The notes under the pieces: generated by a model
Seen by the model: only the letters and a program-made list of their open reading frames with translations
Told to the model about the DNA's origin: nothing
The model's database searches: none
Part shown: piece by piece, positions 1 through 64,000 of the stretch
Layout: the number at the start of each line of letters is the position of its first letter
How positions within the stretch are numbered: the first letter of the stretch is position 1
Program-made: the position numbers and the translations under genes
Virus record (IMG/VR): IMGVR_UViG_3300032236_002285
Coordinates: 310,001-374,000 of that record
Reading direction: 5' to 3' (one strand)
DNA length: 64,000 bases

Positions 1-441
1 AACTCTACCTTTGTCAATAAAGGGATTTAAAAAAGGCGTATGAACAAAGTATCTTTTTAATTTACCTGACTTTTTTATCCATTTTGAAGCAGATAAAATA
101 CAAACAACTTCCGGAAATTTATCAAACCAAATTTGACAATGTTCTAGATATGATGGATGATATAAATCATCACCGTCTATGTGAAATATAAATTCACCTT
201 TAGCATATAAAGAAGGATTTCTATAGAATTCTCTCTTCTCAGTTTGTATAATTCTTCTAACCCTTTTATCTTTTTTAGATATCTCTAATAAAGTTTTATC
301 AGTTTCTGGATTATCTGAAAAATCATCAGTGACAACCCATTCCCAATCTACATTTTGAGTTTTAGCACACTCATATAATCTGTAGATGTAAGATGGATCG
401 TCACCGAAGAAAGATGTTACAATAGAGAATTTAGGACTCAT
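1..441 (-). CDS. GT2 (GT-A fold) glycosyltransferase, 3' end outside window
   Basis: Not in ORF track. My translation from ATG 441 is open to position 1: MSPKFSIVTSFF...WEWVVTDDFS...GEFIFHIDGDD (DxD motif). Confidence 0.75.
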   Translation of the reverse strand, partial: MSPKFSIVTSFFGDDPSYIYRLYECAKTQNVDWEWVVTDDFSDNPETDKTLLEISKKDKRVRRIIQTEKREFYRNPSLYAKGEFIFHIDGDDLYHPSYLEHCQIWFDKFPEVVCILSASKWIKKSGKLKRYFVHTPFLNPFIDKGRV

Positions 442-444
442 TAA

Positions 445-1401
445 TTAAAAATCGTCATCTAATTTATCAAAGTCAATAGCCTTGTCTGATACTTTTTGAT
501 ATTCAGCAACTCTTTTCTCAAAGAAGTTAGTTTTACCTTGTAAAGAAATCATATCCATAAAGTCAAAAGGATTTTCAACATTATAAACCTTTTTACAACC
601 TAAAGCACTCATCCAAAAATCAGCAACATACTCAATATATTGTTCCATCAATCTAGAATTCATACCAATTAAAGATACTGGTAAAGACTCAGTGATGAAT
701 TCTCTTTCGATATCAACAGCTGAGCAAATAATTTCTTGAATTCTTTCAGCACTTACTTTGTTTTGAATATATCTATTGTGTAACAAAGTAGCAAATTGAC
801 AATGTAAGCCTTCATCTCTTGAGATTAACTCATTAGAGAAAGTTAAACCTGGCATTAAACCTCTTTTCTTTAACCAGAAGATAGAACAGAATGAACCAGA
901 GAAAAAGATACCTTCAACAGCAGCAAATGCGATTAATCTTTCAGCAAATGATTCAGAGTTAATCCACTTCAAAGCCCAATCAGCTTTCTTCATAATAGAA
1001 GGGAAGTTGTCAATTGCGTGAAACAATCTATCTTTTTCAGCTGAATCTTTGATATAAGTATCAATTAAAAGAGAGTATGTTTCAGAGTGAACATTCTCCA
1101 TCGCAATTTGAAAACCATAGAAAGATTTTGCTTCTGGGTACTGAACTTCTTTTAGGAAGTTTTCGGCTAAGTTTTCATTTACAATACCGTCAGATGCGGC
1201 AAAGAATGCTAAAACCATTTTAATAAAATGCTGTTCATCGGCATTTAATTTTTCATTCCAATCGGTTAAGTCTTGAGCTAAATCAATTTCCTCGGCAGTC
1301 CAAAAGCTCATCTCAGCCGTCTTATACATTTCCCAAATATCGTGATATTTTAAGGGAAACATTACAAATCTGTCTTTGTTTTCTTGTAGTATGTGTTCCA
1401 T
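445..1401 (-). CDS. nrdB: Ribonucleotide reductase class Ia beta (R2) subunit
   Basis: [44 protein letters not shown] and KTNFFEKRV motifs. Confidence 0.96.
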
Positions 1402-1480
1402 ATTTTTAATTTATTTGTATTTATTTATATAGGTATTTATTAATAATGTTTAGTTTCTTTTTTATTTAATCCAAACTTAC

Positions 1481-1488
1481 TATATTTG
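1481..1488 (+). promoter_or_regulatory. Bacteroidota primary-sigma -7 element (TATATTTG)
   Basis: Matches TAnnTTTG; intergenic, upstream of ATG 1536. Confidence 0.6.
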
Positions 1489-1535
1489 TACTTTATAACA
1501 TTTAAAAGTTGAATACCGCAGAAACAAATAAAAAA

Positions 1536-2063
1536 ATGAAATGGACGAATAAGCGATCGAGAATAGTCGATGCGCTTGAAAGTAACGCGCATGAGAATAA
1601 ATTGGAAAGTATGATAAGTAACTTATCACTTTTGAACTCAGATGAATTTTCAAAAGTAAAAAATCGACTACTTTTCTTGGCTTTAAAAAATGCTTCAAAA
1701 GAGTGTGCTGAATTTCTTTTAAGTAAAGAATCAAAGTTTAACTCTATTGATATATTGCGTAAGTGTGACTGGACTAAAATGGTTGAGGTATTTAATTTAT
1801 TAAAACTTCATGAAGATAAAGACGACTCAGGAAATCATAAATCACTTCAAAAAGCATATCTAATAAATCGTTTAGTTGATCCTTCAAAAGTAGATGCTAA
1901 TAAAGAAAGAGTTGATTTCTTATTCAAGTTAATATCTGATGGATTTTTTACGGCTGAACAAGTTAGAGACCAAATAGAAGAAAACTACAAAGGTAAGCCT
2001 GAAAAGAAAGGTAGTTTTATTGCCATCTACCGAGAATTGACTTTAAAAGAATTGGGTATATGA
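1536..2063 (+). CDS. Hypothetical protein with C-terminal RxxxLxxL tag (RELTLKELGI); possible ankyrin-like segment
   Basis: ORF track (TTG 1509); ATG 1536 preferred. ALKNASKECAEFLLS weakly resembles an ankyrin repeat. Confidence 0.7.
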   Translation: MKWTNKRSRIVDALESNAHENKLESMISNLSLLNSDEFSKVKNRLLFLALKNASKECAEFLLSKESKFNSIDILRKCDWTKMVEVFNLLKLHEDKDDSGNHKSLQKAYLINRLVDPSKVDANKERVDFLFKLISDGFFTAEQVRDQIEENYKGKPEKKGSFIAIYRELTLKELGI

Positions 2064-2302
2064 GAGACTTGTTTAAGATAAAAGATGAATATGCTTATCA
2101 AAGTTGGTATAGTGATGGTGTATTTGAATTAGATTATATACATAGTGATAGACATATGCCTAGTTTTGGCACTGATTGTTCTTGGACTAACTTTAAAACC
2201 AAAGAAACTATTAATATTTGGGATAGATGTATGAGAAAAATAACTGATGAAGAAGGTAAACAACTTATCAGAGAATATAATTTATCTCAATTAGGAATTT
2301 AA
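2060..2302 (+). CDS. Hypothetical protein with C-terminal tag (REYNLSQLGI)
   Basis: ORF track; ATGA overlap with the upstream gene. Confidence 0.7.
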   Translation: MRDLFKIKDEYAYQSWYSDGVFELDYIHSDRHMPSFGTDCSWTNFKTKETINIWDRCMRKITDEEGKQLIREYNLSQLGI

Positions 2303-3057
2303 TAAGCGGATTTTGTATCAGTTGATAAGTTATTTAGCTTATCAACTGCTGCATAACCCATACCAAATCTATTTACCATAGGTAACATAGAGTTAATTTG
2401 ATCAGATGTTCTAACACCACCAGAGGCTTTAATATTCATTTGCTTACCAGAATCTTTGATTGTGTCAAACATAATTTGAATCTTATTCATTTCAGCACCA
2501 ACAGCTACTTTACCGGTAGATGTTTTAATAAAATCAGCACCGGCTTCTAAACAAATATCAGTTGCTATTTTAGTTTCTTCTTCTGAAAGTAATCCAGATT
2601 CAACAATAACTTTAAGTATAACTTTTTCACCTTCTTTATTAGTATTAGAGTGACAAATATTAACCAATGAAGAAACTTCTTCAACTAAGAAATCATAATT
2701 TTCTTTCTTATTCTCAATTAACATTTTATAATTAAGAACCATATCAACCTCATCAGCACCATCAGAAATAACCTGTCTAGTTTGATCTTCTTTTTGAGTT
2801 AGTGATAAATTACCTTCTGGGAAAGAAACAACCGTACAAACTAAAACCTTTGAATGTATTAATTGTTCTTTAGCTAAGGCAACGTGTTTAGGAAGAACAC
2901 AAACTGATTTTACACCTAGCATATCAGCTTTTTTACAAAGGTTGATAATATCTGCGTCAGTTGCTGAGTCTTCTAATAAAGTATAATCAATCATGTTGTT
3001 ATACTGGAACATATTGTTCTCTTTAATAAATTGTGTGTAGTTCTTAATCTTTTTCAT
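2299..3057 (-). CDS. deoC: Deoxyribose-phosphate aldolase with N-terminal CTS-like tag
   Basis: IDYTLL, GADEVDMV, LKVIVESG, GADFIKTSTGK, IKASGGVR. Likely start MKKIKNYTQFIKE at 3057. Confidence 0.93.
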   Translation of the reverse strand: MKKIKNYTQFIKENNMFQYNNMIDYTLLEDSATDADIINLCKKADMLGVKSVCVLPKHVALAKEQLIHSKVLVCTVVSFPEGNLSLTQKEDQTRQVISDGADEVDMVLNYKMLIENKKENYDFLVEEVSSLVNICHSNTNKEGEKVILKVIVESGLLSEEETKIATDICLEAGADFIKTSTGKVAVGAEMNKIQIMFDTIKDSGKQMNIKASGGVRTSDQINSMLPMVNRFGMGYAAVDKLNNLSTDTKSAY

Positions 3058-3058
3058 A

Positions 3059-4036
3059 TTACTTTTCAAAATTTACCATTGTTTTTACAAACAACTTCAT
3101 ATCTTCAGTTGTTCTCATAATTTTAGAAACGTGAGGAAGATTCCAAGGTGAGTGACCAGAGATTTTCCACCCATCAATATACCAAGCAAACATTGGTTTA
3201 TTCAAGAATGATGTTTGTTGTAATTCGCCAAATGTACCACCACTTGTTACTTCATTGAATCCTACAAATACAGCATCACACTTGTTCACAATCAATTCAT
3301 CTTCAGGTTCAATTGTACCAGAGAAGATTCTTGATATCTCATCAAATTGTCTTGGGTCTTTAGTATCTTCATATTCACCAGATTTGAACTTACCCATTTC
3401 TTTACCAAAGTTAGGATTCTTAGTTCTATCCATTTCTTTTCTAACCGGATTAAGAACAGCTGGTCTATCATAATATTTAAGTGTGTAATTGTTACCTTCT
3501 TCAACAAATTGAGCTAAGTGTTCACCATCTACTACATAAGCAGGTTGTACTACAACATTCTGACCGTGATAAGGAATGTTAATCTTTTCCATTTCTTCAT
3601 AAGGTGAACCAGGGTTATTTACTTCAAATTCATATTCTACTTGAGCTCTCCATCCTGCGCCAACATCTTTAGCTTTATCCATACCACCGGCAAGGTATAT
3701 AGAATTTAATTCAAATGCTCTAAAGTTTTTCTTGATATCATCTAAAGTTGTTAAGTCAAAAAGGTCTAACTTACCAATCAATTCGGTATAAAATCTTTTT
3801 TTCTTGTTAACAATGTAGTTCATTATCTTTTCATCAAACCATTTAATAAGACGGTCTTTTAAGTTACTAAAGAAACCTTCATTTAGTGATTCAGTTAAAA
3901 GTGGTTGTAAATCTTTTTTAAGAGCTGGTATATCTTTTGATGAAATATTTTGAGCAATGTAATTTAGAATTGCTTCTAAATCTTTTTGTTCTTGATTATC
4001 ATACGACTCATTGAATTGTTGCCAGTTTTGGATCAT
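3059..4036 (-). CDS. Nucleoside 2-deoxyribosyltransferase-like protein with N-terminal CTS-like tag
   Basis: SIYLAGGM, KCDAVFV and TSGGTFGE motifs of the NDT/Rcl family; begins MIQNWQQFNES. Confidence 0.6.
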   Translation of the reverse strand: MIQNWQQFNESYDNQEQKDLEAILNYIAQNISSKDIPALKKDLQPLLTESLNEGFFSNLKDRLIKWFDEKIMNYIVNKKKRFYTELIGKLDLFDLTTLDDIKKNFRAFELNSIYLAGGMDKAKDVGAGWRAQVEYEFEVNNPGSPYEEMEKINIPYHGQNVVVQPAYVVDGEHLAQFVEEGNNYTLKYYDRPAVLNPVRKEMDRTKNPNFGKEMGKFKSGEYEDTKDPRQFDEISRIFSGTIEPEDELIVNKCDAVFVGFNEVTSGGTFGELQQTSFLNKPMFAWYIDGWKISGHSPWNLPHVSKIMRTTEDMKLFVKTMVNFEK

Positions 4037-4057
4037 AAAAATCTTTTATGTTTTTTT

Positions 4058-4066
4058 TATATATTA
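4058..4066 (-). promoter_or_regulatory. Putative phage late promoter TAATATATA
   Basis: Exact 9-mer about 22 nt upstream of ATG 4036; recurs at about 17 intergenic sites. Confidence 0.6.
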
Positions 4067-4078
4067 AATTTTGATTTG

Positions 4079-4086
4079 TATATTTG
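4079..4086 (+). promoter_or_regulatory. Bacteroidota -7 element (TATATTTG)
   Basis: TAnnTTTG 5 nt before ATG 4092. Confidence 0.6.
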
Positions 4087-4091
4087 TAGTT

Positions 4092-4496
4092 ATGAAGTTA
4101 TATTATAACGGTAAAGGATATCCAGTTAAATGGAAATCTTTAATCAGAAAAGACATGTGGTATAATATGGAACCTGTAAAAATTAAATTTACACTTCCAG
4201 AATCTGTATATAAAGCTATACTTTTAGATATAAAATTAGATAATGAAAATAAAACTCTAAGAGATATTTTCAGATTTAATTTACTTTTACAAAAAGGCGA
4301 AATGTCAAGAGATAGAAATAAACTTGTTGTGGAAACAAATGAGTATTGGAAGATAGATACTTACTTAGATAGAGTTTCAACAACTTCTAAATTTAGAAAT
4401 GGAGATATTACTGCTATTTTTGAAGTTTCTATTTTTGAAGAAGAAGAATTAGACAAATCTGAACTTAGAGAAGTTTTATTAAATGAACTTGTTTAA
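4092..4496 (+). CDS. Hypothetical protein with C-terminal tag (REVLLNELV)
   Basis: ORF track extension to 4071 runs through the promoter; ATG 4092 preferred. Confidence 0.7.
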   Translation: MKLYYNGKGYPVKWKSLIRKDMWYNMEPVKIKFTLPESVYKAILLDIKLDNENKTLRDIFRFNLLLQKGEMSRDRNKLVVETNEYWKIDTYLDRVSTTSKFRNGDITAIFEVSIFEEEELDKSELREVLLNELV

Positions 4497-4500
4497 AAGC

Positions 4501-4577
4501 GAAAACACCGAGGAGCGAATTCGGTGTTTTCTATAGTTACCCGTTGGGGTTATAACTATAACCGGTCCTAAGCGGTT
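4501..4577 (+). ncRNA. Candidate structured RNA containing a 23S rRNA helix-69-like sequence
   Basis: 11-bp hairpin 4501-4511/4521-4531; TATAGTTA/TAACTATA stem; AACCG/CGGTT stem; TAACTATAAC(C)GGTCCTAAG at 4553-4572. Confidence 0.45.
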
Positions 4578-4652
4578 TCAAATAATAAATTATATATTAA
4601 ACTTTTATCTCTCTAAAACATAAAACAGAAGTAAATATAAATAAAATAAGAA

Positions 4653-4967
4653 ATGATTAAACACGAAATTAAGGTTGAATTTTCAAACTCAGAAGCTCTT
4701 AAAACACTTATCAACAAGGCTTACTTCGAACAAGGACAAATGGGTAAGATAATGGGGAAAGAAAATTATATCAAAGTTGATGAATCAACAGATGATATTG
4801 CCTACACAATTTTCAAAGGATTAAACAGCACAACTGCTAAAATAACCAATGAAGAAGTCATTGATGGAACAATGCGATTTATGATTGATGAAACTCAAGG
4901 CGAGGTTAGACTTTATCCGATTTCTATTTATTGTATTCAAGAAGAAAGTAAGTATATCTTTTATTAA
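4653..4967 (+). CDS. Hypothetical protein
   Basis: ORF track; A-rich leader. Confidence 0.7.
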   Translation: MIKHEIKVEFSNSEALKTLINKAYFEQGQMGKIMGKENYIKVDESTDDIAYTIFKGLNSTTAKITNEEVIDGTMRFMIDETQGEVRLYPISIYCIQEESKYIFY

Positions 4968-5257
4968 AGATATCTTTGGATATTCCCATATCTATCTACT
5001 ATACAGGTTCTACCATCTTTTTTTCTAAGAATTATACCACTATCATGGAATCTGGCCTCAAAGCCATCATTTGATATAACTCTTCTTACGGTACCATTGA
5101 TGTCTTTTAGCTCAACCTTTCCGTCAGTTTTTGTTACTAAAAAAGTAGATGTTGCTTCATCAAATGTACCAAAGACAACATTTTCGGAAATTCTACGACC
5201 TAGATTTCCCCACTTATCACAGATATAAAGAGTTCTATTTATTATTTTATATTCCAT
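4964..5257 (-). CDS. Hypothetical beta-repeat (WG/propeller-like) protein
   Basis: Repeated D-x-x-G-N/T-x-x-R-x-I units; TAATATATA at 5264-5272. Confidence 0.6.
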   Translation of the reverse strand: MEYKIINRTLYICDKWGNLGRRISENVVFGTFDEATSTFLVTKTDGKVELKDINGTVRRVISNDGFEARFHDSGIILRKKDGRTCIVDRYGNIQRYL

Positions 5258-5278
5258 ATTTTATATATATTAAATATT

Positions 5279-5755
5279 ATGATAGTTGAATTTAATAAGT
5301 TTGTAGGTAGAGTAAAAGTTGATTCTTTAGATAAAGAAGAAGTTATTGAATTAGTTAGTGTTATAACTAAATTAAGACCTTCTTTGCCTGATTTAACTGA
5401 TGCAAATATATCAAAACTTATAGACAATATAACTTATTATTTGTCCGAAGATGGTAAATATAAAATCTCTGTTTATTTTAGAGAAAGTGATGTTTATCAA
5501 AATGAAGATGGTACTACAACTTATGGTAAATTCAAATCTTTATACAAAGTAAATATTGTTAAGTTAGAAGGTGATTTCAAAATAGGTGATATTAAAGATT
5601 ATACTTTATTAACATCAAGTATCATTCAAGAGGTTTATCCAGAGTCTAAGATTATAATTAAAGTCGATGATGAAAGAATACCAATGGGTGATTTCAAAGT
5701 ACTTAATGATGATGAGACTATTGATAATCTGAAACTTGTTATTAGAATTCTTTAA
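5279..5755 (+). CDS. Hypothetical protein
   Basis: ORF track; divergent from 5257. Confidence 0.7.
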   Translation: MIVEFNKFVGRVKVDSLDKEEVIELVSVITKLRPSLPDLTDANISKLIDNITYYLSEDGKYKISVYFRESDVYQNEDGTTTYGKFKSLYKVNIVKLEGDFKIGDIKDYTLLTSSIIQEVYPESKIIIKVDDERIPMGDFKVLNDDETIDNLKLVIRIL

Positions 5756-5759
5756 AAGT

Positions 5760-5788
5760 AAAAAACCACTTTCAAGTGGTTTTTTTTT
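5760..5788. terminator. Bidirectional intrinsic terminator
   Basis: AAAAACCACT-TTCA-AGTGGTTTTTTTT between convergent genes. Confidence 0.8.
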
Positions 5789-6236
5789 ATTGTATATTTT
5801 TAAGTTTTGCTATTTGTCTTTCAAGACTTTGAATTTTTGCCTCGTATTCGGCTTTACTAATCTTCTTAGCATCATAGAAGCCGGTAGAGAATAATTCTAA
5901 ATTATTTTTAATTGTAGCTGCTTTGATTCTAGCATGTAATTTAGAAACAGCTTTAACATTTATAATTGTTCCTATATTTCTACCATAATCATCTGTGTTA
6001 TATACTTCATAAATATCCCATTCATCAGTCATTGTTGGGTTTAATACTGATAGATGATTAACTTCCGCTATTCTTTTATCATAGTATTCTGTATTTTTTG
6101 AAGATACGACTTTAGTACACCAATCTTTGAATTTTTCACCAAGCTTTTCTAAAAATTCGTTTACATCAGATTCAACATCAATTGGATCTTTGTAAGTATC
6201 TGATTCAAATATTTTATAATTATTTAAATGTTTCAT
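5787..6236 (-). CDS. Hypothetical protein with CTS-like N-terminus (MKHLNNYKIFES)
   Basis: ORF track; downstream of the neck gene. Confidence 0.75.
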   Translation of the reverse strand: MKHLNNYKIFESDTYKDPIDVESDVNEFLEKLGEKFKDWCTKVVSSKNTEYYDKRIAEVNHLSVLNPTMTDEWDIYEVYNTDDYGRNIGTIINVKAVSKLHARIKAATIKNNLELFSTGFYDAKKISKAEYEAKIQSLERQIAKLKNIQ

Positions 6237-6246
6237 ATTTTATTTA

Positions 6247-7050
6247 TTATCTTTTAACCATGTAGAACCAACTCGATGTTGATTGTCCTTTTACTTCTTC
6301 TTCAACTTGTTGAACTTCTTCTTTTCCTTGAGTAACCAAATCAGCCGCTTGAATTTTAACACCACCTGGTAAAGTAAAGTCATAACGACCCATTAAGTTA
6401 CCTAGTTGTTGCTTAGCATATCCAACAACATACTTAAAGAAAATATCTTCTTTGAATAAATTCTCTTGAGGAATATTAGCATATGCCTCCATAATAACAT
6501 GATAATTAACTTTAGTTAAGATATGTAATCTGTGATTTAATTGATTGAATTGATATCTTAAAGTGTATTTATTCATCTGATTTAACATATCAGACATATT
6601 ATCTAATACGGTTTTATAAATACCCAATTCACCAATTGTAGTAACATATGATGATAAATAAGGCTGATTAGTAACACCTAAGTTAACTGATAAGTTAGGA
6701 GTATTAATACCTAGTTGGAATAAACTACTACCTCTAACCTCATAAAGATAAACAACGGTTTGAATCTCACAAGGAACATTTACATAACTATATTTGGTAA
6801 ATTCTTCTGAATAAAAAGCACTTTGGTCAATAAAATAATATAACTTTTGAACAGCATACTGATAATTACGATAAAACCAAGGAAGTGCTCTTGTTTCAAT
6901 AATTTGTCTGATATTAGCATCAGGTAAAGTCTTTGGCAAAGCACAAGATATAGTTAATTCGTTTTGAACTAAGTCTATCATTTCTTCAATTGTGTACCCA
7001 CCTTGATAAGGTACATAATCTGCGTTTCCATAACCGTTTATATCTGCCAT
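6247..7050 (-). CDS. T4 gp13-like neck (head completion) protein
   Basis: C-terminal KQQLGNLMGRYDFTLPGGVKIQAADLVTQGKEEVQQVEEE resembles the gp13 LPGGV motif; TAATATATA at 7072-7080. Confidence 0.7.
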   Translation of the reverse strand: MADINGYGNADYVPYQGGYTIEEMIDLVQNELTISCALPKTLPDANIRQIIETRALPWFYRNYQYAVQKLYYFIDQSAFYSEEFTKYSYVNVPCEIQTVVYLYEVRGSSLFQLGINTPNLSVNLGVTNQPYLSSYVTTIGELGIYKTVLDNMSDMLNQMNKYTLRYQFNQLNHRLHILTKVNYHVIMEAYANIPQENLFKEDIFFKYVVGYAKQQLGNLMGRYDFTLPGGVKIQAADLVTQGKEEVQQVEEEVKGQSTSSWFYMVKR

Positions 7051-7081
7051 AAAAATTATATTTCTTTTGTTTATATATTAA

Positions 7082-7113
7082 TTTGGCATTTTCACTTATT
7101 ATTCTTATCTTTG
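7082..7113 (+). promoter_or_regulatory. Bacteroidota sigma-A-type promoter TTTG-N20-TATCTTTG
   Basis: -33 TTTG at 7082-7085 and -7 TATCTTTG at 7106-7113; canonical spacing; ATG at 7118. Confidence 0.75.
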
Positions 7114-7117
7114 CATT

Positions 7118-7306
7118 ATGAAAAACAAGAAAACCACTACAATAGGAAAATTTACAAAAGAAGATATTAGAAAAGCTAATAGAATGACTGGTCGTGAAAT
7201 TGACTTGGTTAATTCAGTTGGTTGGGTTGCTGTTCATAAATCTCATAAATCTGCTAAAGATTATACAAGAAAACCTAAACATAAAAAAAGCTATTCATTT
7301 GAATAG
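7118..7306 (+). CDS. Small basic protein with ArfA-like C-terminal motif
   Basis: KANR...RE and VHKSHKSAKDYTRKPKHKK, compared with ArfA KGSYxRKxKH; ends in TAG. Confidence 0.45.
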   Translation: MKNKKTTTIGKFTKEDIRKANRMTGREIDLVNSVGWVAVHKSHKSAKDYTRKPKHKKSYSFE

Positions 7307-7474
7307 CCTTTTAATTTTTTTCTTTCTTTTCTCATTGTTTAAAGCATCTTTTCCAGAGACTCTTAACTCTTTCCAATTGCTACCATCAAATACATAAGTT
7401 TTACTTTTATTAATATCATAGTAAACTTCACCGGTTGATGGACTATGAGATTCCCAAGTATTTTGAGCTATCAT
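7295..7474 (-). CDS. Small hypothetical protein (59 aa) with C-terminal tag variant (KRKKKIKRLFK)
   Basis: Not in ORF track. My translation is MIAQNTWESHSPSTGEVYYD...FDGSNWKEL...; the ATG overlaps the dnaJ stop. Confidence 0.65.
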   Translation of the reverse strand: MIAQNTWESHSPSTGEVYYDINKSKTYVFDGSNWKELRVSGKDALNNEKRKKKIKRLFK

Positions 7475-8523
7475 ACTTCAAAATTTTTAGATTTTTTTAA
7501 CTTTTCAAGAACTAATTTTTCGTCAAGTTCAATCTTCTTAGGTATTTTTACTGATATCTTGATATATAAATCACCTAAGCCATATTGTATATCAGGAATA
7601 CCCTTACCACTAATTCTAATAACTTTACCATGTTCTGTTCCTGGCTCAATAGCCACTGCCATTTCACCATGAGGTGTTTTAACTTTAACATTTGAGCCAA
7701 TAATAGCATCTATCACAGAAATAGTTTTTTCTACAATAATATTATTATTCTCTCTCTTAAATGATAAGTCTCTTTCCTCTTCAACGATAATATGTAAATC
7801 ACCTGGTTGACCATTTCTAATGTAATTACCAAAACCTGTCATATTCATTTGCATTCCATTTGAAACACCCATTGGTATTTCAACTTCTACGGTTTGATCT
7901 TTAACAATAGTACCATCACCTTTACAATCATTACATTTTGTATGAACAACTTGACCACTACCCGCACAATCTGGACAAGTTGTTGCTTGTCTTATTTGAC
8001 CAAATGGTGTATTCTGAACTACGGTTCTTTGACCACTACCATTACAAGGAATACAATTTCTAACATCTGTACCACCCTTACCATCACAAGATGTACATTT
8101 GTCTTGTCTTTTATATTTTAATTTTTTTGTGGTGCCTTTTAATATCTCATCGATTGTTAACGTGACTTTAATTCTTAAATTAGAGCCTCTACTTTGTGGT
8201 CTTTGTCCACCATATCTTTGATTGAAAGCGTTGCCAAATATATCACCAAAGTTGCTAAAAATATCTTCCATTCCACCAAAACCACCATTATATGATGAAC
8301 CGGGACCAGATGCTGATCCAAATCTATCATAATTAGATTTTTTATCTGGTGTTGATAGAACATCATAAGCTTCAGCAGCTTCTTTGAACTTAGCTTCCGA
8401 CTCAACATCTCCATCATTTTTATCTGGGTGATATTTCATAGCCATCTTACGATAAGCTTTCTTAATTTCATCCGGTGTAGCATCCTTTTCAACACCTAAT
8501 ATGTTGTAGTAATCTTTACTCAT
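7471..8523 (-). CDS. dnaJ: DnaJ chaperone
   Basis: J-domain with HPD, G/F-rich region, four CxxCxGxG repeats, C-terminal domain. Confidence 0.97.
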   Translation of the reverse strand: MSKDYYNILGVEKDATPDEIKKAYRKMAMKYHPDKNDGDVESEAKFKEAAEAYDVLSTPDKKSNYDRFGSASGPGSSYNGGFGGMEDIFSNFGDIFGNAFNQRYGGQRPQSRGSNLRIKVTLTIDEILKGTTKKLKYKRQDKCTSCDGKGGTDVRNCIPCNGSGQRTVVQNTPFGQIRQATTCPDCAGSGQVVHTKCNDCKGDGTIVKDQTVEVEIPMGVSNGMQMNMTGFGNYIRNGQPGDLHIIVEEERDLSFKRENNNIIVEKTISVIDAIIGSNVKVKTPHGEMAVAIEPGTEHGKVIRISGKGIPDIQYGLGDLYIKISVKIPKKIELDEKLVLEKLKKSKNFEV

Positions 8524-8836
8524 ATGTTAATATTTGTCTTATTTTTGAATCTCTATATATTTGTACGGGTGTTTCGGTCAGTTTTATAGTCACCCATCTA
8601 TTGTAATTTATTCTAAACTCATTTTTATAAATTTGAGCTGACATAATTGGAAGTTCTTCTATAATTTCTTTGAAGATAGTATTAGCTTCTTCTAACTTCC
8701 AATCTTTCATCTCAGTTAGCCTTTTACAGAAATAATCCATACAAGGTGAAGCCGTATCTATAACATTCCCTAAATACTTATCTCCTTTGAATCCATCTGG
8801 TGCTGATTCGGATATTTCAACATACCAATCTATCAT
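8516..8836 (-). CDS. Hypothetical protein with C-terminal tag (RDSKIRQIL)
   Basis: ORF track; in the grpE-dnaJ operon. Confidence 0.7.
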   Translation of the reverse strand: MIDWYVEISESAPDGFKGDKYLGNVIDTASPCMDYFCKRLTEMKDWKLEEANTIFKEIIEELPIMSAQIYKNEFRINYNRWVTIKLTETPVQIYRDSKIRQILTYE

Positions 8837-9432
8837 AACAACTCATCTTTATTTTCTTCAAATATTTGGTTTATATTTTCTTCTCTTTTCCATTGTTTCA
8901 ACAAACTATCAATTGCTTGATCGTAGTCATTAATATCTCTAACTCTTTGAACTAAACCAGCTACATAATTATCAACTATTAAAGTCAATGTTTCTACCGT
9001 TCTGTCAATATGTTCGAAGTGTTCTAAGCAATTTTTTGACTTGATAAACATATCAATTAGATAATCAATAAACTCATCTACATTAAAATACATAGTAAAT
9101 AACTTGTATCTTTTATTTTCTGGTAGAACTCTACCATAGTTAGAATCTTTGAAAAGAGTTGGTGGATCAATAAAGACCTTACCAAAAACTCTTCTAATAG
9201 CAGGTAGAACCAAATCCAAAGTTTCATCTTCTTCTAAATATAAGGCGCCTTTGAATTCTTCTCTATCAAATAAGTGATATTTTTTATCAATAACATATTC
9301 TAATAAAGACTTAAATGAGTTAAGATATTTACTATCTATACCCTGACAAAGTGCGTCAATTATAGTTTTTTTGTAAACTACATCTTTATAAAGATCTAAG
9401 AAACTTTTTTTATTCTCTACCTTTTTAGACAT
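8833..9432 (-). CDS. Hypothetical protein with near-C-terminal tag (REENINQIF)
   Basis: ORF track; in the grpE-dnaJ operon. Confidence 0.7.
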   Translation of the reverse strand: MSKKVENKKSFLDLYKDVVYKKTIIDALCQGIDSKYLNSFKSLLEYVIDKKYHLFDREEFKGALYLEEDETLDLVLPAIRRVFGKVFIDPPTLFKDSNYGRVLPENKRYKLFTMYFNVDEFIDYLIDMFIKSKNCLEHFEHIDRTVETLTLIVDNYVAGLVQRVRDINDYDQAIDSLLKQWKREENINQIFEENKDELL

Positions 9433-9869
9433 TATTGACCAAGAACAATTTTTGGATGTCTAAATGGTTTACCATTTAACATATAACCCTTAGTAACAAC
9501 ATCTATAACTTCTGTTTTACCAGTAGGAACTACACTAATAACTTCGTGTAACTCATCATCATAAGTTTCAGTTTGAATAGTTTCAATACCTTGAGACTTT
9601 AAAAAGTTTTCAAGTTTTTGAGCAATCAGTTGAATACCTTGTTTAGCTGATTCATCTTTAATGTTTTTAATAGCAATTGCTACATCATTATCCATATCAA
9701 GAATAGGAGTAACCATTCCAACTTTAGTATTGAATTTAATTTCTTCTTTTTCTTTTTGAACTCTTCTTTTGTAGTTTTCAAATTCAGCATAAAGACGAAC
9801 ATACTTATCTTCAGCCTCTGCCAACTTTTCAACTAATGTTTGTTCATTTTCAATTTGATTTTCTTGCAT
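9432..9869 (-). CDS. grpE: GrpE nucleotide exchange factor
   Basis: YVRLYAEFENYKRR, LHEVIS, KGYMLNGKPFRHPKIV. Confidence 0.93.
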   Translation of the reverse strand: MQENQIENEQTLVEKLAEAEDKYVRLYAEFENYKRRVQKEKEEIKFNTKVGMVTPILDMDNDVAIAIKNIKDESAKQGIQLIAQKLENFLKSQGIETIQTETYDDELHEVISVVPTGKTEVIDVVTKGYMLNGKPFRHPKIVLGQ

Positions 9870-9873
9870 AGTA

Positions 9874-10359
9874 TTAATAGTTAAATTTTAATAGTTTTCT
9901 TACATTGTTTGAGTTATAAAATTCATAAGTTACATTTTTATCTACAATCTTATGTATTTCTAATTTTTCAACCTCAATTTTCATTAATTCAACATAATCA
10001 ACCAATTCTTTAAGACATCTTGTCCAAACAGAATTTGGTTCCCAATAATCAGGAAATTTATCAACGAATTTATCAATAGCAATATCAAATGTTTTCTTTC
10101 TAACAAGTAAGTAATCTTTTTCTTTAATGGATTTATTTGTTAAGAACTCCATTATATAAGTATTGAATTTATGAATAAGATTATCTGTTTCAATAATTTT
10201 CAATAAACCTATTACCAAAGCATCTCTTTCAGAGAGTTCCATTTCTTTGTTTTCTTTTAGTAATTTCTCTGCTTCTTTCTCTGAACCAACTATGTAATAA
10301 ACATAATGATCCCACAAACACATTCTTACAATATCTTCTGGATAGATTTTAATAGTCAT
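9874..10359 (-). CDS. Hypothetical protein
   Basis: ORF track; first gene of the operon containing grpE and dnaJ. Confidence 0.7.
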   Translation of the reverse strand: MTIKIYPEDIVRMCLWDHYVYYIVGSEKEAEKLLKENKEMELSERDALVIGLLKIIETDNLIHKFNTYIMEFLTNKSIKEKDYLLVRKKTFDIAIDKFVDKFPDYWEPNSVWTRCLKELVDYVELMKIEVEKLEIHKIVDKNVTYEFYNSNNVRKLLKFNY

Positions 10360-10378
10360 TTTAAAATAGTATTTTTTT

Positions 10379-10406
10379 ATTATAGTTTAAGTAACATACA
10401 AAGTTT
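10379..10406 (-). promoter_or_regulatory. Putative second promoter class AAACTTT-N15-TATAAT
   Basis: Same bipartite motif at 32922-32948 (-) and 45210-45236 (+); variant at 48719-48746. Confidence 0.5.
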
Positions 10407-10570
10407 TTTTAAATTAAAATTAACTATGTACTCAATAAACTCCATAGTTTTAGAAAAACTTTTAAAAAAGTTGAAAATTATTTAAAAAAACAAGAAAACT
10501 TGTATAAATAATTGAATATATAATTTCACTTTTACGATTGTAGGAGCTGAAAAAAATCAATATTTATGAA

Positions 10571-10798
10571 TTGAAAAACATTGTTAATTCAGAAGTGGAT
10601 ACACCTGATGGTAAAGCCACTCTAAAAGAAATCTATGTAACAGAATTAGGTTACATAATGGCAAAGATTTACTACCCTAAAAGAAGCGTATTTATTAATC
10701 ATCATATAGGGTCAATTAAAAATCTACTAGAATCGGAAAAGTTGAAACTAGTAACTGAATGGACAGAACATATAGTATTGAAAGAAAAGTTGATTTAA
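10571..10798 (+). CDS. Hypothetical protein (TTG start)
   Basis: ORF track; followed by the hairpin AAAAGTTGATT/AATCAACTTTT. Confidence 0.55.
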   Translation: MKNIVNSEVDTPDGKATLKEIYVTELGYIMAKIYYPKRSVFINHHIGSIKNLLESEKLKLVTEWTEHIVLKEKLI

Positions 10799-10981
10799 TA
10801 ATCAACTTTTTTTACTTTTATAAAACAATAAAGGTTTTTTAATATATAAAACCGAATTAGAAGAATAGTTCTTTTTTAAAAGAACAACTCAATTTAGTAG
10901 AAATTGAGAAAGATTAACAACAATTAGACGAGGGATCAGATTATCTGATTAATTTATTTACAAAAAATTAATTCATTTATC

Positions 10982-13789
10982 ATGAAAAAGATTAAGCTAT
11001 GCTTATTATCCTTGTTGTTAATCCTTGGATATCATCAAACTTTTGCTCAATGTGGTACATCAGATTGTTACATTAAAGGTGACTATGTTGAAGTTGGTGT
11101 TTCATCAACAGGTGCCTTTGGTGGTTGCACCGCGCCTTCTGGTTATCACAACAACGTTGGACTCAATCTTGGGTTTGTTGCTGACCCAGACAAAGATGGT
11201 TGGTTAGTAAGTGCACCGGGTAGTGCAAACTATATGGGTGACTACTTCGTTCCAGGTTCTCCTTATGAAGGCTGGGACTTACAATATAATGGTAACGTTT
11301 ATCGTTATCGAAATTGTCCATCGTTTGGAACTTGTCCAGGTTCTGCTTGTGCTAATACTGGTATTGTAACAACTGCAACAGATCAAACTACAACTTGGCA
11401 GGGAACAAACGGACCTTTATCTATCACACAAAAAACTGTTGTTAAAAAGGATAAATTGTATTTCGTTGTTTATATAGACATAGTAAATACTAGCGCCACT
11501 TTAGTTAATGGTGTTTATTACTTCAGAGGTCTTGACCCTGACAATGACCAACCTTGGTCAACATTAGCATCTTGTACTTTATGTGGATTCTCTACAGATA
11601 ACCGTGTAGTATTTCAACCAAGTTCAATTTCAAAAAACTGTCTTGTTACTGCAAATGGTCGTGGATACCCAGTTCAAGCTTACTTGGGTTTAGGAACTAA
11701 AGATTGTCGTGCTAAATCTTGTATTTTCAGTTCTTGGCCGTTCACTGGAACACCTAGCCAAGTATATACAGGTACAGGTTCTGCTGCTGCCGGTTCTGGT
11801 TGGTGGTATTCAGTTGGCTCTTATACACCTAATCAGGATATTGCGATTGGTATGGTTTTTAATTTAGGTAACTTAGCACCTGGTCAAAAAACATCATTAG
11901 CATTTACTTATATCCTAAAACAAGCTGACTTAGATTCCGCACTAAGTGAAACAGCTCCTAAGTTTGAATCTGCTGGTGCTGCTTACTCACCTTATACTAC
12001 TTTCCGTGTTTGTCCAGGTAAAACAGTTCCTTTGAAAATCTTAAACGGCGGTCAGTATAACTGGATTTGGACTCCGGGTACTTATATGACTGCTTCTGGT
12101 TCATCAACTACAATCCCAGTGGGAGGTACTATTCCTTCAATCACTGGTTCTTTAACATACCCATATGGTGCTGTTTACGGAGATTCTGCTGTAGTTACTG
12201 TTTGGGGACCAAAAACATATATCGCAACCGGTATTTCAAACTGTGATACTCAGTACTTAACTTTCTATGTTGATACTATTAGTTTTGCGGTTCCTCCATC
12301 TGTCACAACACCTATTAGATATTGTGAAGGTGATAAACCATCTATCTTGACAGCTAGTGGTGTAGCTGGTGGTATATTAAAATGGTATACAACACCAATC
12401 GGTGGTATATCAAGTCCTACGGCACCTACACCAACGACTACTTGGCCGGTTGGTAAAGTAGGTAGCTTTGATACAACAAGTTACTATGTTAGTCAGATGA
12501 ATGCTGCTGGATGTGAAACTCCAAGATCTCGTATTGATGTAATTGTTACTAAAAAGCCTACACCTCCAACTACTACAAATTTAGTATATTGTTTAGGTGA
12601 TACAACAAAATTACTAACTGCTGTTGGTTCTAATTTGAAATGGTATGATGCTTTAACAGCTGGAACTAAATATAGTACAACTCCTCTACCATCAAATTCA
12701 AAAGTTGGTATAACAAGTTATTATGTTTCTCAAAGTGTCAATGGTTGTGAAAGTGATCGTTCTAAATTAGATGTTGAGATTAGTAATGTTGTTGCTAGTT
12801 TTACAAAATCAAAGGATTCACTTTGTGGTGATGAATTACTTACCTTAATTAATAATTCTACAAGTAGTTCACCTGGAAGTTATGTTTCTCTGTGGACTTT
12901 AGGTGATGGTGTGAAAAGCACGGATAGTAATGTTAATCATAGTTACCTGGATATTAGAGGTACATATACTATTAAATTACTTGTTAAAAATGTTAATGGT
13001 TGTGTAGATAGTACATCACAAATAGTAAATGTATTTAAGAAACCTATATTAACATTATCTGCTAGTGATTCAATGATTTGTCAAGGTGAGGCAGTTGATT
13101 TTATAGGAACAGCCACTCCTGGTTATAGTTCATTGACTTGGGACTTTGGTGATGGTGATCCAGCTTATAACACTTTAAAAGTACGTCACGCTTTCACTAA
13201 ATCAGGATTCTTTAACATTATACTAAATGGTACTTATCCTGCTTGTCCTGGTGTTGGTTCGGGTGTTAATGTTAATGTGATTGAAGTACCTCATGTAAAT
13301 ATTGGTAGAGATACGGTAATATGTCCTGGTAATTTGGCACTTGAGTTAAAAAATCTAAATACATCAATATTACCATATTCATATATGTGGAATACAGGTG
13401 ATACAACACCAACAATATTAGTTCGTGCGGACGGTGAATATTCGTTGAGAGTTAGTTATTGGAAATGTTCAGCATCTGATAATATTACTATTAGTAAAGG
13501 TTGTTACTTAGATATACCAAATGCTTTTACACCGGGTTCTGGTAGTGATTATACAAATTATTTTATACCAAGAGATTTATTATCTAAATCAATTTTAACT
13601 TTTAGAATGAAGATATTTGATCGTTGGGGTCAATTAATATTTGAGAGTGATAAAGTAAATGGTAGAGGATGGGATGGTACATATAAAGGACAATATATGC
13701 CTTATGGTGTTTATGTTTATGTTATAAACGTATCATTTACAAATGGTGTTAGTGAGAATTATAGTGGTAACGTTACTCTTATAAGATAA
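10982..13789 (+). CDS. Secreted adhesin-like protein with PKD/Ig-like domains and a T9SS type-B (gliding motility-associated) C-terminal domain
   Basis: Sec signal peptide; Ig-like KWYT...YYVSQ repeats; PKD motifs (WTLGDG, WDFGDG); CTD IPNAFTP...KIFDRWGQLIF...GWDGTYKG...GVYVY...GNVTLIR. Confidence 0.9.
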   Translation: MKKIKLCLLSLLLILGYHQTFAQCGTSDCYIKGDYVEVGVSSTGAFGGCTAPSGYHNNVGLNLGFVADPDKDGWLVSAPGSANYMGDYFVPGSPYEGWDLQYNGNVYRYRNCPSFGTCPGSACANTGIVTTATDQTTTWQGTNGPLSITQKTVVKKDKLYFVVYIDIVNTSATLVNGVYYFRGLDPDNDQPWSTLASCTLCGFSTDNRVVFQPSSISKNCLVTANGRGYPVQAYLGLGTKDCRAKSCIFSSWPFTGTPSQVYTGTGSAAAGSGWWYSVGSYTPNQDIAIGMVFNLGNLAPGQKTSLAFTYILKQADLDSALSETAPKFESAGAAYSPYTTFRVCPGKTVPLKILNGGQYNWIWTPGTYMTASGSSTTIPVGGTIPSITGSLTYPYGAVYGDSAVVTVWGPKTYIATGISNCDTQYLTFYVDTISFAVPPSVTTPIRYCEGDKPSILTASGVAGGILKWYTTPIGGISSPTAPTPTTTWPVGKVGSFDTTSYYVSQMNAAGCETPRSRIDVIVTKKPTPPTTTNLVYCLGDTTKLLTAVGSNLKWYDALTAGTKYSTTPLPSNSKVGITSYYVSQSVNGCESDRSKLDVEISNVVASFTKSKDSLCGDELLTLINNSTSSSPGSYVSLWTLGDGVKSTDSNVNHSYLDIRGTYTIKLLVKNVNGCVDSTSQIVNVFKKPILTLSASDSMICQGEAVDFIGTATPGYSSLTWDFGDGDPAYNTLKVRHAFTKSGFFNIILNGTYPACPGVGSGVNVNVIEVPHVNIGRDTVICPGNLALELKNLNTSILPYSYMWNTGDTTPTILVRADGEYSLRVSYWKCSASDNITISKGCYLDIPNAFTPGSGSDYTNYFIPRDLLSKSILTFRMKIFDRWGQLIFESDKVNGRGWDGTYKGQYMPYGVYVYVINVSFTNGVSENYSGNVTLIR

Positions 13790-13807
13790 TATCAACAATA
13801 AAGTGAA

Positions 13808-13842
13808 AGAATAGTTGGCTTAGGTCAACTTTTCTTTTTTTT
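13808..13842 (+). terminator. Intrinsic terminator
   Basis: AGTTGGC-TTAG-GTCAACT followed by a T-tract. Confidence 0.6.
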
Positions 13843-13870
13843 AAATAAAATTTTTATATATATTTGTAAA

Positions 13871-14509
13871 ATGTCTAAATACAACAGAACATATCATTTA
13901 CCTTGGTCACCTGGTTCTACCAACGATGATAGAATATCAAACGGAGTTGAAACTCTGTTAGGTGTTGATATTGTTATTACTGAAAAGTTAGACGGTGAAA
14001 ATTGTGGTATGACTAAAGATGGTGTTTATGCTAGAAGTCATGCGGCTTTTACTACATCACCTTGGTCTAGAGAAGTAAGACAGTTACACAACTTAATTAA
14101 GAACGATATAGACGAAGATGTGTTCATCTTTGGTGAGAATATGGAAGGAATACATTCTATTGAATATACGAATCTTAAATCGTATTTCTATATGTTTGGT
14201 GTGAGAGATAACAATATCTGGATTCCTTGGGAAGGTGTTGAAGAGTATTCTTACTTATTAGATATTCCAACTGTGCCTGTTTTATTTAAGGGTGTAGTGA
14301 ATACTGAAAAAGAATTGAAAGACCTTGTGAATAGTTTAGTTAGTAAACCATCACAATTAGGTGGACAAATAGAAGGTGTAGTTGTTAGAAATGCTAGTTT
14401 ATTTCATAATGACGACTTTGCTGATAATGTGATGAAGTGGGTTCGTAAGGGTCACGTTCAAACAGATGAACACTGGACTCGTAACTGGAGACGTGCTAAA
14501 ATTAATTAA
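13871..14509 (+). CDS. ATP-dependent RNA/DNA ligase family protein
   Basis: Motif I TEKLDGEN, FGEN, EGVVVR, KWVR; TATATTTG at 13859-13866. Confidence 0.8.
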   Translation: MSKYNRTYHLPWSPGSTNDDRISNGVETLLGVDIVITEKLDGENCGMTKDGVYARSHAAFTTSPWSREVRQLHNLIKNDIDEDVFIFGENMEGIHSIEYTNLKSYFYMFGVRDNNIWIPWEGVEEYSYLLDIPTVPVLFKGVVNTEKELKDLVNSLVSKPSQLGGQIEGVVVRNASLFHNDDFADNVMKWVRKGHVQTDEHWTRNWRRAKIN

Positions 14510-14535
14510 AAAAGACCCAATTGGGTCTTTTTTTA
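14508..14535. terminator. Bidirectional intrinsic terminator
   Basis: AAAAAGACCC-AATT-GGGTCTTTTTT. Confidence 0.85.
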
Positions 14536-15699
14536 TTTTACTTTCTTGAATACAACTAAAATTTGTTTTAATTTTATTTCAGTTACTTTATTTCTTTCTT
14601 TCATATCATCCGCTCTTTCAGGATATCTTTCTAAGTCAACATTAAGTGACCAAGATTTAGTACAATTATCTAAATCAGATAAAAGAGTTTCTATATCAGA
14701 ACCAGTTAAAACCAACTTATCATTGGAAGCATAATTCATACTTAACTTTTCAACATTAAGAGTTTTATAATATCTATTCCAAAGAGGTTTATCAGTATCA
14801 TCATCATATCTGTTTGAGTATTCTTTAGCTGCTGGAATTATTTCAGTTCCAAATCTACCGGCACTACCATTATAGAATAAAGGTCCTTCAACTCTATAAT
14901 TTATTACATAATTAAAATTAAGTTTTTCACTTTTCAAATAATCTTTAATTCTTTCTGAGACATCAGTTAGTAAGGAATTGACATCACTTGAATATAAAAG
15001 ATTTCTACTTTCACCAACTCTTATATCTAAACTAAGATAATTTTGCTCTTTACTGAAATAAGGTTTCACATCAACTGGTAATTCATCTTCCATTTCTAAA
15101 CAGATATCATCTACATATTGTTCAACCTCTTTTACTTTTTCTAATTCATCATATCTTGCTGCGATTAGAATCATTGGAAAGTTAGCAGGATCTTTTAGTT
15201 TATCTGGATACAACTTACCTTTAGAGTTCTTAGACATAATAAAATCATCTTCTGGATAAATATCAGAATCACTCAATCTATAACCTTTATAAGTATCACC
15301 TTTAGATATTTCATCTTTAGAAATAAAAATAACATCTCTGCCAATTTTACCGTGTTCTCCACCACCAGTTGATTTATAATCTTTAGCTAAGTAAAGATTC
15401 CAATCTCTTAAAAACATTGCCCATTTTAAAGAGTTAGGTGGTAATTTATCTATAGTTACTTTTTCTAATTCATGTTTCATTATTTGTGTATCACCTGTGT
15501 AGAATGGTGAATCTTTAAGACCTTTAGTAGCTCTTTTTAATTCACTCCATTTAATATTCAACATTGGATAGATACCAAGAAGTTTTTTACCAAGAAATCC
15601 TAAAAGAGCATTTGGTATAAACATAAGAGATCTTTTCTCAGAAGGACTTAGTTCTTCGTTTACTTTATTGAAATTGTTATATGATTGTAAGTGTTTCAT
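14533..15699 (-). CDS. Hypothetical protein with CTS-like N-terminus (MKHLQSYNNFNKVNEE)
   Basis: ORF track; late operon. Confidence 0.75.
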   Translation of the reverse strand: MKHLQSYNNFNKVNEELSPSEKRSLMFIPNALLGFLGKKLLGIYPMLNIKWSELKRATKGLKDSPFYTGDTQIMKHELEKVTIDKLPPNSLKWAMFLRDWNLYLAKDYKSTGGGEHGKIGRDVIFISKDEISKGDTYKGYRLSDSDIYPEDDFIMSKNSKGKLYPDKLKDPANFPMILIAARYDELEKVKEVEQYVDDICLEMEDELPVDVKPYFSKEQNYLSLDIRVGESRNLLYSSDVNSLLTDVSERIKDYLKSEKLNFNYVINYRVEGPLFYNGSAGRFGTEIIPAAKEYSNRYDDDTDKPLWNRYYKTLNVEKLSMNYASNDKLVLTGSDIETLLSDLDNCTKSWSLNVDLERYPERADDMKERNKVTEIKLKQILVVFKKVK

Positions 15700-15703
15700 T
15701 ATA

Positions 15704-16168
15704 TTAATCTATTTTTCTGAATGCAAATGTAACAGAGTCAACCATTTGATTATCTGGTAAAGCATCTACTGAATTATAATATAAATACTTAGGAATTCTC
15801 ATAGTAAAAATATATTCTATTTCAAGACCTAATTCACCCTTAGCATATGATTCAGCAAATTTTAAATCTTCTTTAATATCAGATAAATTAAACTCTTTTA
15901 ATGTAGGTCCAAAAAATCTTGTATTGTCTTGAGCCAAAACTCTTTTTTCAATCTTAACATCTACTGTTTTTATAGATTGAGAAGTGCCTGGTTCTTCTTG
16001 CATATAATGAATATCAATTACATTTGATTTAGAAAAATCTAATTTTAGTGTATTTGATTCTTTAACACTAACTTTAAATCCTTGGTCTTTTAGTTCTTGA
16101 AATATATCCAAGAATATACTAAAATCCTGAGATTCAAATATTTTATATGATTTCAGGTGTTTCATCAA
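15704..16168 (-). CDS. Hypothetical protein with CTS-like N-terminus (MKHLKSYKIFES)
   Basis: ORF track; late operon. Confidence 0.75.
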   Translation of the reverse strand: MMKHLKSYKIFESQDFSIFLDIFQELKDQGFKVSVKESNTLKLDFSKSNVIDIHYMQEEPGTSQSIKTVDVKIEKRVLAQDNTRFFGPTLKEFNLSDIKEDLKFAESYAKGELGLEIEYIFTMRIPKYLYYNSVDALPDNQMVDSVTFAFRKID

Positions 16169-16748
16169 AGTCTTTAAATCTTTTTATCTTAAAAATAGAA
16201 CTGATATTTTTAAGTTTGCCTTTTATCTCATTTAACATTAATCTTTGAATTCTGTTTAATCTTCTGTGTTTTTCCAAAGCATCAACAATTTTTGATGTTT
16301 CCTCAAAGTATTTATTTCTAAATTTTTCAGAAGCGGTAAAAGCATCTGATATGTTTTGTAATCTATCTGCTAGTTTTATAGTTAAAGCACCTTCACTCAT
16401 ATTAACCATTTTAGACATTAAGTATTCGGCTTTTCCACCATATTTTTCAATTTCATCTTTGTTGGATGTTAATTCAACTACAATATCAGCAACTCTTTTA
16501 CCAAATTTACTTTTAATTAATTCATATCCTTCTTCAAAATTATCAAAACAATCTTCTATTGTATCATGTAAAAGACTAGCACAAAGCAAATCTTCTTCTG
16601 TTGTATATTGTTTTACAATACCGTTTACTTTTTGAACGTGTGCTTCAAAATAAGGCTTACCTATGAACTTTCTTATTTGTCCACTATGTAATTCTTCAGC
16701 TAATGTCCAAGCTTCTCTTTCTTTTTGTGTTAATGGTCTATTTGGCAT
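16143..16748 (-). CDS. HD-domain (p)ppGpp hydrolase-like protein (Mesh1/small alarmone hydrolase family)
   Basis: LHSGQIRK..GKPYFEAH, LLHDTIED, IKLADRLQN; TAATATATA at 16753-16761. Confidence 0.8.
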   Translation of the reverse strand: MPNRPLTQKEREAWTLAEELHSGQIRKFIGKPYFEAHVQKVNGIVKQYTTEEDLLCASLLHDTIEDCFDNFEEGYELIKSKFGKRVADIVVELTSNKDEIEKYGGKAEYLMSKMVNMSEGALTIKLADRLQNISDAFTASEKFRNKYFEETSKIVDALEKHRRLNRIQRLMLNEIKGKLKNISSIFKIKRFKDFDETPEII

Positions 16749-16881
16749 ATTGTATATATTAAATAAATTTTGTATTTTTGTAGTATTATAAAATAAATTA
16801 GTTTTATAATCGTCTATTTACAAGATAGTATAAAAAATTCAATTATACAAATTATTATTGACTTATTTTAATATATAAATT

Positions 16882-18225
16882 ATGAAGCTATTTAGATATA
16901 AAGAATTTTTAAGAGAATCATTGGAGTCAAAAAACTACAATATTCCCACATATGAACAAGCACTTGAACTTTGCTCAGGTGAAGAATCCCCATTTTATGA
17001 ATCTAAGATGGTTGTTGATGGGTTTAATGTATCTGTATTTAACTACCGTCTTGCTCAATATAAAGACTTTGCTAATCCTATTCCAGAAAAACCAGAGTTG
17101 AAAGGCTACGAAATGAGAGGTTTGACTTTTGTTTTTAATGAAGATGGTTCTTTATTCAATAGATATGTACTACTTGAAAAGTTCTTTAACTTAAATCAAG
17201 TACCAGAATCTTTATATTCAGTTGTTAAGAACTATAAAATTAAATTTGTGAATAACAAAGAAGATGGTTCTATTGCTTCATTTATTAAACTACCAAACGG
17301 TAAAATCGTTGGTAAATCTAAAATGGGGTTTGATAATGACCAAGCTGAAGGTATTAATCGTATTTATAAAACTAATAATCAAATCAAAAGTCTTGTTAAA
17401 TGGGCTTTAGATAATGATATTGTGCCTATATTTGAATATGTAGCACCAAACAACCGTATTGTATTAAGATACCCAGGTGAAGAATTAATCTTATTGAGAT
17501 TAAGAGATAATAAAACAGGTAAACATATTGATATTAGAGATCACTTAGATAAGGTTGGTGATATTAGAATTGCGCCATTTGAAGATGAAGTAAAAGACTT
17601 GGATCAATTAATTGAGTTGACAGCTACTCAAGTAGATAAAGAAGGTTCAATTGTTACTTGCGAAGATGAAATGGGTAGAGACTTTTTCTTTAAGTTAAAG
17701 ACTCCTTGGTATTGTGAACGTCATGGTTTACTTACTGAAGATCTTTATAGAGAGCATGTTATTATTGGTTATATCTTAGATGATAAGATAGACGATATCT
17801 TAGGTCAAGTACCAGAAGATGAAAAAGAAGCACATGAAAGAATTAATAAGATTATTTCTATTGTTAAGAAAACCATATCTGACAAAGTGTCAGAAATTGA
17901 AAAAGCTTACGAACAATTTGTCAAGTCTGGTATGACTAAAAAAGAATATGCTCTAAAGCATAGAGTTGGTAACCCAAACTTTGCCTTTGTGATGAATATG
18001 GTTAAGGCTGATGATTTAAGGAAGATGTCTAAGGAAGAAATCCTTGACATTTATGATATTATGGAAGACTATGAAAAATCATTACAAAGATGTGAACCAT
18101 ATGAAATGGCTAAAGAATGGTTAAGAGATATGACTAAGAGATTACACATTGCTAGAGAATGGTTACAAACAAAAGATAAAACTTTGTTTTTCCAAGATCC
18201 AGAAGAAAATGATGATGATAACTAA
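16882..18225 (+). CDS. T4 Rnl1-like RNA ligase with CTS-like N-terminus
   Basis: RGLTF, LEKFFNLNQ, KEDGS (motif I), FEYVAPNNRIV, EG, KLKT; starts MKLFRYKEFLRES; TAATATATA at 16869-16877. Confidence 0.85.
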   Translation: MKLFRYKEFLRESLESKNYNIPTYEQALELCSGEESPFYESKMVVDGFNVSVFNYRLAQYKDFANPIPEKPELKGYEMRGLTFVFNEDGSLFNRYVLLEKFFNLNQVPESLYSVVKNYKIKFVNNKEDGSIASFIKLPNGKIVGKSKMGFDNDQAEGINRIYKTNNQIKSLVKWALDNDIVPIFEYVAPNNRIVLRYPGEELILLRLRDNKTGKHIDIRDHLDKVGDIRIAPFEDEVKDLDQLIELTATQVDKEGSIVTCEDEMGRDFFFKLKTPWYCERHGLLTEDLYREHVIIGYILDDKIDDILGQVPEDEKEAHERINKIISIVKKTISDKVSEIEKAYEQFVKSGMTKKEYALKHRVGNPNFAFVMNMVKADDLRKMSKEEILDIYDIMEDYEKSLQRCEPYEMAKEWLRDMTKRLHIAREWLQTKDKTLFFQDPEENDDDN

Positions 18226-18470
18226 TGAGAATTTTAAAATTTAATGAATTGAAAGTAAACGATCCAAAACACAGATGTAAAATATGTGGTGAGCCTCTAT
18301 ATAGAACAGATGGTGGTGGTCACTCAGTTATATTACAATGTTCTTCAGATGCTGCTAAATTTTGGAACTTTGAAAGAGGTTCTAAAGATCAAAGTATTTC
18401 ACATAAACATTTTATGGATTCTACAATGAGTATACCAGTTGAAGAATGGAATGAATTAGAAAAGATATGA
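18225..18470 (+). CDS. Small Cys-containing protein (possible zinc ribbon)
   Basis: CKIC...C; N-terminus MRILKFNE. Confidence 0.6.
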   Translation: MRILKFNELKVNDPKHRCKICGEPLYRTDGGGHSVILQCSSDAAKFWNFERGSKDQSISHKHFMDSTMSIPVEEWNELEKI

Positions 18471-18619
18471 AACTAAAGAAATTTAAAGATTTTAAGAAAA
18501 GAAAAAAGACCGTAATTAAAAAAATTACGGATGCGCCATATGATTGGAGACCTACATTCGATCAAAATAGTCCTGCTCCAGGATATCAAATTAATATAGT
18601 ACAAACTAAACTTTCTTAA
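18467..18619 (+). CDS. Small basic hypothetical protein (50 aa)
   Basis: Not in ORF track. MKLKKFKDFKKRKK...; ATGA overlap with the upstream stop. Confidence 0.55.
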   Translation: MKLKKFKDFKKRKKTVIKKITDAPYDWRPTFDQNSPAPGYQINIVQTKLS

Positions 18620-18690
18620 ACTTATACCATACAAGTAATACAAGAAAATTAACAAAGAAAATTTCTGAATTTTTATCAGATTAAAAAACT

Positions 18691-18707
18691 TTGGCACGAT
18701 TTTTGAT
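18691..18707 (+). promoter_or_regulatory. Sigma-54-like -24/-12 element upstream of dnaK
   Basis: TTGGCACGATTTTTGAT versus consensus YTGGCACGRNNNTTGCW (one mismatch). Confidence 0.45.
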
Positions 18708-18735
18708 TTATCATTAATAAAAATAAAAATAAAGT

Positions 18736-20619
18736 ATGGCAAAAGACGTAATTATTGGAATTGACTTAGGAACTACAAACTCATGTGTAGCTGTAGTTGA
18801 AGGTGGTGAACCAATCGTAATCACCAACTCCGAAGGAAAAAGAACAACTCCTTCAGTTGTCGGATTTACCGACAAAGATAGAAAAATTGGAGACCCTGCG
18901 AAAAGACAGGCTGTTACCAATCCAAAAAATACCGTTTATTCAATTAAAAGATTTATTGGTAAAGACTATTCAGTTTGTACTGATGAAGTAACAAGAGTTC
19001 CTTATCAAGTTGTAAAAGCAGGTAAAAATGTACCAGCTGTTCAAATTGGTGATAGAACTTACACTCCTCAAGAAATCTCTGCTATGATTCTTCAAAAAAT
19101 GAAGAAAACCGCTGAAGACTTCTTAGGATATGAAGTAAAAAGAGCTGTTATCACGGTTCCTGCTTATTTCGGTGACGCTGAAAGAACTGCAACAATCGAA
19201 GCTGGTGAAATTGCTGGTTTGAAAGTTGAGCGTATCATTAATGAACCAACTGCTGCTGCCTTGGCTTATGGCTTGGACAAAAAGAATACAGATTCTAAAA
19301 TCTTAGTGTTCGACTGCGGTGGTGGTACTCATGACGTATCAGTTCTAGAAATTGGTGATGGTGTATTTGAAGTAAAATCTACTGACGGTGATACTCACTT
19401 AGGTGGTGACGACTTTGATAACGCTATTATCTCTTGGATGGTTGATGAATTCAAATCTGAAAACTCAATTGATCTTTCTAAAGATCCTATGGCTCTTCAG
19501 CGTTTGAAAGATGCTGCTGAGAAAGCAAAGATTGAATTATCTTCTACTACTCAGTCAGAAATTAATCTTCCTTATATCACTGCTCAAGATGGTGTTCCTT
19601 TACACTTTGTTAAACAACTTACAAGAGCTAAGTTTGATCAAATGACTTCAAGTCTTGTTGATAGAGCTATAGCTTGTGCTAAGTCTGCTTTGAAAAGTGC
19701 TGGATTAAAACCATCTGACATTGATGAAGTTATTCTTGTTGGTGGTTCTACAAGAATTCCTTCTATTCAAGAAGCATTGGAAAAATACACTGGTAAAAAG
19801 CCAAATAAATCAGTTAACCCTGATGAAGTGGTTGCTTTAGGTGCCGCTATTCAAGGTGCTGTATTAACTGGTGGTATTACCGACGTTCTTCTTCTTGATG
19901 TAACTCCACTATCACTTGGTATTGAGACAATGGGTAGTGTAATGACGAGATTGATTGAAGCTAACACTACAATCCCTACTCGTAAAACTGAAACATTCTC
20001 TACTGCTTCTGACAATCAACCATCTGTAGAAATTCACGTTCTACAAGGTGAGAGACCAATGGCTAAGGATAACCGTTCTCTTGGTAAATTCCATCTTGAT
20101 GGTATTATGCCAGCACCGAGAGGTATTCCTCAAGTAGAGGTAACATTAGATATTGATGCTAATGGTGTACTTTCAGTATCTGCTAAAGACAAAGCATCTG
20201 GTAAGGAAAACAAAATCCGTATCGAAGGTGGTTCTCAATTGTCTAAAGAAGAAATTGAAAGAATGAAAGCTGAGGCTGAAGCAAATGCTGAATCAGATCG
20301 TCTTGAGAGAGAAAAGGTTGAAAAGTTAAATATGGCTGATAACCTTATCTTTCAAACAGAGAAACAAATTAAAGAGTACTCTGAAAAATTAACTGAAGAT
20401 GATAAGTCAAATCTTAATGCTGATTTAGAAACTTTGAAAAAAGCACACTCTGAAAAAGACATTACAGCTATTGATGATGCCTCTCAAAAATTGAATTCAA
20501 CTTGGCAAACAATCTCAACAAGATTGTATCAAGAAGCTCAATCAGAACCACAAACTTCAAACACTAACACTGGTAATGGCGGTGATGTTGAAGATACTTC
20601 CTATGAAGAAGTTAAGTAA
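18736..20619 (+). CDS. dnaK: DnaK (Hsp70) chaperone
   Basis: [53 protein letters not shown]. Confidence 0.98.
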
Positions 20620-20631
20620 TGTCTACTTTTA

Positions 20632-20720
20632 GGTCGTAAGTCAGGGAAAGGAACGGATCGGAAACCTCTTAGAAATAAGGTAAGAAACAAAGAAAATATC
20701 CTGATGTTTTGACCCCGTTC
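20632..20720 (+). ncRNA. Candidate pseudoknotted structured RNA between dnaK and its terminator
   Basis: GGTC/GACC and GTCAGG/CCTGAT helices; GAACGG (20651-56) with CCGTTC (20715-20) pseudoknot; GAAA-capped hairpin. Confidence 0.45.
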
Positions 20721-20740
20721 AAGTTAAAGACAGAAAAACT

Positions 20741-20772
20741 AAAAACCCAGTCAAATGACTGGGTTTTTTTAT
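20741..20772. terminator. Bidirectional intrinsic terminator
   Basis: AAAAACCCAGTCA-AA-TGACTGGGTTTTTTT. Confidence 0.85.
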
Positions 20773-20773
20773 T

Positions 20774-22006
20774 TTAATTTTCTTCATATCCACCATCGGT
20801 ATCTTTTAGATATCTATCATATCCTATACTAGGATCATTACTAATTCTATAATTATCTAAATTAAGATAACACATTGTATCACAATAAGGATAATATTCA
20901 AAATCAGCAGAATCTAAATCAACTTTTATAGTAGCTTCTTTTATAGTTGAACCATCTGTAATTGATTCTTCTGGTTCCATTGATTGTCTTTTTTTATACC
21001 ACCAACCATTCTTTTCAGCAAATTGCTTGAATAGTTCAACATCAGCATCTTGTGATGTATAAATTCTATCCATGAATTTAATCGGTTGACCATCAGCCTT
21101 AGCATCCCAAAGGATTGCTCTACCTTTAATCAAAAAATCTGTATATTTACCGTCAGTAATTGTACCACCATCACCATAAAGAATAACTAATGACACTTGA
21201 CTATTTTGTGTATAAATATCAAAATAATCAGAATCAACTGAGGCCATACAAGAGTTATTTAGTGAACCACCACCATCAACATATTTTTCTGAATCATACC
21301 AATAAGCAATTTTACTACCTTTAACTATATCAAATTGTTTAAGTGCATCTTTTGCAAAGTCATAAGTTGCTTTATAAGTATTAGTAAATTGTTCTAATTC
21401 GGTATCTGTTATTGGTATTTTAGCCGCTGTTAAAATAGCTCTTGCTACTCTACCGATTTTAATATTATTTCTTGATGTTGACCAAATTCTTTGATCCTCA
21501 GCATCAGTTGGTTCCATAGCTTCCTTATTAATAACACCTATTTTCTCACCATTATATTCTTTGAACATAACAAATATTTTACCAGATGTTCTACTAACCG
21601 TTTCCGATAGAATAACGCCTATTTCACCAACAGAAGGTGACCAGCAATTATATTTTTTCTTATCATAACCAAGTGCACTGAATATACTATCATTTCTATC
21701 ACTACTTGTAAGGTATCTACCACCATCAATTATTTTCCAGGTTTCTGGTCTATCTTTAATAATATCTTGAACTTTTCTATCAGGAGTAAAGCTAACAGCA
21801 TCTTTAGCATCAGTAATATCAATATAGTTTTGAGCAATACCATCAACATCTTTTGAATAAAGACTTAGTAATTGACTTGCTATTTTATTAGCTTTCATTT
21901 TACTTAGCAAGTTTATAAACTTTTTAGAGTAAATAACCTTGGACTCAAGTAAAATATCATAAATTGCTTTTTCTGAAATAAAATCTCCGTATTTAAGAAC
22001 ACTCAT
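20774..22006 (-). CDS. Hypothetical phage protein with CTS-like N-terminus (MSVLKYGDFISE)
   Basis: LNNSCM, GRAILW, FMDRIY and YPYCDT motifs; TAATATATA at 22029-22037. Confidence 0.75.
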   Translation of the reverse strand: MSVLKYGDFISEKAIYDILLESKVIYSKKFINLLSKMKANKIASQLLSLYSKDVDGIAQNYIDITDAKDAVSFTPDRKVQDIIKDRPETWKIIDGGRYLTSSDRNDSIFSALGYDKKKYNCWSPSVGEIGVILSETVSRTSGKIFVMFKEYNGEKIGVINKEAMEPTDAEDQRIWSTSRNNIKIGRVARAILTAAKIPITDTELEQFTNTYKATYDFAKDALKQFDIVKGSKIAYWYDSEKYVDGGGSLNNSCMASVDSDYFDIYTQNSQVSLVILYGDGGTITDGKYTDFLIKGRAILWDAKADGQPIKFMDRIYTSQDADVELFKQFAEKNGWWYKKRQSMEPEESITDGSTIKEATIKVDLDSADFEYYPYCDTMCYLNLDNYRISNDPSIGYDRYLKDTDGGYEEN

Positions 22007-22114
22007 AATAAAAATATTTTTGTTAGAATATATATTAATTTTAAAAATTTCAATATTTGATTTTTAATGATTTTAATACAATAATATATAAATTATAAAA
22101 ATAACCCCAAAAAA

Positions 22115-22354
22115 ATGAAAGATAAAGTAGCTGATATAATCAGAATTTTAGGTATGGGCTTTAATGAGCTTGTCTTTGACTTTGAAGTTGATGGTGTAGA
22201 CTTCAATTCAATTGAGTGGGATCCTGAACAAGATAAAGTATTTCTTCATATCTTTGATGATGAAAATGAAATGGACCATCATTGTGATTTTGAGGGCATG
22301 GACATTGATAAACAAATCAAAGTTTATAAAATACTATCTGTTTTTTTAAATTAA
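22115..22354 (+). CDS. Small acidic hypothetical protein
   Basis: ORF track; TAATATATA at 22082-22090. Confidence 0.65.
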   Translation: MKDKVADIIRILGMGFNELVFDFEVDGVDFNSIEWDPEQDKVFLHIFDDENEMDHHCDFEGMDIDKQIKVYKILSVFLN

Positions 22355-23331
22355 AGACTATTTAACATTTGAATCATTTCTTTCTGTGGAAAGATATCAA
22401 AAACATCTTTTCTTACATGAGAATGACTTCTTATGCCACCATTTGAAATGTACAAAGAATTATAGTTAAACCAATTCTCATTATAAATTTTACCTTCAAT
22501 TGTAATAGCATTTTTATTGATTAGATAAATAATTAAGCTTCTAGCACTATCTAACTGAGCATCTGTATATCTTTCAAAATAATCATAACCTCTAAAAGTT
22601 CTATCTAATTTAACGACATCTTTTTCGTTAACTAATTTATTAACTGAGTTATAGAATCTACCATCAACACCTAATGTTAATGGACCATAATTACAAAATT
22701 CAATACCTATTGATTTAGAGTTAAGATCTAAAGATTGATTATTAGTAATCCCTAAATGGTATGCCCAGTATTTATCATCAAATGTGTTTAATACTTTACC
22801 ATCCCAGATTGTTTCATCAGTTGAAGATGATTTTCTACCAATAATATAAGAAACTCCAACTTTTAATGGCTTAACTCCACCATTTTGGTCTAATACCAAA
22901 TTACCACCTAAATCTTTCTCAAATTCTTTATCCCATCCATTAACACTCCAATCAGGACGAGAACCACCACCAGTATTGTGTAGCCAAATAGTTTCTTTTT
23001 TAGTAATTTCTTGGTAGTATGAGTCAGGTGATAAAGGATAATTATAAATAGTCAACCCGTTTTGATTTGAATAAGATATATCATATGGTATTTCATTTTG
23101 AGAAACTATAGGTTTACCATAATTCATTAAATTATTCCAAGTAAGAGAACCAACAACACCATCAGATTTAGTGCCGATAGCTCTTTGGAAATTAGTAACT
23201 GAAACTAAAAGATTTTGACCAAAATAACCATCAATTCTTTCATTAAAGAATCCGTTTTCTTTTAGCATTGTCTGTAATAAAGTAACATCTTCACCAGACA
23301 TTTTTAATGTTAATATTCTTTTTAGTTTCAT
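22351..23331 (-). CDS. Endolysin-like: peptidoglycan-binding domain plus N-acetylmuramoyl-L-alanine amidase
   Basis: PG_binding_1 (GEDVTLLQ...DGYFG...NFQR...DGVVG); Amidase_2 motifs LHNT, WAYHLG, SIGIEFCN, SHSHV; late promoter at 23336-23344. Confidence 0.8.
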   Translation of the reverse strand: MKLKRILTLKMSGEDVTLLQTMLKENGFFNERIDGYFGQNLLVSVTNFQRAIGTKSDGVVGSLTWNNLMNYGKPIVSQNEIPYDISYSNQNGLTIYNYPLSPDSYYQEITKKETIWLHNTGGGSRPDWSVNGWDKEFEKDLGGNLVLDQNGGVKPLKVGVSYIIGRKSSSTDETIWDGKVLNTFDDKYWAYHLGITNNQSLDLNSKSIGIEFCNYGPLTLGVDGRFYNSVNKLVNEKDVVKLDRTFRGYDYFERYTDAQLDSARSLIIYLINKNAITIEGKIYNENWFNYNSLYISNGGIRSHSHVRKDVFDIFPQKEMIQMLNSL

Positions 23332-23345
23332 AACTTATATATTAA

Positions 23346-23852
23346 TTATTGCTTATATCTTTGTGCGTTTTGTTGCTCTAAAAATGCTTTTAAATCTTCA
23401 TATCTAACCGATCCAGGATTCATCTTAACCAAATCAGCATTTCCGGTTGTTTTAGTCTCAACTTTCTTTTCAGCACTTGCTTTTACTCTTTCTTCATGTT
23501 CATCTTCAACTTTCTTCAGAATATGACCTAAGTAAAAATCTATGCCTTTTTCTTTTATTAGTTCAAAATCAACATTGATTATAAACTCTTCATGTTCTGG
23601 TCCAACATAAACAGCAATTAAAGGCTCCTTAATGAAAACATCAACATAAAATTTTATATCACCTACATTTCCTTGAGCATAGATAGTTGTCCTATATTGA
23701 GTATTATAATAATAAGCAAATTTATCTCTATCGTTAAATTCTCTATTTCCGTTTTTATCAACGGTTGATGCTAAACCCAGATTAGTTTTGAAGTATCTAC
23801 ATCTTTTAACTTCTTGCATCACAACAGAATTAGTTACCACATTATATGCCAT
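23346..23852 (-). CDS. Hypothetical protein
   Basis: ORF track. Confidence 0.7.
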   Translation of the reverse strand: MAYNVVTNSVVMQEVKRCRYFKTNLGLASTVDKNGNREFNDRDKFAYYYNTQYRTTIYAQGNVGDIKFYVDVFIKEPLIAVYVGPEHEEFIINVDFELIKEKGIDFYLGHILKKVEDEHEERVKASAEKKVETKTTGNADLVKMNPGSVRYEDLKAFLEQQNAQRYKQ

Positions 23853-23914
23853 AGTAACTTATTTATTAAATAGTAGAAGTTTCCTTATTTTAATAAATAA
23901 TGTATATTTGCAAA

Positions 23915-24100
23915 ATGAAAATATTGGACTTAAATAAAATAAACTATGATGTTTATAGATTTATATCAGATAATCAAAATAAATTACCAGTTTGTATAGT
24001 TTCAGAAAGTATAGATTCTTTGAAAAAATCAATAATGATTTTAGAAGAACATGATTTTAAGTTTAGATTGGACGGGTTAAAAATAATTGTATTTGAATAG
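23915..24100 (+). CDS. Small hypothetical protein
   Basis: TATATTTG at 23903-23910, then ATG 23915; ends in TAG. Confidence 0.6.
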   Translation: MKILDLNKINYDVYRFISDNQNKLPVCIVSESIDSLKKSIMILEEHDFKFRLDGLKIIVFE

Positions 24101-24664
24101 TTATTCAGTTTCGATTTCAAATTCCTCTTCTTCACCAAATTTATCATCCATTTCAATTTTTAAATCAACTAGAAACTCTTCATCAATCTTTTTAATTTCA
24201 ACATTCTTTGTTATCTGACCAATAACTTCAAATGTATCAAGGTCGTATTTTTTGAATTTAATGTAACACTTCTCAATATCTTCATATGAGAAGTCTTTAT
24301 TAGGATCTTTTGGTAAAGCTTCTTTAATATCAATAGCTATGAAAAGATTATAAGTAGCCTCATCATCAGAAAATTTAACGGTTAGATTATCATACATTTT
24401 TGAGTATTTAGATATCTCAGAACTTTCAAGTCTAACGCCTAAATCTTTTAACGACATCTTAGATTTATCCTTAGCTTCAGCCTTAGCTCTTTTAATAGAT
24501 TTTTCAGTTTTACCTTCTTCTGATGGTTCTTCTGACTCATTTTCTTGAAATTCAAACATCTTATCAATCTTTCTTTTGATTTGCTTTAAAGCAAGCTCAA
24601 CATAAGACTCCGGAGTGTCATTCATTTCTTCGTTAATAAAATCCGCATATTTTCTAATTTTCAT
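24101..24664 (-). CDS. Acidic hypothetical protein with CTS-like N-terminus (MKIRKYADFINEE)
   Basis: ORF track; TAATATATA at 24669-24677. Confidence 0.75.
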   Translation of the reverse strand: MKIRKYADFINEEMNDTPESYVELALKQIKRKIDKMFEFQENESEEPSEEGKTEKSIKRAKAEAKDKSKMSLKDLGVRLESSEISKYSKMYDNLTVKFSDDEATYNLFIAIDIKEALPKDPNKDFSYEDIEKCYIKFKKYDLDTFEVIGQITKNVEIKKIDEEFLVDLKIEMDDKFGEEEEFEIETE

Positions 24665-24688
24665 AATGTATATATTAAAAATAATTCC

Positions 24689-25480
24689 TTATTTATTAGT
24701 TTGCCAATAGTTTTTACCTGGCATTTCTAATTTATTTTTTTTAATACACCAAGTTACTTGCCTTGGTGTTACATTCAGCTCTTTGGCTATTTTTGGAACT
24801 GACATCTTCCAGATTAATGGTTTAATTAGTTCTAATAATTCACTATCATCCTTGAAATAACCATCTTTTCTTTTTTCTTTTGTTTTAAGAAAAACATTTT
24901 TGTAAAAATCCTCTAGATCGGATTTCAGATATTCTTCTCTTTTCTCATCGAAGTTTATAAAGCAATGTTTGCCTATTAGATATAGAGCAACCTTATCATA
25001 CATCTCAGCCGCTTCAATTTCACTATTTGTAAATTTAATTTTTGATATTAAATTATTATCAAATCTACACATCCAAGATTTCTTGCTTTCTTTCCAATAA
25101 ACACCTTTATACTTTGAAGATTTTTTGTTATCTGGTTTATAATCAGTTCCTATTCTAAATGTAGATAAGTGTTTTTTTAATTCATCGTCTACAAATTTAT
25201 TATCACCACAACCTCTTATATTATATCCATTTGGTCTATAGGTGTTATACTTTTCAGCATATTTAATTTCTAATTTATTTAATTCATCTATATCCTTAAT
25301 ATTATCTTCTATTATTTCAAAATCAAAATTTTCTATACCATATTTATTAACAGCATTTTTAAGAATTAAATTATGTGTATATTTTACCCAGTCACCTCTA
25401 TACCTCTTATTAAAACTCACAACAGATTGACCTATATAAGATTTCCCATTTATTTTATTAAAAATTCTATAAATTATCAT
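24689..25480 (-). mobile_element. Free-standing GIY-YIG homing endonuclease with AP2-like DNA-binding domain
   Basis: IYRIFNKINGKSYIGQS; SSKYKGVYW...EAAEMYD. Confidence 0.8.
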
Positions 25481-25512
25481 ATACTATATATTATTTTTAG
25501 TATATTTGTATC

Positions 25513-26439
25513 ATGGGTAATATAGGATATTGTTGTATTAATATCTCGTTGAACGAGAGTAAGAGTAAGAAAGACCAAGTAACGGTCAATAGAGGAATGA
25601 CCAAAAAAACATTTGAGACTAAAGGTCTTGAATATGTATCTGAGTTAGCAATACAGAATATTAATGATTTTGAAAAAATACTTCAATGGAATTTTAGAAA
25701 CAATATTCTTGTTTATAGAATGTCAAGTGATATGTTTCCATGTATTGGCTTCTATAAATTAGAAGATTTGCCAAACTTTAAGATTATATCTAATAAGTTA
25801 AAATTAATAGGTGATTACTCAAAATCTAAAGGAATGAGACTTTCCTTCCACCCAACTCACTTCTGTATTCCAGCTAGTGAAAACCCAGTTGTTGTAAAAA
25901 ACGCTATTGATGAATTGAATAAACATGCCCAAATAATGGATTTAATGGGACTAGAACAGACACATTACTATCCAATCAATATACATGTCAACACAACTAA
26001 ACCAACAAGAGAGGAAGCGGCTGAGAGATTTTGCCTTCAATTTTATAATCTAAGTGAATCTTGTCAAAAAAGATTAGTAGTTGAAAATGATGATGGTCCA
26101 AATCAATATTCAACTAAAATTTTATATGATTTGATTTATAAAAAAATAGGAATTCCTATTACACATGATTTTCATCATCATAACTACGGACCTCAGGATA
26201 TCTCACAGGAAGAAGCAATTAGACTTGCCTGTTCTACCTGGGGTGATATAACACCAATGACTCATATGAGTTCACCAAAAACATTAGAAGATAATTCAGG
26301 AAAACAAACAGCCCATGCAGATTATATTTATGAAGAAATTAAAACGTTCGGTCTTGACTTTGATACAGAAATTGAGGCGAAAGCAAAAGACCTCGCAGTT
26401 ATTAGATACAGAAATCAGTTTAAAGTTCTCAAAGGGTGA
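25513..26439 (+). CDS. uvsE: UV damage endonuclease (UVDE)
   Basis: GYCCIN, YRMSSDMFP, RLSFHP, LVVENDD, DFHHH, H.S, HADY, EAKAKD; TATATTTG at 25501-25508. Confidence 0.9.
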   Translation: MGNIGYCCINISLNESKSKKDQVTVNRGMTKKTFETKGLEYVSELAIQNINDFEKILQWNFRNNILVYRMSSDMFPCIGFYKLEDLPNFKIISNKLKLIGDYSKSKGMRLSFHPTHFCIPASENPVVVKNAIDELNKHAQIMDLMGLEQTHYYPINIHVNTTKPTREEAAERFCLQFYNLSESCQKRLVVENDDGPNQYSTKILYDLIYKKIGIPITHDFHHHNYGPQDISQEEAIRLACSTWGDITPMTHMSSPKTLEDNSGKQTAHADYIYEEIKTFGLDFDTEIEAKAKDLAVIRYRNQFKVLKG

Positions 26440-26674
26440 TCGTGTTGTTATAATGTCACGAGCTTATGAGGATCTTAAATATCGAACTGGTGAAATAGTT
26501 GCTGGTGGGAAATCAACGCCTGACTTAAATATCTATAGAGTTGCTTTAGATTTATATCCAAGTGGATATCAAATACAACAGCATCTAATTCCTATTGTAT
26601 TTGCAGAAGAGGAATTAGCATTTGAAGATAACTCTAAAGAAAGGGATTGGAAACTTAAAAAAGTATTAAATTGA
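26315..26674 (+). CDS. Hypothetical SH3/KOW-like protein with C-terminal tag (RDWKLKKVLN); true start uncertain
   Basis: FSKGDRV..GEIV..Y.V pattern; the 5' part overlaps uvsE. Confidence 0.55.
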   Translation: MQIIFMKKLKRSVLTLIQKLRRKQKTSQLLDTEISLKFSKGDRVVIMSRAYEDLKYRTGEIVAGGKSTPDLNIYRVALDLYPSGYQIQQHLIPIVFAEEELAFEDNSKERDWKLKKVLN

Positions 26675-27003
26675 TAAAGAAACTATTATCTATATTCAAG
26701 AAAGATAAGGTAGAAAATACTTTTGGTTTTATCAAATTTGAAAGAGGTGATGAAGTTAAGGTAACTATTTACTCAGAAGTGCCAGAATTTTGGTACATCG
26801 GTAAAATATTAGATATCAATGCTAGATATGCTGTTCCTTCAATCCAAGAAAGCTGGCGAGTTGAATACTATGTTTCTTTTAAGAACAATAATGGTAATGT
26901 ATTGAAATATTGGTTTCTAGAATCTGAGTTAAAAAAATACTCTTTACAAGAAGAAAGAAATTCAGTTATTGATATGATATTAAAAGAAAAAGAGAGTCAA
27001 TGA
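26671..27003 (+). CDS. Hypothetical SH3/KOW-like protein with near-C-terminal tag (RNSVIDMIL)
   Basis: FERGDEV...GKI...YYV...ESEL pattern; TTG start. Confidence 0.65.
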   Translation: MIKKLLSIFKKDKVENTFGFIKFERGDEVKVTIYSEVPEFWYIGKILDINARYAVPSIQESWRVEYYVSFKNNNGNVLKYWFLESELKKYSLQEERNSVIDMILKEKESQ

Positions 27004-27015
27004 CTCTCTTTTTTT
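26985..27015. terminator. Bidirectional intrinsic terminator
   Basis: AAAAAGAGAGTCA-A-TGACTCTCTTTTTT. Confidence 0.75.
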
Positions 27016-27019
27016 AATA

Positions 27020-27487
27020 CTATACTTTTTGTTTTTTGGCATTTTCCTTTTCTTTTTCAAGTTCTTCTGGGTGAAGTAAGCCTCTTCCATAAGTTTTAAA
27101 TCTCTCTGAGTATCTTGTTTTAACTCTTTCAGATATTGGTATTGGTGAACCTTCTTCATCAAGTTTTACAAATACCATTTTTGTGGAGCATACTAAATCT
27201 TGTTTTCCAGTATGTACATTGTGCTTTCTTGCTTCTAAATCTATTGTTACTGAAGTATTACCAAATTTATTTACTTTAGCATAGATTTTAATAAGATTTC
27301 CAACTTTAACTGGACTTTTGAAAACTACTTCTTCAATTTTCATTGTGACCATCTTAGCTGAGTCACAAACCTGACAGGCATACGCTGCTGCCGCTTCATC
27401 TAAGAATGACATCATTGATCCACCAAATAAATTCCCGTGGACTCCTAAGTCTAATGCCATACAGATTTTTGTTGTTACTAATTCCAT
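27020..27487 (-). CDS. Acyl-CoA thioesterase (hotdog fold, YciA-like)
   Basis: HGNLFGGSMMSFLDEAAA, VVFKSPVKVG, KFGNTS. Confidence 0.88.
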   Translation of the reverse strand: MELVTTKICMALDLGVHGNLFGGSMMSFLDEAAAAYACQVCDSAKMVTMKIEEVVFKSPVKVGNLIKIYAKVNKFGNTSVTIDLEARKHNVHTGKQDLVCSTKMVFVKLDEEGSPIPISERVKTRYSERFKTYGRGLLHPEELEKEKENAKKQKV

Positions 27488-27488
27488 A

Positions 27489-27992
27489 TTATTTTAATAT
27501 TTCTTCTAATTTATTATCTCTTTCTTCATATTTTTCTGTTATATCAGCATATCTAACCCTATATGATGAACTTAAAGCAACTAAGTCAACATATTTAATA
27601 ATAGAAAACATAACAAATGTTCTCCATCTGCTTTTTTCAAAAAAATCATTGATTAATTCATCTGACTCAAATTCTTTTGTTATACAATTGTAGCTCCTTG
27701 AAACTATTTCATTATTCTCTACTTTCATTATATTAAAAGAAGGTAATGAAGTAACATAAGAAATTTTACTCCAATGTCTATCTAAAAATTGACCTAACCA
27801 AATTGATGGGTCAATAGTTGCTATTTGAACATTATTGTTGTCATTCCCCATTCGGAAGCAATTATCAATAAGTATTTTTATACCTTCAAGATTATTTTCA
27901 CCAACAGGATAAACCTGTATTGATTTAGCATCAATATTAGGTGATATATTAGCTGATGATTTAATATTTTGTAAAAGTTCTTTGAATATCAT
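27489..27992 (-). CDS. Hypothetical protein with C-terminal tag (RDNKLEEILK)
   Basis: ORF track. Confidence 0.7.
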   Translation of the reverse strand: MIFKELLQNIKSSANISPNIDAKSIQVYPVGENNLEGIKILIDNCFRMGNDNNNVQIATIDPSIWLGQFLDRHWSKISYVTSLPSFNIMKVENNEIVSRSYNCITKEFESDELINDFFEKSRWRTFVMFSIIKYVDLVALSSSYRVRYADITEKYEERDNKLEEILK

Positions 27993-27994
27993 AT

Positions 27995-28720
27995 CTATTT
28001 TATGTAATAATATAATTTAAGTTTATCACCCCAAGAAACTTCTACATTAAATTCTTCCTTCATTATTTTACAATCTCTAATATCTCTGGATGATATAAAA
28101 TGACAATTCTTAGGTAGTGACTCATAAATATCTAATACCAATTTATCATCAAAACTAACATCGTTCATAAAAACAATTGTTGCTATAGATGTGTCAAAAT
28201 CTTTAATATCTTTATTAATAAAGAAAACTGAATTATTTTCCGGAAGAATTTGTTGCTTTATATACTTAGCATAGTTATTTCTATGAGTAAGTATTTCAAC
28301 ACCAACTAATGTTTTTATATTAGACATTATAGCGGTGTGTAAAACTAACTTACCACAACCAGAACCAATATCAACAAAAACGTCTTTTTCTTTTGGTTTT
28401 TTATACTTATTGATTTTACTAATTATAGTATCAACACCGGTTCTTAAAATCTCACCATAAACAAAATTATTATCATAATCACCTTTATAAGTAAAATGTT
28501 TATTAATACGGCTGTCTCTTTTAGTGATATTTTCTAGTTTGAACTTTTCTTCTGATGAATATTCATCCCAAGTACCAAGTAATTCACAAATAGCCTTGAT
28601 GCTAAATAAGTTATTCTTATAAAGCTGATCTAATTTAGAATTATCTAATAATGCTTTAAGTTCTTTATTCACCAAATAATCTTTTAATTTTTTCTTTTCT
28701 AATACTTTTTCGCAAATCAT
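27995..28720 (-). CDS. Class I SAM-dependent methyltransferase, DOT1-like
   Basis: VYGEI, VFVDIGSGCGKLV, VGVEI, FMND; ATG 28720 preferred; ends in TAG. Confidence 0.7.
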   Translation of the reverse strand: MICEKVLEKKKLKDYLVNKELKALLDNSKLDQLYKNNLFSIKAICELLGTWDEYSSEEKFKLENITKRDSRINKHFTYKGDYDNNFVYGEILRTGVDTIISKINKYKKPKEKDVFVDIGSGCGKLVLHTAIMSNIKTLVGVEILTHRNNYAKYIKQQILPENNSVFFINKDIKDFDTSIATIVFMNDVSFDDKLVLDIYESLPKNCHFISSRDIRDCKIMKEEFNVEVSWGDKLKLYYYIK

Positions 28721-28827
28721 TAATAATATTAGCAACAGCTGATGAGATAACCATATAGTTGCCACTTCCTCTTGTAGATGCTTTATGAATCTTTTCAGAA
28801 GCCATTAATAACTTATCCATTAGTTCC

Positions 28828-29610
28828 TTACTCATGTGTTATTCTAATATCTGTTTTAACACTCCAGTCTTTTGGTAGGTGCTTACAATCATTATGTTCT
28901 AAAAAGTGTGATCTCCACATTTCTATAAATGTTTGTATATTATCTATCCTAGATATAACAACCTCCCCGTGTGTTTTTCTAAGAAAAGTAGTTTTAGTTT
29001 CAGATATACTTTTAAGACGAACCATTGTCAGTCTTTTGATACCAAAATACTTTTTGATTTCATTTTTAAGTGATTTAATTCTTTTCTTTGGTATATTTGA
29101 AGTATCACCAATAAGAGCCCTGGCTATCTTTATCCACTTGATCATATCACCTTTAACTTCTACTTCTCCGTTGATTGGTGCGTTATATATAGTAGCTAAT
29201 TTTTCTTTTAACTCATCAGCTTTTCTTTCATAAGCATCATGACAATCAGCACATAAAGAAAGAACATCGTGAAAGTTATGTGATTTTAGTTCTGTTGGAA
29301 AATATCTACGGTAGCAATAAGGCACAACATGGTGTCTGGTAAGATATTCTTCATTACCACAGGTTACACACTTGTTACCCATTTCAGATAAACCAAATGA
29401 TTTATTATGATTACCAAGTCCTTTTGGTTCAAAATTTAATTTGACGATTAATGGTGACTCAGAAACTACGGTACCTAAATTCCTGTTAAGATACCAATTA
29501 GCTTTTTTCTCATCACATCTAAACATCAAAATCCCACCCGGAGATAGGACTTGACAATTTCCATAAATCTTACGGTCTTTATCTACACCATATGATTTGT
29601 ATATAGACAT
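28828..29610 (-). CDS. HNH-like nuclease resembling the EXD2 C-terminal domain
   Basis: NCQVLSPGG..MFRC..KKANWYL; CVTCG...RHHVVPYCYR...HDVL.LC..CH. Confidence 0.7.
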   Translation of the reverse strand: MSIYKSYGVDKDRKIYGNCQVLSPGGILMFRCDEKKANWYLNRNLGTVVSESPLIVKLNFEPKGLGNHNKSFGLSEMGNKCVTCGNEEYLTRHHVVPYCYRRYFPTELKSHNFHDVLSLCADCHDAYERKADELKEKLATIYNAPINGEVEVKGDMIKWIKIARALIGDTSNIPKKRIKSLKNEIKKYFGIKRLTMVRLKSISETKTTFLRKTHGEVVISRIDNIQTFIEMWRSHFLEHNDCKHLPKDWSVKTDIRITHE

Positions 29611-29613
29611 TTA

Positions 29614-30162
29614 CTAAACTATTTTATCTATTTGATTCAATTCTAAATCAACTATTGTTTTTCTACCAAAAATCATAACACCAACCTTTACTCTTTGTTC
29701 ATTAACACTTTCAATTGTTCCATTGAAGTTAGTGAATGGTCCATCAATGATTTTAATTTCTTGACCAGCGACAAAATTAGTTTCTGCGATTTCAATAGTG
29801 TCTTTACTAACACCTATCATTCTTTGAACTTCTAAGTCAGATACTTGTTGAACTTGACCACTTTTTGAAGAAAGTAAACCAATTGCGCCATCACAAGCTT
29901 TAACAAAATGTGTTAATTCACCAACAGATGACGTTTCTACAAAAATGTAACCAGGATACATAATTTTTTCTCTGATAACCTTTTTACCACTTTTAACACT
30001 AACGGTTTTCTCCATTGGAACTATAACCTGACCAATTTTACCAGTCAAGGTTCCTTTTAATGATTCTTTAGTTAACTTCTCAGAAACTGATCTTTCACGA
30101 TTGGCTTGAGCTCTTACTATGTACCATTTCATAGTTTTTTGATTTTCCATAATTGTATTCAT
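29614..30162 (-). CDS. nusG: Transcription termination/antitermination factor NusG
   Basis: KWYIV, YPGYIFV, C-terminal KOW IIDGPFTNFNG...KVGVMIFGRKT; ends TAG TAA. Confidence 0.92.
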   Translation of the reverse strand: MNTIMENQKTMKWYIVRAQANRERSVSEKLTKESLKGTLTGKIGQVIVPMEKTVSVKSGKKVIREKIMYPGYIFVETSSVGELTHFVKACDGAIGLLSSKSGQVQQVSDLEVQRMIGVSKDTIEIAETNFVAGQEIKIIDGPFTNFNGTIESVNEQRVKVGVMIFGRKTIVDLELNQIDKIV

Positions 30163-30171
30163 ATTTATTTT

Positions 30172-30567
30172 TTAATTTCCTTTTTCTATTTGTTTGTAAT
30201 ATTTTAGCTCTTCTTTAACAAAATCTAAATGATTATCAATTAGGTAATCTAAATCAAGATTTTTAATTTTAAGCTTTTGTAAGATAAGTTTGTAATCTTT
30301 TTCACTAATATCCGACTTTCCGGATTTCTCTGACTTTGACCAAAACCAACTAGGGTATGGTTTTCTTAACATAAAATAATACCAAGTATCAAATGCTGAT
30401 ACTTTATCTATATTTTTAAGATTCAAAAGTTGAGCTTGCTCTGGATATTTTTTGGCAAAATATCGGTTAAAGATAAAAAAGAACTTCTCTTTATCCTCAT
30501 CCGATATTGTGGACCATTTATCTTTGTTTGTAAATAAAGCATTTGCTACATCTGTTATCTCAGCCAT
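30172..30567 (-). CDS. Hypothetical protein, possibly a T4 gp62-like clamp-loader small subunit
   Basis: F..NR.F, WY..L.RK..W.SK pattern and size; adjacent to RNase H. Confidence 0.35.
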   Translation of the reverse strand: MAEITDVANALFTNKDKWSTISDEDKEKFFFIFNRYFAKKYPEQAQLLNLKNIDKVSAFDTWYYFMLRKPYPSWFWSKSEKSGKSDISEKDYKLILQKLKIKNLDLDYLIDNHLDFVKEELKYYKQIEKGN

Positions 30568-31538
30568 TATTTCCCAATATATTTACTTTCCATTTTATTA
30601 ATAATCTCATCAGGTAAGTTATGTAATCTTAAATCAATTAATCTCATGTTGCCTTTAATATTCTCAACGATAGATTCAATTTGAGTTTTACTTAACTTCT
30701 TTTTTTCACAGATTAAATCGGCTATGTTCTCATATAAGTCTGGGTCGGCTAAGTTTACTTCACCAAACTCTAAAAGATAATCGTCATAAATTGTTTTTGC
30801 GCCTTTTTCACCTATTCCTCTTTTCTTACCATTTTTAGTAACTGACCACACAGAGCCAATATTATCTGAAGTATCACCTGATATTATTTTAACCATTAAT
30901 GCTTCAACTGGATCAATCTCATTAATCTCATATTTGTTAAGAAATCTATCTAATAAAAGAATGAAGTCATTATTATCATTTAGATTAAAGATATCATCAT
31001 TTGGTAGTTTTGAAACTTTATTCAAAAATACCTGATAGTTTCTTGGTATAAATAATTTCTCTTTATTATACATCTCATTAGTCATTATGTTAATAAAAAG
31101 AGGATCTAAACCGTAATTCACAATCTGTTTAATATCGTGGTCGTTTGAAACTATAATTGTTGATCTACCTTCTCTGTTAGCTTTATTAACTAAAAAAGAA
31201 ATCCAATCATCACCTTCAACATGAGGTGCTTCTAATATTTTTATTAGACCTTTCATTGAATCCTTAAATTCACCGTAAGCGTTATAAACAAACTGCCAGT
31301 CAATATCAGAGTCTTTTTTACGAGTAGCTTTGTATGAAGTTGTTAATTGTTTTCTCCAAGATTTTTCCTTGGAATCGGATACAAGATAAACATTAGCAAA
31401 TGGATACCATTTTCTATAATTATTTACCGTATTCTCTAGTGACTTATGTAGTGCACCGAACAATAAATTGTTCTTGTGTAATGTAAAAGTATTTTTGCTT
31501 AAAATATAGTTGCCATCGATCACCAAGTCGCAAATCAT
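30567..31538 (-). CDS. rnh: T4 RNase H / 5'-3' flap exonuclease
   Basis: IDGN, SWRK...YKATR, EGDDWI, SNDHD.KQ, GDTSDNI. Confidence 0.85.
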   Translation of the reverse strand: MICDLVIDGNYILSKNTFTLHKNNLLFGALHKSLENTVNNYRKWYPFANVYLVSDSKEKSWRKQLTTSYKATRKKDSDIDWQFVYNAYGEFKDSMKGLIKILEAPHVEGDDWISFLVNKANREGRSTIIVSNDHDIKQIVNYGLDPLFINIMTNEMYNKEKLFIPRNYQVFLNKVSKLPNDDIFNLNDNNDFILLLDRFLNKYEINEIDPVEALMVKIISGDTSDNIGSVWSVTKNGKKRGIGEKGAKTIYDDYLLEFGEVNLADPDLYENIADLICEKKKLSKTQIESIVENIKGNMRLIDLRLHNLPDEIINKMESKYIGK

Positions 31539-31580
31539 ATTATTTAATTATTTTAATATATATACTAAAAAATACTAATT

Positions 31581-32495
31581 ATGTTGTTAAGTTCTCATGT
31601 CAAAGTTGAAATGAATAGGGGTAACTTAGGTTATTATAATAGAGTAATGAATAGTAAATTTAAAATTGGTGATGAAATTGATGTTCCAATTAAATTAATT
31701 TCAAAAAGTAGTCAAGTTTTAGTTGATGTTTCTTGTGATATATGTAATTCTGAGTCAAAAACAACATATAGAAACTACAATGATTGTTTAAATTATGATT
31801 TTTATTCTTGTAATAAATGTAAGCATATAAAACGCAAAATTACTAATAAATCAAAACATGGAATGGATAATTACCAAAATGTTGATAAAATAAAGAGTAC
31901 AAAATTAGCAAAGTATGGTGATGAAAATTTTACAGGTAGAGAAAAATCAAAAATAACATGTTTGAAGAAATATGGAGAAGACAATGTATCAAAATTAGAT
32001 TTTGTTAAAGATAAAAAAAAGGTAACAAATAATAAAAATTGGGGAGTTGATAATGTTTTTCAATCTGATGAGATAAAAAAAATATCAAAAAGTTCAATGA
32101 TGAATAGATTTGGAGTTGAACATCCTAATCAAAATGTTGAAATTTTCAATAGAGCTCAAACAACTGGTTTTAAAATAAAAAAGTATAAAAATGGTTTTTA
32201 TAGAGGAACATACGAGTTAGACTTTATAAACTACTGTGATAGTAAAAATATAGATGTCATTAATGGTCCATCTATAAAATATGAATTTAATGGCAAAATA
32301 AAAATTTATCACTCAGATTTTTTTATAAAAAGTAAAAATCTAATATGTGAAGTGAAATCGTCATATACATATAATTTTGACAAAGATCTAAATGATGCTA
32401 AAAAATTAGGATCTATAAAAAATGGATATAATTTTATCTTCATAATAGATAAAGATTATAGTGAGTTTGATAAAATAATTTCTAATTCTATTTAA
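31581..32495 (+). mobile_element. Homing-endonuclease-like protein (zinc ribbon, KYG-x-xN repeats, C-terminal PD-(D/E)xK domain)
   Basis: CDIC..CNKC; KYGDEN/KYGEDN/WGVDN/FGVEH repeats; YHSDF..EVKS; inserted antisense within a minus-strand cluster. Confidence 0.65.
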
Positions 32496-32916
32496 GAATA
32501 TCTTTTATTTTTCTATCTCTTTCTAAAATCTTGAACTTTACTTCTAAGTAGTCTTCTATCTCATTTGGTAAAGGAACTTTATTCTTTTTTAATTCATCAT
32601 AAAAAGGTTTACCTAAAATATTAAGTGTGGCTATTGCTATAGCAATATCTGAACTACCATAACCCTCAACTTCAACATCTTCACCTAAAACATGATAAGT
32701 TGTTTTCTGAATAGTATAGTTAGCGGTGCTACCACCATAAACTAAATACTGACCGTTTCCTACTGAAGTTGTGATGTTTGAATTTGTACCAGATATAGTT
32801 AAAGTACCAGATGAGCCAGTTACATATAATGACCCGGTAATTGAAGGTGTTCCAAAGATTGGATTACCTATTGTGCTTGTATGAACTATTTGTCCGCCTA
32901 TGTTTACAAAACCCAT
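32488..32916 (-). CDS. Hypothetical protein with G/T/S-rich N-terminus and C-terminal tag (RDRKIKDILK)
   Basis: ORF track; AAACTTT-N14-TATAAT upstream; ends in TAG. Confidence 0.7.
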   Translation of the reverse strand: MGFVNIGGQIVHTSTIGNPIFGTPSITGSLYVTGSSGTLTISGTNSNITTSVGNGQYLVYGGSTANYTIQKTTYHVLGEDVEVEGYGSSDIAIAIATLNILGKPFYDELKKNKVPLPNEIEDYLEVKFKILERDRKIKDILK

Positions 32917-32946
32917 ATAGGATTATATGAGTATTGTAATAAAAGT

Positions 32947-33492
32947 TTATAATATCTTACTAATTTGAATATGACGATAAAGTCTTTGAAAATCTTCTCT
33001 TACTTCTTCTGAATATTCATAGCTATATTTATTTGCGTAGAAGTCAAATTGTGTTCTCTGTACCATTTTATGTACTTCTTCATAGTTGGATTTGACTTTA
33101 TCAAAACAATCTTCTTTAGTGGTCCACTTAACCATATTATCAATTAAATCAAAGTCTATTTTTCTAAACCCGTTAAAGAAAAAAGATTGAGCATAACTAA
33201 ATAAATAGTGCTTAATCACTTTATCATGATATTCATCCTCATTAACTCCTTTAGGATTAGATAATTCTGGTGTTGTAAAGTAAAACTCAACATCTATCTC
33301 AATTAAGTGCTTAACTAACTTTATTATAGCATTTGGAACTTTATTATCTAAGAAAACATAAACAACATCATTTTCAACAAAGCATATTGGAATATGTTCA
33401 TATTTTTTAAACATAAGAAATTTACCCTTAACCACCCAAGTAGGGTTGTGTAAAGGTCTAAATTTATCAGGTATTAATCTATTTAAGTCCAT
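32947..33492 (-). CDS. Hypothetical protein with C-terminal tag variant (RHIQISKIL)
   Basis: ORF track. Confidence 0.7.
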   Translation of the reverse strand: MDLNRLIPDKFRPLHNPTWVVKGKFLMFKKYEHIPICFVENDVVYVFLDNKVPNAIIKLVKHLIEIDVEFYFTTPELSNPKGVNEDEYHDKVIKHYLFSYAQSFFFNGFRKIDFDLIDNMVKWTTKEDCFDKVKSNYEEVHKMVQRTQFDFYANKYSYEYSEEVREDFQRLYRHIQISKIL

Positions 33493-33808
33493 TTTCTTTT
33501 AATATCTTCAAAAATAATCTTTTATCACCTTCTCTTGTTTCATCACGTCTACCATCTCTCCAATGACATTTACCTTTATTTGGTGAATACTTAACCTTAT
33601 ATCTAGAATCCCATTTTGTTGTTGTGTGTGTTTTAGACCTAAAATTTATCTCTGAGCCAATAAATGATGATACTGATATCTTTTTAGATATAAAACTATT
33701 AGCATCTTCAAACCCTCTCCACCACCTATTGGCATAAGCAAAACGAGTCATTCTACGAATAACTATTCGTTCCTCCATATATCTACGCCATGCTCTATCT
33801 CGGATCAT
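33479..33808 (-). CDS. Basic hypothetical protein
   Basis: ORF track; TATCTTTG on the minus strand at 33813-33820; ends in TAG. Confidence 0.65.
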   Translation of the reverse strand: MIRDRAWRRYMEERIVIRRMTRFAYANRWWRGFEDANSFISKKISVSSFIGSEINFRSKTHTTTKWDSRYKVKYSPNKGKCHWRDGRRDETREGDKRLFLKILKENGLK

Positions 33809-33831
33809 TAGGCAAAGATATGAATTAAATA

Positions 33832-35676
33832 TTACTTTAACAACTCAGTCTTTCTTAAATCAGAACTCTTACCAAACCAGATATCTAAAGAGTTAGCAGA
33901 CATATCATCTTTTGAGATTAAAGTCATTTTAGGACTATTGATAATATCTTGATATTCATCATCAACAAGTGCGGCTAAACCTTTCTTATATTTAATCTCG
34001 TAGTTCTTTAAGTCATTCTTAGCGGCCCAATCATTGTATTCTGTTTGAGAATAGAAAAGAACTTTCTTTTTAGTTTTAGCTTTTGGTACAGCAACTACAA
34101 TAGGAGTTTCAACTTTGTAAATCATTCGTCTTTCAAACATATCAGGCCAGTACTTGTAAAAGAAGTTTAAAAGTAAACCAGCGATTGAATTACCATCAAC
34201 ATCAGCATCTACATAAAAAAGAATACGACCATATCTTAAATCTTTTAATTCAATTCTTTGACCTAATTTTAGACCAATAGCTGCCATTAAATTTACCACT
34301 TCATCATTTTGAACCAATTTTTGATTAGTCATTTCAGATACATTCACAAATTTACCTTTAAGCGCAAAAGCACCCATAGTTTCTGGGACACGATATTTTC
34401 TAAAAGCCGATATAGCAGAATCACCTTCAAATAAACCAATAGAGTACTTCCATCTATCTCTACCTTTAGCATCAATAAGTTTTTCTACTTTTATTTTATC
34501 AAGTTTCTTATTAAGATCTCTTTGTAATTTAGATTCTTCGGCACTTTTCTTTTGTTGAATCCAATCTAAAATAGAGTTAACAATTTCAGATTTAATAATT
34601 GATTGAATTAACTTAGTGGAAACTTCAAATGTAGAACCAAAATCTTTAACCTCTGTAATTAACTTTTCTTTAGTTTGTGAAGAAAAAGATGGATTAATTA
34701 TAGTTGAGTCTAAGAATAAAAACATGTGGTTTTTTAATTCAGATGGTTTAACATCTACTTTATGTTTCTTCATAAAGAATTCTCTTAACTGCGCAATGAT
34801 TTGATTCATTACATAATCAACGTGAGTACCACCATCATAAGTATCAGTAGAGTTAGCAAATGAAACCTGTTGAAATCCATTTTCAGAAAGACCGATGGCT
34901 AAAGACCAAGTTTTATCTTTCTTAGATTCATAGAAGTAGTCTTTAGTATAGTATTTAATATAGTCTTCAAATGATTTGAAATTAATTAATTTACCGTTGA
35001 AATAAACTTTAAGATTAGTATTACAAGCCGCAATATCATAAACTCTTTTCTCAATCATCTTAAAGTGGTCATCATCAATACCAGTTAAGGCAAACTTTTC
35101 AAAATCAACTAAGTAATTAATTTCAGTAAAGCCTTTTGTGGATTTTTTAACCTTAGCAGGAGTTCTTTTTCTCATATTATTAGAGAAAGTTTGAGTAAAG
35201 TGATTAGCACCATCACAAGTAGTTACCGTAAATTCTTTTGAATAGATATTAGTAAGTGTAGAACCTACGCCATTTGTACCAGCGCCGGTTCTTTGTTCAT
35301 CATCGTTAAAGTTAGAACCTGCTTTAAGATTTGAGAATATCATCTCAGGAATCCATTCTTTGTGTTGTGTGTGTTTAACTACAGGAATTCCACCATTATC
35401 CCAGATGGTTATGTAATTTGTGGCTCTATCAACATCTACTTTAACAATGTTTAATTTAGAACCTTTTCTTTTGCTTTCATCAACAGAGTTGGTAACAATC
35501 TCATCAAAAATTTTAAGCAATCCTGGGTTATAGGTTACTTCTTTTTGAGTCATCTTATCTTCTTCAACAATCCATTTAGTAGCTTTATGAGGTTTAATTG
35601 AACCGATATACATACCAGGTCTTAATATAACGTGGTCTATATCATCTAACTTTTTAAACTTTTTATCTACTGACAT
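33832..35676 (-). CDS. Type IIA DNA topoisomerase ATPase/TOPRIM subunit (T4 gp39+gp60-like, GyrB/ParE family)
   Basis: HVILRPGMYIGS, DEIVTNSVDE, GTNGVGS, EGDSA, LKGK, DADVDG, YKKGL. Confidence 0.95.
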   Translation of the reverse strand: MSVDKKFKKLDDIDHVILRPGMYIGSIKPHKATKWIVEEDKMTQKEVTYNPGLLKIFDEIVTNSVDESKRKGSKLNIVKVDVDRATNYITIWDNGGIPVVKHTQHKEWIPEMIFSNLKAGSNFNDDEQRTGAGTNGVGSTLTNIYSKEFTVTTCDGANHFTQTFSNNMRKRTPAKVKKSTKGFTEINYLVDFEKFALTGIDDDHFKMIEKRVYDIAACNTNLKVYFNGKLINFKSFEDYIKYYTKDYFYESKKDKTWSLAIGLSENGFQQVSFANSTDTYDGGTHVDYVMNQIIAQLREFFMKKHKVDVKPSELKNHMFLFLDSTIINPSFSSQTKEKLITEVKDFGSTFEVSTKLIQSIIKSEIVNSILDWIQQKKSAEESKLQRDLNKKLDKIKVEKLIDAKGRDRWKYSIGLFEGDSAISAFRKYRVPETMGAFALKGKFVNVSEMTNQKLVQNDEVVNLMAAIGLKLGQRIELKDLRYGRILFYVDADVDGNSIAGLLLNFFYKYWPDMFERRMIYKVETPIVVAVPKAKTKKKVLFYSQTEYNDWAAKNDLKNYEIKYKKGLAALVDDEYQDIINSPKMTLISKDDMSANSLDIWFGKSSDLRKTELLK

Positions 35677-35846
35677 TCTTTATTTCAAATTTTAATTATA
35701 TATGGTAAAGTTTTGTCTTTGTTTAGATATTTGTTTTAAGTGATATTTTTGCTAAATTTACTTAACATAAAAATAATATACAATAATAATTTGAAAAAAT
35801 AAACATTTTGAGTAAAATACAATTTAATATACTTATACATACATTA

Positions 35847-36788
35847 ATGAAAATTTTATACGGAATACAACTTAATGGAAATGGTCACATAACAAGATCA
35901 TTGGAGTTGATAAGCAAACTAAGACAATATGGCTACTCAGTTGATGTAATTACATCTGGTGGTAACTCAAGTTTGACTCTACCAATAGAAGTTATTAAAA
36001 GCTTCCAAGGCTTCTCTATGTATTTTAGTAAGAATGGTAAAATAGACTGGTTAAAAACTACACTCTCATCAAATATATTTAAAATTATAAGAGATATCAA
36101 TTTTGATTGCCGTGGTTATGACTTAGTTATATCCGATTTTGAACCTATCAGTGCTTACTCAGCTAAAAAATACGGTGTTAAATCAATTGGTATATCAAAT
36201 CAATGCTCATTAATGAATAATAAGTCAATAAAATACTTTTTCTCATGGCAATTTATTAAATACTTTGCTCCTTGTGATTCTTATATACCTTTAGATTACA
36301 AAGGCTATTTTCAACCTATAATATCTCAAGATTTATTAAATAGTAAGAAGTCTGAAGAAGAATTTTATTTAGTCTATTTAGCCGCTTATAGTTTAGAATA
36401 TATTATGTGTGAACTTGAACAATCTGATAAAAAATTCAAAGTTTATAGTAATGAGATTATAAAAGATGGTGTTATAAATAATATAGAGTTTAAAAAACCT
36501 GATAGAAAAAACTTTCAATCTGATTTGCTTAATTGCTCAGGTGTAATAACAGCTTCTGGATTCTCAACAACATCTGAAGCACTTGTGCTAGGTAAAAAAC
36601 TTTGGTCAATTCCAGTTAGAGGTCAGTTTGAACAAATTTGCAATGCTAATAAATTAAATGAGTTAGGTGTTTATACAAAAAAGCTAACATATGATAATCT
36701 AGATAATTGGCTAAATAACTATAAAAAAATAGAATATCACTGGATTAATCCAATAAAAAATATAATTCATAAAATAAATGAAAATTAG
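35847..36788 (+). CDS. GT-B glycosyltransferase (MJ1255/GT28-like)
   Basis: KILYGIQLNGNGHITRS, VISDFEP, ASGFST.SEA..LGK, GQFEQ..NA; ATG 35847; ends in TAG. Confidence 0.85.
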   Translation: MKILYGIQLNGNGHITRSLELISKLRQYGYSVDVITSGGNSSLTLPIEVIKSFQGFSMYFSKNGKIDWLKTTLSSNIFKIIRDINFDCRGYDLVISDFEPISAYSAKKYGVKSIGISNQCSLMNNKSIKYFFSWQFIKYFAPCDSYIPLDYKGYFQPIISQDLLNSKKSEEEFYLVYLAAYSLEYIMCELEQSDKKFKVYSNEIIKDGVINNIEFKKPDRKNFQSDLLNCSGVITASGFSTTSEALVLGKKLWSIPVRGQFEQICNANKLNELGVYTKKLTYDNLDNWLNNYKKIEYHWINPIKNIIHKINEN

Positions 36789-37509
36789 AACATTATTTAT
36801 ATCAGATATTCACTTGGGTAACCATAAGTCACAAGCTGATAAATTACTTGAAGTGTTAAAAAGTTATGATTATGAAAATTTAATTATAGTTGGTGATTTC
36901 ATTGACTTAACATCACTAAAGAAAAAATTCTATTGGAATTCTGACCACTCTACCGTTATTCAAAAGGTTTTAAGATCTTCAAGAAAAGGTGTTAAAGTTA
37001 CTTACATCTTAGGTAATCATGACTTTTATTTAAGAGGTCTTATAAAAGATGAAAATATAAATATTGGTGATATTGAGCTTTGTGATGAAATGTACTATCA
37101 AACATTAAAAGGTGAAAAAATATACATTTGTCACGGTGATCAGTTTGATGGTTTTGTTAGATTACATCCTTTCTTATATGTTTTAGGTGATTGGGCTTAT
37201 GAATTTAGCTTTAAGATTAATAAAGCTTATAACTGGTTTAGAAGAATATTTGGACTTGAATATTGGTCTTTATCACAATATCTAAAATCCAAGGTTAAAA
37301 ATGCACTAACTTATATAAATGATTTTAAGCTATTATCTCTTAAAAAATTAGATGAGGTTAAATGTGATTCAATTATGATTGGTCATATTCATACACCAGC
37401 AATTGAAAAAGTAGGTAATAAAAATTATTACAACACTGGAGATTTTTGTGAAACCTGTTCGTTTTTATATGAAGACTTAGAAGGTAGTATCAATCTTATG
37501 ATTGCTTGA
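36778..37509 (+). CDS. LpxH-like UDP-2,3-diacylglucosamine diphosphatase (calcineurin-like metallophosphoesterase)
   Basis: ISDIHLG, GDFID, GNHD, HGD.FD, GHIH.P, NTGDF. Confidence 0.8.
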   Translation: MKIRTLFISDIHLGNHKSQADKLLEVLKSYDYENLIIVGDFIDLTSLKKKFYWNSDHSTVIQKVLRSSRKGVKVTYILGNHDFYLRGLIKDENINIGDIELCDEMYYQTLKGEKIYICHGDQFDGFVRLHPFLYVLGDWAYEFSFKINKAYNWFRRIFGLEYWSLSQYLKSKVKNALTYINDFKLLSLKKLDEVKCDSIMIGHIHTPAIEKVGNKNYYNTGDFCETCSFLYEDLEGSINLMIA

Positions 37510-37983
37510 TTTTCTAGCATTGTTGTGATGCCAGAATGATGGGACTTTTACATAATAACCCTTGGGTAAGGTGGAATTGGACCATGGTCCGCATCCTCCT
37601 GGTTCATTTACTATAAACCCAAAATACCATTTATATAAGCGGTCATTATAATCTATATTGGCTTTATCACCATCGGTTGAATAAAAGCTATTATTATTAA
37701 CTTTAAACATTTGCATATCTAAGAAAGGATTATTATACTCTTGTGATAAAAACCTTGAAACTCTTCTAATAGCTTCAATAACATTTGAGTCTCTCTTAAA
37801 TTCTCTATTAGAATAAATTAAAATCTCATAAAAACAAATACCATCTTTATTATCATAAATAACATCAGTTTTTAACCCCAAGTCATTTATCTCAACAAGG
37901 ATATCCTCAATATCTCTTTTTATACTTTGCGGGTCAGCACTTTCAACAATTAAAAACTCGTTGTATTTCTTTAACCTTTGCAT
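37477..37983 (-). CDS. Hypothetical protein with CTS-like N-terminus (MQRLKKYNEFLIVES)
   Basis: ORF track; ATG 37983 preferred. Confidence 0.7.
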   Translation of the reverse strand: MQRLKKYNEFLIVESADPQSIKRDIEDILVEINDLGLKTDVIYDNKDGICFYEILIYSNREFKRDSNVIEAIRRVSRFLSQEYNNPFLDMQMFKVNNNSFYSTDGDKANIDYNDRLYKWYFGFIVNEPGGCGPWSNSTLPKGYYVKVPSFWHHNNARKSSNHKIDTTF

Positions 37984-38021
37984 TTTTTTCAACAAAACTA
38001 CATTTTTAGTATATATAAAAT

Positions 38022-39365
38022 ATGATGGCTGAAAAAACTATATCTGATTTCTTATCGAATGAGTATAAGGAATTCGCAATGTATGTAATTGAAGGAAGAG
38101 CTATACCTTCAGTTATTGATGGCTTTAAGCCAACTCAAAGAAAAATAATTCATGTTTCTAACGATATTTGGAAGAGCGGTGGTGAAAAAACACTTAAAGT
38201 ATTCCAACTAGCTGGTAAAGTAGCATCTGATGCTTTTTATCATCACGGTAATGCTTCATTAGAAAATGCTATTATCACCATGGCTCAAAGGTTTAAGAAT
38301 AATGCCGCTCTTTTAGAAGAAGATGGTCAGTTTGGATCTTTAAGATCACCACAGGCGGGTGCACCTCGTTATATTGGAACTAAGTTATCTGAAAACTTTA
38401 GATTGATTTATAAAGATTTTGAACTTCTTGAATATAAAGAAGAAGAAGGTGAGTCAATTGAACCAAAGTTTTTCTTACCTATTGTACCAGCTGTTTTATT
38501 AAATGGTTCATCTGGTATTGCTGTAGGATTTGCTTCTAATATCTTAAACAGAGATATTAAATCCATTATTGATGCTTGTGTTAAAGTTTTATCAGGTAAA
38601 AATCCTGGTGAGGTTAAACCATCACTGAATGAGTTCACCGGTGATTTTATACAAGACACAGAAAATAATAAAAGATGGGTAATTAGAGGTAAGTTTGTAA
38701 GAGTGAATACTTCTACGGTTAAAATTAGCGAGTTACCACCTTCGATGACTTATGAAAAATACGAAGAAATATTAGATAAATTAGTTGATGATAAGCTAAT
38801 TACAAGTTATGATGATAATTGCAAAGATAATATTGATTATACAATTAAATTTACAAGATCTGATTTAGAAAAATTAGATGATGAGAAGTTAGTTAAATTA
38901 TTAAAATTAGAAGAATCATCTACTGAAATATTCTCAACCTTAGATGAGAATGGTAAGTTAAAAATATTTGATAATACAAGTGATATCATTAAGTATTTTG
39001 TTGAATTTAGATTAACATATTATCATAAAAGAAAGCAGTTCTTATTAGATAAAATGAATAGAGAGTTAAAAATACTTTCTAATCGTGGTCGATTCATCAA
39101 AGCTATTATTGATGGTAAATTAAAAGTAAATAATGTTGCTAAAGTTATTATCATTGAAGGCATTGAATCAATGGGATTAGATAAGATTGATGACTCATAT
39201 GACTACTTATTGAGAATGCCTATCTACTCTTTAACAAAAGAGATGTATGAAAAGATTAAAGAAGATTTTACTACTAAGAAAGAAGAGATTAAAGTCTTAG
39301 AGGCGACAGATCCTAAAGATATGTACCTATTGGATTTAACTGAATTAAAAAAGAAGTTTAAATGA
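38022..39365 (+). CDS. Type IIA DNA topoisomerase breakage-reunion subunit (T4 gp52-like, GyrA/ParC family)
   Basis: RAIP..DGFKP.QRK, YHHG, GQFG, catalytic PRY, LLNG..GIAVG. Confidence 0.95.
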   Translation: MMAEKTISDFLSNEYKEFAMYVIEGRAIPSVIDGFKPTQRKIIHVSNDIWKSGGEKTLKVFQLAGKVASDAFYHHGNASLENAIITMAQRFKNNAALLEEDGQFGSLRSPQAGAPRYIGTKLSENFRLIYKDFELLEYKEEEGESIEPKFFLPIVPAVLLNGSSGIAVGFASNILNRDIKSIIDACVKVLSGKNPGEVKPSLNEFTGDFIQDTENNKRWVIRGKFVRVNTSTVKISELPPSMTYEKYEEILDKLVDDKLITSYDDNCKDNIDYTIKFTRSDLEKLDDEKLVKLLKLEESSTEIFSTLDENGKLKIFDNTSDIIKYFVEFRLTYYHKRKQFLLDKMNRELKILSNRGRFIKAIIDGKLKVNNVAKVIIIEGIESMGLDKIDDSYDYLLRMPIYSLTKEMYEKIKEDFTTKKEEIKVLEATDPKDMYLLDLTELKKKFK

Positions 39366-39514
39366 AACCACACAGAACTTGGTTTAAAATAATATTTAAT
39401 CCTATTTTAAGAAAGTTTGGATGGTCTATTGTTAGTGTATTTGATGCTGATGAATTAAAAGGATATCAATTAAGAAGATATCCAGAAAATTGTGAAGTTT
39501 TAAAAATTAAATAA
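39362..39514 (+). CDS. Small hypothetical protein (50 aa)
   Basis: Not in ORF track. MKPHRTWFKIIFNPILRKFGWSIVS...; overlaps both neighbours as expected for translational coupling. Confidence 0.6.
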   Translation: MKPHRTWFKIIFNPILRKFGWSIVSVFDADELKGYQLRRYPENCEVLKIK

Positions 39515-39867
39515 TGAATCAAAGGTCAATTAATCTTTCGCCTTGGAAAGAAATATCCATATCAACTGAAATACAACATCATACAATGATTGAAATGGCT
39601 ACAATTATTGTTGGTAATGACGATGACTATTATATAATACAAGATGATATTGAAAAGATACTAGATGTTAGTTCAATGCCTAATTACATAAAAGAAGATT
39701 GGATTAGATATAACAAGAAAGAACTTAATCAAAATATTTTAGATAAACATATCAAAGTCTATATTGATATATCTGATATGCAATATCCACCAGATGAAGA
39801 AATTGAAAAGATAATTTCAACATTGAAATCAATAAAAAGACAATTAATTATTAAAAAGATAATTTAA
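39514..39867 (+). CDS. Hypothetical protein with C-terminal tag (RQLIIKKII)
   Basis: ORF track. Confidence 0.65.
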   Translation: MNQRSINLSPWKEISISTEIQHHTMIEMATIIVGNDDDYYIIQDDIEKILDVSSMPNYIKEDWIRYNKKELNQNILDKHIKVYIDISDMQYPPDEEIEKIISTLKSIKRQLIIKKII

Positions 39868-39886
39868 TTCCTTATCTTTGTATTTA

Positions 39887-40063
39887 ATGAAACACTTAAA
39901 ACCAATAAAAGATAGAAAGGATCCATTGGAAGACTTTATACCAATAGGTAAAAAGGATTGTCAAGGTATGTGTGATCGTGAAGTTATAATGACTAAAGAT
40001 GGTCCGGTTATTGTGTGTCATGGATGTAATAGAATTGTAATGGATAATCGAAATAAAAAATGA
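39887..40063 (+). CDS. Small Cys-containing hypothetical protein
   Basis: C..MC...CHGC; TATCTTTG at 39873-39880. Confidence 0.6.
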   Translation: MKHLKPIKDRKDPLEDFIPIGKKDCQGMCDREVIMTKDGPVIVCHGCNRIVMDNRNKK

Positions 40064-40623
40064 TAAGTTTAACACCAATAGTAAAGCAATTACTCAGAAT
40101 TAATGTTATAGTATTTATTATAACATATTTTTTACATGAAATGAATATTCCAGTTGTTGAGAATTTTGTATTATTCCCAATGCAGTCTGAAAATTTTCAT
40201 ATCTATCAACTTGTAAGTTATATGTTTTTACATAGCTCGGTTTTACATATTGTTTTCAATATGTTGGGTTTAGTAACATTTGGTCCTGAAATTGAAGAAA
40301 GATTTGGTAGTAAGAAATTTCTTAATATTTATTTACTAATGGGTGTAATATCTGGTCTGTCACATGTATTATTTATTAATAACCCTGTTTTAGGTGCATC
40401 CGGTGCCATTTGGGGTATTATGATGATATATGCCTTATATAATCCTAATCACGTTTTTAATCTTTATTTCATCATACCAGTAAAAGCTAAATATATCATA
40501 AGTGTATTCTTCACTATAGAATTATACTTAGCAATCATTGGTAGTAATGATGGTGTTAGTCACATAGCACATGTAGGTGGAGCCTTAACAGGTTTATTAG
40601 TTTACATTTTTAATAGAAAATAA
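40060..40623 (+). CDS. Rhomboid family intramembrane serine protease
   Basis: YMFLH...HIVFNM, catalytic GASG, AHVGG; multiple transmembrane segments. Confidence 0.92.
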   Translation: MISLTPIVKQLLRINVIVFIITYFLHEMNIPVVENFVLFPMQSENFHIYQLVSYMFLHSSVLHIVFNMLGLVTFGPEIEERFGSKKFLNIYLLMGVISGLSHVLFINNPVLGASGAIWGIMMIYALYNPNHVFNLYFIIPVKAKYIISVFFTIELYLAIIGSNDGVSHIAHVGGALTGLLVYIFNRK

Positions 40624-40624
40624 T

Positions 40625-40987
40625 ATGAATAAGCAAAGAATAGCAGATATGGTTGATAGAAATATCATAACAAGCCTTGGTGAAGGACATGCTATACAAT
40701 ATATCAAAGAAGAACTTGGTCAGAAAATGAATAAGTATGTTGAAAACATCAGACAATATGATAAGAGTGTTGATGTTTTAAAATTGCTTTTATCTGATCC
40801 AGAAACTATAACACCAACCAGAACAAGGTACCAGATAATGTATATCAATCAGTGTAAACAAAGAGTAAAGGATTTAGATTGGGTTGCTAAAAACAAATCA
40901 AAATTTCCAAAACTTAGTCGTTCTCAAGTATTTAAAATGATTAAATTAAAGGAAAAACTTTCAGAAGAAAACGCACTTCCATTCTAA
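40625..40987 (+). CDS. Hypothetical protein
   Basis: ORF track. Confidence 0.6.
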   Translation: MNKQRIADMVDRNIITSLGEGHAIQYIKEELGQKMNKYVENIRQYDKSVDVLKLLLSDPETITPTRTRYQIMYINQCKQRVKDLDWVAKNKSKFPKLSRSQVFKMIKLKEKLSEENALPF

Positions 40988-41027
40988 TTTATTTGGTGAT
41001 TTGCAGATATATGCGTATATTTGTGAT

Positions 41028-41261
41028 ATGAAAATCACTACAGAAAATAAAGCAATCCTTTGGTCAATCCTTGAAAAATACGATGGTATTTCAGAATATA
41101 AAAACCTTTGTGATTCTATCTCAAGAATTATACAAGATAAATTAAATAGTGATGATTTACTCACTATCTATAACAATCTATTAGAAATTGATATGATTGA
41201 TAAGAAAAAAATTGATGCTACCATAGGTGCTGATATTGATGCTTGTTTGTTCTCTATTTAA
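41028..41261 (+). CDS. Hypothetical protein
   Basis: TTTG(40992)-N20-TATATTTG(41016) promoter, then ATG 41028. Confidence 0.65.
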   Translation: MKITTENKAILWSILEKYDGISEYKNLCDSISRIIQDKLNSDDLLTIYNNLLEIDMIDKKKIDATIGADIDACLFSI

Positions 41262-41342
41262 AAACCATGCAACATCATGATGCCTAATCTCTAATAATAA
41301 CACTCAAAAAATTTCAAAATTCGATACTGGATTTTTTACAGA

Positions 41343-41375
41343 AAAAGAAAACCTCTCAATTTGAGAGGTTTTCTA
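41343..41375. terminator. Bidirectional intrinsic terminator
   Basis: AGAAAACCTCTCA-ATT-TGAGAGGTTTTCT. Confidence 0.75.
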
Positions 41376-42107
41376 TATTTTAATCCAATTTCTAAATTTC
41401 ATTATAGATTCTTGTAATGACTCTACAAAGTTAAATTCTTTTAAGAAGTCCGAAAAGTCTTCTTTATAGCCTTTTTTACTTTCATCATACTTATCTTTAG
41501 TCCACTGCCAGTTAAATGTTAAAACATCTGGAGTTTTAAAACCAAAGAAAGAAAGTACTTGTTTTTCTAACTTAACAGCTTCTTCACCGTTCCAGTTATG
41601 TCCAATAGCAATGATACCTGCTTCTTTATCCTTTATAAGATTAGACTCACCTAAAGTAGTATGTCTGTTTTCTAACCAAGTTAATCTTTCAATGATTTGA
41701 GTATAAACAGCATTCATTTTACCCCAACGAATAGAACCAAAGAAAATAACTATATCTGCTTCAAAAATAGCATTAGCTACTTTATACATTTCATCTGATG
41801 GATTATTTACAGCCGCCCAACATCTGATATCACCAGTTGGATTCTTTTTATCATCTTTAAGTTTAGCTTCTTTTAAACCACAACCATTACCTTTCTTATT
41901 TGATACATTGCCTTCACAAGAAAAGATTTTAAGTTTAGAAACATCTATGATTTGACAATCATCTAATCTTTTACATAATTCATCAGCAACAATAGAAGAT
42001 TTAGGAAGTTCTTTTTCACCTTCCCATCTATTTGATGTTGTTAAGAAAACAATCTTCTTATCCTTTTGTTTCTTTAAGTAATTATAAAGTTTCTTTAAGT
42101 CGTCCAT
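41373..42107 (-). CDS. Flavodoxin-like / NADPH-dependent FMN reductase (iron-sulfur flavoprotein-like)
   Basis: TTSNR..KSS, CEGNVS...C..C, ADIVIFFGSIRWG, RLTW.EN; TAATATATA at 42116-42124. Confidence 0.75.
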   Translation of the reverse strand: MDDLKKLYNYLKKQKDKKIVFLTTSNRWEGEKELPKSSIVADELCKRLDDCQIIDVSKLKIFSCEGNVSNKKGNGCGLKEAKLKDDKKNPTGDIRCWAAVNNPSDEMYKVANAIFEADIVIFFGSIRWGKMNAVYTQIIERLTWLENRHTTLGESNLIKDKEAGIIAIGHNWNGEEAVKLEKQVLSFFGFKTPDVLTFNWQWTKDKYDESKKGYKEDFSDFLKEFNFVESLQESIMKFRNWIKI

Positions 42108-42141
42108 TATGAAAGTATATATTAAATTTTATATATAGGAT

Positions 42142-42711
42142 ATGAGATATTTAAAATATTTTGAATCTAAAGAAAATCCAGAAGAGTTAATGTTGAAGTA
42201 TGCTGATGATATCGTCAGAGTTTATGTTACTTATGATAGGGAGTTTAGTGGTGATGATTTAAGTTATAGATTATCAGAAGTAGTTTGGAACACCTCTGTA
42301 GGTGATGAATATGGTGAAACAGGTGTTTTAACTGAAGATATGATGCGTCAAGTGATTGAAGATCACAAAGGTGCTTGGAGAGCTATTGACAAACTACTTG
42401 AAGTTTATTATGATTGTAAACCATTTGTTGACTCATTAAACAAAGATTTAGAAAAAGACATTCAAGAAATATTTTTAGATTACTCTGATATCGGTCAGGT
42501 TGAAGTTTCTAAAACTTCTAAGTTTAACGATGATAGATATGCTGTTAATATAAAAATGAAAGATATATTCTTTCAAATTAATTTTGAAGAAGTATTTGGT
42601 AGAATAAAAGAATTAGGATTTGAAAGTTATCACGTCGATGGTGTTAAAAACGGTTCTACTGAATATATGAAAATTGAATTTTGGAAACCACTACCAAAAG
42701 AAGAAGAATAA
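42142..42711 (+). CDS. Hypothetical protein with CTS-like N-terminus (MRYLKYFES)
   Basis: ORF track; TTATATATA upstream. Confidence 0.75.
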   Translation: MRYLKYFESKENPEELMLKYADDIVRVYVTYDREFSGDDLSYRLSEVVWNTSVGDEYGETGVLTEDMMRQVIEDHKGAWRAIDKLLEVYYDCKPFVDSLNKDLEKDIQEIFLDYSDIGQVEVSKTSKFNDDRYAVNIKMKDIFFQINFEEVFGRIKELGFESYHVDGVKNGSTEYMKIEFWKPLPKEEE

Positions 42712-42742
42712 AAAAAACCCACTCTAAAGTGGGTTTAATTTT
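42711..42742. terminator. Bidirectional intrinsic terminator
   Basis: AAAAAAACCCACT-CTAA-AGTGGGTTT. Confidence 0.75.
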
Positions 42743-43716
42743 TAGTCAAATAAGTTATTATCAACTCTTTCTCTTAATTTATGAATAGCTCTAGTTAATT
42801 CACCAGCTACTTGAATAACAACAGGGTGATTAAATCCTGATAAGGTATTAGCTATACCATCAATATTTCTAACCTCTGCCTCTATTCCTTTTAACTCAGC
42901 CTCCAAATCATCATATATTTTACTTTTATTAGCTTCTGTAATTTCGTTCATTTTAGATTCCAATTTAGATTCCAAATCTTTAACTTTTTTGAAGCCTGCT
43001 TCTAATTCTTTTTCTCTTTTAGAAAGATCAGCTAAATCAGAATCAATTTTACTTTGAAGTTCAGCATATTTTGTATCATACTCTTTTGCAGACATAAGAG
43101 CAGTTCTATCAAGATTTCTTTCTCTTTCGTTTAGCTCTTGAGATTTCTCTTGAATGTCTAATTCTTTTTCGGTTATAGTTCTGTTTTTAGATCTAATTTC
43201 ATCATCTTTCTTTTCTAAAGTTTTAAGATCTAGTTTGTACTCATCTTCTCTTTTTTCAACTCTTTTAAGTCTGATTTCAATTTCGTCTTCTCTATCTTTA
43301 ATTCTTCTTTCTCTTGAATCCAAATCTGATTCTTTTCTATCTAAATCTCTTTTAAAAGTGTTTAATTCAGCTTCTCTTTTTTCAACATCTTTCATTAAAG
43401 CAGGATCCATAGAAGGACCTGATTGTTGTTGAATTGAAGACATAATCATATCTTCAAAGAAAGGAATAAGTTTTTTACCTAACTGAGCAGGTTGAGGCAT
43501 TTTCTCAGCTCTCATAAATGAAAGTAATTCAACTTTCCAATCAATTGGGTCAAAAAGTTGAGGATTCGCTTCTACAATTTCTTTATCTATTGGGATTGAC
43601 TCACCCTTTAACTTGTAGATATACTCTTCAATTATAGTACCTGTCTTAATAAGAAAAATCTTCTTATCAGGCGATGTGTATTGATAATCTGATAAAAGTT
43701 TGTGTTTAATTTTCAT
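42742..43716 (-). CDS. Long coiled-coil protein
   Basis: About 170 aa of E/K/R/L heptad-like sequence after a globular N-terminus. Confidence 0.75.
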   Translation of the reverse strand: MKIKHKLLSDYQYTSPDKKIFLIKTGTIIEEYIYKLKGESIPIDKEIVEANPQLFDPIDWKVELLSFMRAEKMPQPAQLGKKLIPFFEDMIMSSIQQQSGPSMDPALMKDVEKREAELNTFKRDLDRKESDLDSRERRIKDREDEIEIRLKRVEKREDEYKLDLKTLEKKDDEIRSKNRTITEKELDIQEKSQELNERERNLDRTALMSAKEYDTKYAELQSKIDSDLADLSKREKELEAGFKKVKDLESKLESKMNEITEANKSKIYDDLEAELKGIEAEVRNIDGIANTLSGFNHPVVIQVAGELTRAIHKLRERVDNNLFD

Positions 43717-44419
43717 AAACTATATATTGTTTTTTAATATCTCTATTTATTTTACTACAAAGTGGCTGAAAGTTTGTATAATGATATAATTTTTTTATTT
43801 CATCTTTGTTTTTTGCTGATGATATAGGTATTTTGTGATCTAAATCCCAACCATAATTAAATTCACCATTATATAATCCATAATTATCCCAGTTCATCCA
43901 ATTCTCAAAATTTGACTCTAAATATGTTATGAAGAACTTATATGTACAACCTAAAATATTAATCATCTTATCATCTTTTTTATCATTTATTGACTTTAGA
44001 TGTTTTTTTAAGTTTACTTTTATATTGTGTTTTATTCTGAAGTTAGTATCTTCTTTCAATCTTTGATTATATCTTTTGTTTCTTTTCTCAAAAAGGCACT
44101 TTTTGCATGTTCTATAGTTCGTGTAATACTCATTAACATCTTTTGTAGTTTTACAAACTCTACATTCTTTTTCAGTAACAACTGGTATTTTATTTCTGAT
44201 AGAACATTTTCTACATCTAGTATTAGGAACCTGTGTTGAATAAATAATTGTTTCATATTCACAATTGCAGTCAATACAAGTACTTTTAACTATTTTTTTA
44301 TTTTTTTCTTTCCATTTTTTGTTATTCTCAACACCACAAGACCTACAAGTTCTTTTCCATTTTACAAATAAAGAAATATCTTTTTCGTTATTACACACTT
44401 TACATATTTTTGTTTCCAT
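43706..44419 (-). mobile_element. HNH-type homing-endonuclease-like protein with N-terminal zinc ribbons
   Basis: Several CxxC pairs; WDLDHKIP...HYTNFQPL; ATG 44419 follows TAATATATA at 44424-44432. Confidence 0.7.
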
Positions 44420-44487
44420 ATAGTATATATTAAAAAATAATTCTACTATTTCAAAGAAATCTGGTTTATTTTCAGTATATTTGTGAG

Positions 44488-44988
44488 ATGATATCACTCA
44501 ATAAAGAATATAATCAAATTGTGAATCTTGTAAAGTTCAATGTGAATTTCAGTAAGTTTATTCATAATAATGAACTTTTGAGTCATGATCCTTCTTATAT
44601 TCTTGAAAAGTATAATCACTGGATTGGCTTTGAACCAAGGGTTGAGTATAAAATGTACACACCAGATGATATGATTACTTTTTTTCTGAAATATGGTAAA
44701 AGGTGGGCAACATATGATATGTATTGTAAAGTTGAACCAAGTATTTCTAAAAGAAAAAGTGGAGTTAAGAATATTTTGATGTATCTTTACTCAACTCAAA
44801 GTATGAACCTTATAACAATGGTTGATAAGTTTGAAGAATATATCGGTCCAATTAGTATGATATCAGATACTTCAAATAAACCGGGGCTACATCCTAAAAC
44901 AGAAGAGTTTGCTTTGAAGGTATTAGAAGAAAATAAAGACAATGTAAAAGTTGTTTTACGAGATATGAAAATTAGTAACTTAATATAA
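44488..44988 (+). CDS. Hypothetical protein with C-terminal tag (RDMKISNLI)
   Basis: ORF track; TATATTTG at 44476-44483. Confidence 0.7.
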   Translation: MISLNKEYNQIVNLVKFNVNFSKFIHNNELLSHDPSYILEKYNHWIGFEPRVEYKMYTPDDMITFFLKYGKRWATYDMYCKVEPSISKRKSGVKNILMYLYSTQSMNLITMVDKFEEYIGPISMISDTSNKPGLHPKTEEFALKVLEENKDNVKVVLRDMKISNLI

Positions 44989-45200
44989 ATTAAAGGACCT
45001 ATCGCTGGTGGTAACACTGGAGGAAGTTCGCGACTACAGAACCTAACACGGGAGAATAAGTAAAGAAATTGAAAGTTCGTTTGCACCGAGGAAGTAGCAA
45101 CACATACAGACCTAGAGTGTCGGTTCCTCTATGATGGTCGGGTTGTGGCATAGATAAATGATGGGATAAAACAGGATCGCGGCTACACTTGATTTATATT
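44982..45200 (+). ncRNA. rnpB: Minimal RNase P RNA (type-A-like catalytic domain, strongly reduced S-domain, no P18/P19)
   Basis: P1 44982-95/45188-200; P2 CCTATC/GATGGG; P3 with GTAA loop; P4 AGT(T)CGCGA/TCGCGGCT with bulged U; P5 CTAC/GTAG; P6 GAACC/GGTTC; P15-P17 with GGU; AGATAAATG and ACAG..TCGCGGCTA conserved regions. Confidence 0.85.
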
Positions 45201-45243
45201 ATTTTACTAAAACTTTTAAGCATATTTGATACTATAATTGAAC

Positions 45244-45813
45244 ATGGATAAAATTTGGATCGTTTATAACAAGGGAAGTTATAAAAAGAAATACAGGATA
45301 TTCAAAACTGAAGCCGATATGGCTAAGAATATCAGTGATAGTGACAGGTACACTATATTAGAATATGAGTTGAAGTCCTCAACCGTAGCATCTGACTACA
45401 TGAAATCTAAAGAAAGAGATACTCAACTTAGAACTATCTTAGGTGAGTTATCAGAACATGAAACTAATGGTCTTAAACTAATAGAGCTTTATGATGCTTT
45501 AGTTCCTGTTAATCCTAATGATAGATACAATCGTAAACAAAATCAGATAAACCATCTTAAAAAAATAGTATCTGATAAAAAAGCATTTGCTAACTATTTG
45601 GTTAACAACAAAAAACAATTCTTTCAAGTTTCTGATAGTTTAGAATGGGTATTGTCAATACTTAAATGTCATAACTTCCAAGATTATATTTATGATTCTG
45701 CAAGGTGGGATTCTGTTAAAAGGACTTATGTTAAAGTAGACAACGCATCTGATGCACTAAAGGAAAATTTCAAATTAGCAAAAGCCGAATTAAAAAAGAT
45801 TAAAAAGAAATAA
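45244..45813 (+). CDS. Hypothetical protein with an internal copy of the tag (RDTQLRTIL)
   Basis: ORF track; AAACTTT-N14-TATAAT at 45210-45236. Confidence 0.7.
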   Translation: MDKIWIVYNKGSYKKKYRIFKTEADMAKNISDSDRYTILEYELKSSTVASDYMKSKERDTQLRTILGELSEHETNGLKLIELYDALVPVNPNDRYNRKQNQINHLKKIVSDKKAFANYLVNNKKQFFQVSDSLEWVLSILKCHNFQDYIYDSARWDSVKRTYVKVDNASDALKENFKLAKAELKKIKKK

Positions 45814-45904
45814 TTAAAAATAAACTCAAAGATTACACAGGTGATAAAACCAACTACAAAAACTCGTAGATTTGTATAAAATTAAAAACTAAAAATAGAT
45901 AAAA

Positions 45905-46390
45905 ATGAAATCAATTAAATTTCTGATGTTGGCTCTTGTAGCAACAATGTTAATGACTTCTTGTAGTGAAAACTATTCTAATGGTGAGCGAATTGGTCTT
46001 GTGACTAAGTTCTCTGAGAAAGGTTTCTGGTATAAATCTTGGGAAGGTGATTTAACTATCACTCAAACCGGTATGAACCAAGCCAACTCTGACTTTATGT
46101 TCTCGTTAGATAACGATCGTAAAGACGAAGAAGGTTATGCTAAATGTAAAGCCACTTTGGATAGTGCTGCTCAGTTTGGCTGGAAAGTTAAGGTGGTCTA
46201 TCACCAAACATTATGCAAGAACTGGTTTAGTAACCGCGGTGAAACCGATTACTTTGTAAATCGTGTTGAAGTTCTTGACCGAAATCCTCTTAAATCAGTA
46301 TTCGGTACTGGTGGATCACCTACTACAAGTGGTAAAGTTATTGATACAATTTATGTTGTAATTGTACCAAAAGAAAAAGTTATCAAGTAA
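45905..46390 (+). CDS. Predicted lipoprotein (OB-fold-like, NYSxGxRxG...KSWEG family)
   Basis: Signal peptidase II lipobox MLMTS-C; TAGATTTG at 45867-45874. Confidence 0.7.
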   Translation: MKSIKFLMLALVATMLMTSCSENYSNGERIGLVTKFSEKGFWYKSWEGDLTITQTGMNQANSDFMFSLDNDRKDEEGYAKCKATLDSAAQFGWKVKVVYHQTLCKNWFSNRGETDYFVNRVEVLDRNPLKSVFGTGGSPTTSGKVIDTIYVVIVPKEKVIK

Positions 46391-46391
46391 G

Positions 46392-46604
46392 ATGGCTATA
46401 AGAAAAGGAGATAAGTTTTTGTGTACCAAAGATGTGAATAACTACTTTGGTATGCCTCTTTTTAAGAAAGGCGAAGTATATGAAGTGCTTTGCGTTGACA
46501 ACGAACAAGTAAAAACATATGTTACTTTAAATCATATTCTTTATGATAATGAGTATGCAGAACATGAATTAAAATGGATATTAGAAAATTTTAAGCAATT
46601 ATGA
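46392..46604 (+). CDS. Small hypothetical protein
   Basis: ATG 46392; FLCTKD...FKKGEVYEV pattern. Confidence 0.6.
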   Translation: MAIRKGDKFLCTKDVNNYFGMPLFKKGEVYEVLCVDNEQVKTYVTLNHILYDNEYAEHELKWILENFKQL

Positions 46605-47050
46605 TAAACGAAAAAGTTAAAATGATTATAGAAAATCTAACACTATCAACTAAGAATGGTGAGTTAGATTGGATTAATAAAGGTTCTGCTGATAAGAGAA
46701 ACTTCCATCGTGAATATTATGCTATTGCTGAAGATGGTACCAGATACGAAACTGAGGTTAAGTACACACTAAGTAATGGTGCTTGGCAATTAGAATCATC
46801 ACCTTCTATTTTTGTTAGAAATGAGAAGCTACCAAATGGTGTTTATTATATTTATGGTGGTAACAATGATATAAAAGATATTATTGGTGAATTCCGAAAA
46901 GTAATTATGGATAAGTATTGTCAAGATATGAAACCATCTGAGAAAATAGTTGAAGATGCTTTAGAAAATATCGCTAAAGGTATTAGTTTATCTACTTATC
47001 GTGATAATAAATTAAACAAGATTCTTGGCGTTTTTGGATTAGGTAAATAA
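46601..47050 (+). CDS. Hypothetical protein with tag (RDNKLNKIL)
   Basis: ORF track. Confidence 0.7.
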   Translation: MINEKVKMIIENLTLSTKNGELDWINKGSADKRNFHREYYAIAEDGTRYETEVKYTLSNGAWQLESSPSIFVRNEKLPNGVYYIYGGNNDIKDIIGEFRKVIMDKYCQDMKPSEKIVEDALENIAKGISLSTYRDNKLNKILGVFGLGK

Positions 47051-47472
47051 TGGACTACAAACAAATATTAGAAGATGTTTTAAAACTTGATGAAAGTATA
47101 ACTATCATAAGAGGGTTTTCTGATATTATAACAATACCAGATCCTAATCAAAAACTTGGATTCTTTCCACAAGAAAAAATATTCAAAGATTTTAATAAAG
47201 ATAGTTTCTGGGTTGTTATGGGCAGAGGAAGTGAAGATTTGATAATAGAATCAATGTCTGAATTTTCTTGTAATGTTGATAAAGAAGGTGAGTATGAGTT
47301 CAAGGCAGTTCTTAGATGGTCACCAAGTGAGTATGATGATTATGGTCGTCTAACAATGAGAAGTTACTTAGAAGTTGAATACATTGAATTTAAGTTTATA
47401 CAAACCTTTTTAGAAAGAGAAAGAGAATCTAAATTAGATACATTACTTGACCTTGATAATTTATTTTTATGA
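47050..47472 (+). CDS. Hypothetical protein with tag (RESKLDTLL)
   Basis: ORF track. Confidence 0.7.
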   Translation: MDYKQILEDVLKLDESITIIRGFSDIITIPDPNQKLGFFPQEKIFKDFNKDSFWVVMGRGSEDLIIESMSEFSCNVDKEGEYEFKAVLRWSPSEYDDYGRLTMRSYLEVEYIEFKFIQTFLERERESKLDTLLDLDNLFL

Positions 47473-47503
47473 GATTAAACATAAGTGAATTAAGAATAAA
47501 ATA

Positions 47504-47863
47504 ATGGCAAAAAATACAAACGCAAAAGATGAGTTTTTGAGACATATCTCTAATAGAGAAGTTCTTTGTGCCCAAATTCAAAAAGGTGATGATTATGATG
47601 AAGAACAATCTGTATTTAATCTAACCACTGGTTGGACTAAAGAAGATTGGGATTCATTTCTATCTAACCTTGATTTTGAGTATGACTCTGGTTATGGTGG
47701 TCAAAACTTATTTGGTACTATCTGGTATGTAGATGGTACTTGGTCTGAGCGCGCCGAGTATGACGGCAGTGAATGGTATGCCCATAGGTCATGCCCAAAT
47801 ATTACACAAGAATTAAATAGAGTTGATAAAGTTCGTGATAAAAAGTTAAATCAAATATTATGA
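47504..47863 (+). CDS. Hypothetical phage protein (YDSGYGGQ...GTIW...YDGSEW family) with tag (RDKKLNQIL)
   Basis: ORF track. Confidence 0.75.
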   Translation: MAKNTNAKDEFLRHISNREVLCAQIQKGDDYDEEQSVFNLTTGWTKEDWDSFLSNLDFEYDSGYGGQNLFGTIWYVDGTWSERAEYDGSEWYAHRSCPNITQELNRVDKVRDKKLNQIL

Positions 47864-48135
47864 GTAAGGAAAGAGATAAAGTACTAGTCAAAGAAACTGG
47901 TGAGATAAAAGATGTTGAAAGTCAATATGAAGTAAAGTATATTACTATGACCTTCAATTTTGATTTAACTGATGATCAAAATGATAAAATTCAACAAATG
48001 ACACTTGTTCATGATTCTGAACCTCAAGAAGAAGGTAAGCATTACACTCTTTCTGATGGTAAAGTATATCATGAAAAAGATGTAGTTGTTGGTGTGGATA
48101 ATATCCGTGAAGAAAAGTTAAAAAAGATTATATGA
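47860..48135 (+). CDS. Hypothetical protein with tag (REEKLKKII)
   Basis: ORF track. Confidence 0.7.
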   Translation: MSKERDKVLVKETGEIKDVESQYEVKYITMTFNFDLTDDQNDKIQQMTLVHDSEPQEEGKHYTLSDGKVYHEKDVVVGVDNIREEKLKKII

Positions 48136-48719
48136 GTACAAAATTATACAACGGAATAAAATTCAAATCTAATAACATTAAATATGTATTAGACCAATTA
48201 ATGTCTATTAAGAAAAGGGCAAATGAGATTGCTCTTGATCTTTTAGATGATGAAAGTCTAGCTCTATTTATATCAGCTAATAATCTTTTAGATAAAAATA
48301 AGTGGGAAATTTCAAGAGAAATGCTTGATGCACTAGAATCATCTAACTATAACAAATGGAATTTTAAACCAAGATTACACTTCTCGGTTGTTGTTTACCC
48401 AACAACAGAAGGTGATATCTATGGATATTACTTTGACTCAGATAAACAAGAGTTCAATGATTTATTAAAACCATTTTATACTGATTTTCACTATCAAAAT
48501 CAAACAGATTCACCAACCGATGTGACTGAAGAAGAGTGGAATTTTCGTAGAGAAAAGTGGGATGAATTGCTACCAGGTGATAAATTCGCAGATAGTGGCT
48601 TACAATATAATATTGTAACTGGTGATAGTTTAGATATCTGGGACTTACAAGATAAGATTGCTTTAGTTTTAGAAAAGATAAAAAGACAATCAAAAATAGA
48701 TCAAGTTTTAGATAAATAA
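48132..48719 (+). CDS. Hypothetical phage protein (MSTKLYNG...YQNQTD family) with tag (RQSKIDQVL)
   Basis: ORF track. Confidence 0.7.
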   Translation: MSTKLYNGIKFKSNNIKYVLDQLMSIKKRANEIALDLLDDESLALFISANNLLDKNKWEISREMLDALESSNYNKWNFKPRLHFSVVVYPTTEGDIYGYYFDSDKQEFNDLLKPFYTDFHYQNQTDSPTDVTEEEWNFRREKWDELLPGDKFADSGLQYNIVTGDSLDIWDLQDKIALVLEKIKRQSKIDQVLDK

Positions 48720-48750
48720 AACTTATTAATTTTTATAGAATATAACGTCT

Positions 48751-49575
48751 ATGGAAATTAATGCTATTCATCAAGGTGATTCTTTAGAGTTACTGAAACA
48801 ACTACCAGACAACTCTGTTGACTTGGTAATAACATCTCCACCATATTCAACATTAAAAGTTTATATAGATAATGGTGGAATCTTAGCCAAAGATTATGTC
48901 AATTGGTTTATCCCCTACTGTAAAGAAATAGAAAGAGTTCTTAAACCAACTGGATCCTTCATCTTAAATATCAATGATAAAGTTGAGAATGGCTTTAGAC
49001 ATCCTTATGTCTTTGATTTAATATCAGAATTACATAAACAAACAGGATTAAAAATGTTTGAGAGATTGTTCTGGAACAAATTAAAAAGTCTTCCTAATAG
49101 AGCCAGATTTGGTGATAGAGTAGAATACTTATTTTGGTTTGCTAAAGAAAAAGGATTCAAGTTTAATCTTGATGAAATGAGAACTGAGTATTCTGAGAAG
49201 TCTATTAAAAGAATGACTAAACCTCTAAAGAAAAGATTTGCCAGAACAGAAGGTGATGATAATTTAGAGTATAAAGATTGGGCTCCAAATCCAAAAGGTG
49301 CTTTACCAACTACTCTAGTAAATATCTCATCTGAATCAAAAAGAATTGCTGATAATCACGTTGCTGTTTTCCCGGTTGAACTTATTGAGTACTTTATTAA
49401 AGGTGCTACAGATAAAGGTGATTTAGTATTAGATATTTTTATGGGTACTGGTACAACTGCTGTTGCTTCTAAGAATCTTGGTAGAAATTGGATAGGATTT
49501 GAATTACAACAAGATTACATTGATGTGGCTAATAAAAGATTAGGTGAGTATGCAGAAGCGCAAGATTCTAAGTAA
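48751..49575 (+). CDS. DNA methyltransferase, beta class (N4-cytosine/N6-adenine)
   Basis: TSPPY catalytic motif before H.AVFP and DIFMGTGTT (SAM binding). Confidence 0.92.
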   Translation: MEINAIHQGDSLELLKQLPDNSVDLVITSPPYSTLKVYIDNGGILAKDYVNWFIPYCKEIERVLKPTGSFILNINDKVENGFRHPYVFDLISELHKQTGLKMFERLFWNKLKSLPNRARFGDRVEYLFWFAKEKGFKFNLDEMRTEYSEKSIKRMTKPLKKRFARTEGDDNLEYKDWAPNPKGALPTTLVNISSESKRIADNHVAVFPVELIEYFIKGATDKGDLVLDIFMGTGTTAVASKNLGRNWIGFELQQDYIDVANKRLGEYAEAQDSK

Positions 49576-49783
49576 AGTGGGAATTATATTCGGTATACTA
49601 GCATTTCTAATGTTGTTTGTTATACCATTTTTTATTAAATCTAATGATAAAATACTTGCTGGTGTTTACTTTGTTTTATTTTTAACCTGTACTGGTGTTG
49701 CTAATATAACAATGGAAAAATCAAATAAACCTATAACTCTTGAAGAAGAAAGAGAAGAAAAAATCAGGCAAATTATTAAGTGA
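49550..49783 (+). CDS. Small two-transmembrane protein with tag (REEKIRQIIK)
   Basis: Two hydrophobic segments; ATG 49550. Confidence 0.65.
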   Translation: MQKRKILSKVGIIFGILAFLMLFVIPFFIKSNDKILAGVYFVLFLTCTGVANITMEKSNKPITLEEEREEKIRQIIK

Positions 49784-50073
49784 AAGTTTATTGTAAAAGA
49801 ACCTATTTTGAGAAAAACACATATTTCTTTCCAGTAAATGGAAAAGAATATGGTCAAGATTATGTTAAGTGGGCTTGGGGTAAACTATATGAATGTAGAG
49901 AACCTGATGGTTATGAAAGAGGTGGTCATACAGAAATGTTTCCAGGAATTTATTTGTACATAGAATCTGAAGTTAAAAATACTTGGTACCCGATAAAAGA
50001 AAAGGAATTTAAAAGACACTTTGAAACTTTAGAAGAAAATCGTGATAGAAAATTAGAGCAAATTTTAAAATGA
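49780..50073 (+). CDS. Hypothetical protein with tag (RDRKLEQILK)
   Basis: ORF track. Confidence 0.7.
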   Translation: MKVYCKRTYFEKNTYFFPVNGKEYGQDYVKWAWGKLYECREPDGYERGGHTEMFPGIYLYIESEVKNTWYPIKEKEFKRHFETLEENRDRKLEQILK

Positions 50074-50825
50074 AATATTTATCAGATACAGAAATCCTTA
50101 ATTGGAATAAAAGATTAGAAAAAAGTGACTATAGTGTTTACGCTCTTTCTAATACTAGATCAGGCAATCCTGATATTGTCTTTAGACAAAAAATTAACAC
50201 TGGTTTTAATGCTATGGGTCAACAATTTGTTGAAACCTTAGATCCGTTCATTCGTTATGACTTTACATTTTCAATATCTTCTAATAGAAAAGAAACATTC
50301 TTTGATTTATTTAATAAATTATCAAAAGTAACTTTTGGTACTAAGTCTTGTTACATTGATGATAGGAGCAACTCTTATGATAGAAAGTTATCAGATATTA
50401 AATTTAATGATGATGTTATTGAAAGTAAAGAAGAAAATACTCATATGGTTTATGAAAAAGAGTATGTTAGATTCACATATCACTTTGCGGGTAAATTAGG
50501 TTCTATAATGGCTTATATTTCATATTTAGAAGATGCTATTAACTATTTGTCGGAAATGTGGGGATATAATGAAGATGGTACAGAAGTTTGTTTATTGAAA
50601 TATCCAATTGGTACAATCGTTTCTAAAAATTCTGATAAATCAACTGATTATCTAGTATTAGATTATAGATATACAAAAACAAATGGTAAATACTATATTG
50701 ATTTTATTGCTAGTGAAATGATGAATACTAAGGGTTCGGTTATAACTTACGGTGAGGTTTATACATTCACAGAGGCTGATTTGTGTTATAGTCGCAATTC
50801 AAGAATTGACGATATTTTAAATTAA
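50070..50825 (+). CDS. Hypothetical protein with tag (RNSRIDDILN)
   Basis: ORF track. Confidence 0.7.
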   Translation: MKYLSDTEILNWNKRLEKSDYSVYALSNTRSGNPDIVFRQKINTGFNAMGQQFVETLDPFIRYDFTFSISSNRKETFFDLFNKLSKVTFGTKSCYIDDRSNSYDRKLSDIKFNDDVIESKEENTHMVYEKEYVRFTYHFAGKLGSIMAYISYLEDAINYLSEMWGYNEDGTEVCLLKYPIGTIVSKNSDKSTDYLVLDYRYTKTNGKYYIDFIASEMMNTKGSVITYGEVYTFTEADLCYSRNSRIDDILN

Positions 50826-50828
50826 ATA

Positions 50829-50859
50829 TTTGCTATTTGAAAAAGTTTTACTATCTTTG
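50829..50859 (+). promoter_or_regulatory. Bacteroidota promoter TTTG-N19-TATCTTTG driving the tRNA
   Basis: Canonical spacing; 10 nt upstream of the tRNA 5' end. Confidence 0.7.
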
Positions 50860-50869
50860 TAAAACAATT

Positions 50870-50949
50870 GCGGGTAGAGTCTAATGCGGCGTGGATGTCG
50901 CGGGCGCCTCTAAAACGTCTGGCATCGGGTTCAAATCCTGCTATCCGCA
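50870..50949 (+). tRNA. Atypical tRNA with CUA anticodon (amber-suppressor type); no encoded CCA
   Basis: Acceptor GCGGGTA(G)/(C)TATCCGC; anticodon loop CTCTAAA on GGGCG/CGTCT stem; T-loop TTCAAAT; discriminator A followed by CTA; non-canonical D region. Confidence 0.75.
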
Positions 50950-50952
50950 CTA

Positions 50953-51396
50953 ATGATAATTAAACGAGACGATGATTTTATGGTTGGCTTATACTGGTTT
51001 TGGGATAAGTATGTTCATTATAAAACTAAAAGTAAGCGAGGTTTGCCAGAAAGATTTGAGTCTCAGTTTAATAAAATGTTAGCAATCTTAGAAGTAAAAT
51101 ATCCACATATGTCAGGCAGATGGAATGGTCAAACCAAAGCAGAGTTTGAAAAGAATTATAAAAGAGTTAAAGACATCGTTGATAAATCAACCGGTGATGA
51201 AGATAAAGCGGTCGCTTTAGCACAAACACAAGCCAACCGAATTACAGATGAATTTAAAGCCATTAATAGAGCAATGGCTGCTAAATCTATGAATCAAGAA
51301 CACATTTTTGAAGTATTCTTTCAAAGAGCTTATGAGTTAGGTTCTGTTAGTAAACAAGAGTATCGTGAATACAAATTAGAAAAGTTAGGTATTTAA
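50953..51396 (+). CDS. Hypothetical protein with tag (REYKLEKLGI)
   Basis: ORF track. Confidence 0.7.
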   Translation: MIIKRDDDFMVGLYWFWDKYVHYKTKSKRGLPERFESQFNKMLAILEVKYPHMSGRWNGQTKAEFEKNYKRVKDIVDKSTGDEDKAVALAQTQANRITDEFKAINRAMAAKSMNQEHIFEVFFQRAYELGSVSKQEYREYKLEKLGI

Positions 51397-51695
51397 TGAT
51401 AGTTAAAACTAAATTTCTTTGTAAGAGTGGTAGTAGAACTGGTTCTGGTATTGCTGGTGATGTTTGGATAGATAAGTTCATAGAAGATAAGTGGTATGAT
51501 GGTGAGTATCAAACTTGGTCATTTGAAGATGGTTACAGAATCAATGGTGGTTGGAGAAGATACTGGGCAATAAATGAGCAAGGTAAAAAAGAAGAAATCT
51601 CAAGAGCTTTGTTTAGAATAATATTTGAAACTGATATTCAACAATTAAGAGATAAAAAAATAGAAGATATAATAAATGAAAACGTTAATAGTTAA
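51396..51695 (+). CDS. Hypothetical protein with tag (RDKKIEDII)
   Basis: ORF track. Confidence 0.7.
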   Translation: MIVKTKFLCKSGSRTGSGIAGDVWIDKFIEDKWYDGEYQTWSFEDGYRINGGWRRYWAINEQGKKEEISRALFRIIFETDIQQLRDKKIEDIINENVNS

Positions 51696-52212
51696 TTTTT
51701 ACGGTGGTCCTGGTTCTGGTAAATCTACGGCAGCAGCAAGGAATTTTTCAGAATTAAAAGACCTTGGATATAATGTTGAATTAGCAACAGAGTATGCTAA
51801 AGATTTAACATGGCAGGAATCTTTCAATGTATTAAGAAACCAGATTTACATTTTTGGCAAACAACAACATAGAATTTGGAGATTGGATGGTAAAGTACAA
51901 ATCATCTTAACTGACTCACCTTTATTACTTAGCACGGTCTATGCCGCTGACGAAACAACCGAACTATTCAAATCAATGGTAATTGAAGAATATCGTAAAA
52001 GACCTACAATTAATATCTTCTTAAATAGAACTAAGCCATATAATCCAGCAGGTAGAAGCCAATCAGAAGAAGCCGCAATTGAATTGGATAAAAAAATCAG
52101 AGAGAAAGTTCTTGAGATTGATAAGTTTCACTTAACCGTGAATGGGGAAAAAGAATCAACACAAACAATAACTGAATTCATTATAAACGAATATAATAAA
52201 TTAAACAAATAA
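51676..52212 (+). CDS. P-loop NTPase/kinase (NadR/AAA_28-like)
   Basis: Walker A GGPGSGKST, EYAKD, TDSPL, GRSQ. Confidence 0.8.
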   Translation: MKTLIVNFYGGPGSGKSTAAARNFSELKDLGYNVELATEYAKDLTWQESFNVLRNQIYIFGKQQHRIWRLDGKVQIILTDSPLLLSTVYAADETTELFKSMVIEEYRKRPTINIFLNRTKPYNPAGRSQSEEAAIELDKKIREKVLEIDKFHLTVNGEKESTQTITEFIINEYNKLNK

Positions 52213-52213
52213 T

Positions 52214-52615
52214 ATGTACGATTACGAAAATACACAGCCTAAGAATATCAATGTTTCAAAAGATTTTGTTGATATTTATACAAATTTCAACGTGGTTACT
52301 CAAGTTGAGAAGATGAAAAAATTATCTAAGAAAGAATTGTATTTATTACTAACCGTTTGCTTAGACAAGTTTTCAGATGAGGACCCAGTTGTTAAATACA
52401 ATTTACTTCCTTTCAAAGATGAATGTATGGCTATCTTTGATATTCAAGATGATAAAGAAACAACTGATGTTGATCTTATTAGTCTTATAGAAGAGTCTGG
52501 TGATAAGTATATTGAAACTGATAATATTGTTTATAATGAAGATCAGAAGCTTCCTGAACCTTTAACAAAAGAGCAAGTTCGTGATGCTAAAATAAATATC
52601 ATCAACGAAGACTAA
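52214..52615 (+). CDS. Hypothetical acidic protein with tag (RDAKINII)
   Basis: ORF track. Confidence 0.7.
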   Translation: MYDYENTQPKNINVSKDFVDIYTNFNVVTQVEKMKKLSKKELYLLLTVCLDKFSDEDPVVKYNLLPFKDECMAIFDIQDDKETTDVDLISLIEESGDKYIETDNIVYNEDQKLPEPLTKEQVRDAKINIINED

Positions 52616-52654
52616 TTTTAAAATATTTTTACTATATTTGTAATCTAAATAAAT

Positions 52655-54400
52655 ATGATGGATCAAGAAATAATCAATGAACAAGAGGTAAAACAACCAG
52701 TGATTGGTGAGTTCAAACCGAAGCGTGCTTTTCTAAACTTTGTATCGGCTGTAAACGGAGCAAGAGTTCGTTTCATCCGTGATGTCGCATTTGTGAAAGG
52801 TGAGAAGCTTTCCGGTACCTTAGAAGGTATCGTTTTCAAAATCACTATCTGTGATGAAGGTACAATTAACTTTGAAGAAGTTGATACAAATGTAACTGAT
52901 GCGGCTCAACGTCAAAGACTTATTGATGATATTGATACAACTGATGTAACTGGCTATGCTCAAAAGTATGTAGTTGCTGGTATTCAGTTCGCTGATGTTA
53001 ATGGTGACATCTGTTATCTTGAAGTTGAAGAAAAGAAACCAATTGATAAGTTGAAATCATTATTTGATGAAGAAGAAAAACCTTCTTTGTCTAATAAGGG
53101 TATGAGTTTTCTTGATGATTTGTTAAGTGGTTCTGACGAAGTTGAACCATTGGTACTTTCTGAACAAGATGCTGAAATTTTTGTAGAAGCAATTGAAAAT
53201 CCAGCAGAGCCAAATGAGAATTTGAAGAGTGCGGCTACTTCATATATGGAAGAACAATTCCGTAAGATGAATGAAGATAAAGTAAACGAATTAAAAAATC
53301 GTGTTGAAGACTCTGAAAAAGAAGTAGTTAAGTTAAAAAGAGAAATTTCAATCTCTGAAAGTAAGTTAAAAAAACAAACAGAAGATTTGAAAGTTCTTAA
53401 CTCACGTCTTGAGAGTTTAACACCAGGTGATGAACCAAATGGTTATGTTTTCTATGTTTCAGAAGAACAAAAAAATGATGTTGGTTTAGACGAATCAACC
53501 AAACACGTTGCTGATAAAATTGCTGACCTTTTAGGTCTTAAAAAAGAAGTTCTTTTTGAACAATTGACTGGTGGTTTTTACCGTATTAAGATTGCTAAGA
53601 AAGATGATATTACTAATCAAGATTTCAAATTAGAAAAAGAAATCTATGATAAGATTGCTACTATTGATGTAACAGGTAAAATGACCGTTGTTGATGGTGA
53701 ATTTGAATATCGTGGTGATATGACTTGGCATCAATTAGTTGGTAAGATGTTGCGTAAAGGTTTTGAACAAGATCCAGAATTTGACAAGTTATGTCAATCT
53801 AATTCTTATGAATCTCATGAAGAAGAAAAAACAGGTTCCTTAACAGAATCAATTCAAGAAGTTAATAAAGATATGTTGGAAAAGATTGAAGAGTTGAAAA
53901 AAGAAACAAAAAATACTTCACTTGAAATCAAGTCACAAACCGTAAGAACCTACAATGAGGAAACTACATTAGTAGTTATGGGTACAATTGACCACAATGA
54001 GAATCGTGATGTTGAGATTACTGATGATTACACCTCATTTGGAGTTTATGTTGGTGATAAAAGAATAAAAGGTTATTATGAATCTGATGGGTTTATCTCA
54101 ATTATGACTCTACCAGAATTCAAAAAGTGGCAAGCTAATTTTCCAGATGCTATGACTGATGGTGGTGCGGTGGATTCATTCTTATTACCTAACTTCAAGG
54201 GAACTATTGGTGTAACTGCTATGGTTGATGATGAATTCACTTCTGATTTTGATTTGGGTGATTATATTCAACATCAATTAGAAGATGCTGATGTGTTTTT
54301 AACACTTCCAGAAGGAACTGAGATTATGAAGATGGACGACTACCACAAAGTTCCAGTAGCCGCAATGAGAGATATTAAAATTGATAAAATTATTAAGTAA
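52655..54400 (+). CDS. Large acidic hypothetical protein with coiled coil and tag (RDIKIDKIIK)
   Basis: ORF track; TATATTTG at 52633-52640. Confidence 0.75.
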   Translation: MMDQEIINEQEVKQPVIGEFKPKRAFLNFVSAVNGARVRFIRDVAFVKGEKLSGTLEGIVFKITICDEGTINFEEVDTNVTDAAQRQRLIDDIDTTDVTGYAQKYVVAGIQFADVNGDICYLEVEEKKPIDKLKSLFDEEEKPSLSNKGMSFLDDLLSGSDEVEPLVLSEQDAEIFVEAIENPAEPNENLKSAATSYMEEQFRKMNEDKVNELKNRVEDSEKEVVKLKREISISESKLKKQTEDLKVLNSRLESLTPGDEPNGYVFYVSEEQKNDVGLDESTKHVADKIADLLGLKKEVLFEQLTGGFYRIKIAKKDDITNQDFKLEKEIYDKIATIDVTGKMTVVDGEFEYRGDMTWHQLVGKMLRKGFEQDPEFDKLCQSNSYESHEEEKTGSLTESIQEVNKDMLEKIEELKKETKNTSLEIKSQTVRTYNEETTLVVMGTIDHNENRDVEITDDYTSFGVYVGDKRIKGYYESDGFISIMTLPEFKKWQANFPDAMTDGGAVDSFLLPNFKGTIGVTAMVDDEFTSDFDLGDYIQHQLEDADVFLTLPEGTEIMKMDDYHKVPVAAMRDIKIDKIIK

Positions 54401-54882
54401 TGACTAGTATTAAGAAATTGAAGTATAAGTATTTCCGCCTTATTATAAAATGGCGTAGATGGAGAACATCTATTAATGATAAGATGGTTGCTGAAAGGTC
54501 AAAACTTACAGCATATGAAGAGAAAGCTCTTAGGCTTTGGAAGATACTCTTAAAAGATGAAGATACTAAAATGTCTTATAATACTTTTGGTGTTCGTCAA
54601 ATTGAGAAGAAGAATATCTTTATGAAGCTTCAACCAGGTGGAAACAATGATTGTATAATGACATTGATAGATATTACCACAGAACGCAGAAGTTTATATG
54701 AGATACATATTCCTCAAAGTCATGCTGATGTGATAATTGACTATTTTGATTATGAGTTAGAGAAGAGGATGAAAAAGGCTGAGATAAATAAGCGCATCAT
54801 TATTGAAACTGATATTGATAACCTTCTAGAACAAGAAGAAAAAATGGTATTAGAAAAAATTGCCAAAAAAATAAATACATAA
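54400..54882 (+). CDS. Hypothetical protein
   Basis: ORF track. Confidence 0.65.
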   Translation: MTSIKKLKYKYFRLIIKWRRWRTSINDKMVAERSKLTAYEEKALRLWKILLKDEDTKMSYNTFGVRQIEKKNIFMKLQPGGNNDCIMTLIDITTERRSLYEIHIPQSHADVIIDYFDYELEKRMKKAEINKRIIIETDIDNLLEQEEKMVLEKIAKKINT

Positions 54883-54934
54883 TATTTGTGAGATTAGAAA
54901 TAATTTCATATCTTTGTAAAAAGAACATATAAAA

Positions 54935-56518
54935 ATGATATTAAAGAACATACACGAAAAGCTATTATCAGGTATCCAAACAATGTTAATTGATACCAAG
55001 ATTAACTTGCCTTACTACGGTGAGTTTAACCTTCATATCAACTTTGTTGAGCAAGACTCTGTTGGTACTTGTGGTGTTAACGTAACATCAAAAGGAATGA
55101 ACTTCTTCTATTCACCTAAATTTTTAGAAGATATGTCTCAAAAAGAAGTGAACTTTATCACTCTCCACGAGGACTTCCACTTGCTTTTCAATCACCCTAA
55201 GCGTACCGTAACTGGTCAATATGACCACAAACTTTCTAATATCGCTCAAGACATGATTATCAATCACGTTATTTGGGAAGATATTCCACACGCTTTCGTT
55301 GAAATTCCTAAGAGCAAAGATGGTAAAAACATGGCTTTGTTCGTTCCAAAAGAATATACTGGTAAACTTATCTTTGAAGAGTTATATGAGTGGTTGAAAG
55401 AAGAAAAAGAAAAGTGGCAGAAAGAACAAAAGAAAAACCAACAATGTAAATCTTGTAACGGTACTGGTAAGAAAGATCAAGGTCAAGGTCAAAAACAAGA
55501 CCAAAAAGGTCAAGGTCAACAACAACCAGGTGATGGTCAAGGTGAAGGTGAGAAACAAGAAGGTCAAGGCAAAGGTCAACAACCAGGTGATGGTCAAGGT
55601 GAAGGTCAAGACTCTCAAGACCAAGGTGGACAAGGTGAAGGTCAGGGTCAAGGACAACAAGGTCAAGGACAAGGTGGTGGTCATTCTCATGGAGAAGGTG
55701 AACCTTGCCCAGATTGTGGTGGAACTGGTAACGAAGGTGGTAAAGACTCAAGTGGTAAACCTTCTTACGGTCCTTATGGTAAGAACCCATCTAAAGATGG
55801 TGAATCATTAGACACTTGGTCTAAAGAGCAAATCTTCCAAGATATGGAAAATGGCACTGGTGAGTATTTAGACAAACACATTGGTGATGATGTTCCAGAA
55901 GAAATGCGTGATGCTATGGTTAAAGATGTGATGGAACGTTTAGCTGCTCGTGGTTTATCTGCTGGTAATGTTGAACAAACATTAAACAAACTTCGTAAGA
56001 AGCGTAAAGATTATCTTCGTGAAATCAAACGCGCTGTATCAAATATGATTTTCGGTACCGTGAAACAAAAAACAATTGTTAAACCTAACCGTCGTCAAAT
56101 CGCTGGCTTGAAAGGTAACCGTAAAGTAAAAACCAAAATCAATTGTATCTTAGATACATCTGGTTCAATGGGTGGTACTTTTGAAAGAGTTCTTTCTTAT
56201 GTATATCGTAATGATATTGAAATCAATTTGATTGAAGCTGATACCGAAGTTAAGTGGATTGAAAACATCAAGAACAAACGTAAATTGGAAACAATGAAGA
56301 TTAAAGGTCTTGGTGGTACTATCTTACAACCTGCTATTGACTTAGTAGCTGACCAATTCAATGAATTTAACACCGTAGTCCTAACAGACGGTTATTGCGA
56401 CTCACTCGATTTGTCAAAAATCAAAGGTCGTGTTCTTCTTATCTCGATTGGTGTAAAAGTGCCAATCTCAAGAAGCAACGGTAAAATTAAACATATCGTT
56501 GTTGAGAAAGAAAACTAA
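54935..56518 (+). CDS. Putative metallopeptidase (HExxH) plus VWA domain protein (DUF2201-like) with G/Q-rich linker
   Basis: LHEDFH, NIAQDMIIN; MIDAS DTSGSM, GLGGT, LTDG; promoter TTTG(54885)-N20-TATCTTTG(54909). Confidence 0.85.
   Translation: MILKNIHEKLLSGIQTMLIDTKINLPYYGEFNLHINFVEQDSVGTCGVNVTSKGMNFFYSPKFLEDMSQKEVNFITLHEDFHLLFNHPKRTVTGQYDHKLSNIAQDMIINHVIWEDIPHAFVEIPKSKDGKNMALFVPKEYTGKLIFEELYEWLKEEKEKWQKEQKKNQQCKSCNGTGKKDQGQGQKQDQKGQGQQQPGDGQGEGEKQEGQGKGQQPGDGQGEGQDSQDQGGQGEGQGQGQQGQGQGGGHSHGEGEPCPDCGGTGNEGGKDSSGKPSYGPYGKNPSKDGESLDTWSKEQIFQDMENGTGEYLDKHIGDDVPEEMRDAMVKDVMERLAARGLSAGNVEQTLNKLRKKRKDYLREIKRAVSNMIFGTVKQKTIVKPNRRQIAGLKGNRKVKTKINCILDTSGSMGGTFERVLSYVYRNDIEINLIEADTEVKWIENIKNKRKLETMKIKGLGGTILQPAIDLVADQFNEFNTVVLTDGYCDSLDLSKIKGRVLLISIGVKVPISRSNGKIKHIVVEKEN
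55445..55729 (+). repeat. Low-complexity G/Q/D/E repeat (QQPGDGQGEG) bracketed by two CxxCxGxG motifs
   Basis: GGTCAAGG-rich tandem units; CKSCNGTG and CPDCGGTG. Confidence 0.8.
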
Positions 56519-56545
56519 TAAAAAGTCCCTTTTGGGACTTTTTTG
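56519..56545 (+). terminator. Intrinsic terminator
   Basis: AAAAAGTCCC-TTTT-GGGACTTTTTT. Confidence 0.8.
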
Positions 56546-56614
56546 TTTTAAATACTTTCCTTATCTTTGTTAAATGTCGGAAGTATTCCGAGATATAAAG
56601 TTAGAATCAATAGT

Positions 56615-57181
56615 ATGAAAGTAATATTTTTAGATAATGATGGTGTAGTTTGCCTTTCCTCTGAGTGGGGTGGTCGCAAAAACAAAAAGCTAAAGTACTT
56701 GAAAGAATTTCCAGGTACTGCTGAAGAATCTATGCCTGCTTGGATAAAAATGGATAACTTTAATGACAAAGCTGTTAAGGTTCTTAATTCAATCTTAGAA
56801 CAAACTGATGCTGAGATCGTTGTTAGTTCTGATTGGAAGTTATATTGTACTTTAGAAGAACTTCAAGAAATGTTCTTAAAATATGATGTTATTAAAGCAC
56901 CAATTGATGTAACTCCAAACAAGGAACTTGCTATGCCTAAACAATGGTATGATAAAGGAGAATTAGCCGAATTTAGAGTAGGTGAAATTAATATGTGGTT
57001 AAAAGAACACCCAGAAGTAACTCAGTGGGTTGCTGTTGATGATTTGCCTTTAGGTGAATTATATGGACCAATCTCTGGTAACTTTCTTGGTGGCTTAAAG
57101 AACTTTGTCTTAACACCAAAGAGTTCTGAGGGTATTAAACAAAGTGGTATTAAAGAAAAAATATTAAAATTTTTATTGTGA
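56615..57181 (+). CDS. HAD-superfamily phosphatase (Swiss-army-knife RNA repair type)
   Basis: KVIFLDNDGV, IVVSSDW, WVAVDD; TATCTTTG at 56562-56569; ATG 56615 preferred. Confidence 0.8.
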   Translation: MKVIFLDNDGVVCLSSEWGGRKNKKLKYLKEFPGTAEESMPAWIKMDNFNDKAVKVLNSILEQTDAEIVVSSDWKLYCTLEELQEMFLKYDVIKAPIDVTPNKELAMPKQWYDKGELAEFRVGEINMWLKEHPEVTQWVAVDDLPLGELYGPISGNFLGGLKNFVLTPKSSEGIKQSGIKEKILKFLL

Positions 57182-57645
57182 TATATCGTTTAGATTTTAC
57201 CAATCTTTATGAGTGGAATAATTGTAATTCTGCTAACTCTAAGTTACTTGAAATGGTTCATAACTTAGTGCCGGATTCTTTATTACTATATCGATATAGG
57301 GTTAGGAAATCTATTGTTAATAAATATGGCGTTAATGATCCTGAGAAAATTAACTTTGATTTGATTAATCATAGATCAATTATTGTTTACCATTTAGATA
57401 TCTATAGAGAGAAACCTACTTTGATAAATGATTTAATTAAATTCTGCTTAAAAACAGATAGAGATTTGTTTATACCAACTCAACAAAATATATACTATGG
57501 TTCTGACGATAACTACAAAAAGAAACATGAATATAAACGTGATATAGCACTTGAGTTAGATGCTTATGATTATCAATACTATGATATGAATTTGGATAGC
57601 TCTTTAGTACAATTAAAAAGGGAGTTAGTTCTTAACTCCCTTTAA
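57178..57645 (+). CDS. Hypothetical protein with tag variant (KRELVLNSL)
   Basis: ORF track; GTG start overlaps the upstream stop. Confidence 0.65.
   Translation: MIYRLDFTNLYEWNNCNSANSKLLEMVHNLVPDSLLLYRYRVRKSIVNKYGVNDPEKINFDLINHRSIIVYHLDIYREKPTLINDLIKFCLKTDRDLFIPTQQNIYYGSDDNYKKKHEYKRDIALELDAYDYQYYDMNLDSSLVQLKRELVLNSL
57617..57643. terminator. Hairpin/terminator overlapping the end of the 57178 gene
   Basis: AAAGGGAGTTA-GTTCT-TAACTCCCTTT. Confidence 0.6.
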
Positions 57646-57649
57646 TTTA

Positions 57650-57997
57650 TTATTTTTTAATATTACCATATCTTTCTAATGGCTCACCAAAATTAATATC
57701 TGTTATACGACTTGGAAAATTCATATTTTTAATCTTTTCAAGTTCATAACCCAGTGACATCTTTGACATCTTTGAAATATCCATACCATTGAATTTAATA
57801 TTATCTAGAAATTGCTCAGCCATCTGTTCTCTAATATCAGCTTTGTGTATTCTACTGGCAACCTCTTCTATATTATTTAGGTCTGTTGTAGATACACAAT
57901 CAGTTACTTCTATTTTACCACTCTCTGGGTTATATACATGTTTCTTGTAAGTTACTGTTTTACTTGAACTCTCATTAAACTTATTTAAGTGCTTCAT
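57650..57997 (-). CDS. Hypothetical protein with CTS-like N-terminus (MKHLNKFNES)
   Basis: ORF track. Confidence 0.7.
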   Translation of the reverse strand: MKHLNKFNESSSKTVTYKKHVYNPESGKIEVTDCVSTTDLNNIEEVASRIHKADIREQMAEQFLDNIKFNGMDISKMSKMSLGYELEKIKNMNFPSRITDINFGEPLERYGNIKK

Positions 57998-58006
57998 TAT
58001 TACTTA

Positions 58007-59056
58007 TTAATTTTTATTTATAATTGATTCGTTTTGATAGTTGTGATTTAAAGTAATTCTTAAAAAAGTTCTTCTTTTACCTTTACTGATTAACAATGTT
58101 TCGTGAGGTGTATTACTTGACATAAAGTATAATTGATTCTTTTCAAAAATAACTTTTCTATCGTCAGTTAATTGTTCTTCCATTTTTTCAAATGAACCTT
58201 CTGACATAATTTCACCGTGAAAATCACCTGTCCAAGCTTGACATCCAACTTCAGTTGATACTGTTAAAATACCACCTTTTGAAGATGAAACATATTCAGA
58301 AACAGGGATAGTAATATCATAAGGTAAAACCCAGTCCATTTTGACGTGAGAGTTATCTGGTTGTGCTTCAAATTGTGACTCTCTAACTAAAGAGTAAACA
58401 TCATTATCACCTTTTACTAAAGAGTATTTAGGATAAGAAACTGATTCGTAAGAAGCACCACCCCAACTTGGTCTTGGTTCAGCACCACCCCAAGATGATT
58501 TGATATCTTCAACATTTTCTGAATCATAAGTAGCTCCACCCCAAGATGGCCTTGGTTCAGCACCACCCCAAGAAGATTTTGATGGTTCTTGATAAGAAGC
58601 ACCACCCCAAGATGAAGAATTATCATCATAACTAGCACCACCCCAAGAAGCTTTCTCTGTAATAGCTGATGAGAAATAAGGATCAACACAGAAGTTACCA
58701 TCAATATGAACACCTTCTCTTCTCAAGAACTCATCAGTTGTAAAGAATTTAGTATCTATTGTAACATAGTGAGTGTTAGCACCTTCTTGTAAAGGAATAT
58801 ATTTTAGAACTTCATTGAAAGATTCTTCCCATTGTTTGAACCCTTCTGGTAAAGAAACCCAAGAACCATTGTTTTCAAATGGCATAACACTTAATTTGAA
58901 ATCACCGGTATTTGGGTCTGGTAGAATAACCTCACCTAAGTTTTTAACACTTGTTCTGTGATAGTTAACATTCTCAATAAGCATTTTTTTAGATTTACTT
59001 TCAGGTTTTGATAGTAAACTTTCTTTGAATTTTAATAAGTTTTTTAGATACTTCAT
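58007..59056 (-). CDS. 2OG-Fe(II) dioxygenase-like protein with internal SWGGA repeats and CTS-like N-terminus
   Basis: GVHID (HxD), PHE, RRTFLRI; six SWGGA units; starts MKYLKNLLKFKES. Confidence 0.6.
   Translation of the reverse strand: MKYLKNLLKFKESLLSKPESKSKKMLIENVNYHRTSVKNLGEVILPDPNTGDFKLSVMPFENNGSWVSLPEGFKQWEESFNEVLKYIPLQEGANTHYVTIDTKFFTTDEFLRREGVHIDGNFCVDPYFSSAITEKASWGGASYDDNSSSWGGASYQEPSKSSWGGAEPRPSWGGATYDSENVEDIKSSWGGAEPRPSWGGASYESVSYPKYSLVKGDNDVYSLVRESQFEAQPDNSHVKMDWVLPYDITIPVSEYVSSSKGGILTVSTEVGCQAWTGDFHGEIMSEGSFEKMEEQLTDDRKVIFEKNQLYFMSSNTPHETLLISKGKRRTFLRITLNHNYQNESIINKN
58445..58655 (-). repeat. Six SWGGA-coding repeats, including a duplicated KSSWGGAEPRPSWGGA unit
   Basis: Repeated (A/G)CACCACCCCAA on the plus strand. 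Confidence 0.85.
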
Positions 59057-59059
59057 AAA

Positions 59060-59314
59060 TTACATTTCTATTTTTTCAACGTCATTTAAATCGACATTGT
59101 ATTCTTTTCCGTTAATCTCAACGGTGATTAAACCATCTTGATCAATATCAACTGGAGTCATACCTTCTTCAGGTTTATTTTCAGGAAAATCATGAACAAT
59201 TGTAGCATAAATAAGACCTCTATTTTTTATACAGTTTATAATATCCTCTTGTGTTATAAGAGTTCCTTCTTCATTGTTCTTCTTAAAATCCTCAAAAAGT
59301 TTCATCCATTTCAT
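59060..59314 (-). CDS. Hypothetical protein with CTS-like N-terminus (MKWMKLFEDF)
   Basis: ATG 59314 follows TAATATATA at 59320-59328. Confidence 0.7.
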   Translation of the reverse strand: MKWMKLFEDFKKNNEEGTLITQEDIINCIKNRGLIYATIVHDFPENKPEEGMTPVDIDQDGLITVEINGKEYNVDLNDVEKIEM

Positions 59315-59319
59315 GAGTT

Positions 59320-59341
59320 TATATATTAAATTTAATATATA
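59320..59341. promoter_or_regulatory. Back-to-back divergent TAATATATA late promoters
   Basis: Minus-strand copy at 59320-59328 and plus-strand copy at 59333-59341. Confidence 0.65.
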
Positions 59342-59362
59342 CATAAAAATATTTCTCAATAA

Positions 59363-62300
59363 ATGGCATTACAATGGCAAGGAGGCTGGGTTGGCTCTGG
59401 GGCACCTGGTACAAGTTTAGTAACATATTATACGGGCGATGTTGTATTATATGAAAATATATCATATGTCGTTCAAAAAAATGTAATATCGGTTCCTATA
59501 GGATCACCGCCACCTCCAAATGATATGTCTAATTGGGATGTACTTGTTGCCGGTGGTACTTCAGGATCTTCTGGTACATCAGGTGTTGGTGGTGGAAGCG
59601 GTACTTCTGGTTCAGACGGATCTTCAGGATCAAGTGGTACTTCAGGATCAAGTGGTATTAATGGTGTTTCAGGCTCTGCTGGATCTTCCGGTACATCAGG
59701 TGTTAATGGTAGTTCTGGATCTGCTGGATCAAGTGGTACATCTGGATATGGAATTCCAACAGGTGGTACATCTGGTCAGGTTTTGGCTAAAATAGACGGT
59801 ACTAATTATAATACACAATGGATTAATCAAACAGGTGGTGTTGGTTCTGGTACATCTGGTACTTCAGGAGTTAATGGTGGTGGATACCTAAAGATGACAC
59901 AACTATTGGATAATGTACAAGCTACATCAAGATCCGGTTCAACCATAGTAACTGAATGGACGACATCATATACATCAGTTGCTGGTAGTACATTAATGTT
60001 TAATCTTAGCTTCACTGCATATGTTCCTTCAAGTGGAGCCACAAAACAATTCGATCTCTTAGTAGATAGTAGTGTAGTAGCATCTACAACATTTTTCTTT
60101 AATCAAACAAATGTTCACACAACAATACCTTGTTTATTTAATGTTGAAAGTTTATCAGCAGGTACTCATACCATTCAAATAAGAATTCCAGCTGGTGTGG
60201 TTGTAGATACTGGTGATTATGCAAAAATGACAGTTATAGAAACAATGAGTGATGGTGTTACTGGCACATCTGGTTCAAGTGGTACATCAGGTACTACATT
60301 GAATTTTGCTGCTAGTTATATGAGAGGTTCTCGCTCAACTCAACAAGCAACAGGTTTAACCGCTGGTAGTAGAGTTGTATTCACACAAACAGATAACTCA
60401 ACTGGATCTGATATATCATTAAATACAAGTACTGGTCAAATTACACTTTCTTCTGGTAAAACATATAGAATTTTAGGACAAGTTCCTAATATAACTAGCA
60501 CTGGAGGAAATTTGGCACTTTGTTGGTACAATGAAACTGCCGGTGCTTATATAGGTAGTCTATCATCAATATACTCACCTACTAATGGTGCTGGTTATGC
60601 GGCTTTTGGTGGTCTATCAGAAGTATTATTAACCACATCTACATCTACGATAATATCATATAGAATAACAAACAACAATTCAGTAACAGGGTTAGGTGGA
60701 AACACTGACTTCACAACCACAGGATCTTATCCATGGTTTGATATTGAAGTTATATCTGGATATTCTCCATTGGTTAATGGTACTTCAGGTTCTGCTGGCA
60801 CTTCTGGCTCCTCTGGTTCAAGTGGTACTAGTGGATCATCAGGTGTTAATGGTAGCTCAGGTCAAACTGGGTCAAATGGTTCGTCAGGTACTTCAGGATC
60901 AAGTGGATCATCTGGGTCGAGTGGATCATCTGGGTCGAGTGGATCATCAGGATCAAGTGGTACTTCTGGTACAAGTCCAACTGGAGTTGCTGTATCTGTA
61001 GTATATCCATCATTGTTACTTGCCTCAAATAGTGCTGACCAAAGTGGTGTAGGAAATGGAACAGCTGTAGCTTTCCAAACAACAAACGCTTCTAATGGTT
61101 CTTTAATTACAAAAACATCAAATACTCAAGTAACTCTAACTGGTGGTAAAACATACAAATTGGAAGCAATCATTAGAAGATTCGTATCAAACTCAACATG
61201 GGGTACTTTTAAATGGTATGATGTTACAAACAGTGCTTATGTTGGTATTGAAGGGTTTGGTGAAGTTACTACAAGTAGTCAACCAGTAGCATCTACAGCT
61301 ATTGCTACTTATATTGTGACACCACCAATAAATACAACATATGAATTAAGACAAACAACCGCAAATAGTATTACTGTTAGTGGGGGGTATGCTAGTTATG
61401 AGATTATACAATTAGATCCAACTATAATGGTTAATAATGGAACTTCTGGATCATCGGGTACTTCGGGTTCTTCTGGATCAAGTGGTTCATCTGGTACTTC
61501 AGGTTCATCAGGTGTTACTGGAAACTCATCACTTTTAATTAGAAAACATAGTGCTACACAGAGCATTCCAACATCAAGTGACACAGTGGTTCTATTTGAT
61601 ACTTTAAAATCAAGTTCTGGAAGTCAAACTCTTACTTATAGTAATGGTACATTCTCCAATACCTCATCAACAACAAGAACGTATATTGTTGAAGCTACTA
61701 TATCATTTGCTCTAAATTCGACAGGTACTAGAGCGGTCTATATTGGTTTAAATTCGGCTAGTACTGCCTTACCAGAAAACAGATATGCAGAAACATTAAT
61801 TCAAACTGCAACTTCAGATGGTACTGGTATAAATGTTTGTGGAAGCATACAATTAGCACCTAGTGAATATTTTAAGATTTACACATGGCAATCAAGTGGG
61901 GGTAATTTAACTATTGGTAATTCAGTGGGTTTTAATGGTTGTCAAGTAACAATTCAAGAAACAGCAGGTTCTGGTACTTCTGGATCATCAGGAACATCTG
62001 GATCAAGTGGCTCATCAGGCTCTTCTGGATTAAATGGCACTTCAGGTTCAAGTGGCACTTCAGGTTCAAGCGGAACATCTGGATCAAGTGGTTCATCCGG
62101 AACAAGCTACAATGGAACATCAAACTATTTATATGCTACAAGAACTGTAACACAAACAATCGCTTCAGGTACTTGGTCTAATAGAGATATTATATTTAAT
62201 ACTAAAAATACTGGTAGTGGTATAACTTATGCGACTGCTAGTGGTATTGCTTCTTTAACAGGTGGTAGAGTTTATAAAATAAATGCTGGTGTTTCTTGGA

Positions 62301-63286
62301 ATATATTTGCTAGTAATTATGTATTACAAATTGGATTATATGATAGTTCTAATAACTTATTAAGTCCGGTATTTGAAAGTTTACCACCAACATCAACCAG
62401 TAACAATGTATCTGAACAGATGCTTGATTTTATATATGCTCCTGTAAGTAATACTGATGTTAAAATTAGAACAACTGGTAATACTACAGCTTTGAGTGGT
62501 GAAAATGTTAGAGGTGATGTTGCTACTTTCTTCTCTATTGTTGAAGTTGGTAATAACTCAGGTACAAGTGGTTTACTTTCATTAACTGGTGCGACAAATA
62601 ATGGTTTAATTACATTAAATGGTTCAGCTCCTAATGGTACAGTTGAATCTAATCTAACATTTGATGGTACAACTTTAACAGTTACAGGTACGGTGAGTAC
62701 TACAAATAACGCTACTTTTGGTGGTCAAATAACAATTGGTAAAACAACTGCTGCACTTAATGAAGGAGGTCAGATTGATTTAGCAACTGCACCAAGTGGT
62801 GGTTTAACTGGTAGTACTGTTACTTTAGATATTTATGCTGATAAATTTAGAATATTTGAAGCTGGTGGTAATAATAGAGGTGTTAGTATTGACCTTAGTA
62901 AGGCTCCTAATACTGTTGGTGGTGAATTGATGTGGAAAACTGGTGGTTATGTGAATGCGGGTTCGTATGTAACTTTAGATAACTTAAAAGCAACAGTAAC
63001 AACATCGGGTAATCGTGGGTTAAGTTTGGCTACTGTAGCAGGAACAGTTAGTAGTACAATAAGTGGTTCATATGCACTCTATGCTGGTGGTATCAGTGGT
63101 ACATCTAATGCTTTAACAATAACAACAACAGCAAGTAGTTCATTATTTAGTTGGAACTTTACTGGTCAAGGTGACACAGCAACATATATTATTAATGATA
63201 CGACAAATAGTAGAGTATATCGTATAATATTAATGATAGGTGGTAGTTATAATAATAACTTGATTACAATTGAAAGATTAGTTTAA
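59363..63286 (+). CDS. Tail-fibre/virion-surface-like protein with Gly-Ser-Thr repeat linkers and beta-sandwich domains
   Basis: N-terminal CBM5/12-like motif (W...Y.TGDVV.Y...W); several GSSGTS blocks between C1q/BclA-like domains; late promoter upstream. Confidence 0.7.
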   Translation: MALQWQGGWVGSGAPGTSLVTYYTGDVVLYENISYVVQKNVISVPIGSPPPPNDMSNWDVLVAGGTSGSSGTSGVGGGSGTSGSDGSSGSSGTSGSSGINGVSGSAGSSGTSGVNGSSGSAGSSGTSGYGIPTGGTSGQVLAKIDGTNYNTQWINQTGGVGSGTSGTSGVNGGGYLKMTQLLDNVQATSRSGSTIVTEWTTSYTSVAGSTLMFNLSFTAYVPSSGATKQFDLLVDSSVVASTTFFFNQTNVHTTIPCLFNVESLSAGTHTIQIRIPAGVVVDTGDYAKMTVIETMSDGVTGTSGSSGTSGTTLNFAASYMRGSRSTQQATGLTAGSRVVFTQTDNSTGSDISLNTSTGQITLSSGKTYRILGQVPNITSTGGNLALCWYNETAGAYIGSLSSIYSPTNGAGYAAFGGLSEVLLTTSTSTIISYRITNNNSVTGLGGNTDFTTTGSYPWFDIEVISGYSPLVNGTSGSAGTSGSSGSSGTSGSSGVNGSSGQTGSNGSSGTSGSSGSSGSSGSSGSSGSSGSSGTSGTSPTGVAVSVVYPSLLLASNSADQSGVGNGTAVAFQTTNASNGSLITKTSNTQVTLTGGKTYKLEAIIRRFVSNSTWGTFKWYDVTNSAYVGIEGFGEVTTSSQPVASTAIATYIVTPPINTTYELRQTTANSITVSGGYASYEIIQLDPTIMVNNGTSGSSGTSGSSGSSGSSGTSGSSGVTGNSSLLIRKHSATQSIPTSSDTVVLFDTLKSSSGSQTLTYSNGTFSNTSSTTRTYIVEATISFALNSTGTRAVYIGLNSASTALPENRYAETLIQTATSDGTGINVCGSIQLAPSEYFKIYTWQSSGGNLTIGNSVGFNGCQVTIQETAGSGTSGSSGTSGSSGSSGSSGLNGTSGSSGTSGSSGTSGSSGSSGTSYNGTSNYLYATRTVTQTIASGTWSNRDIIFNTKNTGSGITYATASGIASLTGGRVYKINAGVSWNIFASNYVLQIGLYDSSNNLLSPVFESLPPTSTSNNVSEQMLDFIYAPVSNTDVKIRTTGNTTALSGENVRGDVATFFSIVEVGNNSGTSGLLSLTGATNNGLITLNGSAPNGTVESNLTFDGTTLTVTGTVSTTNNATFGGQITIGKTTAALNEGGQIDLATAPSGGLTGSTVTLDIYADKFRIFEAGGNNRGVSIDLSKAPNTVGGELMWKTGGYVNAGSYVTLDNLKATVTTSGNRGLSLATVAGTVSSTISGSYALYAGGISGTSNALTITTTASSSLFSWNFTGQGDTATYIINDTTNSRVYRIILMIGGSYNNNLITIERLV

Positions 63287-63323
63287 CATTTTTAATATAT
63301 AAGAAAGAAATAATATTTACAAT

Positions 63324-64000
63324 ATGAAATACTTAAAAAGATTTAACGAAGAACTTAAACCAAGTACATATATGTCTGCTGCTAAAAAGCTAACAGCAAT
63401 TGGTCATACAGGTAGAGCCAATGCTCTAAAAGATTGGGCGAATGAAACTGAAAAAAGAGAAGAGATGTCTAAGTGGAAGGATCGTTTACAAGACTATGGT
63501 CTTTTTGGTTCTTATAAGATGAATATTGTTAATCCAGAAACTGAAGAAAAATTTACAGGTGATTTTTACTTAGATATTAATTTTGATGAAATGGCATTTG
63601 AGGATAGCTTTGAATATGAGAAAGAAAATAATCCAGATAATATTAAAGGTGTTTCTATTTTATTTTTTATTGGTTTAATTCCAACATCTGAAGAAACACT
63701 TAGAAAATGTATGGAGATTATGCCTTGTGCAGAGTTTGGTAATGGTATGTTCTGGGGTATGAGTTGTGGTTTAGACTTACAAATTCTAAACGATAGATTA
63801 ACATTTACTAAATTCAGTTTAGATGATTATGATGATAACCTATCAGGTAATGTTTCTTTTGCTGATAGAGCTTCTGCTGGTAAATTCAAAACTTTATTAA
63901 AGAATATATTTAGTAATCCAGAATTAAACTATCCAAGTGGATATACAGATGTTGAATATATGTACCAAAAATTAGAACAAGTAGTTTGTATTAGACAATC
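63324..64000 (+). CDS. Hypothetical protein with CTS-like N-terminus (MKYLKRFNEE), runs off the window
   Basis: Not in ORF track. Open from ATG 63324 to the window end; TAATATATA at 63293-63301. Confidence 0.75.
   Translation, partial: MKYLKRFNEELKPSTYMSAAKKLTAIGHTGRANALKDWANETEKREEMSKWKDRLQDYGLFGSYKMNIVNPETEEKFTGDFYLDINFDEMAFEDSFEYEKENNPDNIKGVSILFFIGLIPTSEETLRKCMEIMPCAEFGNGMFWGMSCGLDLQILNDRLTFTKFSLDDYDDNLSGNVSFADRASAGKFKTLLKNIFSNPELNYPSGYTDVEYMYQKLEQVVCIRQ

What the first reader, a model, noticed from the sequence alone, without database searches (positions are those of the whole stretch)
10982..13789. Phage gene for a T9SS type-B cargo adhesin, apparently late-expressed
Seen in sequence: Sec signal peptide, Ig-like and PKD repeats, and an intact gliding-motility-associated CTD ending in GNVTLIR. 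A TAATATATA site lies at 10840-10848, followed by an approximately 130-nt leader with several short hairpins (e.g. CTCAATTT/AAATTGAG, ATCAGA/TCTGAT). Known: type-B CTD proteins such as SprB are exported by the Bacteroidota T9SS, usually with a PorP/SprF-family partner, and displayed on the cell surface. Inference: the phage uses the host T9SS to remodel the infected-cell surface. Possible purposes are masking receptors (superinfection exclusion), altering gliding or adhesion, or jamming the T9SS. This also supports the host assignment.
Basis: partly seen in the sequence, partly recalled or inferred. Interest (0 to 1): 0.7.

Follow-up and report, generated by a model that had tools for sequence, protein, structure and literature searches.

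The report
Megaphage carries host-derived T9SS adhesin cassette
A roughly 480 kb freshwater phage carries, as a removable 3 kb cassette under a phage-type promoter, a surface-adhesin gene copied from its likely Chitinophagaceae host; the protein is built for export by the host's type IX secretion system, so the phage probably changes what the infected cell shows on its surface.

Summary
Window 10982-13789 (+) encodes a 935-aa protein with a signal peptide, an unannotated galactose-mutarotase-like beta-supersandwich head, Ig-like, 2x Ig_7 and 2x PKD domains, and a type-B T9SS CTD (TIGR04131 45.8 bits, cut-off 35).

It lies in the middle of a 476 kb T4-core megaphage record and is not a chimera. 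An independent 44.5 kb contig from another study carries it in the same phage synteny.

New findings:
- The gene is host-derived. The two phage copies form one clade nested in a chromosomal Chitinophagaceae family (81% identity to the nearest bacterial ortholog).
- It is a discrete 3,025-bp cassette of promoter, 133-nt leader, ORF and terminator. A near-identical phage variant lacks exactly this cassette.
- It is under purifying selection in phages (dN/dS 0.11).
- TAATATATA is a real phage-specific promoter class. It drives portal, neck and tail-fibre genes, whereas replication genes use host-type Bacteroidota promoters.
- The phage has no PorP/SprF, while candidate hosts have 7-8 each. The phage CTD is predicted to dock in a host orphan shuttle (score 0.73, best control 0.00).
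- The phage encodes four more T9SS cargo genes.

What the phage gains from it is untested. It is a new variant of a known kind: phage-encoded type-A T9SS cargo was reported in 2020.

The parts
10787..10815 (+). Terminator-like hairpin plus T-run of the upstream 75-aa gene. The left edge of the cassette lies at 10810/10811, inside the T-run.
   Evidence: Sequence AAGTTGATT-TAAT-AATCAACTT followed by TTTTT. Between this phage and L009 the stem shows a compensatory change (GATT/AATC to GGTT/AACC). The empty-site joint starts at 10810.
10811..13835 (+). 3,025-bp presence/absence cassette: promoter, leader, adhesin ORF and terminator.
   Evidence: In run X4 a 2,630-nt contig joins 10810 directly to 13836 with no letters between. 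It has 6 differences in 1,211 nt upstream and 51 in 358 nt downstream. Cassette gene GC is 0.36 against 0.30 for the genome. The non-coding parts are unique in the genome.
10840..10848 (+). Phage-specific promoter core TAATATATA (extended form tTTTAATATATAa).
   Evidence: There are 143 copies in the genome, 123 of them in the 7.9% non-coding fraction. 126 are oriented toward a start within 300 nt. The motif precedes the portal, gp13-like neck and tail-fibre genes.
10849..10981 (+). 133-nt leader with three short hairpins (10868-10885, 10888-10908, 10934-10950). Its length is an outlier for this promoter class.
   Evidence: RNA fold -21 kcal/mol, z = -2.0. No Rfam hit. Only 11 of 126 exact-motif genes have a gap of 60 nt or more. 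About 8-9 differences from L009, and the stems of hairpins 2 and 3 are intact. It contains no host-type TAnnTTTG element.
10982..13789 (+). Adhesin ORF, 935 aa plus stop codon.
   Evidence: dN/dS 0.108 against the second phage copy.
10982..11047 (+). Signal peptide (residues 1-22). Predicted cleavage is TFA|Q, which would leave an N-terminal Gln.
   Evidence: Sequence inspection. It is identical in the two phage copies but only 43% identical to the bacterial ortholog.
11048..11956 (+). Head domain (residues 23-325): a galactose-mutarotase-like beta-supersandwich, probably glycan-binding, with no catalytic domain attached.
   Evidence: AF2 model pLDDT 84.8, pTM 0.86. VIA Z 17-18 to the N-domains of GH94, GH15 and GH116 enzymes, 15.8 to a mutarotase, 14.3 to YidC P1. 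It is the part most conserved between phage and bacterium (89.9% aa, omega 0.05) and is mosaic between the phage alleles.
11957..12286 (+). Ig-like beta-sandwich (residues 326-435) that Pfam does not recognise.
   Evidence: All-beta segment of the model with pLDDT around 90.
12287..12811 (+). Two Ig_7 (CHU_C-associated Ig-like) domains, residues 436-610.
   Evidence: PF19081, E 1.1e-16, 2 stretches.
12812..13381 (+). PKD region with two PKD domains, residues 611-800.
   Evidence: PF18911 E 8.1e-19 and PF00801 E 2.5e-11.
13511..13786 (+). Type-B T9SS C-terminal sorting domain, residues 844-935.
   Evidence: TIGR04131 45.8 bits (cut-off 35) and PF13585. Predicted to dock in a host orphan PorP-like barrel: ipSAE 0.73, best of 3 controls 0.00.
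13813..13840 (+). Intrinsic terminator of the cassette (AGTTGGC-TTAG-GTCAACT followed by TTTCTTTTTTTT). The right cassette edge lies at 13835/13836, inside its T-run.
   Evidence: Terminator scan, sequence, joint. It shares the AGTTG...CAACTTTT skeleton with the left hairpin.
13854..13862 (+). Variant promoter TTATATATA of the downstream Rnl2-like RNA ligase gene (ATG at 13871). It lies outside the cassette.
   Evidence: PHROG RNA ligase match for 13871-14506.

Best explanation
The gene is a host-derived accessory gene of a megaphage. It resembles a moron, or an auxiliary gene of the psbA type.

Origin (shown): a chromosomal gene of a Chitinophagaceae lineage was captured once. In that lineage it belongs to a family of surface proteins built from a glycan-binding-type head, an Ig/PKD stalk and a type-B T9SS sorting domain. 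In the phage it now sits as a self-contained unit between the terminator of one phage gene and the promoter of the next. The unit has a phage-class promoter (TAATATATA), an unusually long leader, the ORF and its own terminator. It has been kept under purifying selection in at least two phage lineages.

How it works (inferred): after the host-promoter-driven early phase, the phage's own promoter class switches it on together with virion genes. A phage sigma factor expressed from a host-type promoter probably reads that class. The pre-protein is exported by Sec, passes through the host T9SS translocon, and is handed to a host 'orphan' PorP/SprF-like shuttle. This would be the same shuttle that serves the host's own orthologs, because the CTDs are 78% identical and neither the phage copy nor the bacterial copies have an adjacent shuttle gene. 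The protein stays on the infected cell's surface. The head is the part best conserved with the host protein, so it most likely binds the same ligand.

Benefit (conjecture): the infected cell keeps or increases display of this adhesin, for example attachment to particles, polysaccharide or kin cells, while host gene expression declines. Because it competes for the same shuttle, it may also displace the host's own allele.
For: Identity and domains.

Phage location:
- Uniform 0.28-0.33 GC across 476 kb.
- T4-type capsid, portal, PolB and RNR genes, a sub-cut-off sheath match, and phage neighbours.
- The same synteny in an independent 44.5 kb contig from another study.

Host origin:
- The 81%, 69% and 62% homologs lie in bacterial chromosomal contexts.
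- Tree: the phage pair (support 100) is sister to bacterial P0002 (100) and nested in the family.
- Gene GC is 0.36 against 0.30 for the genome.

Cassette: the empty-site contig, the terminators and the promoter.

Selection: dN/dS 0.108 at dS 0.18.

Promoter classes:
-.
- Phage sigma-70-family gene at genome 209428-210216 (Sigma70_r2, 61.8 bits) with a TAnnTTTG element 56 nt upstream.

Export route:
- No PorP/SprF in the phage.
- 7-8 PorP/SprF genes over the cut-off in each of two candidate-host genomes.
- G001 has four shuttles paired with an upstream cargo gene and three orphans.
- Predicted CTD-shuttle complex: score 0.73, best of 3 controls 0.00. That mark was reached by 51 of 78 solved complexes and 2 of 108 mismatched pairs. 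Runs agree in at least 89% of contacts; partner pLDDT at least 78.

Literature:
- Type-B cargo is anchored by PorP-like proteins (PMC9143113).
- Orphan type-B cargo share one orphan shuttle, and CTDs above about 44-50% identity can share shuttles (PMC12618676).

Head conservation: 89.9% aa, omega 0.05 against the bacterial ortholog.
Against: - There are no expression data. None of the listed runs that hold the sequence is on record as RNA, so timing rests on promoter-class logic alone, and that class also precedes RNR, DnaJ, the HD hydrolase and the RNA ligases.
- The host is uncultured and known only by inference from the donor lineage.
- In F. johnsoniae, over-produced type-B CTD fusions are not secreted unless the shuttle is co-produced (PMC12618676). 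A phage that brings no shuttle may therefore get limited export.
- A close relative lacks the cassette, so it is dispensable.
- The complex prediction shows family likeness. It does not show which shuttle binds, or that binding occurs.
- The head's ligand is unknown. Fold similarity to carbohydrate-binding accessory domains does not prove glycan binding.
- The adaptive benefit is not addressed by any result here.
Confidence: 0.6

Rival explanations
1. Superinfection exclusion or receptor replacement. The phage copy takes the host shuttle and the surface sites of the host's own adhesin, which would be a phage receptor. Further phages then cannot adsorb to the infected cell, or progeny are not wasted on it.
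For: T9SS-secreted motility adhesins SprB and RemA are thought to act as phage receptors in F. johnsoniae, and T9SS mutations give broad phage resistance in Flavobacterium (PMC9804748). The shuttle is limiting for type-B cargo (PMC12618676). The head region is mosaic between the phage alleles, with dS 0.43 against about 0.08 elsewhere. The phage also encodes a CTD-only mini-protein and other cargo. Bellas et al. suggested the same for Cryophage (PMC7468147).
Against: Nothing shows that this family is a receptor for this or any phage. The head is the domain most conserved with the host protein (omega 0.05), which is not what one expects of a non-recognisable replacement. The mosaic has constant omega of about 0.1, which points to recombination rather than diversifying selection.
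Confidence: 0.2
2. A recently captured host fragment with no function for the phage, carried along until it is lost.
For: Presence/absence polymorphism among close relatives. Raised GC. The locus is an indel hot spot, since L009 carries two further insertions.
Against: dN/dS 0.108 over dS 0.18 between two phage lineages, with an intact 935-codon frame in both. The gene has acquired a phage-class promoter and a terminator and has lost the bacterial upstream partner gene. Synonymous divergence from the nearest bacterial gene is saturated (dS about 1.3), so the transfer is not very recent.
Confidence: 0.1
3. Jamming or retargeting of the T9SS. Mass production of orphan type-B cargo, together with the 111-aa CTD-only protein, saturates host shuttles or the translocon and shuts down host secretion or gliding.
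For: Five T9SS cargo genes and no shuttle gene in the phage. One of them is a bare signal peptide plus CTD behind a phage promoter variant. The shuttle is limiting (PMC12618676).
Against: A 935-aa protein with a conserved, selected head and stalk (omega about 0.1 in every domain) is far more than a plug needs. The different CTDs in the phage are only 26-40% identical, so by the published pairing rules they probably use different shuttles.
Confidence: 0.05
4. Assembly chimera or host flank of a provirus: the gene is bacterial DNA wrongly joined to phage DNA.
For: IMG/VR labels the record 'provirus'. The closest full-length homologs are bacterial.
Against: The gene lies about 320 kb into a 476 kb record of uniform GC. 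The original contig is 481,145 bp, so only about 4.9 kb was trimmed. Phage genes flank it directly on both sides. One source-run (X1) contig spans the laid stretch (window 9600-14700), both junctions included, with 0 differences, and an independent contig from another study has the same junctions at about 95% identity. The promoter upstream is the phage's own class.
Confidence: 0.01

Closest known systems
Cryophage variable genes with T9SS type-A CTDs (Bellas et al. 2020, Nat Commun, PMC7468147)
   Same: Phage-encoded proteins carry a T9SS sorting domain. The genes are flexible (present, absent or variant) among near-identical phage genomes. The proposed role is hijack of the host T9SS to change what the infected cell secretes or displays.
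   Different: Those carry type-A CTDs (PorV route, A-LPS anchoring or release) on enzymes or PA14 proteins. Here the CTD is type-B, which depends on a PorP/SprF shuttle and is anchored non-covalently. The protein is an adhesin-type head and stalk with no enzyme domain. In addition, a bacterial donor clade, the cassette boundaries, the promoter class and purifying selection are shown here.
Orphan type-B CTD substrates of Flavobacterium johnsoniae (Fjoh_1123, Fjoh_1720, Fjoh_4934) served by the orphan shuttle Fjoh_1677; SprB-SprF (PMC12618676, PMC9143113)
   Same: Signal peptide plus a C-terminal TIGR04131-type domain. No adjacent porP/sprF gene. Predicted docking of the CTD in a PorP-like barrel.
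   Different: The gene is encoded by a phage. It is not homologous to SprB outside the CTD and is far smaller (SprB is about 6,500 aa, from my own knowledge). There is no evidence of a role in gliding. The five motifs A-E could not be checked because they are given only in a figure.
Chromosomal orthologs in Chitinophagaceae (P0002 on JGI contig Ga0492706_0000064; Rurimicrobium arvi P0021 and P0058)
   Same: Full-length collinear homologs (81%, 62% and 48% identity) with the same domain order. They too have no adjacent shuttle gene.
   Different: The bacterial copies follow a conserved 138-139-aa secreted-protein gene and sit in housekeeping neighbourhoods. The phage copy lacks that partner and has a phage promoter, a long leader and lower GC.
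Phage morons (for example lambda bor and lom, and the HK97-group morons; own knowledge)
   Same: An independent transcription unit with its own promoter and terminator, inserted between two phage genes, atypical in composition, and absent from close relatives.
   Different: Classic morons are expressed from the repressed prophage through host-type promoters. Here the promoter belongs to the phage's own post-early class, and lysogeny is not shown.
Host-derived auxiliary genes of lytic phages, for example cyanophage psbA (own knowledge)
   Same: A host gene captured by a phage, kept under purifying selection, recombining with other alleles, and expressed during infection to sustain a host function.
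   Different: The function here is cell-surface display and adhesion rather than metabolism, and it depends on a host secretion machine.

Membership tests
T9SS type-B CTD cargo (TIGR04131 / PF13585) | A C-terminal domain that matches the type-B sorting-domain model above the curated cut-off and lies at the very C-terminus. | tested here: met
   TIGR04131 45.8 bits against cut-off 35; residues 844-935 cover model positions 2-85 of 85. PF13585 E 1.4e-11.
T9SS type-B CTD cargo (TIGR04131 / PF13585) | An N-terminal Sec signal peptide. | tested here: met
   MKKIK, then an 11-residue hydrophobic core, then TFA|Q. This is by inspection only; no signal-peptide predictor was available.
T9SS type-B CTD cargo (TIGR04131 / PF13585) | A cognate porP/sprF-like shuttle gene directly downstream (common, but not universal). 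| tested here: not met
   There is no TIGR03519 match anywhere in the phage at E <= 1. The bacterial orthologs also lack one. Orphan substrates are documented (PMC12618676).
T9SS type-B CTD cargo (TIGR04131 / PF13585) | PorP/SprF-like shuttles are available in the producing cell, and the CTD is able to engage one. | tested here: inconclusive
   Two candidate-host genomes each have 7-8 PorP-family genes over the cut-off. Three of them are orphans in G001. Predicted complex: 0.73 against best control 0.00, a mark reached by 51 of 78 solved complexes and 2 of 108 mismatched pairs. This is a prediction and the true host is unknown.
T9SS type-B CTD cargo (TIGR04131 / PF13585) | The five conserved CTD motifs A-E required for secretion (PMC12618676). 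| not tested
   The motif residues are given only in a figure that is not held.
T9SS type-B CTD cargo (TIGR04131 / PF13585) | Secretion and surface display that depend on the T9SS. | not testable with these tools
   This needs expression in a wild-type strain and a T9SS mutant.
SprB-type gliding motility adhesin | Homology to SprB beyond the CTD, a giant repetitive protein, and an sprB-sprF-type operon arrangement. | tested here: not met
   The protein is 935 aa with a head, Ig_7 and PKD architecture. There is no shuttle gene. The homolog list contains only PKD, Ig_7 and CHU_C proteins. It works like a type-B surface protein but is not an SprB family member.
Phage moron / accessory cassette | Its own promoter and terminator between two phage genes, absence from close relatives, and foreign composition or origin. 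| tested here: met
   Promoter, terminator, empty site in run X4, GC 0.36 against 0.30, bacterial donor clade.
Phage moron / accessory cassette | Expression from a prophage through a host-type promoter (lysogenic conversion). | tested here: not met
   There is no TAnnTTTG host-type element in the upstream region, only the phage-class motif. Lysogeny is not shown.
Phage-encoded T9SS cargo (Cryophage type, PMC7468147) | A T9SS sorting domain on a gene of a phage genome, with the gene variable among phage variants. | tested here: met
   The 978-aa cargo gene also appears variable. The CTD type differs (B here, A there).
T4-style late promoter class | A single AT-rich -10-like element with no -35 element, placed before virion genes and read by a phage factor. 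| tested here: inconclusive
   The motif has a fixed spacing to the ATG and no conserved upstream element. It precedes the portal, neck and tail-fibre genes, and capsid and sheath as one-mismatch variants. It also precedes non-structural genes. A phage sigma-70-family gene exists, but nothing links it to the motif.

The most novel reading that the evidence does not exclude
The megaphage runs a coordinated surface-coat programme through the host T9SS. After early genes, a phage sigma factor turns on a set of at least five phage-encoded cargo proteins: this host-derived adhesin, two roughly 980-aa type-B proteins, a bare signal-peptide-plus-CTD mini-protein and a type-A protein. These occupy the host's PorP/SprF and PorV shuttles and replace the cell's native surface coat with a phage-chosen one. 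The cargo cassettes are swapped among phage variants, and the adhesin head recombines with other alleles, possibly the host's own, as part of an arms race over adsorption and adhesion.
Probability: 0.15. Interest if true: 0.8.

Novelty: new variant of a known kind. Interest (0 to 1): 0.52.

Why it matters
Phage-encoded T9SS cargo has been reported once, as type-A CTD enzymes, and was called unique at the time (PMC7468147). I found no report of a phage-borne type-B CTD surface protein in the searchable literature.

This case adds four things:
- a traceable bacterial donor;
- exact cassette boundaries, with a natural empty-site variant;
- evidence of selection inside phages;
- a promoter logic of host-type against phage-type classes.

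In Flavobacterium, T9SS-secreted surface proteins are thought to include phage receptors, and they include adhesion and motility proteins. A phage that installs its own copy therefore gives a concrete and testable model of how a virocell's surface is reprogrammed.

The phage also brings no shuttle of its own, so it is a natural probe of shuttle specificity for orphan type-B cargo. The result also narrows the likely host of a Mahaphage-related freshwater megaphage to Rurimicrobium-like Chitinophagaceae.

Tried and rejected
- PHROGs gave no family for the adhesin.
- The IMG/VR scan found no other viral contig with a close relative.
- Deposited phages gave only weak 25-29% PKD/CTD-level hits in two megaphages.
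- Rfam on the leader found nothing: best E 0.72, to an unrelated lncRNA.
- The bacterial upstream 138-139-aa partner gene is absent from the phage (tblastn).
- The leaders of the adhesin gene and the 987-aa cargo gene share no similarity beyond shuffles.
- No second copy of the head domain exists in the phage proteome (hmmsearch).
- No run listed as holding the sequence is on record as RNA, so timing could not be measured.
- The sigma-70-type consensus promoter scan was no better than shuffles: 17 found against 15.6 expected.
- dnaK lies next to adhesin paralogs in two bacterial loci, and Hsp70 lies about 5 kb downstream in the phage. I considered co-capture and rejected it, because the megaphages LR745206 and LR756502 share the Rnl1-Hsp70 stretch at 80% nt without an adhesin gene within the 12-kb query (window 8000-20000).
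- Positive selection on the head was rejected, because dS rises together with dN (omega 0.10).
- A virion-decoration role was rejected, because a Sec signal and a T9SS CTD send the protein out of the cytoplasm where virions assemble.


Full report
**1. Observation**

Window 10982-13789 (+) is a 935-codon ORF. It begins with a typical signal peptide (MKKIKLCLLSLLLILGYHQTFA|QC...) and ends in ...GNVTLIR.

- Pfam finds two Ig_7 domains, two PKD domains and CHU_C at residues 844-932.
- NCBIfam TIGR04131, the type-B T9SS sorting domain, scores 45.8 bits against a cut-off of 35 and covers model positions 2-85 of 85 at the very C-terminus.
- TAATATATA is at 10840-10848, 133 nt before the ATG.
The fold is only marginally better than shuffles (z = -2.0; 7 of 200 shuffles fold as well), and there is no Rfam match.

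**2. What the replicon is**

The window is positions 310001-374000 of a 476,236-bp virus record (CheckV completeness 97%, labelled 'provirus'). The original contig is 481,145 bp, so only about 4.9 kb was trimmed.

- GC is 0.28-0.33 in every 10-kb bin.
- The genome has a T4-type major capsid protein (Gp23, 91.8 bits), a gp20 portal (200.6 bits), PolB and RNR, plus a sheath match below the family cut-off (21 bits, cut-off 31.4).
- Next to the adhesin gene lie DnaJ, GrpE, an Rnl2-like RNA ligase, an HD hydrolase, a T4 gp63-like RNA ligase and Hsp70.
- The stretch from Rnl1 to Hsp70 is 80% identical in nucleotides to the 634 kb and 642 kb 'uncultured phage' records LR745206 and LR756502. The huge-phage study reports complete genomes of 634, 636, 642 and 735 kb, places all its largest genomes in the Mahaphage clade, and predicts that those of more than 634 kb replicate in Bacteroidetes (PMC7162821).

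**3. It is not a chimera**

- In the likely source run, one contig covers 9600-14700 with no differences.
- In a run from a different study, a 44.5 kb contig (L009) carries the gene at about 95% nt identity between the same phage neighbours.
- Both junctions are therefore reproduced independently.

**4. It is a cassette**

In run X4 (same study as the source, different sample), a 2,630-nt contig joins window 10810 directly to 13836. It is 99.5% identical upstream (6 differences in 1,211 nt) and 86% identical downstream.

The missing 3,025 bp comprise exactly the promoter motif, the leader, the ORF and the gene's own terminator (13813-13830 plus a T-run).

- The left edge lies in the T-run of the upstream gene's terminator hairpin. 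That stem shows a compensatory pair change between the two phages.
- Both edges share the skeleton AGTTG...CAACTTTT.
- The non-coding parts are unique in the genome, so there are no transposon-like ends.
- L009 carries two further insertions at this locus, so the site is an indel hot spot.

**5. Origin**

Full-length homologs are numerous.

- The 81% (P0002), 69% (P0006) and 62% (Rurimicrobium arvi P0021) homologs lie in ordinary bacterial neighbourhoods: SNF2 helicase, asparagine synthase and photolyase for the first two, and ATP synthase, YidC and SMC for the third. Each is preceded by a conserved 138-139-aa secreted-protein gene.
- All loci with 60% identity or more, other than L009, have 37-50% GC and no phage-like flanks.
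- Named genomes are Chitinophagaceae or Chitinophagales, with a few evidently mis-binned MAG contigs.
- In a maximum-likelihood tree of 64 proteins, the two phage copies form a clade (SH-aLRT 100) that is sister to P0002 (100) and nested several nodes deep in the bacterial family.
- No other IMG/VR contig has a close relative.

This indicates one host-to-phage capture. The phage gene has 36% GC, against 30% for the genome and 40% for P0002. The bacterial upstream partner gene was not taken along.

**6. The gene is functional in phages**

- Between the two phage copies dN/dS is 0.108 (dS 0.18). Against P0002, dS is saturated at about 1.3.
- By domain, the head (residues 23-325) is the part best conserved with the bacterium (89.9% aa, omega 0.05). 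The signal peptide (43%) and the pre-CTD linker (56%) are the most changed, and the CTD is 78% identical.
- Between the two phage alleles, the head-coding part (nt about 150-1050) is only 86-91% identical, against 96-98% elsewhere. dS rises in step with dN, so omega stays near 0.10. In nt 301-600, L009 is as close to the bacterial gene (86.7%) as to the other phage (86.0%).
- I read this as recombination with another allele, not as positive selection.

**7. The unannotated N-terminus**

An AF2 model of residues 22-440, built from 35 homologs, has pLDDT 84.8 and pTM 0.86.

- Residues 23-325 form a galactose-mutarotase-like beta-supersandwich. VIA-align gives Z 17-18 over about 240 residues to the non-catalytic N-domains of GH94 phosphorylases, dextran dextrinase, GH15 and GH116. 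It gives 15.8 to a mutarotase and 14.3 to the YidC P1 domain (Foldseek agrees).
- No catalytic domain follows. An Ig-like sandwich (326-435) comes next.
- The same head occurs on other Bacteroidota T9SS cargo with either CTD type (TM 0.86-0.87). It also occurs on some Uroviricota proteins and on one uncultured Caudovirales FN3 protein (E 8.5e-24).
- The architecture is a binding head on an Ig/PKD stalk with a surface anchor, which is an adhesin or lectin layout. The ligand is unknown.

**8. Promoter class and timing**

The statistics below rest on a simple caller I wrote (ATG starts only, at least 60 aa, 603 genes, 92% coding). Exact counts depend on it.

- TAATATATA occurs 143 times, 123 of them in the 7.9% non-coding fraction.
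- 126 copies point at a start within 300 nt. The gap is bimodal: 55 at 0-9 nt, mostly 4-7 nt (the mRNA would be leaderless or nearly so), and 46 at 20-29 nt, with 9 at 10-19 nt.
- No -35-like element is conserved.
- Allowing one mismatch, 247 of 603 genes carry the motif.
- It precedes the portal, the gp13-like neck protein, a tail-fibre protein and many large orphan proteins. As TTATATATA it precedes the capsid and sheath genes.
- Among upstream regions that lack it, the enriched words spell TA(tc)TTTGTA. From my own knowledge of Bacteroidota sigma-A promoters, this is the -7 element TAnnTTTG. It often comes with a -33 TTTG.
- Genes behind those host-type promoters are two helicases, a helicase-methyltransferase fusion, an HNH endonuclease, an ATPase and a clamp-loader-like protein.
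- A phage sigma-70-family gene (genome 209428-210216; Sigma70_r2, 61.8 bits) itself has a TAnnTTTG element 56 nt upstream, without a clear -33 TTTG.

The simplest reading is a cascade: host RNAP transcribes early genes, the phage factor is made, and it activates the TAATATATA class. The adhesin has only the phage-class motif and no TAnnTTTG.

'Late-class' is therefore reasonable but unproven. The class also includes RNR, DnaJ, the HD hydrolase and both RNA ligases, and no listed holder run is on record as RNA.

The 133-nt leader is unusual for the class: only 11 of 126 genes have 60 nt or more. The other large cargo gene also has a long leader, of 105 nt. The two leaders share no similarity.

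**9. Export route**

- The phage has no PorP/SprF-family gene.
- Two candidate-host genomes, R. arvi and MAG JAZKDB01, have 7-8 each.
- In the MAG, four shuttles follow a type-B cargo gene and three are orphans.
- The literature shows that type-B cargo is held at the surface by PorP-like proteins (PMC9143113). It shows that orphan cargo share an orphan shuttle, that the shuttle is limiting when cargo is over-produced, and that CTDs above about 44-50% identity can share shuttles (PMC12618676).
- The phage CTD is 78% identical to that of its nearest bacterial ortholog. Those orthologs are orphans too, so the phage protein should use, and compete for, the same host shuttle.

A complex prediction of the phage CTD (residues 836-935) with the mature orphan shuttle of L114 passed the test:

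- score 0.73, best of 3 controls 0.00;
- the mark was reached by 51 of 78 solved complexes and 2 of 108 mismatched pairs;
- runs agree in at least 89% of contacts, and partner pLDDT is at least 78.

This supports competence to dock in a PorP-like barrel. It does not identify the true shuttle or prove binding.

**10. Context in the phage**

There are four type-B CTD matches in the genome and one type-A match.

| Genome coordinates | Protein | Notes |
|---|---|---|
| 320982-323789 (+) | 935 aa | the adhesin studied here |
| 233836-236799 (+) and 249565-252501 (-) | 987 and 978 aa | signal peptide plus CTD; 48% identical to each other; related to the adhesin only in the PKD/CTD region |
| 254936-255271 (-) | 111 aa | only a signal peptide and a type-B CTD; TTATATATA 21 nt upstream |
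| 475610-476236 (-) | 208 aa | type-A match at the record end; over the TIGR04183 cut-off (27.3 vs 23) but just under the Pfam PF18962 cut-off (25.6 vs 27) |

Sources.

The 978-aa gene also looks variable among related phages. An X2 contig skips 3,042 bp that match the gene, and X3 and X4 show no coverage of it. That joint lies between paralogous flanking genes, so I treat it as suggestive only.

**11. Comparison with what is known, and verdict**

Bellas et al. 2020 described three type-A CTD genes in 'Cryophage', called this a unique case of phage-encoded T9SS cargo, and noted that the genes vary between phage variants (PMC7468147). I found no report of phage-borne type-B cargo.

The present gene meets the sequence criteria of a type-B cargo protein. 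It is not an SprB family member. It behaves like a moron in structure but uses a phage-class promoter.

- **Shown:** identity, phage location, host origin, cassette nature and selection.
- **Inferred:** timing, the T9SS and shuttle route, and surface display.
- **Conjecture:** the benefit to the phage, whether sustained adhesion, exclusion or jamming.

It is a new variant of a known kind, of moderate interest.

Noticed in passing
whole genome; in the window for example 4058, 7072, 16753, 16869, 22029, 59333: The TAATATATA promoter class has a bimodal gap to the ATG: 4-7 nt for about 55 genes and 17-28 nt for about 50. A large share of this phage's mRNAs would therefore be leaderless or nearly so.
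   Followed up: partly
genome-wide; window about 1536, 45905, 52655, 54935, 56615 (gene starts): Canonical Bacteroidota host-type promoters (-33 TTTG, -7 TAnnTTTG) precede about 40 genes, including helicases, a methyltransferase fusion, an HNH endonuclease and an ATPase. These are probably the early class. A phage sigma-70-family gene at genome 209428-210216 has a TAnnTTTG element 56 nt upstream.
   Followed up: partly
genome 254936-255271 (-), locus L110: A 111-aa protein that is only a signal peptide plus a type-B CTD (PF13585, 53.7 bits), with TTATATATA 21 nt upstream. Similar CHU_C-only proteins of 87-172 aa exist on short metagenome contigs. It could be a shuttle or T9SS competitor, or a carrier.
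   Followed up: partly
genome 233836-236799 (+) and 249565-252501 (-), loci L108 and L109: Two further type-B CTD proteins with signal peptides (987 and 978 aa, 48% identical), whose N-terminal regions have no Pfam match. An X2 contig skips 3,042 bp that match the 978-aa gene, and X3 and X4 do not cover it. T9SS cargo genes therefore seem to be flexible genes in this phage group.
   Followed up: partly
genome 475610-476236 (-), locus L111: A 208-aa protein with a signal peptide and a type-A CTD match: over the TIGR04183 cut-off (27.3 vs 23) but just under the Pfam PF18962 cut-off (25.6 vs 27). The record ends exactly at its ATG. The original contig is 481,145 bp, so the 'provirus' trimming removed only about 4.9 kb and may be an artefact of host-like genes at the edge.
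   Followed up: partly
window 14533-15699 (-), 15704-16168 (-); genome 245888-254903: A large paralog family of proteins that start M(K/R)(H/Y)LK.YK.FE. Most sit directly behind a leaderless-type TAATATATA promoter and are clustered around the other cargo genes. They have no PHROG match.
   Followed up: no
window 7471-8523 (-), 9432-9869 (-), 18736-20619 (+): The phage encodes a full DnaJ-GrpE-Hsp70 chaperone set. Its Hsp70 is 64-66% identical to bacterial DnaK. In two bacterial loci (L011, L020) dnaK lies next to an adhesin paralog, which is probably a coincidence.
   Followed up: partly
window 9870-9872 and 13844-14012, against L009: The related phage L009 has a 910-nt insertion (a Pyr_redox gene) after GrpE, and 1,135 nt (a 310-aa gene on the opposite strand) in place of 13844-14012. 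The neighbourhood is a hot spot for gene gain and loss.
   Followed up: partly
window 10849-10981 and genome 233731-233835: ATTAGA occurs twice in each of the two long cargo-gene leaders, where about 0.1 is expected per leader. TTAGA occurs five times in the 105-nt leader. This is a post-hoc observation of unknown meaning.
   Followed up: no
protein residues 23-325 (window 11048-11956): The same head fold occurs in an uncultured Caudovirales FN3 protein (A0A6J5P167, 1,422 aa, E 8.5e-24, 22% identity) and in three Uroviricota clusters of the ESM Atlas (TM 0.71-0.75). Whether those are virion proteins or secreted cargo is unknown.
   Followed up: no
genome 254088-254896: The X4 phage variant carries an 809-bp deletion inside the 347-aa gene next to the mini-CTD gene. 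The mini-CTD gene itself is retained, with 3 differences in 499 nt.
   Followed up: no
bacterial loci L006 7539-7958 and L008 9567-9983: In the bacteria, a conserved 138-139-aa protein with a signal peptide and no Pfam match always lies directly upstream of the adhesin ortholog. The two copies are 32% identical to each other. It may be a functional partner that the phage copy does without.
   Followed up: partly

Follow-up and report, generated by a model that had tools for sequence, protein, structure and literature searches.

We identified a single-copy, GC-rich, non-coding gene on the + strand of the 64-kb window (the whole stretch of 64,000 nucleotides that was analysed), which is part of a 476-kb IMG/VR contig. 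The gene lies between two ORFs on the same strand, and its G+C content is 43-46%, against 20-30% in the surrounding DNA. The window also holds a tail fibre gene, T4-type topoisomerase II subunits and Rnl1, at normal coding density, and reading through TAG or TGA does not improve coding. The original prediction had interpreted this stretch as a phage-borne minimal RNA of RNase P, the enzyme that trims transfer RNAs, and every pairing that it listed exists (Table 1). However, the segments AAAGAAA and UGAAAG, which it proposed as possible remnants of CR-II/III, are not conserved, since this part of the molecule is variable or deleted in relatives. In addition, the "odd tRNA" that it noted at 50870 is only a sub-threshold tRNA-like gene. 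A sigma-70 promoter and terminator scan found nothing convincing for the RNA in the window.

Table 1. Features of the RNase P RNA locus, in window coordinates. Cell counts are for 43 non-redundant homologues unless stated otherwise.
Feature	Coordinates	Strand	Description	Support
Upstream ORF	44488-44988	+	166 aa; conserved neighbour in this megaphage clade only; function unknown, not RnpA-like	Directly upstream on the same strand in 23 loci; no Pfam or PDB match; AF2 model all-helical, pLDDT 52.6
Whole RNA gene	44983-45199	+	217 nt, P1 to P1; the only copy in the window	Family covariance model R1 matches only 44959-45209 (+), 228.5 bits; RNaseP_arch aligns end to end over 44985-45197
P1, 5' strand	44983-44995	+	44983-90 pairs with 45192-99 and 44993-95 with 45188-90, with a small internal loop between; contains the stop codon of the upstream ORF	7 of 8 outer and 2-3 of 3 inner pairs changed on both sides
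P2, 5' strand	44998-45003	+	CCUAUC, pairs with GAUGGG at 45160-45165; crosses P4, forming a pseudoknot	254/258 cells canonical, all 6 pairs covary; 99.5% paired in the model-based alignment
P3	45005-45020	+	Hairpin with a GUAA loop; length varies in the family (CUG-GAAA-CAG in the smallest; extended with an internal loop in LR745206)	
CR-I with P4, 5' strand	45020-45033	+	GAGGAAGUUCGCGA; AGU (45025-27) and CGCGA (45029-33) pair with UCGCGGCU (45177-84); bulged U45028	343/344 cells canonical, 5 of 8 pairs covary; U45028 is U in 43/43; family consensus AGGAAgUUCgcgA; aligned with E. coli M1 nt 61-75
P5, 5' strand	45034-45037	+	CUAC, pairs with GUAG at 45094-45097	172/172 cells canonical; nearly invariant, one compensated variant (CAAC/GUUG in relative L026)
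P6, 5' strand	45039-45043	+	GAACC, pseudoknot with GGUUC in the L17 loop at 45122-45126	215/215 cells canonical, 3 of 5 pairs covary; UAGCU/AGCUA in L026
Remainder of the specificity domain	45047-45090	+	5-bp P7-like stem (45047-51/45086-90), conserved asymmetric internal loop (GAG / CGUUnnnA), one hairpin (45054-56/45076-78) with a variable top	Stem 205/215 canonical, 4 pairs covary; inner hairpin 100% paired in the model-based alignment, 2 of 3 pairs covary
J5/15	45098-45100	+	CAA; A45099 aligns with E. coli A248	C 43/43, A 42/43, A 43/43; aligns with E. coli C247 A248 A249
P15, P16, P17 and L15	45101-45147	+	P15 (45101-04/45144-47), P16 (45109-12/45136-39), P17 (45113-17/45127-31); L15 3' side GGGU at 45140-45143, with GGU at 45141-43 equivalent to E. 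coli G292 G293 U294	P15 166/172 and P16 136/141 canonical, each with 3-4 covarying pairs; first G of GGGU 39/43, GGU 43/43
J18/2 (CR-IV-like)	45152-45160	+	AGAUAAAUG; no P18 (4 nt where E. coli has 29)	Consensus AGAuAAAUG; E. coli has AGAUGAAUG; collinear with E. coli M1 nt 327-338
J2/4 and P4, 3' strand (CR-V)	45166-45184	+	AAAACAGGAUCGCGGCU	Consensus AaAACAgAAUcgcGGcUA; aligned with E. coli M1 nt 344-363
Downstream ORF	~45238-45813	+		
tRNA-like gene	50870-50949	+	Possible substrate; CUA anticodon, oversized D region; follows a TTTG...TATCTTTG promoter-like motif	Rfam tRNA 24.4 bits (threshold 29), E=0.0031; ARAGORN silent

On a single sequence the fold is not special (minimum free energy z-score 0.19), and the minimum free energy is no better than that of shuffled sequences on either strand. 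Therefore, the evidence comes from comparison. We found about 85 homologues in phage and metagenome contigs; the first pattern scans also brought many chance hits in coding DNA, which were discarded by eye. In 43 non-redundant homologues we counted 47 pairs, of which 1915/1990 cells (96.2%) are canonical and 35 pairs show changes on both sides, whereas shuffled columns give 79.9% canonical, with 0/500 reaching the observed value, and slid partners give 32-44%. P1, P4 and P6 were counted with our own script. An independent count on a model-based alignment of 70 distinct sequences gave 98.1% paired positions and a covariation score of 0.533, against 0.156 when shuffled (0/500) and 0.05-0.08 when slid. 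RNAalifold found P1, P3, P4 with its bulge, the remaining stem of the specificity domain and P15-P17 unaided, and both the P2/P4 and the P6 pseudoknots covary. The RNA is on the + strand, as indicated by 130 G.U cells against 14 A.C cells. The family model R1 was built on an RNAalifold consensus that chose P2; it therefore omits P1 and P4, and it adds a local hairpin inside CR-I that shows no covariation and was rejected.

The RNA is homologous to bacterial type-A RNase P RNA but falls below the curated Rfam thresholds. The whole window gave no hit at gathering thresholds, and an 801-nt segment gave none at E<=10. When the 227-nt stretch was searched alone, the RNase P clan (CL00002) was the only significant match, with RNaseP_arch scoring 19.8 bits against a threshold of 84 (E=4.5e-4) over the full model length. 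Relatives are best matched by the bacterial type-A model: against RNaseP_bact_a, the 214-nt L026 scores 48.9 bits (E=2.8e-12) and another family member, L128, scores 43.5 bits, whereas only a longer, 305-nt phage relative (L003), which is also hit by R1, passes the threshold of 100, at 101 bits. R1 itself does not reach E. coli rnpB. These results show that curated covariance-model thresholds hide a family with at least 85 members in public data.

Compared with E. coli M1 RNA (377 nt; RF00010), the phage RNA has P1, P2, P3, P4 with a bulged U, P5, P15, P16 and P17 in the same order, together with the P6 pseudoknot, CR-I, the J5/15 CAA, the L15 GGU, the AGAUnAAUG motif and CR-V. However, P7-P14 and CR-II/III, which would dock the tRNA elbow, are replaced by one 5-bp stem plus a hairpin: 40-83 nt lie between the P5 strands in the family (56 in the window), against about 167 nt by a similar measure in E. 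coli. The spacing between P15 and J18/2 seen in the window is shared by 32 of 43 relatives, while the other 11 have a P18-like insert of 25-38 nt with GNRA-type loops; P18 is dispensable in some bacteria, and its P8 partner is absent here. The family spans 195-269 nt. Moreover, two P4 positions that are near-universal in bacteria (E. coli A67-U359 and G68-C358) are G-C and U.G here and vary in the family, which could affect metal binding.

The only natural exception known for the presence of the specificity domain is archaeal type-T RNase P RNA of Pyrobaculum and other Thermoproteaceae (Lai et al. 2010, cited in PMC7191817; PMC13462272), which is reported to remain active. As type T has archaeal protein partners (Pop5, Rpp30, L7Ae) and is the only RNase P of the cell, whereas the phage RNA is of bacterial type A, with P6/P16/P17, the L15 GGU and an RnpA encoded in the same genome, the reduction is independent and convergent; the type-T model of Rfam was not the reported match. 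The architecture is essentially that of an engineered E. coli catalytic-domain construct, which still cleaves pre-tRNA, though with lower efficiency (PMC5839562), but the phage family is natural and keeps a short conserved stub that such constructs lack. Reduced cellular RNase P RNAs, such as those of Mycoplasma fermentans without P12 and of CPR bacteria lacking P12-P14 and P18, also escape default covariance-model thresholds, but they are longer and keep most of the specificity domain (P7-P11, CR-II/III), and loss of P12 alone is already considered exceptional (PMC8172020).

In other lineages the gene sits inside same-strand tRNA arrays. Of 87 family loci, 28 hold 216 tRNAs, all of them on the strand of the RNA, which is often inside the array; in 18 loci a same-strand tRNA lies within 1 kb, and several RNAs directly abut a tRNA 3' end. 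The closest complete relative, the deposited 635-kb phage LR745206, carries the RNA at 502,102-502,296 and has 59 tRNA genes, 58 of them on that strand. In the clade of the window, however, the gene is not next to tRNAs, and no tRNA reaches the curated thresholds in the 64-kb window. In addition, only 30% of the associated phage tRNAs encode CCA, so the conserved GGU is not obviously needed at the precursor stage. These tRNA arrays, like tmRNA, belong to the trend for megaphages to carry their own translation and tRNA-maturation toolkit, although only tRNAs and a tmRNA were reported from Rfam searches of megaphages (PMC8172020).

We then searched for a protein subunit. The conserved upstream ORF was considered as a possible partner, but it is not RnpA-like, and other recurrent neighbours gave no RNase P-related family, although one clade has a T4-type PNKP just upstream. 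A search of the phage collection with E. coli RnpA found only host contamination in records labelled as phage. However, outside the window, the same 476-kb contig (L151) encodes a 99-aa RnpA (L151:1495-1794; Pfam PF00825, 50 bits against a cutoff of 22.3) with the RNR motif KRAVDRNRIKRLMKE, located beside ClpP rather than rpmH/yidC. An RnpA is also found in LR745206 and in the contig of another relative, L029. The phage therefore carries genes for both subunits, and the host RnpA invoked in the original prediction as a possible partner need not be assumed. An rnpA was found in only 8 viral contigs against 24 that carry the RNA, although this protein search finds only fairly close relatives.

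Taken together, these results support the interpretation that the gene encodes the RNA subunit of a phage-encoded RNase P, which descends from the bacterial type-A ribozyme, keeps the whole catalytic domain and has shed the specificity domain except for one short stem-hairpin, as well as P18. We consider this likely, although there is no biochemical or transcript evidence, and the host presumably has its own RNase P, leaving the need for a phage enzyme unexplained. We infer that the RNA is transcribed on the + strand, probably following the upstream ORF here, whereas some relatives use their own Bacteroidota-type promoter and others sit in tRNA operons. It would then fold into the catalytic core, bind the ~100-aa RnpA encoded elsewhere in the same genome, and remove 5' leaders from the many phage pre-tRNAs; smaller phages in which we found no rnpA would presumably use host RnpA. 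Without a specificity domain to dock the T-loop/D-loop elbow, it would recognise substrates through the acceptor stem, the pairing of the tRNA 3'-RCCA with the GGU, and the grip of the protein on the leader.

Two alternatives seem unlikely but possible. Firstly, the RNA might be a catalytically dead look-alike that soaks up host RnpA or competes with host P RNA to shut down host tRNA maturation, or a scaffold that brings the phage RnpA to other targets. Loss of the specificity domain lowers activity in engineered RNAs (PMC5839562), the P4 base identities differ from the bacterial consensus, the score against curated models is very low, and the protein-binding regions (P2-P3, J18/2, J2/4) are all retained, as a decoy would require. 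However, a decoy needs only the protein-binding surface, whereas residues that matter for chemistry and substrate docking (the bulged U, the A248-equivalent, the L15 GGU and the P6/P16/P17 geometry) are invariant, nearly so, or covarying across about 70 distinct sequences. Furthermore, a phage-encoded RnpA makes sequestering the host protein pointless, and a position inside same-strand tRNA operons fits processing. Secondly, the RNA might belong to an active RNase P whose main substrates are phage mRNAs, operon transcripts, tmRNA or other structured RNAs, the lost specificity domain having broadened or changed specificity towards simple hairpin or pseudoknot substrates. Bacterial RNase P does cut tmRNA, 4.5S RNA, phage antisense RNAs and mRNAs (PMC11143913), tRNA-elbow recognition is gone, and tRNAs are not adjacent in the clade of the window. 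On the other hand, genomes of this clade carry many tRNAs elsewhere, as in LR745206, other loci lie close to tRNAs, and the RCCA-pairing GGU is invariant; nor does this alternative exclude tRNA processing. A cellular origin, by mis-assembly, mis-binning or decay of a host gene, is very unlikely and already largely refuted: although CPR bacteria have divergent, helix-poor RNase P RNAs (PMC8172020), the one hit in a pattern scan of 185,579 species genomes is on a contig binned as Ca. Roizmanbacteria, and one paralogue (in L014) lacks CR-I and is a pseudogene-like copy, that single hit is a 3-kb MAG contig made of 13 tRNAs, the window holds phage genes, the RNA is found in 24 IMG/VR contigs, including several of 300-490 kb, and in LR745206, flanking phage ORFs are syntenic, the rnpA sits beside ClpP, and strong purifying selection with compensatory changes rules out a pseudogene.

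It is probable, though catalysis remains to be shown, that megaphages and other tRNA-rich phages, probably of Bacteroidota, encode a complete and functional RNase P of their own, consisting of a 195-270-nt type-A ribozyme that works without a specificity domain and a ~100-aa RnpA. We found no report of a phage-encoded RNase P in the literature searchable without subscription. If this reading is correct, it would be the first virus-encoded RNase P and the smallest natural bacterial-type RNase P RNA, and a second, independent natural experiment alongside Pyrobaculum type T showing that tRNA-elbow recognition is dispensable. A natural bacterial-type ribozyme of about 200 nt with its cognate protein is attractive for structural work and for asking how substrates are chosen without the specificity domain, and is also useful for compact guide-directed RNA-cleavage tools. 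The phage might gain capacity for maturing dozens of its own tRNAs when it floods the cell with them, independence from a host enzyme that is shut off or attacked, or altered specificity. RNase P is regarded as a strictly cellular and organellar enzyme, and phage tRNAs have been the textbook substrates of the host enzyme since its discovery; a phage that brings both subunits changes that picture and extends the set of translation functions that viruses can carry.

The putative RNase P RNA gene is located between two ORFs on the same strand and stands out at 43-46% G+C in a 20-30% background. All the pairings that the original prediction had proposed for a catalytic core of bacterial RNase P RNA are present where they were placed. 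However, taken alone the sequence proves nothing. Its minimum free energy is no better than that of shuffled copies on either strand, Rfam found nothing in the whole window or in an 801-nt excerpt, and ARAGORN found no tRNA in the window. We therefore turned to homologues. A sensitive BLASTN search against deposited phage genomes hit a single record, the 634,780-bp uncultured phage LR745206, in which only the RNA part matched (72.5% identity), and the two-sequence alignment already showed compensated changes in P1, P2, P4 and the stub stem that closes the shortened middle region. Pattern scans built from the conserved single-stranded motifs recovered, in addition to the contig that carries the window (IMGVR_UViG_3300032236_002285, 476,236 bp), about two dozen further IMG/VR contigs of 15-490 kb, 73 metagenome contigs from lakes, sea water, groundwater and sludge, and one contig among 185,579 species genomes, which is a 3-kb MAG fragment consisting of 13 tRNAs. 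Chance matches in coding DNA were discarded by inspection. The coordinates of the features discussed here are listed in the table below.

Table. Location of the RNase P-like RNA, its remnant stem, neighbouring genes and related loci
Feature	Sequence	Position	Strand	Remarks
RNase P-like RNA	window	44982-45200	+	
Alignment to the full-length RNaseP_arch model	window	44985-45197		
Covarying 5-bp stem of the specificity-domain remnant	window	45047-51/45086-90		
Upstream ORF	window	44488-44988	+	directly upstream of the RNA in 23 loci of the megaphage clade
Downstream ORF	window	about 45238-45813	+	
T4-type RNA ligase 1	window	16882-18225	+	phrog_562, 1e-55
tRNA-like gene	window	50832-50949	+	Rfam tRNA 24.4 bits against 29
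RnpA	L151 (part of the window's own contig)	1495-1794; within 438879-442169 of IMGVR_UViG_3300032236_002285	+	99 aa; PF00825, 50 bits
T4-type polynucleotide kinase-phosphatase	L046 (locus of one clade)	8497-9402	+	PF25109, 9e-43
Split RNase P-like RNA gene	L053 (IMGVR_UViG_3300033069_001170)	8606-9340	-	insert of roughly 450 nt
Two RNA copies	L014 (phage locus)	1870-2095 and 2362-2646	-	one intact, one lacking CR-I
Two RNA copies	L106 (phage locus)	44-292 and 472-745	-	tandem, full-length
GC-rich element	L044 (family locus)	about 2385-2480	+	repeated in L049, L050 and L054

When RNAalifold was applied to 15 sequences without any hint, it returned P1, P3, P4 with its one-nucleotide bulge, a stem closing the shortened middle region, P15, P16 and P17, and 26 of its 41 pairs had compensatory changes. 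We then counted the helices of the original prediction on 43 sequences sharing less than 93% identity, with slightly refined registers for P1, P15-P17 and the stub. Of 1990 cells in 47 pairs, 1915 (96.2%) are canonical, and 35 pairs show changes on both sides, while column shuffles give 79.9% canonical and never reach the observed value (0/500), and sliding the partner by 1-3 columns gives 32-44%. P4 is 343/344 canonical with five covarying pairs, and the P6 pseudoknot is 215/215 canonical with three covarying pairs, one lineage having UAGCU/AGCUA instead of GAACC/GGUUC. In P2, which crosses P4, all six pairs covary, whereas P5 is almost invariant, with a single compensated variant. A further pair count on a model-derived alignment of 84 matches (70 distinct) gave 98.1% paired, 23 of 30 pairs with double changes, and a covariation score of 0.533, against 0.156 for shuffles (0/500) and 0.05-0.08 for slid partners. 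This alignment is fitted to the model and thus leans towards the structure; however, the MAFFT-based counts are free of that bias. G.U pairs outnumber A.C cells 130 to 14, so the + strand is the RNA. Length differences between relatives are concentrated in P3, the top of the stub hairpin and the P18 position, and include lengths that are not multiples of three, which is inconsistent with coding sequence.

When only the 227 nt were searched, Rfam's RNase P clan was the single significant match, RNaseP_arch aligning over its full length at 19.8 bits (E=4.5e-4), far under the 84-bit threshold. Other family members connect more firmly to the bacterial type-A model, namely, a 214-nt relative (L026; 48.9 bits, E=2.8e-12), another member (L128; 43.5 bits, E=1.9e-10), and a 305-nt RNA on a 109-kb viral contig (L003), which passes the curated threshold at 101 against 100 bits, shares the family's J5/15-P15-L15 signature and is found by the family model. 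The conserved blocks are collinear with E. coli M1 RNA: CR-I (nt 61-75), C247-A248-A249, G292-G293-U294, AGAUGAAUG and CR-V. Within the family, the bulged U, the GGU of L15 and two of the three J5/15 CAA positions are identical in all 43 sequences, and the middle A is conserved in 42 of 43. The presence of P6, P16 and P17 makes this RNA a type-A derivative. Homology with RNase P RNA is therefore secure, although Rfam's score criterion for membership is not satisfied.

Between the two P5 strands the family has 40-83 nt, 56 of them in the window, while a similar measure in E. coli, from the end of CR-I to the P5 3' strand, gives about 167 nt. The remnant consists of the covarying 5-bp stem, a conserved asymmetric internal loop (GAG on one side, CGUUnnnA on the other) and a covarying 3-bp hairpin whose top varies freely. 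The original prediction had suggested that two short motifs in this region may be remnants of CR-II/III; however, they lie in the variable top and are absent from many relatives, so this suggestion is not supported. P18 is absent in the window and in 32 of 43 relatives, while eleven relatives have a 25-38-nt insert there. Measured P1 to P1, the family spans 195-269 nt, and the window's RNA is 217 nt. One further departure concerns P4, where the pairs equivalent to E. coli A67-U359 and G68-C358 are G-C and U.G, and vary within the family. Some phages carry two copies of the RNA. In L014, the intact copy has a P18-like insert, while the second copy lacks CR-I and the P4 5' strand and sits inside a 21-tRNA array. 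In L053, the 5' half and the 3' half of the split gene carry P4 strands that match each other through a private covariation (CGCCA/UGGCG), and the insert opens with an ORF whose N-terminus looks like a NUMOD4/HNH homing endonuclease. It may be an intron or a homing-endonuclease insertion in a ribozyme gene.

The window is phage DNA, as it holds a tail-fibre protein, both T4-type topoisomerase II subunits, a T4-type RNA ligase 1, an HNH endonuclease and a large phage-only protein family, with a coding density of 87.5% in the standard code. In the window's clade the RNA follows a conserved 155-185-aa ORF of unknown function, whose invariant residues include Q10, N13, Y37, K41, W73 and H135. This protein gave no Pfam or PDB match and only a poor, all-helical model, so it is not an RnpA look-alike. 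In other clades the RNA sits in or beside tRNA arrays: 28 of 87 loci contain 216 tRNA genes, every one on the RNA's strand, 18 loci have a same-strand tRNA within 1 kb, and some RNAs start a few bases after a tRNA 3' end. LR745206 has 59 tRNA genes, 58 of them on the RNA's strand. In L044 and the three loci that share its GC-rich element, the element is located directly after the RNase P-like RNA and before tRNA-Ala, and is closed by a 9-bp stem (GGAUAGACG...CGUCUAUCC); its nature is unknown. tRNA-repair enzymes also travel with the RNA, as in addition to the RNA ligase 1 of the window, one clade has the T4-type polynucleotide kinase-phosphatase immediately upstream of the RNA. The tRNA-like gene of the window is below threshold in Rfam and was not reported by ARAGORN. 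It has a CUA anticodon like an amber suppressor, a 7-bp acceptor stem, an oversized D region (21 against 13 nt) and no encoded CCA, and is preceded by a TTTG...TATCTTTG motif of the Bacteroidota promoter type. However, reading TAG through does not visibly improve coding in the window.

About a quarter of the RNA genes are preceded by the Bacteroidota -7 box TAnnTTTG at a fixed distance, 34-50 nt before CR-I (14 of 60 against 7.9% of control windows), and about half are followed by a T-rich tract. This result suggests Bacteroidota hosts and, in those cases, independent transcription. On the other hand, the window's copy has no such box and probably rides on the transcript of the upstream ORF.

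To look for a protein subunit, we searched the collected sequences with E. coli RnpA using TBLASTN, which gave one weak hit in LR745206. The ORF there is a 103-aa protein with the RNR motif, and it matches Pfam Ribonuclease_P over its full length at 49.7 bits against a cutoff of 22.3. It has 294 metagenomic relatives of about 96-117 aa, some on contigs of 120-480 kb, and a profile of 28 of them found eight viral contigs. One of these is the window's own contig, whose RnpA has the motif KRAVDRNRIKRLMKE and is flanked by a ClpP-family protease rather than the bacterial rpmH/yidD/yidC neighbours. Another is the 483-kb contig that also carries the RNA (L029), and two others come from the same samples as further RNA-bearing contigs. 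Three phage genomes thus carry both subunits on one molecule. No rnpA was found for the smaller RNA-bearing phages by this search, which reaches only fairly close relatives, and those phages may use the host protein. Records labelled as phages, including MG065691, MG065686 and OR850986, contain a bacterial rnpA 97-99% identical to that of E. coli (one of them is labelled a Campylobacter phage); these are evidently host DNA or mislabelled entries, so they are not genuine phage rnpA genes.

The best-supported reading of these results is a phage RNase P, although expression, assembly and catalysis, as well as the selective reason for carrying the enzyme, are inferred. In this reading, the RNA folds into the type-A catalytic core, binds RnpA through the retained P2-P3, J18/2 and J2/4 surface, and then cuts pre-tRNA leaders. 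Substrates would be held by the acceptor stem, the RCCA-GGU pairing and the protein's contact with the leader, rather than by the tRNA elbow. However, only 30% of the neighbouring phage tRNAs encode CCA, so the invariant GGU is not fully explained. As the E. coli C domain alone is active at reduced efficiency (PMC5839562), and type-T archaeal RNAs without an S domain are active (PMC7191817), the architecture is plausible as an enzyme. We also considered the alternatives that the RNA is a catalytically dead decoy, or that it is an enzyme aimed mainly at non-tRNA substrates. Cellular contamination or a pseudogene is largely excluded by the data.

We found no report of a phage- or virus-encoded RNase P RNA or holoenzyme in the full-text literature, subscription-only papers being outside the reach of our searches, although JGI's pipeline has already labelled some of the small proteins 'ribonuclease P protein component'. 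It has been stated that Rfam finds only tRNAs and a tmRNA in megaphages, and that loss of P12 is known only from Mycoplasma fermentans, Thermoproteaceae and two CPR genomes (PMC8172020), while minimal type-T RNAs have been restricted to Thermoproteaceae (PMC7191817). We regard the RNA described here as belonging to a bacterial type-A RNase P that lacks the specificity domain and is carried by viruses together with its protein.

What the first reader, a model, noticed from the sequence alone, without database searches (positions are those of the whole stretch)
50870..50952. Structurally unusual amber (CUA) tRNA in a window that still uses TAG as stop
Seen in sequence: the anticodon loop is CTCTAAA (50908-50914), giving anticodon CUA, with a C-A mismatch at the 31-39 position. 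The acceptor stem can extend to 8 bp (G50877-C50941), leaving a 4-bp T-stem; this 8/4 geometry is described for some allo-tRNAs. The D region folds either as a 4-bp stem with 5 extra nt before the anticodon stem, or as a Sec-like 6-bp/4-nt hairpin (GCGGCG-TGGA-TGTCGC, 50886-50901). The 3' end is A-CTA, not CCA. It has its own Bacteroidota promoter. Long conserved genes here have no in-frame TAG, and at least 7 genes end in TAG (7118, 23915, 27995, 29614, 32488, 33479, 35847). Inference: not genome-wide code-15 recoding in this window. It could mediate partial read-through, serve recoded genes elsewhere in the genome, act as an anti-defence or decoy tRNA, or be decaying.
Basis: partly seen in the sequence, partly recalled or inferred. 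Interest (0 to 1): 0.72.

Follow-up and report, generated by a model that had tools for sequence, protein, structure and literature searches.

The report
Rewired amber-suppressor tRNA in huge phage
A 476-kb bacteriophage that uses the ordinary genetic code carries a strongly conserved tRNA gene with its own promoter, an anticodon for the UAG stop codon, and a non-standard fold that routine tRNA finders miss; its purpose is unclear because no phage gene needs it.

Summary
Window 50870-50949(+) is a real, selectively maintained tRNA gene with anticodon CUA. ARAGORN finds nothing and Rfam's tRNA model scores 24.4 bits (threshold 29). Fifteen homologues give decisive covariation: 96.9% of cells paired and 21 of 26 pairs with double changes. 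The fold has an 8-bp acceptor and 4-bp T stem, a conserved 8-nt connector (NNYCUAAU), a Sec-like 5-6-bp D hairpin, a 3-bp helix between connector and variable region that replaces the normal D stem, and a never-Watson-Crick 31:39 position. All 13 close homologues keep CUA and a Bacteroidota-type promoter. The same scaffold carries CCA (Trp) in other phages. The window lies in a 476-kb huge-phage contig (97% complete, 53 other tRNAs, its own GlnRS, GluRS and CCA-adding enzyme). This contig and a complete 635-kb relative use the standard code. They show no TAG-interrupted genes, no backup-stop enrichment, no conserved TAG stops and no release factor. It is therefore not decaying and does not serve recoded genes. 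Most likely it is an active amber suppressor of unknown amino-acid identity (Gln is the leading guess) whose target is not the phage's own ORFs. Expression and charging remain untested. It is a new variant of known kinds (8/4 tRNAs; phage suppressor tRNAs).

The parts
50829..50859 (+). Bacteroidota-type promoter: -33 TTTG (50829-50832), 19-nt spacer, -7 box TATCTTTG (50852-50859), ending 10 nt before tRNA position 1
   Evidence: Sequence and pattern scan (8 in window vs 3.8 expected). A TAnnTTTG box lies 9-15 nt upstream of every homologue, including those only about 60% identical.
50870..50949 (+). Amber (CUA) tRNA gene, 80 nt up to discriminator A50949; C50950 may serve as C74
   Evidence: Rfam tRNA 24.4 bits. 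Own covariance model R1 scores 98 bits, with one strong hit per genome. Covariation.
50870..50877 (+). 5' strand of the 8-bp acceptor stem; pairs with 50941-50948
   Evidence: All 8 pairs are 100% paired and all 8 show double changes. Pair 8-73 types: GC 8, GU 4, UA 2, CG 1.
50878..50885 (+). 8-nt connector AGUCUAAU (family consensus NNYCUAAU). Nucleotides 50879-50881 (GUC) pair with 50921-50923 (GGC)
   Evidence: C12, A14 and A15 are invariant. The connector-variable helix is paired in 97.8% of cells; pair 10-54 is GC 10, AU 2, UA 2; pair 11-53 is UG 10, CG 4, AU 1. L107 uses AACG/CGUU instead.
50886..50901 (+). D hairpin GCGGCG-UGGA-UGUCGC: 5-6 bp stem with a small loop holding the invariant GG
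   Evidence: All 6 pairs show double changes; G24 and G25 are invariant. RNAalifold predicts it independently.
50902..50920 (+). Anticodon arm: 5-bp stem GGGCG/CGUCU, a C:A opposition at 31:39, and the 7-nt loop CUCUAAA. Anticodon CUA is at 50910-50912
   Evidence: The stem covaries. UCUAA is invariant in all 13 amber homologues; the 31:39 position is C:A, C:C or A:C.
50921..50925 (+). Short variable region GGCAU; its first 3 nt form the 3' strand of the connector-variable helix
50926..50940 (+). T arm: 4-bp stem CGGG/CCUG and loop UUCAAAU
   Evidence: 100% paired; GGUUCRAnUCC is invariant.
50941..50949 (+). 3' strand of the acceptor stem (50941-50948) and discriminator A (50949)
   Evidence: A73 is present in all amber members; the Trp members have G73.
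50953..51396 (+). Conserved 147-aa ORF of unknown function that follows the tRNA in every homologous locus. Here it starts 3-29 nt after the tRNA with no terminator in between, so it is probably co-transcribed
   Evidence: tblastn synteny; no terminator found; no Pfam, PHROG, NCBIfam or Atlas assignment.

Best explanation
This is a functional phage tRNA gene with an amber anticodon. It is built on a phage-specific non-canonical scaffold, and it most likely works as a UAG suppressor in a phage that otherwise keeps the standard code.

Shown here: the gene is under strong purifying selection. It folds with an 8-bp acceptor stacked on a 4-bp T stem (12 bp, the length EF-Tu needs). An 8-nt connector uses three of its bases to pair with the start of the variable region, in place of a normal D stem. 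A separate 5-6-bp hairpin presents the GG that normally docks on the T loop. The anticodon loop is CUCUAAA, closed by a never-Watson-Crick 31:39 position. Every close homologue has a Bacteroidota-type promoter.

Inferred: transcription starts a few nucleotides upstream and runs on into the next ORF. RNase P trims the 5' end. The 3' end is cut after the discriminator or C74, and CCA is completed by the phage's own CCA-adding enzyme. The tRNA is then aminoacylated; Gln, by the phage or host GlnRS through U35, is the leading guess, with Tyr or Lys as alternatives. It then competes with RF1 at UAG.

Neither this phage nor its 635-kb relative has TAG-interrupted genes. So the tRNA's target is not recoded phage ORFs. 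It more likely gives general low-level amber read-through, acting on host or competitor mRNAs or buffering nonsense mutations. This matches the state proposed as the first step towards TAG recoding in low-GC phages.
For: Real and constrained:
- Thirteen amber homologues were found with patterns that left the anticodon free, and all have CUA.
- The tRNA stays 94-97.5% identical where flanking proteins are 55-87% identical. The UCUAA core is invariant across a split at about 60% tRNA identity.
- Changes are compensatory: 21 of 26 pairs show double changes, 96.9% of cells pair, and 0 of 500 shuffles reach this. RNAalifold agrees.

Translation-type features are kept: a 12-bp acceptor/T helix, the invariant T loop GGUUCRAnUCC, an invariant GG in the D loop, U33, A37, and a discriminator followed by C. 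The loop CUCUAAA equals that of E. coli supF, and A36-A37-A38 is the MiaA motif (own knowledge).

The scaffold is used by ordinary decoding tRNAs. L004, L116 and L128 carry CCA with A1-U72, G73 and an encoded CCA inside phage tRNA clusters.

Machinery present on the contig: 53 tRNAs, GlnRS and GluRS, and a CCA-adding enzyme family protein. The 3' trailer matches the phage's other tRNAs.

Context: the genome is low-GC and TAG is its rarest stop (35/486 here, 55/688 in the relative). The relatives belong to the Mahaphage clade, which includes the TAG-recoded Lak phages (PMC7162821). Borges et al. describe suppressor acquisition by standard-code relatives and predicted undetected non-canonical suppressors (10.1101/2021.08.26.457843).
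Against: - There is no direct evidence of transcription, CCA addition, charging or suppression. The only RNA runs found cover neighbouring coding DNA of relatives, not the tRNA. The GlnRS-tRNA complex job was not folded.
- No genomic footprint of suppression was found. There is no backup-stop enrichment behind TAG (p = 0.52). TAG stops are not conserved between orthologues (2 vs 0.8 expected). There are no in-frame TAGs and no phage RF2 of the kind Lak phages have.
- The acceptor identity (G1-C72, C2-G71, A73) does not fit E. coli GlnRS rules.
- The conserved 31:39 mismatch and the rewired core might impair ribosomal function.
- Long-term conservation cannot be explained by 'pre-adaptation' alone, so the selective benefit remains unidentified.
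Confidence: 0.58

Rival explanations
1. It is a non-translating tRNA-like RNA. It could be a decoy or sponge for a host tRNA-targeting defence nuclease or tRNA-binding factor. It could also be a processing or stability element at the 5' end of the operon that begins with the conserved 147-aa ORF.
For: The tRNA always lies directly upstream of the same ORF, with no terminator. The core is rewired and the 31:39 pair is always broken. No footprint of suppression appears on phage genes. Mukai et al. found irregular 8/4 tRNAs that were inactive in translation (PMC5389517).
Against: A processing signal would not need an invariant U33-CUA-A37 while neighbouring loop positions vary. The same scaffold carries a normal Trp anticodon with matching Trp identity elements and an encoded CCA, which argues that the scaffold decodes. 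No known anticodon nuclease targets a CUA tRNA (own knowledge). Insertions of 65-800 nt separate the tRNA from the ORF in many relatives.
Confidence: 0.2
2. It decodes in-frame TAG codons in a recoded (code 15) set of phage genes, for example late or lysis genes, as in Lak and crAss-like phages.
For: That is the usual role of phage CUA tRNAs (PMC6784885; 10.1101/2021.08.26.457843). The clade includes the Lak phages (PMC7162821).
Against: ORF coverage is 0.835 under code 11 and 0.842 under code 15, and no 20-kb bin gains. Reading TAG as sense adds only 2 spurious stretches, the same number as the TGA control, and both lie in tRNA clusters. The contig is rated 97% complete. The complete 635-kb relative behaves the same way. 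TAG ends 35 long ORFs.
Confidence: 0.05
3. It is a decaying tRNA pseudogene or a chance tRNA-like sequence.
For: ARAGORN does not call it. It falls below Rfam's threshold. The MFE is not better than shuffles.
Against: Compensatory substitutions occur in every helix. It is conserved far more than its neighbours. Its promoter is conserved. There is exactly one copy per genome, at a syntenic place, in phages only about 70% identical.
Confidence: 0.02
4. It is a special-purpose tRNA of the Sec, Pyl or allo-tRNA(Ser) type that inserts a non-standard or mismatched residue at UAG.
For: 8/4 geometry, a long D stem with a small loop, and a quasi-6-layer anticodon stem. L002's best Rfam hit is tRNA-Sec (28.5 bits). 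ARAGORN's intron mode labels it 'Pyl(cta)'.
Against: There is no long variable arm, which SerRS needs. It has A73 rather than G/U73. The acceptor branch is 12 bp, not 13. The score is far below the tRNA-Sec threshold of 47. It has GG and a T-loop consensus that tRNAPyl lacks, and 8 nt rather than 1 nt between acceptor and D stem. There is no PylRS; the only hit is 36.6 bits against a cut-off of 178, on a truncated HisRS-like ORF.
Confidence: 0.03

Closest known systems
8/4 tRNAs of Mukai et al. 2017 (allo-tRNAs; phage 8/4 tRNA-Ser and tRNA-His; 'irregular' 8/4 tRNAs with an extra loop between acceptor and D stem) - PMC5389517, PMC7609411
   Same: A 12-bp acceptor branch split 8/4. A tRNA-Sec-like D arm with a long stem and small loop. 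Occurrence in phages. Some are nonsense suppressors. Standard finders miss them.
   Different: This family has no long variable arm (5-6 nt only) and A73 rather than G/U73. It has a conserved 8-nt connector NNYCUAAU that pairs with the variable region in place of a D stem. Natural anticodons are CUA (amber) and CCA (Trp), neither reported for the 8/4 classes in that paper. The hosts are Bacteroidota-type huge phages.
Suppressor tRNAs of stop-codon-recoded phages (Lak megaphages, crAss-like phages; code 15) - PMC6784885, 10.1101/2021.08.26.457843
   Same: A phage-encoded CUA tRNA in a low-GC phage of Bacteroidota. The clade is related to Lak. TAG is the rarest stop.
   Different: The genome is not recoded, has no in-frame TAG, and has no phage RF2. 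The scaffold is non-canonical. The nearest published analogue is the single standard-code Agate phage that acquired a TGA suppressor.
Classical bacterial amber suppressors (E. coli supF tRNA-Tyr CUA, supE tRNA-Gln CUA, su7 tRNA-Trp CUA charged with Gln) - own knowledge
   Same: The anticodon loop CUCUAAA is identical to that of supF. It appears to derive from a Trp-type scaffold by C35 to U, as su7 does. U35 is the main GlnRS determinant.
   Different: Those are single-mutation variants of canonical 7/5 tRNAs selected in the laboratory. This one is a naturally conserved gene with a rewired core and changed acceptor identity (G1-C72, A73).
Bacterial tRNA-Sec (Rfam RF01852)
   Same: An 8-bp acceptor stem, a 6-bp D stem with 4-nt loop, and an extended anticodon stem.
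   Different: The acceptor branch is 12 bp (8/4), not 13 bp (8/5). There is no long variable arm. The anticodon is CUA, not UCA. The score is 28.5 bits against a threshold of 47.

Membership tests
Canonical tRNA (Rfam RF00005 / ARAGORN cloverleaf) | Score at or above the family threshold; detection by a standard finder | tested here: not met
   24.4 bits against a gathering score of 29. ARAGORN gives no call at default, and only inconsistent calls at 80% thresholds.
Canonical tRNA (Rfam RF00005 / ARAGORN cloverleaf) | 7-bp acceptor plus 5-bp T stem; 4-bp D stem 10-13/22-25 two nucleotides after the acceptor | tested here: not met
   Pair 8-73 holds in 15/15, while 49-65 holds in 3/12. An 8-nt connector is present. 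The candidate 4-bp D stem UCUA/UGGA is not conserved in L002/L003.
Canonical tRNA (Rfam RF00005 / ARAGORN cloverleaf) | T-loop UUCRAnY, GG in the D loop, U33, purine 37, discriminator | tested here: met
   These columns are invariant in alignments A1 and A3.
allo-tRNA (Mukai 2017) | 12-bp acceptor branch in 8/4 or 9/3 configuration | tested here: met
   8/4 by covariation.
allo-tRNA (Mukai 2017) | Long variable arm and G73/U73 (SerRS identity) | tested here: not met
   The variable region is 5-6 nt and the discriminator is A in all amber members.
allo-tRNA (Mukai 2017) | tRNA-Sec-like D arm (long stem, tetraloop) | tested here: met
   A 5-6-bp stem with a 3-6-nt loop, all pairs covarying.
tRNA-Sec | 13-bp acceptor branch, UCA anticodon, long variable arm, Rfam RF01852 threshold | tested here: not met
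   12 bp, CUA, short variable region. Best score 28.5 bits against 47, on L002.
tRNA-Pyl system | CUA anticodon | tested here: met
tRNA-Pyl system | PylRS encoded alongside; tRNA lacks G18G19 and the T-loop consensus; 1 nt between acceptor and D stem; 3-nt variable loop | tested here: not met
   TIGR02367 gives only 36.6 bits against a cut-off of 178, on a truncated HisRS-like ORF. GG and UUCRA are present, the connector is 8 nt, and the variable region is 5-6 nt.
Phage recoding module (code 15 suppressor tRNA) | Phage-encoded tRNA with CUA anticodon | tested here: met
Phage recoding module (code 15 suppressor tRNA) | In-frame TAG codons in phage genes (higher coding density under code 15) | tested here: not met
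   own genome; 635-kb relative.
Phage recoding module (code 15 suppressor tRNA) | Accessory factors such as phage RF2 | tested here: not met
   No RF-1 domain (PF00472) on the contig, while controls were positive.
Functional amber suppressor (any origin) | Transcribed, CCA-tailed, aminoacylated, and reads UAG on the ribosome | not testable with these tools
   RNA runs held nothing on the tRNA. The complex prediction was not folded.

The most novel reading that the evidence does not exclude
The rewired core (a connector-variable helix replacing the D stem, a free-standing D hairpin, an 8/4 branch, and an open 31:39 position) may be a functional device rather than a neutral oddity. It could make these phage tRNAs orthogonal to host enzymes and defences, so that only a phage-controlled pathway charges them. 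It could also loosen decoding, as the D-arm Hirsh mutation does in tRNA-Trp. In that case the CCA form would read UGA as well as UGG, and the CUA form would give efficient read-through. The phage would then hold a self-contained, switchable stop-codon read-through module, used against the host or as the seed of recoding.
Probability: 0.12. Interest if true: 0.85.

Novelty: new variant of a known kind. Interest (0 to 1): 0.62.

Why it matters
It shows that a whole clade of standard-code huge phages keeps an amber-anticodon tRNA under selection for a long time. A pure 'stepping stone to recoding' view does not predict that. It therefore points to a present-day use of stop-codon read-through during infection.

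It adds a new natural tRNA architecture: 8/4 with a short variable region, and a connector-variable helix in place of the D stem. The architecture is used for both Trp and amber anticodons, and ARAGORN and Rfam thresholds miss it. Surveys that report suppressor tRNAs in only 35-40% of recoded phages may be missing tRNAs of this kind.

A naturally evolved, structurally divergent amber suppressor is also a candidate orthogonal tRNA chassis for genetic-code expansion.

Tried and rejected
- Single-sequence folding. The MFE structure pairs 10-13 with 33-36 and destroys the anticodon stem. Its z-score is -1.27, and that pairing is not conserved in L002. Rejected.
- ARAGORN relaxed readings: Ala(GGC) with two stem mismatches, and 'Pyl(CTA)' with a 6-nt intron. 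Both are rejected by covariation.
- The 7/5 geometry fails, with the 49-65 pair present in only 3 of 12.
- A covariance-model local hit at genome 218961-219024 first looked like a second scaffold member. On reading, it is a roughly canonical 7/5 Trp(CCA) tRNA that ARAGORN missed.
- In-frame TAG search. The best candidates were an adjacent gene starting one codon after the TAG, and a low-complexity repeat at the contig end.
- Backup-stop test and TAG-stop conservation between orthologues: both negative.
- Expression. Two metatranscriptomes hold only conserved coding parts from relatives.
- GlnRS-tRNA complex: not folded by the tool, so it gives no evidence.
- Neighbour proteins: no family in PHROGs, Pfam, NCBIfam or the Atlas.
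- Link to Lak phages. blastn with the tRNA, and tblastn with the neighbour ORF or GlnRS, reached no Lak record. Pattern scans of 2.9 M viral contigs found CUA members only in environmental relatives.
- Ancestry by similarity to the phage's own tRNAs is inconclusive; Gly(UCC) shares the acceptor and a tRNA-Gln shares most of the anticodon arm.
- Recoding in phages that carry the Trp form or canonical amber relatives: no clear signal, and the test is noisy at high GC.
- Pattern hits L007, L016 and L048 are chance matches, and L008 is only a weak 20-bit tRNA-like.

Full report
WHAT THE WINDOW IS. The window is bases 310001-374000 of a single 476,236-bp contig. The contig has 29.9% GC and 53 ARAGORN tRNAs arranged in clusters. 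It is held as an IMG/VR virus record rated 97% complete by CheckV. Its nearest deposited relatives are two uncultured huge phages, LR745206 (634,780 bp) and LR756502 (642,428 bp), at about 71% nucleotide identity around the finding. Phages of more than 634 kb from that study belong to the 'Mahaphage' clade. They are predicted to infect Bacteroidetes, and the clade also contains the TAG-recoded Lak phages (PMC7162821). The finding is therefore a tRNA-like gene of a huge phage, not of a cellular genome.

Comparative data settle the matter. An exact-match scan found a copy in another viral contig with four differences, two of them compensatory. The two megaphage relatives carry a diverged copy at the syntenic place. 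I then scanned viral, metagenome and genome collections with a pattern that left the anticodon stem-loop unconstrained. Thirteen close homologues came back, and every one has CUA.

On a MAFFT alignment of 12 distinct sequences, 97.4% of cells pair and 17 pairs show double changes. RNAalifold independently returns the same helices. On 15 scaffold members aligned to a covariance model, 96.9% of cells pair and 21 of 26 pairs show double changes. No shuffle out of 500 reaches this, and sliding the partners drops pairing to about 40%.

ANATOMY. The numbering here counts 50870 as position 1; pairs quoted as 8-73 and 10-54 use alignment columns, which run one higher 3' of the variable region.
- Acceptor stem: 8 bp (1-8 with 72-79). 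The eighth pair is G-C, G-U, U-A or C-G and is present in 15/15 sequences. The canonical 49-65 pair would form in only 3/12. The 8/4 geometry is therefore real.
- Connector: 8 nt, NNYCUAAU, with C12, A14 and A15 invariant.
- Connector-variable helix: connector positions 10-12 pair with the first three nucleotides of the variable region. Pair 10-54 is G-C in 10 sequences, A-U in 2 and U-A in 2. Pair 11-53 is U-G in 10, C-G in 4 and A-U in 1. Overall 97.8% of cells pair. The divergent member L107 uses AACG/CGUU instead. This helix takes the topological place of the D stem, so the core is two nested three-way junctions rather than a four-way cloverleaf. Support for it is moderate, because it is only three pairs and one of them is invariant.
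- D hairpin: a 5-6-bp stem whose sequence differs completely between lineages yet always pairs. It carries an invariant GG in a 3-6-nt loop.
- Anticodon arm: a 5-bp stem follows the hairpin directly. Position 31:39 is C:A, C:C or A:C in the amber members and is never a Watson-Crick pair. The loop is YUCUAAM.
- The variable region is 5-6 nt. The T stem is 4 bp with loop UUCRAnU. The discriminator is A.
- 3' trailer: C-U-A-A. Nearly all tRNAs of this phage end in this way, and the phage encodes a CCA-adding-enzyme family protein. The missing CCA is therefore unremarkable.

PROMOTER AND CONTEXT. TTTG-19 nt-TATCTTTG lies at 50829-50859. As a bare motif it occurs only about twice as often as chance in the window. 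However, a TAnnTTTG box sits 9-15 nt upstream of every homologue, including those only about 60% identical. No terminator follows the tRNA. In every locus the next conserved gene is the same 147-aa ORF of unknown function, although insertions of 65-800 nt occur in some relatives. The upstream side is more variable. The neighbouring proteins could not be assigned to any family.

CONSTRAINT. Within the close group the tRNA stays 94-97.5% identical while the flanking proteins fall to 55-87% amino-acid identity. Across the deep split (about 60% tRNA identity) the UCUAA core is unchanged, whereas loop positions 31, 32, 38 and 39 vary. This excludes a decaying gene.

THE SCAFFOLD IS A FAMILY. Covariance model R1 finds exactly one strong hit per genome: 98 bits here, and 84-97 bits in four other records. 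Ordinary tRNAs score below 38 bits. A looser scan of viral contigs, filtered with R1, found further members. L004, L116 and L128 have anticodon CCA, A1-U72, G73 and an encoded CCA, and they lie inside tRNA clusters, so they are tRNA-Trp. L107, from a 462-kb contig, has UUU. The amber form therefore looks like a derivative of a phage tRNA-Trp scaffold (CCA to CUA is one change, C35 to U), with altered acceptor identity (G1-C72, A73).

Canonical 72-nt amber tRNAs with the same G1-C2-G3, A73 and CUCUAAA signature occur next to tRNA-Trp in two GC-rich phage contigs. None of the 185,579 species-representative bacterial genomes gave a true match.

GENETIC CODE. ORF coverage of the contig is 0.835 under code 11, 0.842 under code 15 and 0.844 under code 4, and no 20-kb bin gains appreciably. 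Reading TAG as sense creates only two new coding stretches of at least 90 nt. Both lie in tRNA clusters, and the TGA control gives the same number. The best 'TAG-interrupted' candidates are an adjacent gene that starts one codon after the stop, and a terminal low-complexity repeat.

Stops among ORFs of at least 100 aa are TAA 400, TGA 51 and TAG 35. The complete 635-kb relative gives 0.795, 0.809 and 0.807 coverage, with TAA 509, TGA 124 and TAG 55. Both genomes therefore use the standard code, with TAG as the rarest stop.

There is no footprint of suppression on phage genes. The distance to the next non-TAG stop is no shorter after TAG than after other stops (pooled p = 0.52). TAG is not retained between orthologues (2 observed vs 0.8 expected, p = 0.19), whereas TGA is (13 vs 5). 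There is no release-factor gene.

WHO MIGHT CHARGE IT. The contig encodes a GlnRS (glnS equivalog, 668 bits) immediately downstream of three tRNA-Gln genes, and also a GluRS. The GlnRS is conserved in both relatives. There is no TrpRS or TyrRS and no PylRS.

From established E. coli work (own knowledge), U35 is the main GlnRS determinant, and tRNA-Trp(CUA) and tRNA-Gln(CUA) are glutaminylated. Phage TAG reassignments are to Gln. That makes Gln the leading guess. However, G1-C72 with A73 fits Tyr or Lys rules better than E. coli Gln rules, although the phage's own tRNA-Gln genes also have A73. The amino-acid identity is therefore open. A complex prediction was not folded by the tool.

EXPRESSION. 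Only two metatranscriptomes share words with the region. They cover coding parts from relatives at 90-95% identity and nothing on the tRNA. Expression is untested.

INTERPRETATION. Shown: a conserved, promoter-equipped, single-copy gene for an 8/4 tRNA with anticodon CUA, in phages that use the standard code. Inferred: it is processed, CCA-tailed, charged, and competes with RF1 at UAG. Because no phage ORF requires it, its benefit must lie elsewhere. The candidates are read-through on host or competitor messages, buffering of amber mutations, or a role not tied to decoding.

The situation matches the intermediate state proposed by Borges et al.: low GC, rare TAG, and a suppressor acquired before recoding. 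It also matches their prediction that non-canonical suppressors escape detection. But conservation across such divergence calls for a present function that remains unidentified. I put 0.9 on 'real constrained tRNA gene with this fold', about 0.6 on 'decodes UAG in translation', and about 0.35 on 'Gln'.

COMPARISON WITH KNOWN KINDS. 8/4 tRNAs with Sec-like D arms are known. They include allo-tRNAs, phage tRNA-Ser and tRNA-His, and irregular forms with an extra loop after the acceptor stem (PMC5389517, PMC7609411). This family fails the allo-tRNA definition, since it has no long V arm and carries A73. Neither Trp nor natural amber versions are mentioned in that paper. It also fails tRNA-Sec, tRNA-Pyl and canonical tRNA membership on tested features (see the membership table). 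It works like a classical amber suppressor and sits in the ecological setting of phage recoding modules, but the recoding is absent. Verdict: a new variant of known kinds.

Noticed in passing
window 44990-45195 (+); homologues L002 about 232-384 and L003 286-490: A conserved structured RNA of about 200 nt lies in an intergenic gap. It contains GGAGGAAGUUCG and ACAGGAUCGCGGCUAC, which resemble the two P4-forming conserved blocks of RNase P RNA, and these blocks pair with each other. With only 3 copies, 18 of 43 predicted pairs show double changes. Rfam gives no hit in the window and only a sub-threshold RNaseP_arch hit on L003 (32.4 bits against 84). It may be a minimal phage-encoded RNase P-like RNA.
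   Followed up: partly
L021 2412-2499 (genome 219872-219959), L022 2052-2138 (genome 231626-231712), and others outside the window: Ten tRNAs with class-I identities (Lys x3, Glu, Ile, Asn, Thr, Met x2, Gln) carry long variable-arm stem-loops (83-88 nt). Each sits beside a normal-length isoacceptor. The 635-kb relative has seven (Lys x3, Arg, Asn, Gln, Pro). Long V arms are normally limited to Leu, Ser and Tyr in bacteria.
   Followed up: partly
L020 1501-1580 (genome 233380-233459); L021 about 1504-1568 (genome 218964-219028): Two more tRNA-like genes that ARAGORN misses: a Gly(UCC) tRNA with an enlarged D loop of about 18 nt, and a compact Trp(CCA) tRNA with mismatches, just upstream of the normal tRNA-Trp. 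ARAGORN also reports two tRNAs with 4-nt and 2-nt 'anticodons'.
   Followed up: partly
L081 1396-3057 (genome 272250-273911); L082 1342-2967 (genome 262861-264486); L152 (genome about 378.8 kb); L155 1447-2079 (genome 220433-221065): Phage-encoded translation genes. GlnRS lies directly after three tRNA-Gln genes. There is also a GluRS, a CCA-adding-enzyme family protein, and a 210-aa truncated HisRS-like core (PF13393 positions 6-132 of 308) inside the Lys/Arg/Ser tRNA cluster.
   Followed up: partly
window 27995-36788: TAG-terminated genes are clustered locally. Five ORFs of 109-313 aa end in TAG within 9 kb, and seven of the genome's 35 TAG-terminated long ORFs lie within 15 kb. None occurs in the same-strand gene block that holds the tRNA.
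   Followed up: no
whole genome vs W01 (LR745206): TGA stop codons are conserved between orthologues more than chance predicts (13 observed vs 5 expected, p = 1.6e-4), while TAG stops are not.
   Followed up: no
genome 1-1400 and 460001-476236 (outside the window): The contig start carries a low-complexity tandem repeat that stays open for more than 450 codons in one frame. The last 16 kb has only 0.37 ORF coverage under code 11, rising to 0.72 if TAA is read as sense, which is probably an AT-richness artefact.
   Followed up: no
L184 1464-1613 (-); L162 630-863 (-): Two GC-rich (62%) phage contigs carry a canonical 72-nt amber (CUA) tRNA immediately next to a tRNA-Trp(CCA). The loci show no clear TAG recoding.
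   Followed up: partly
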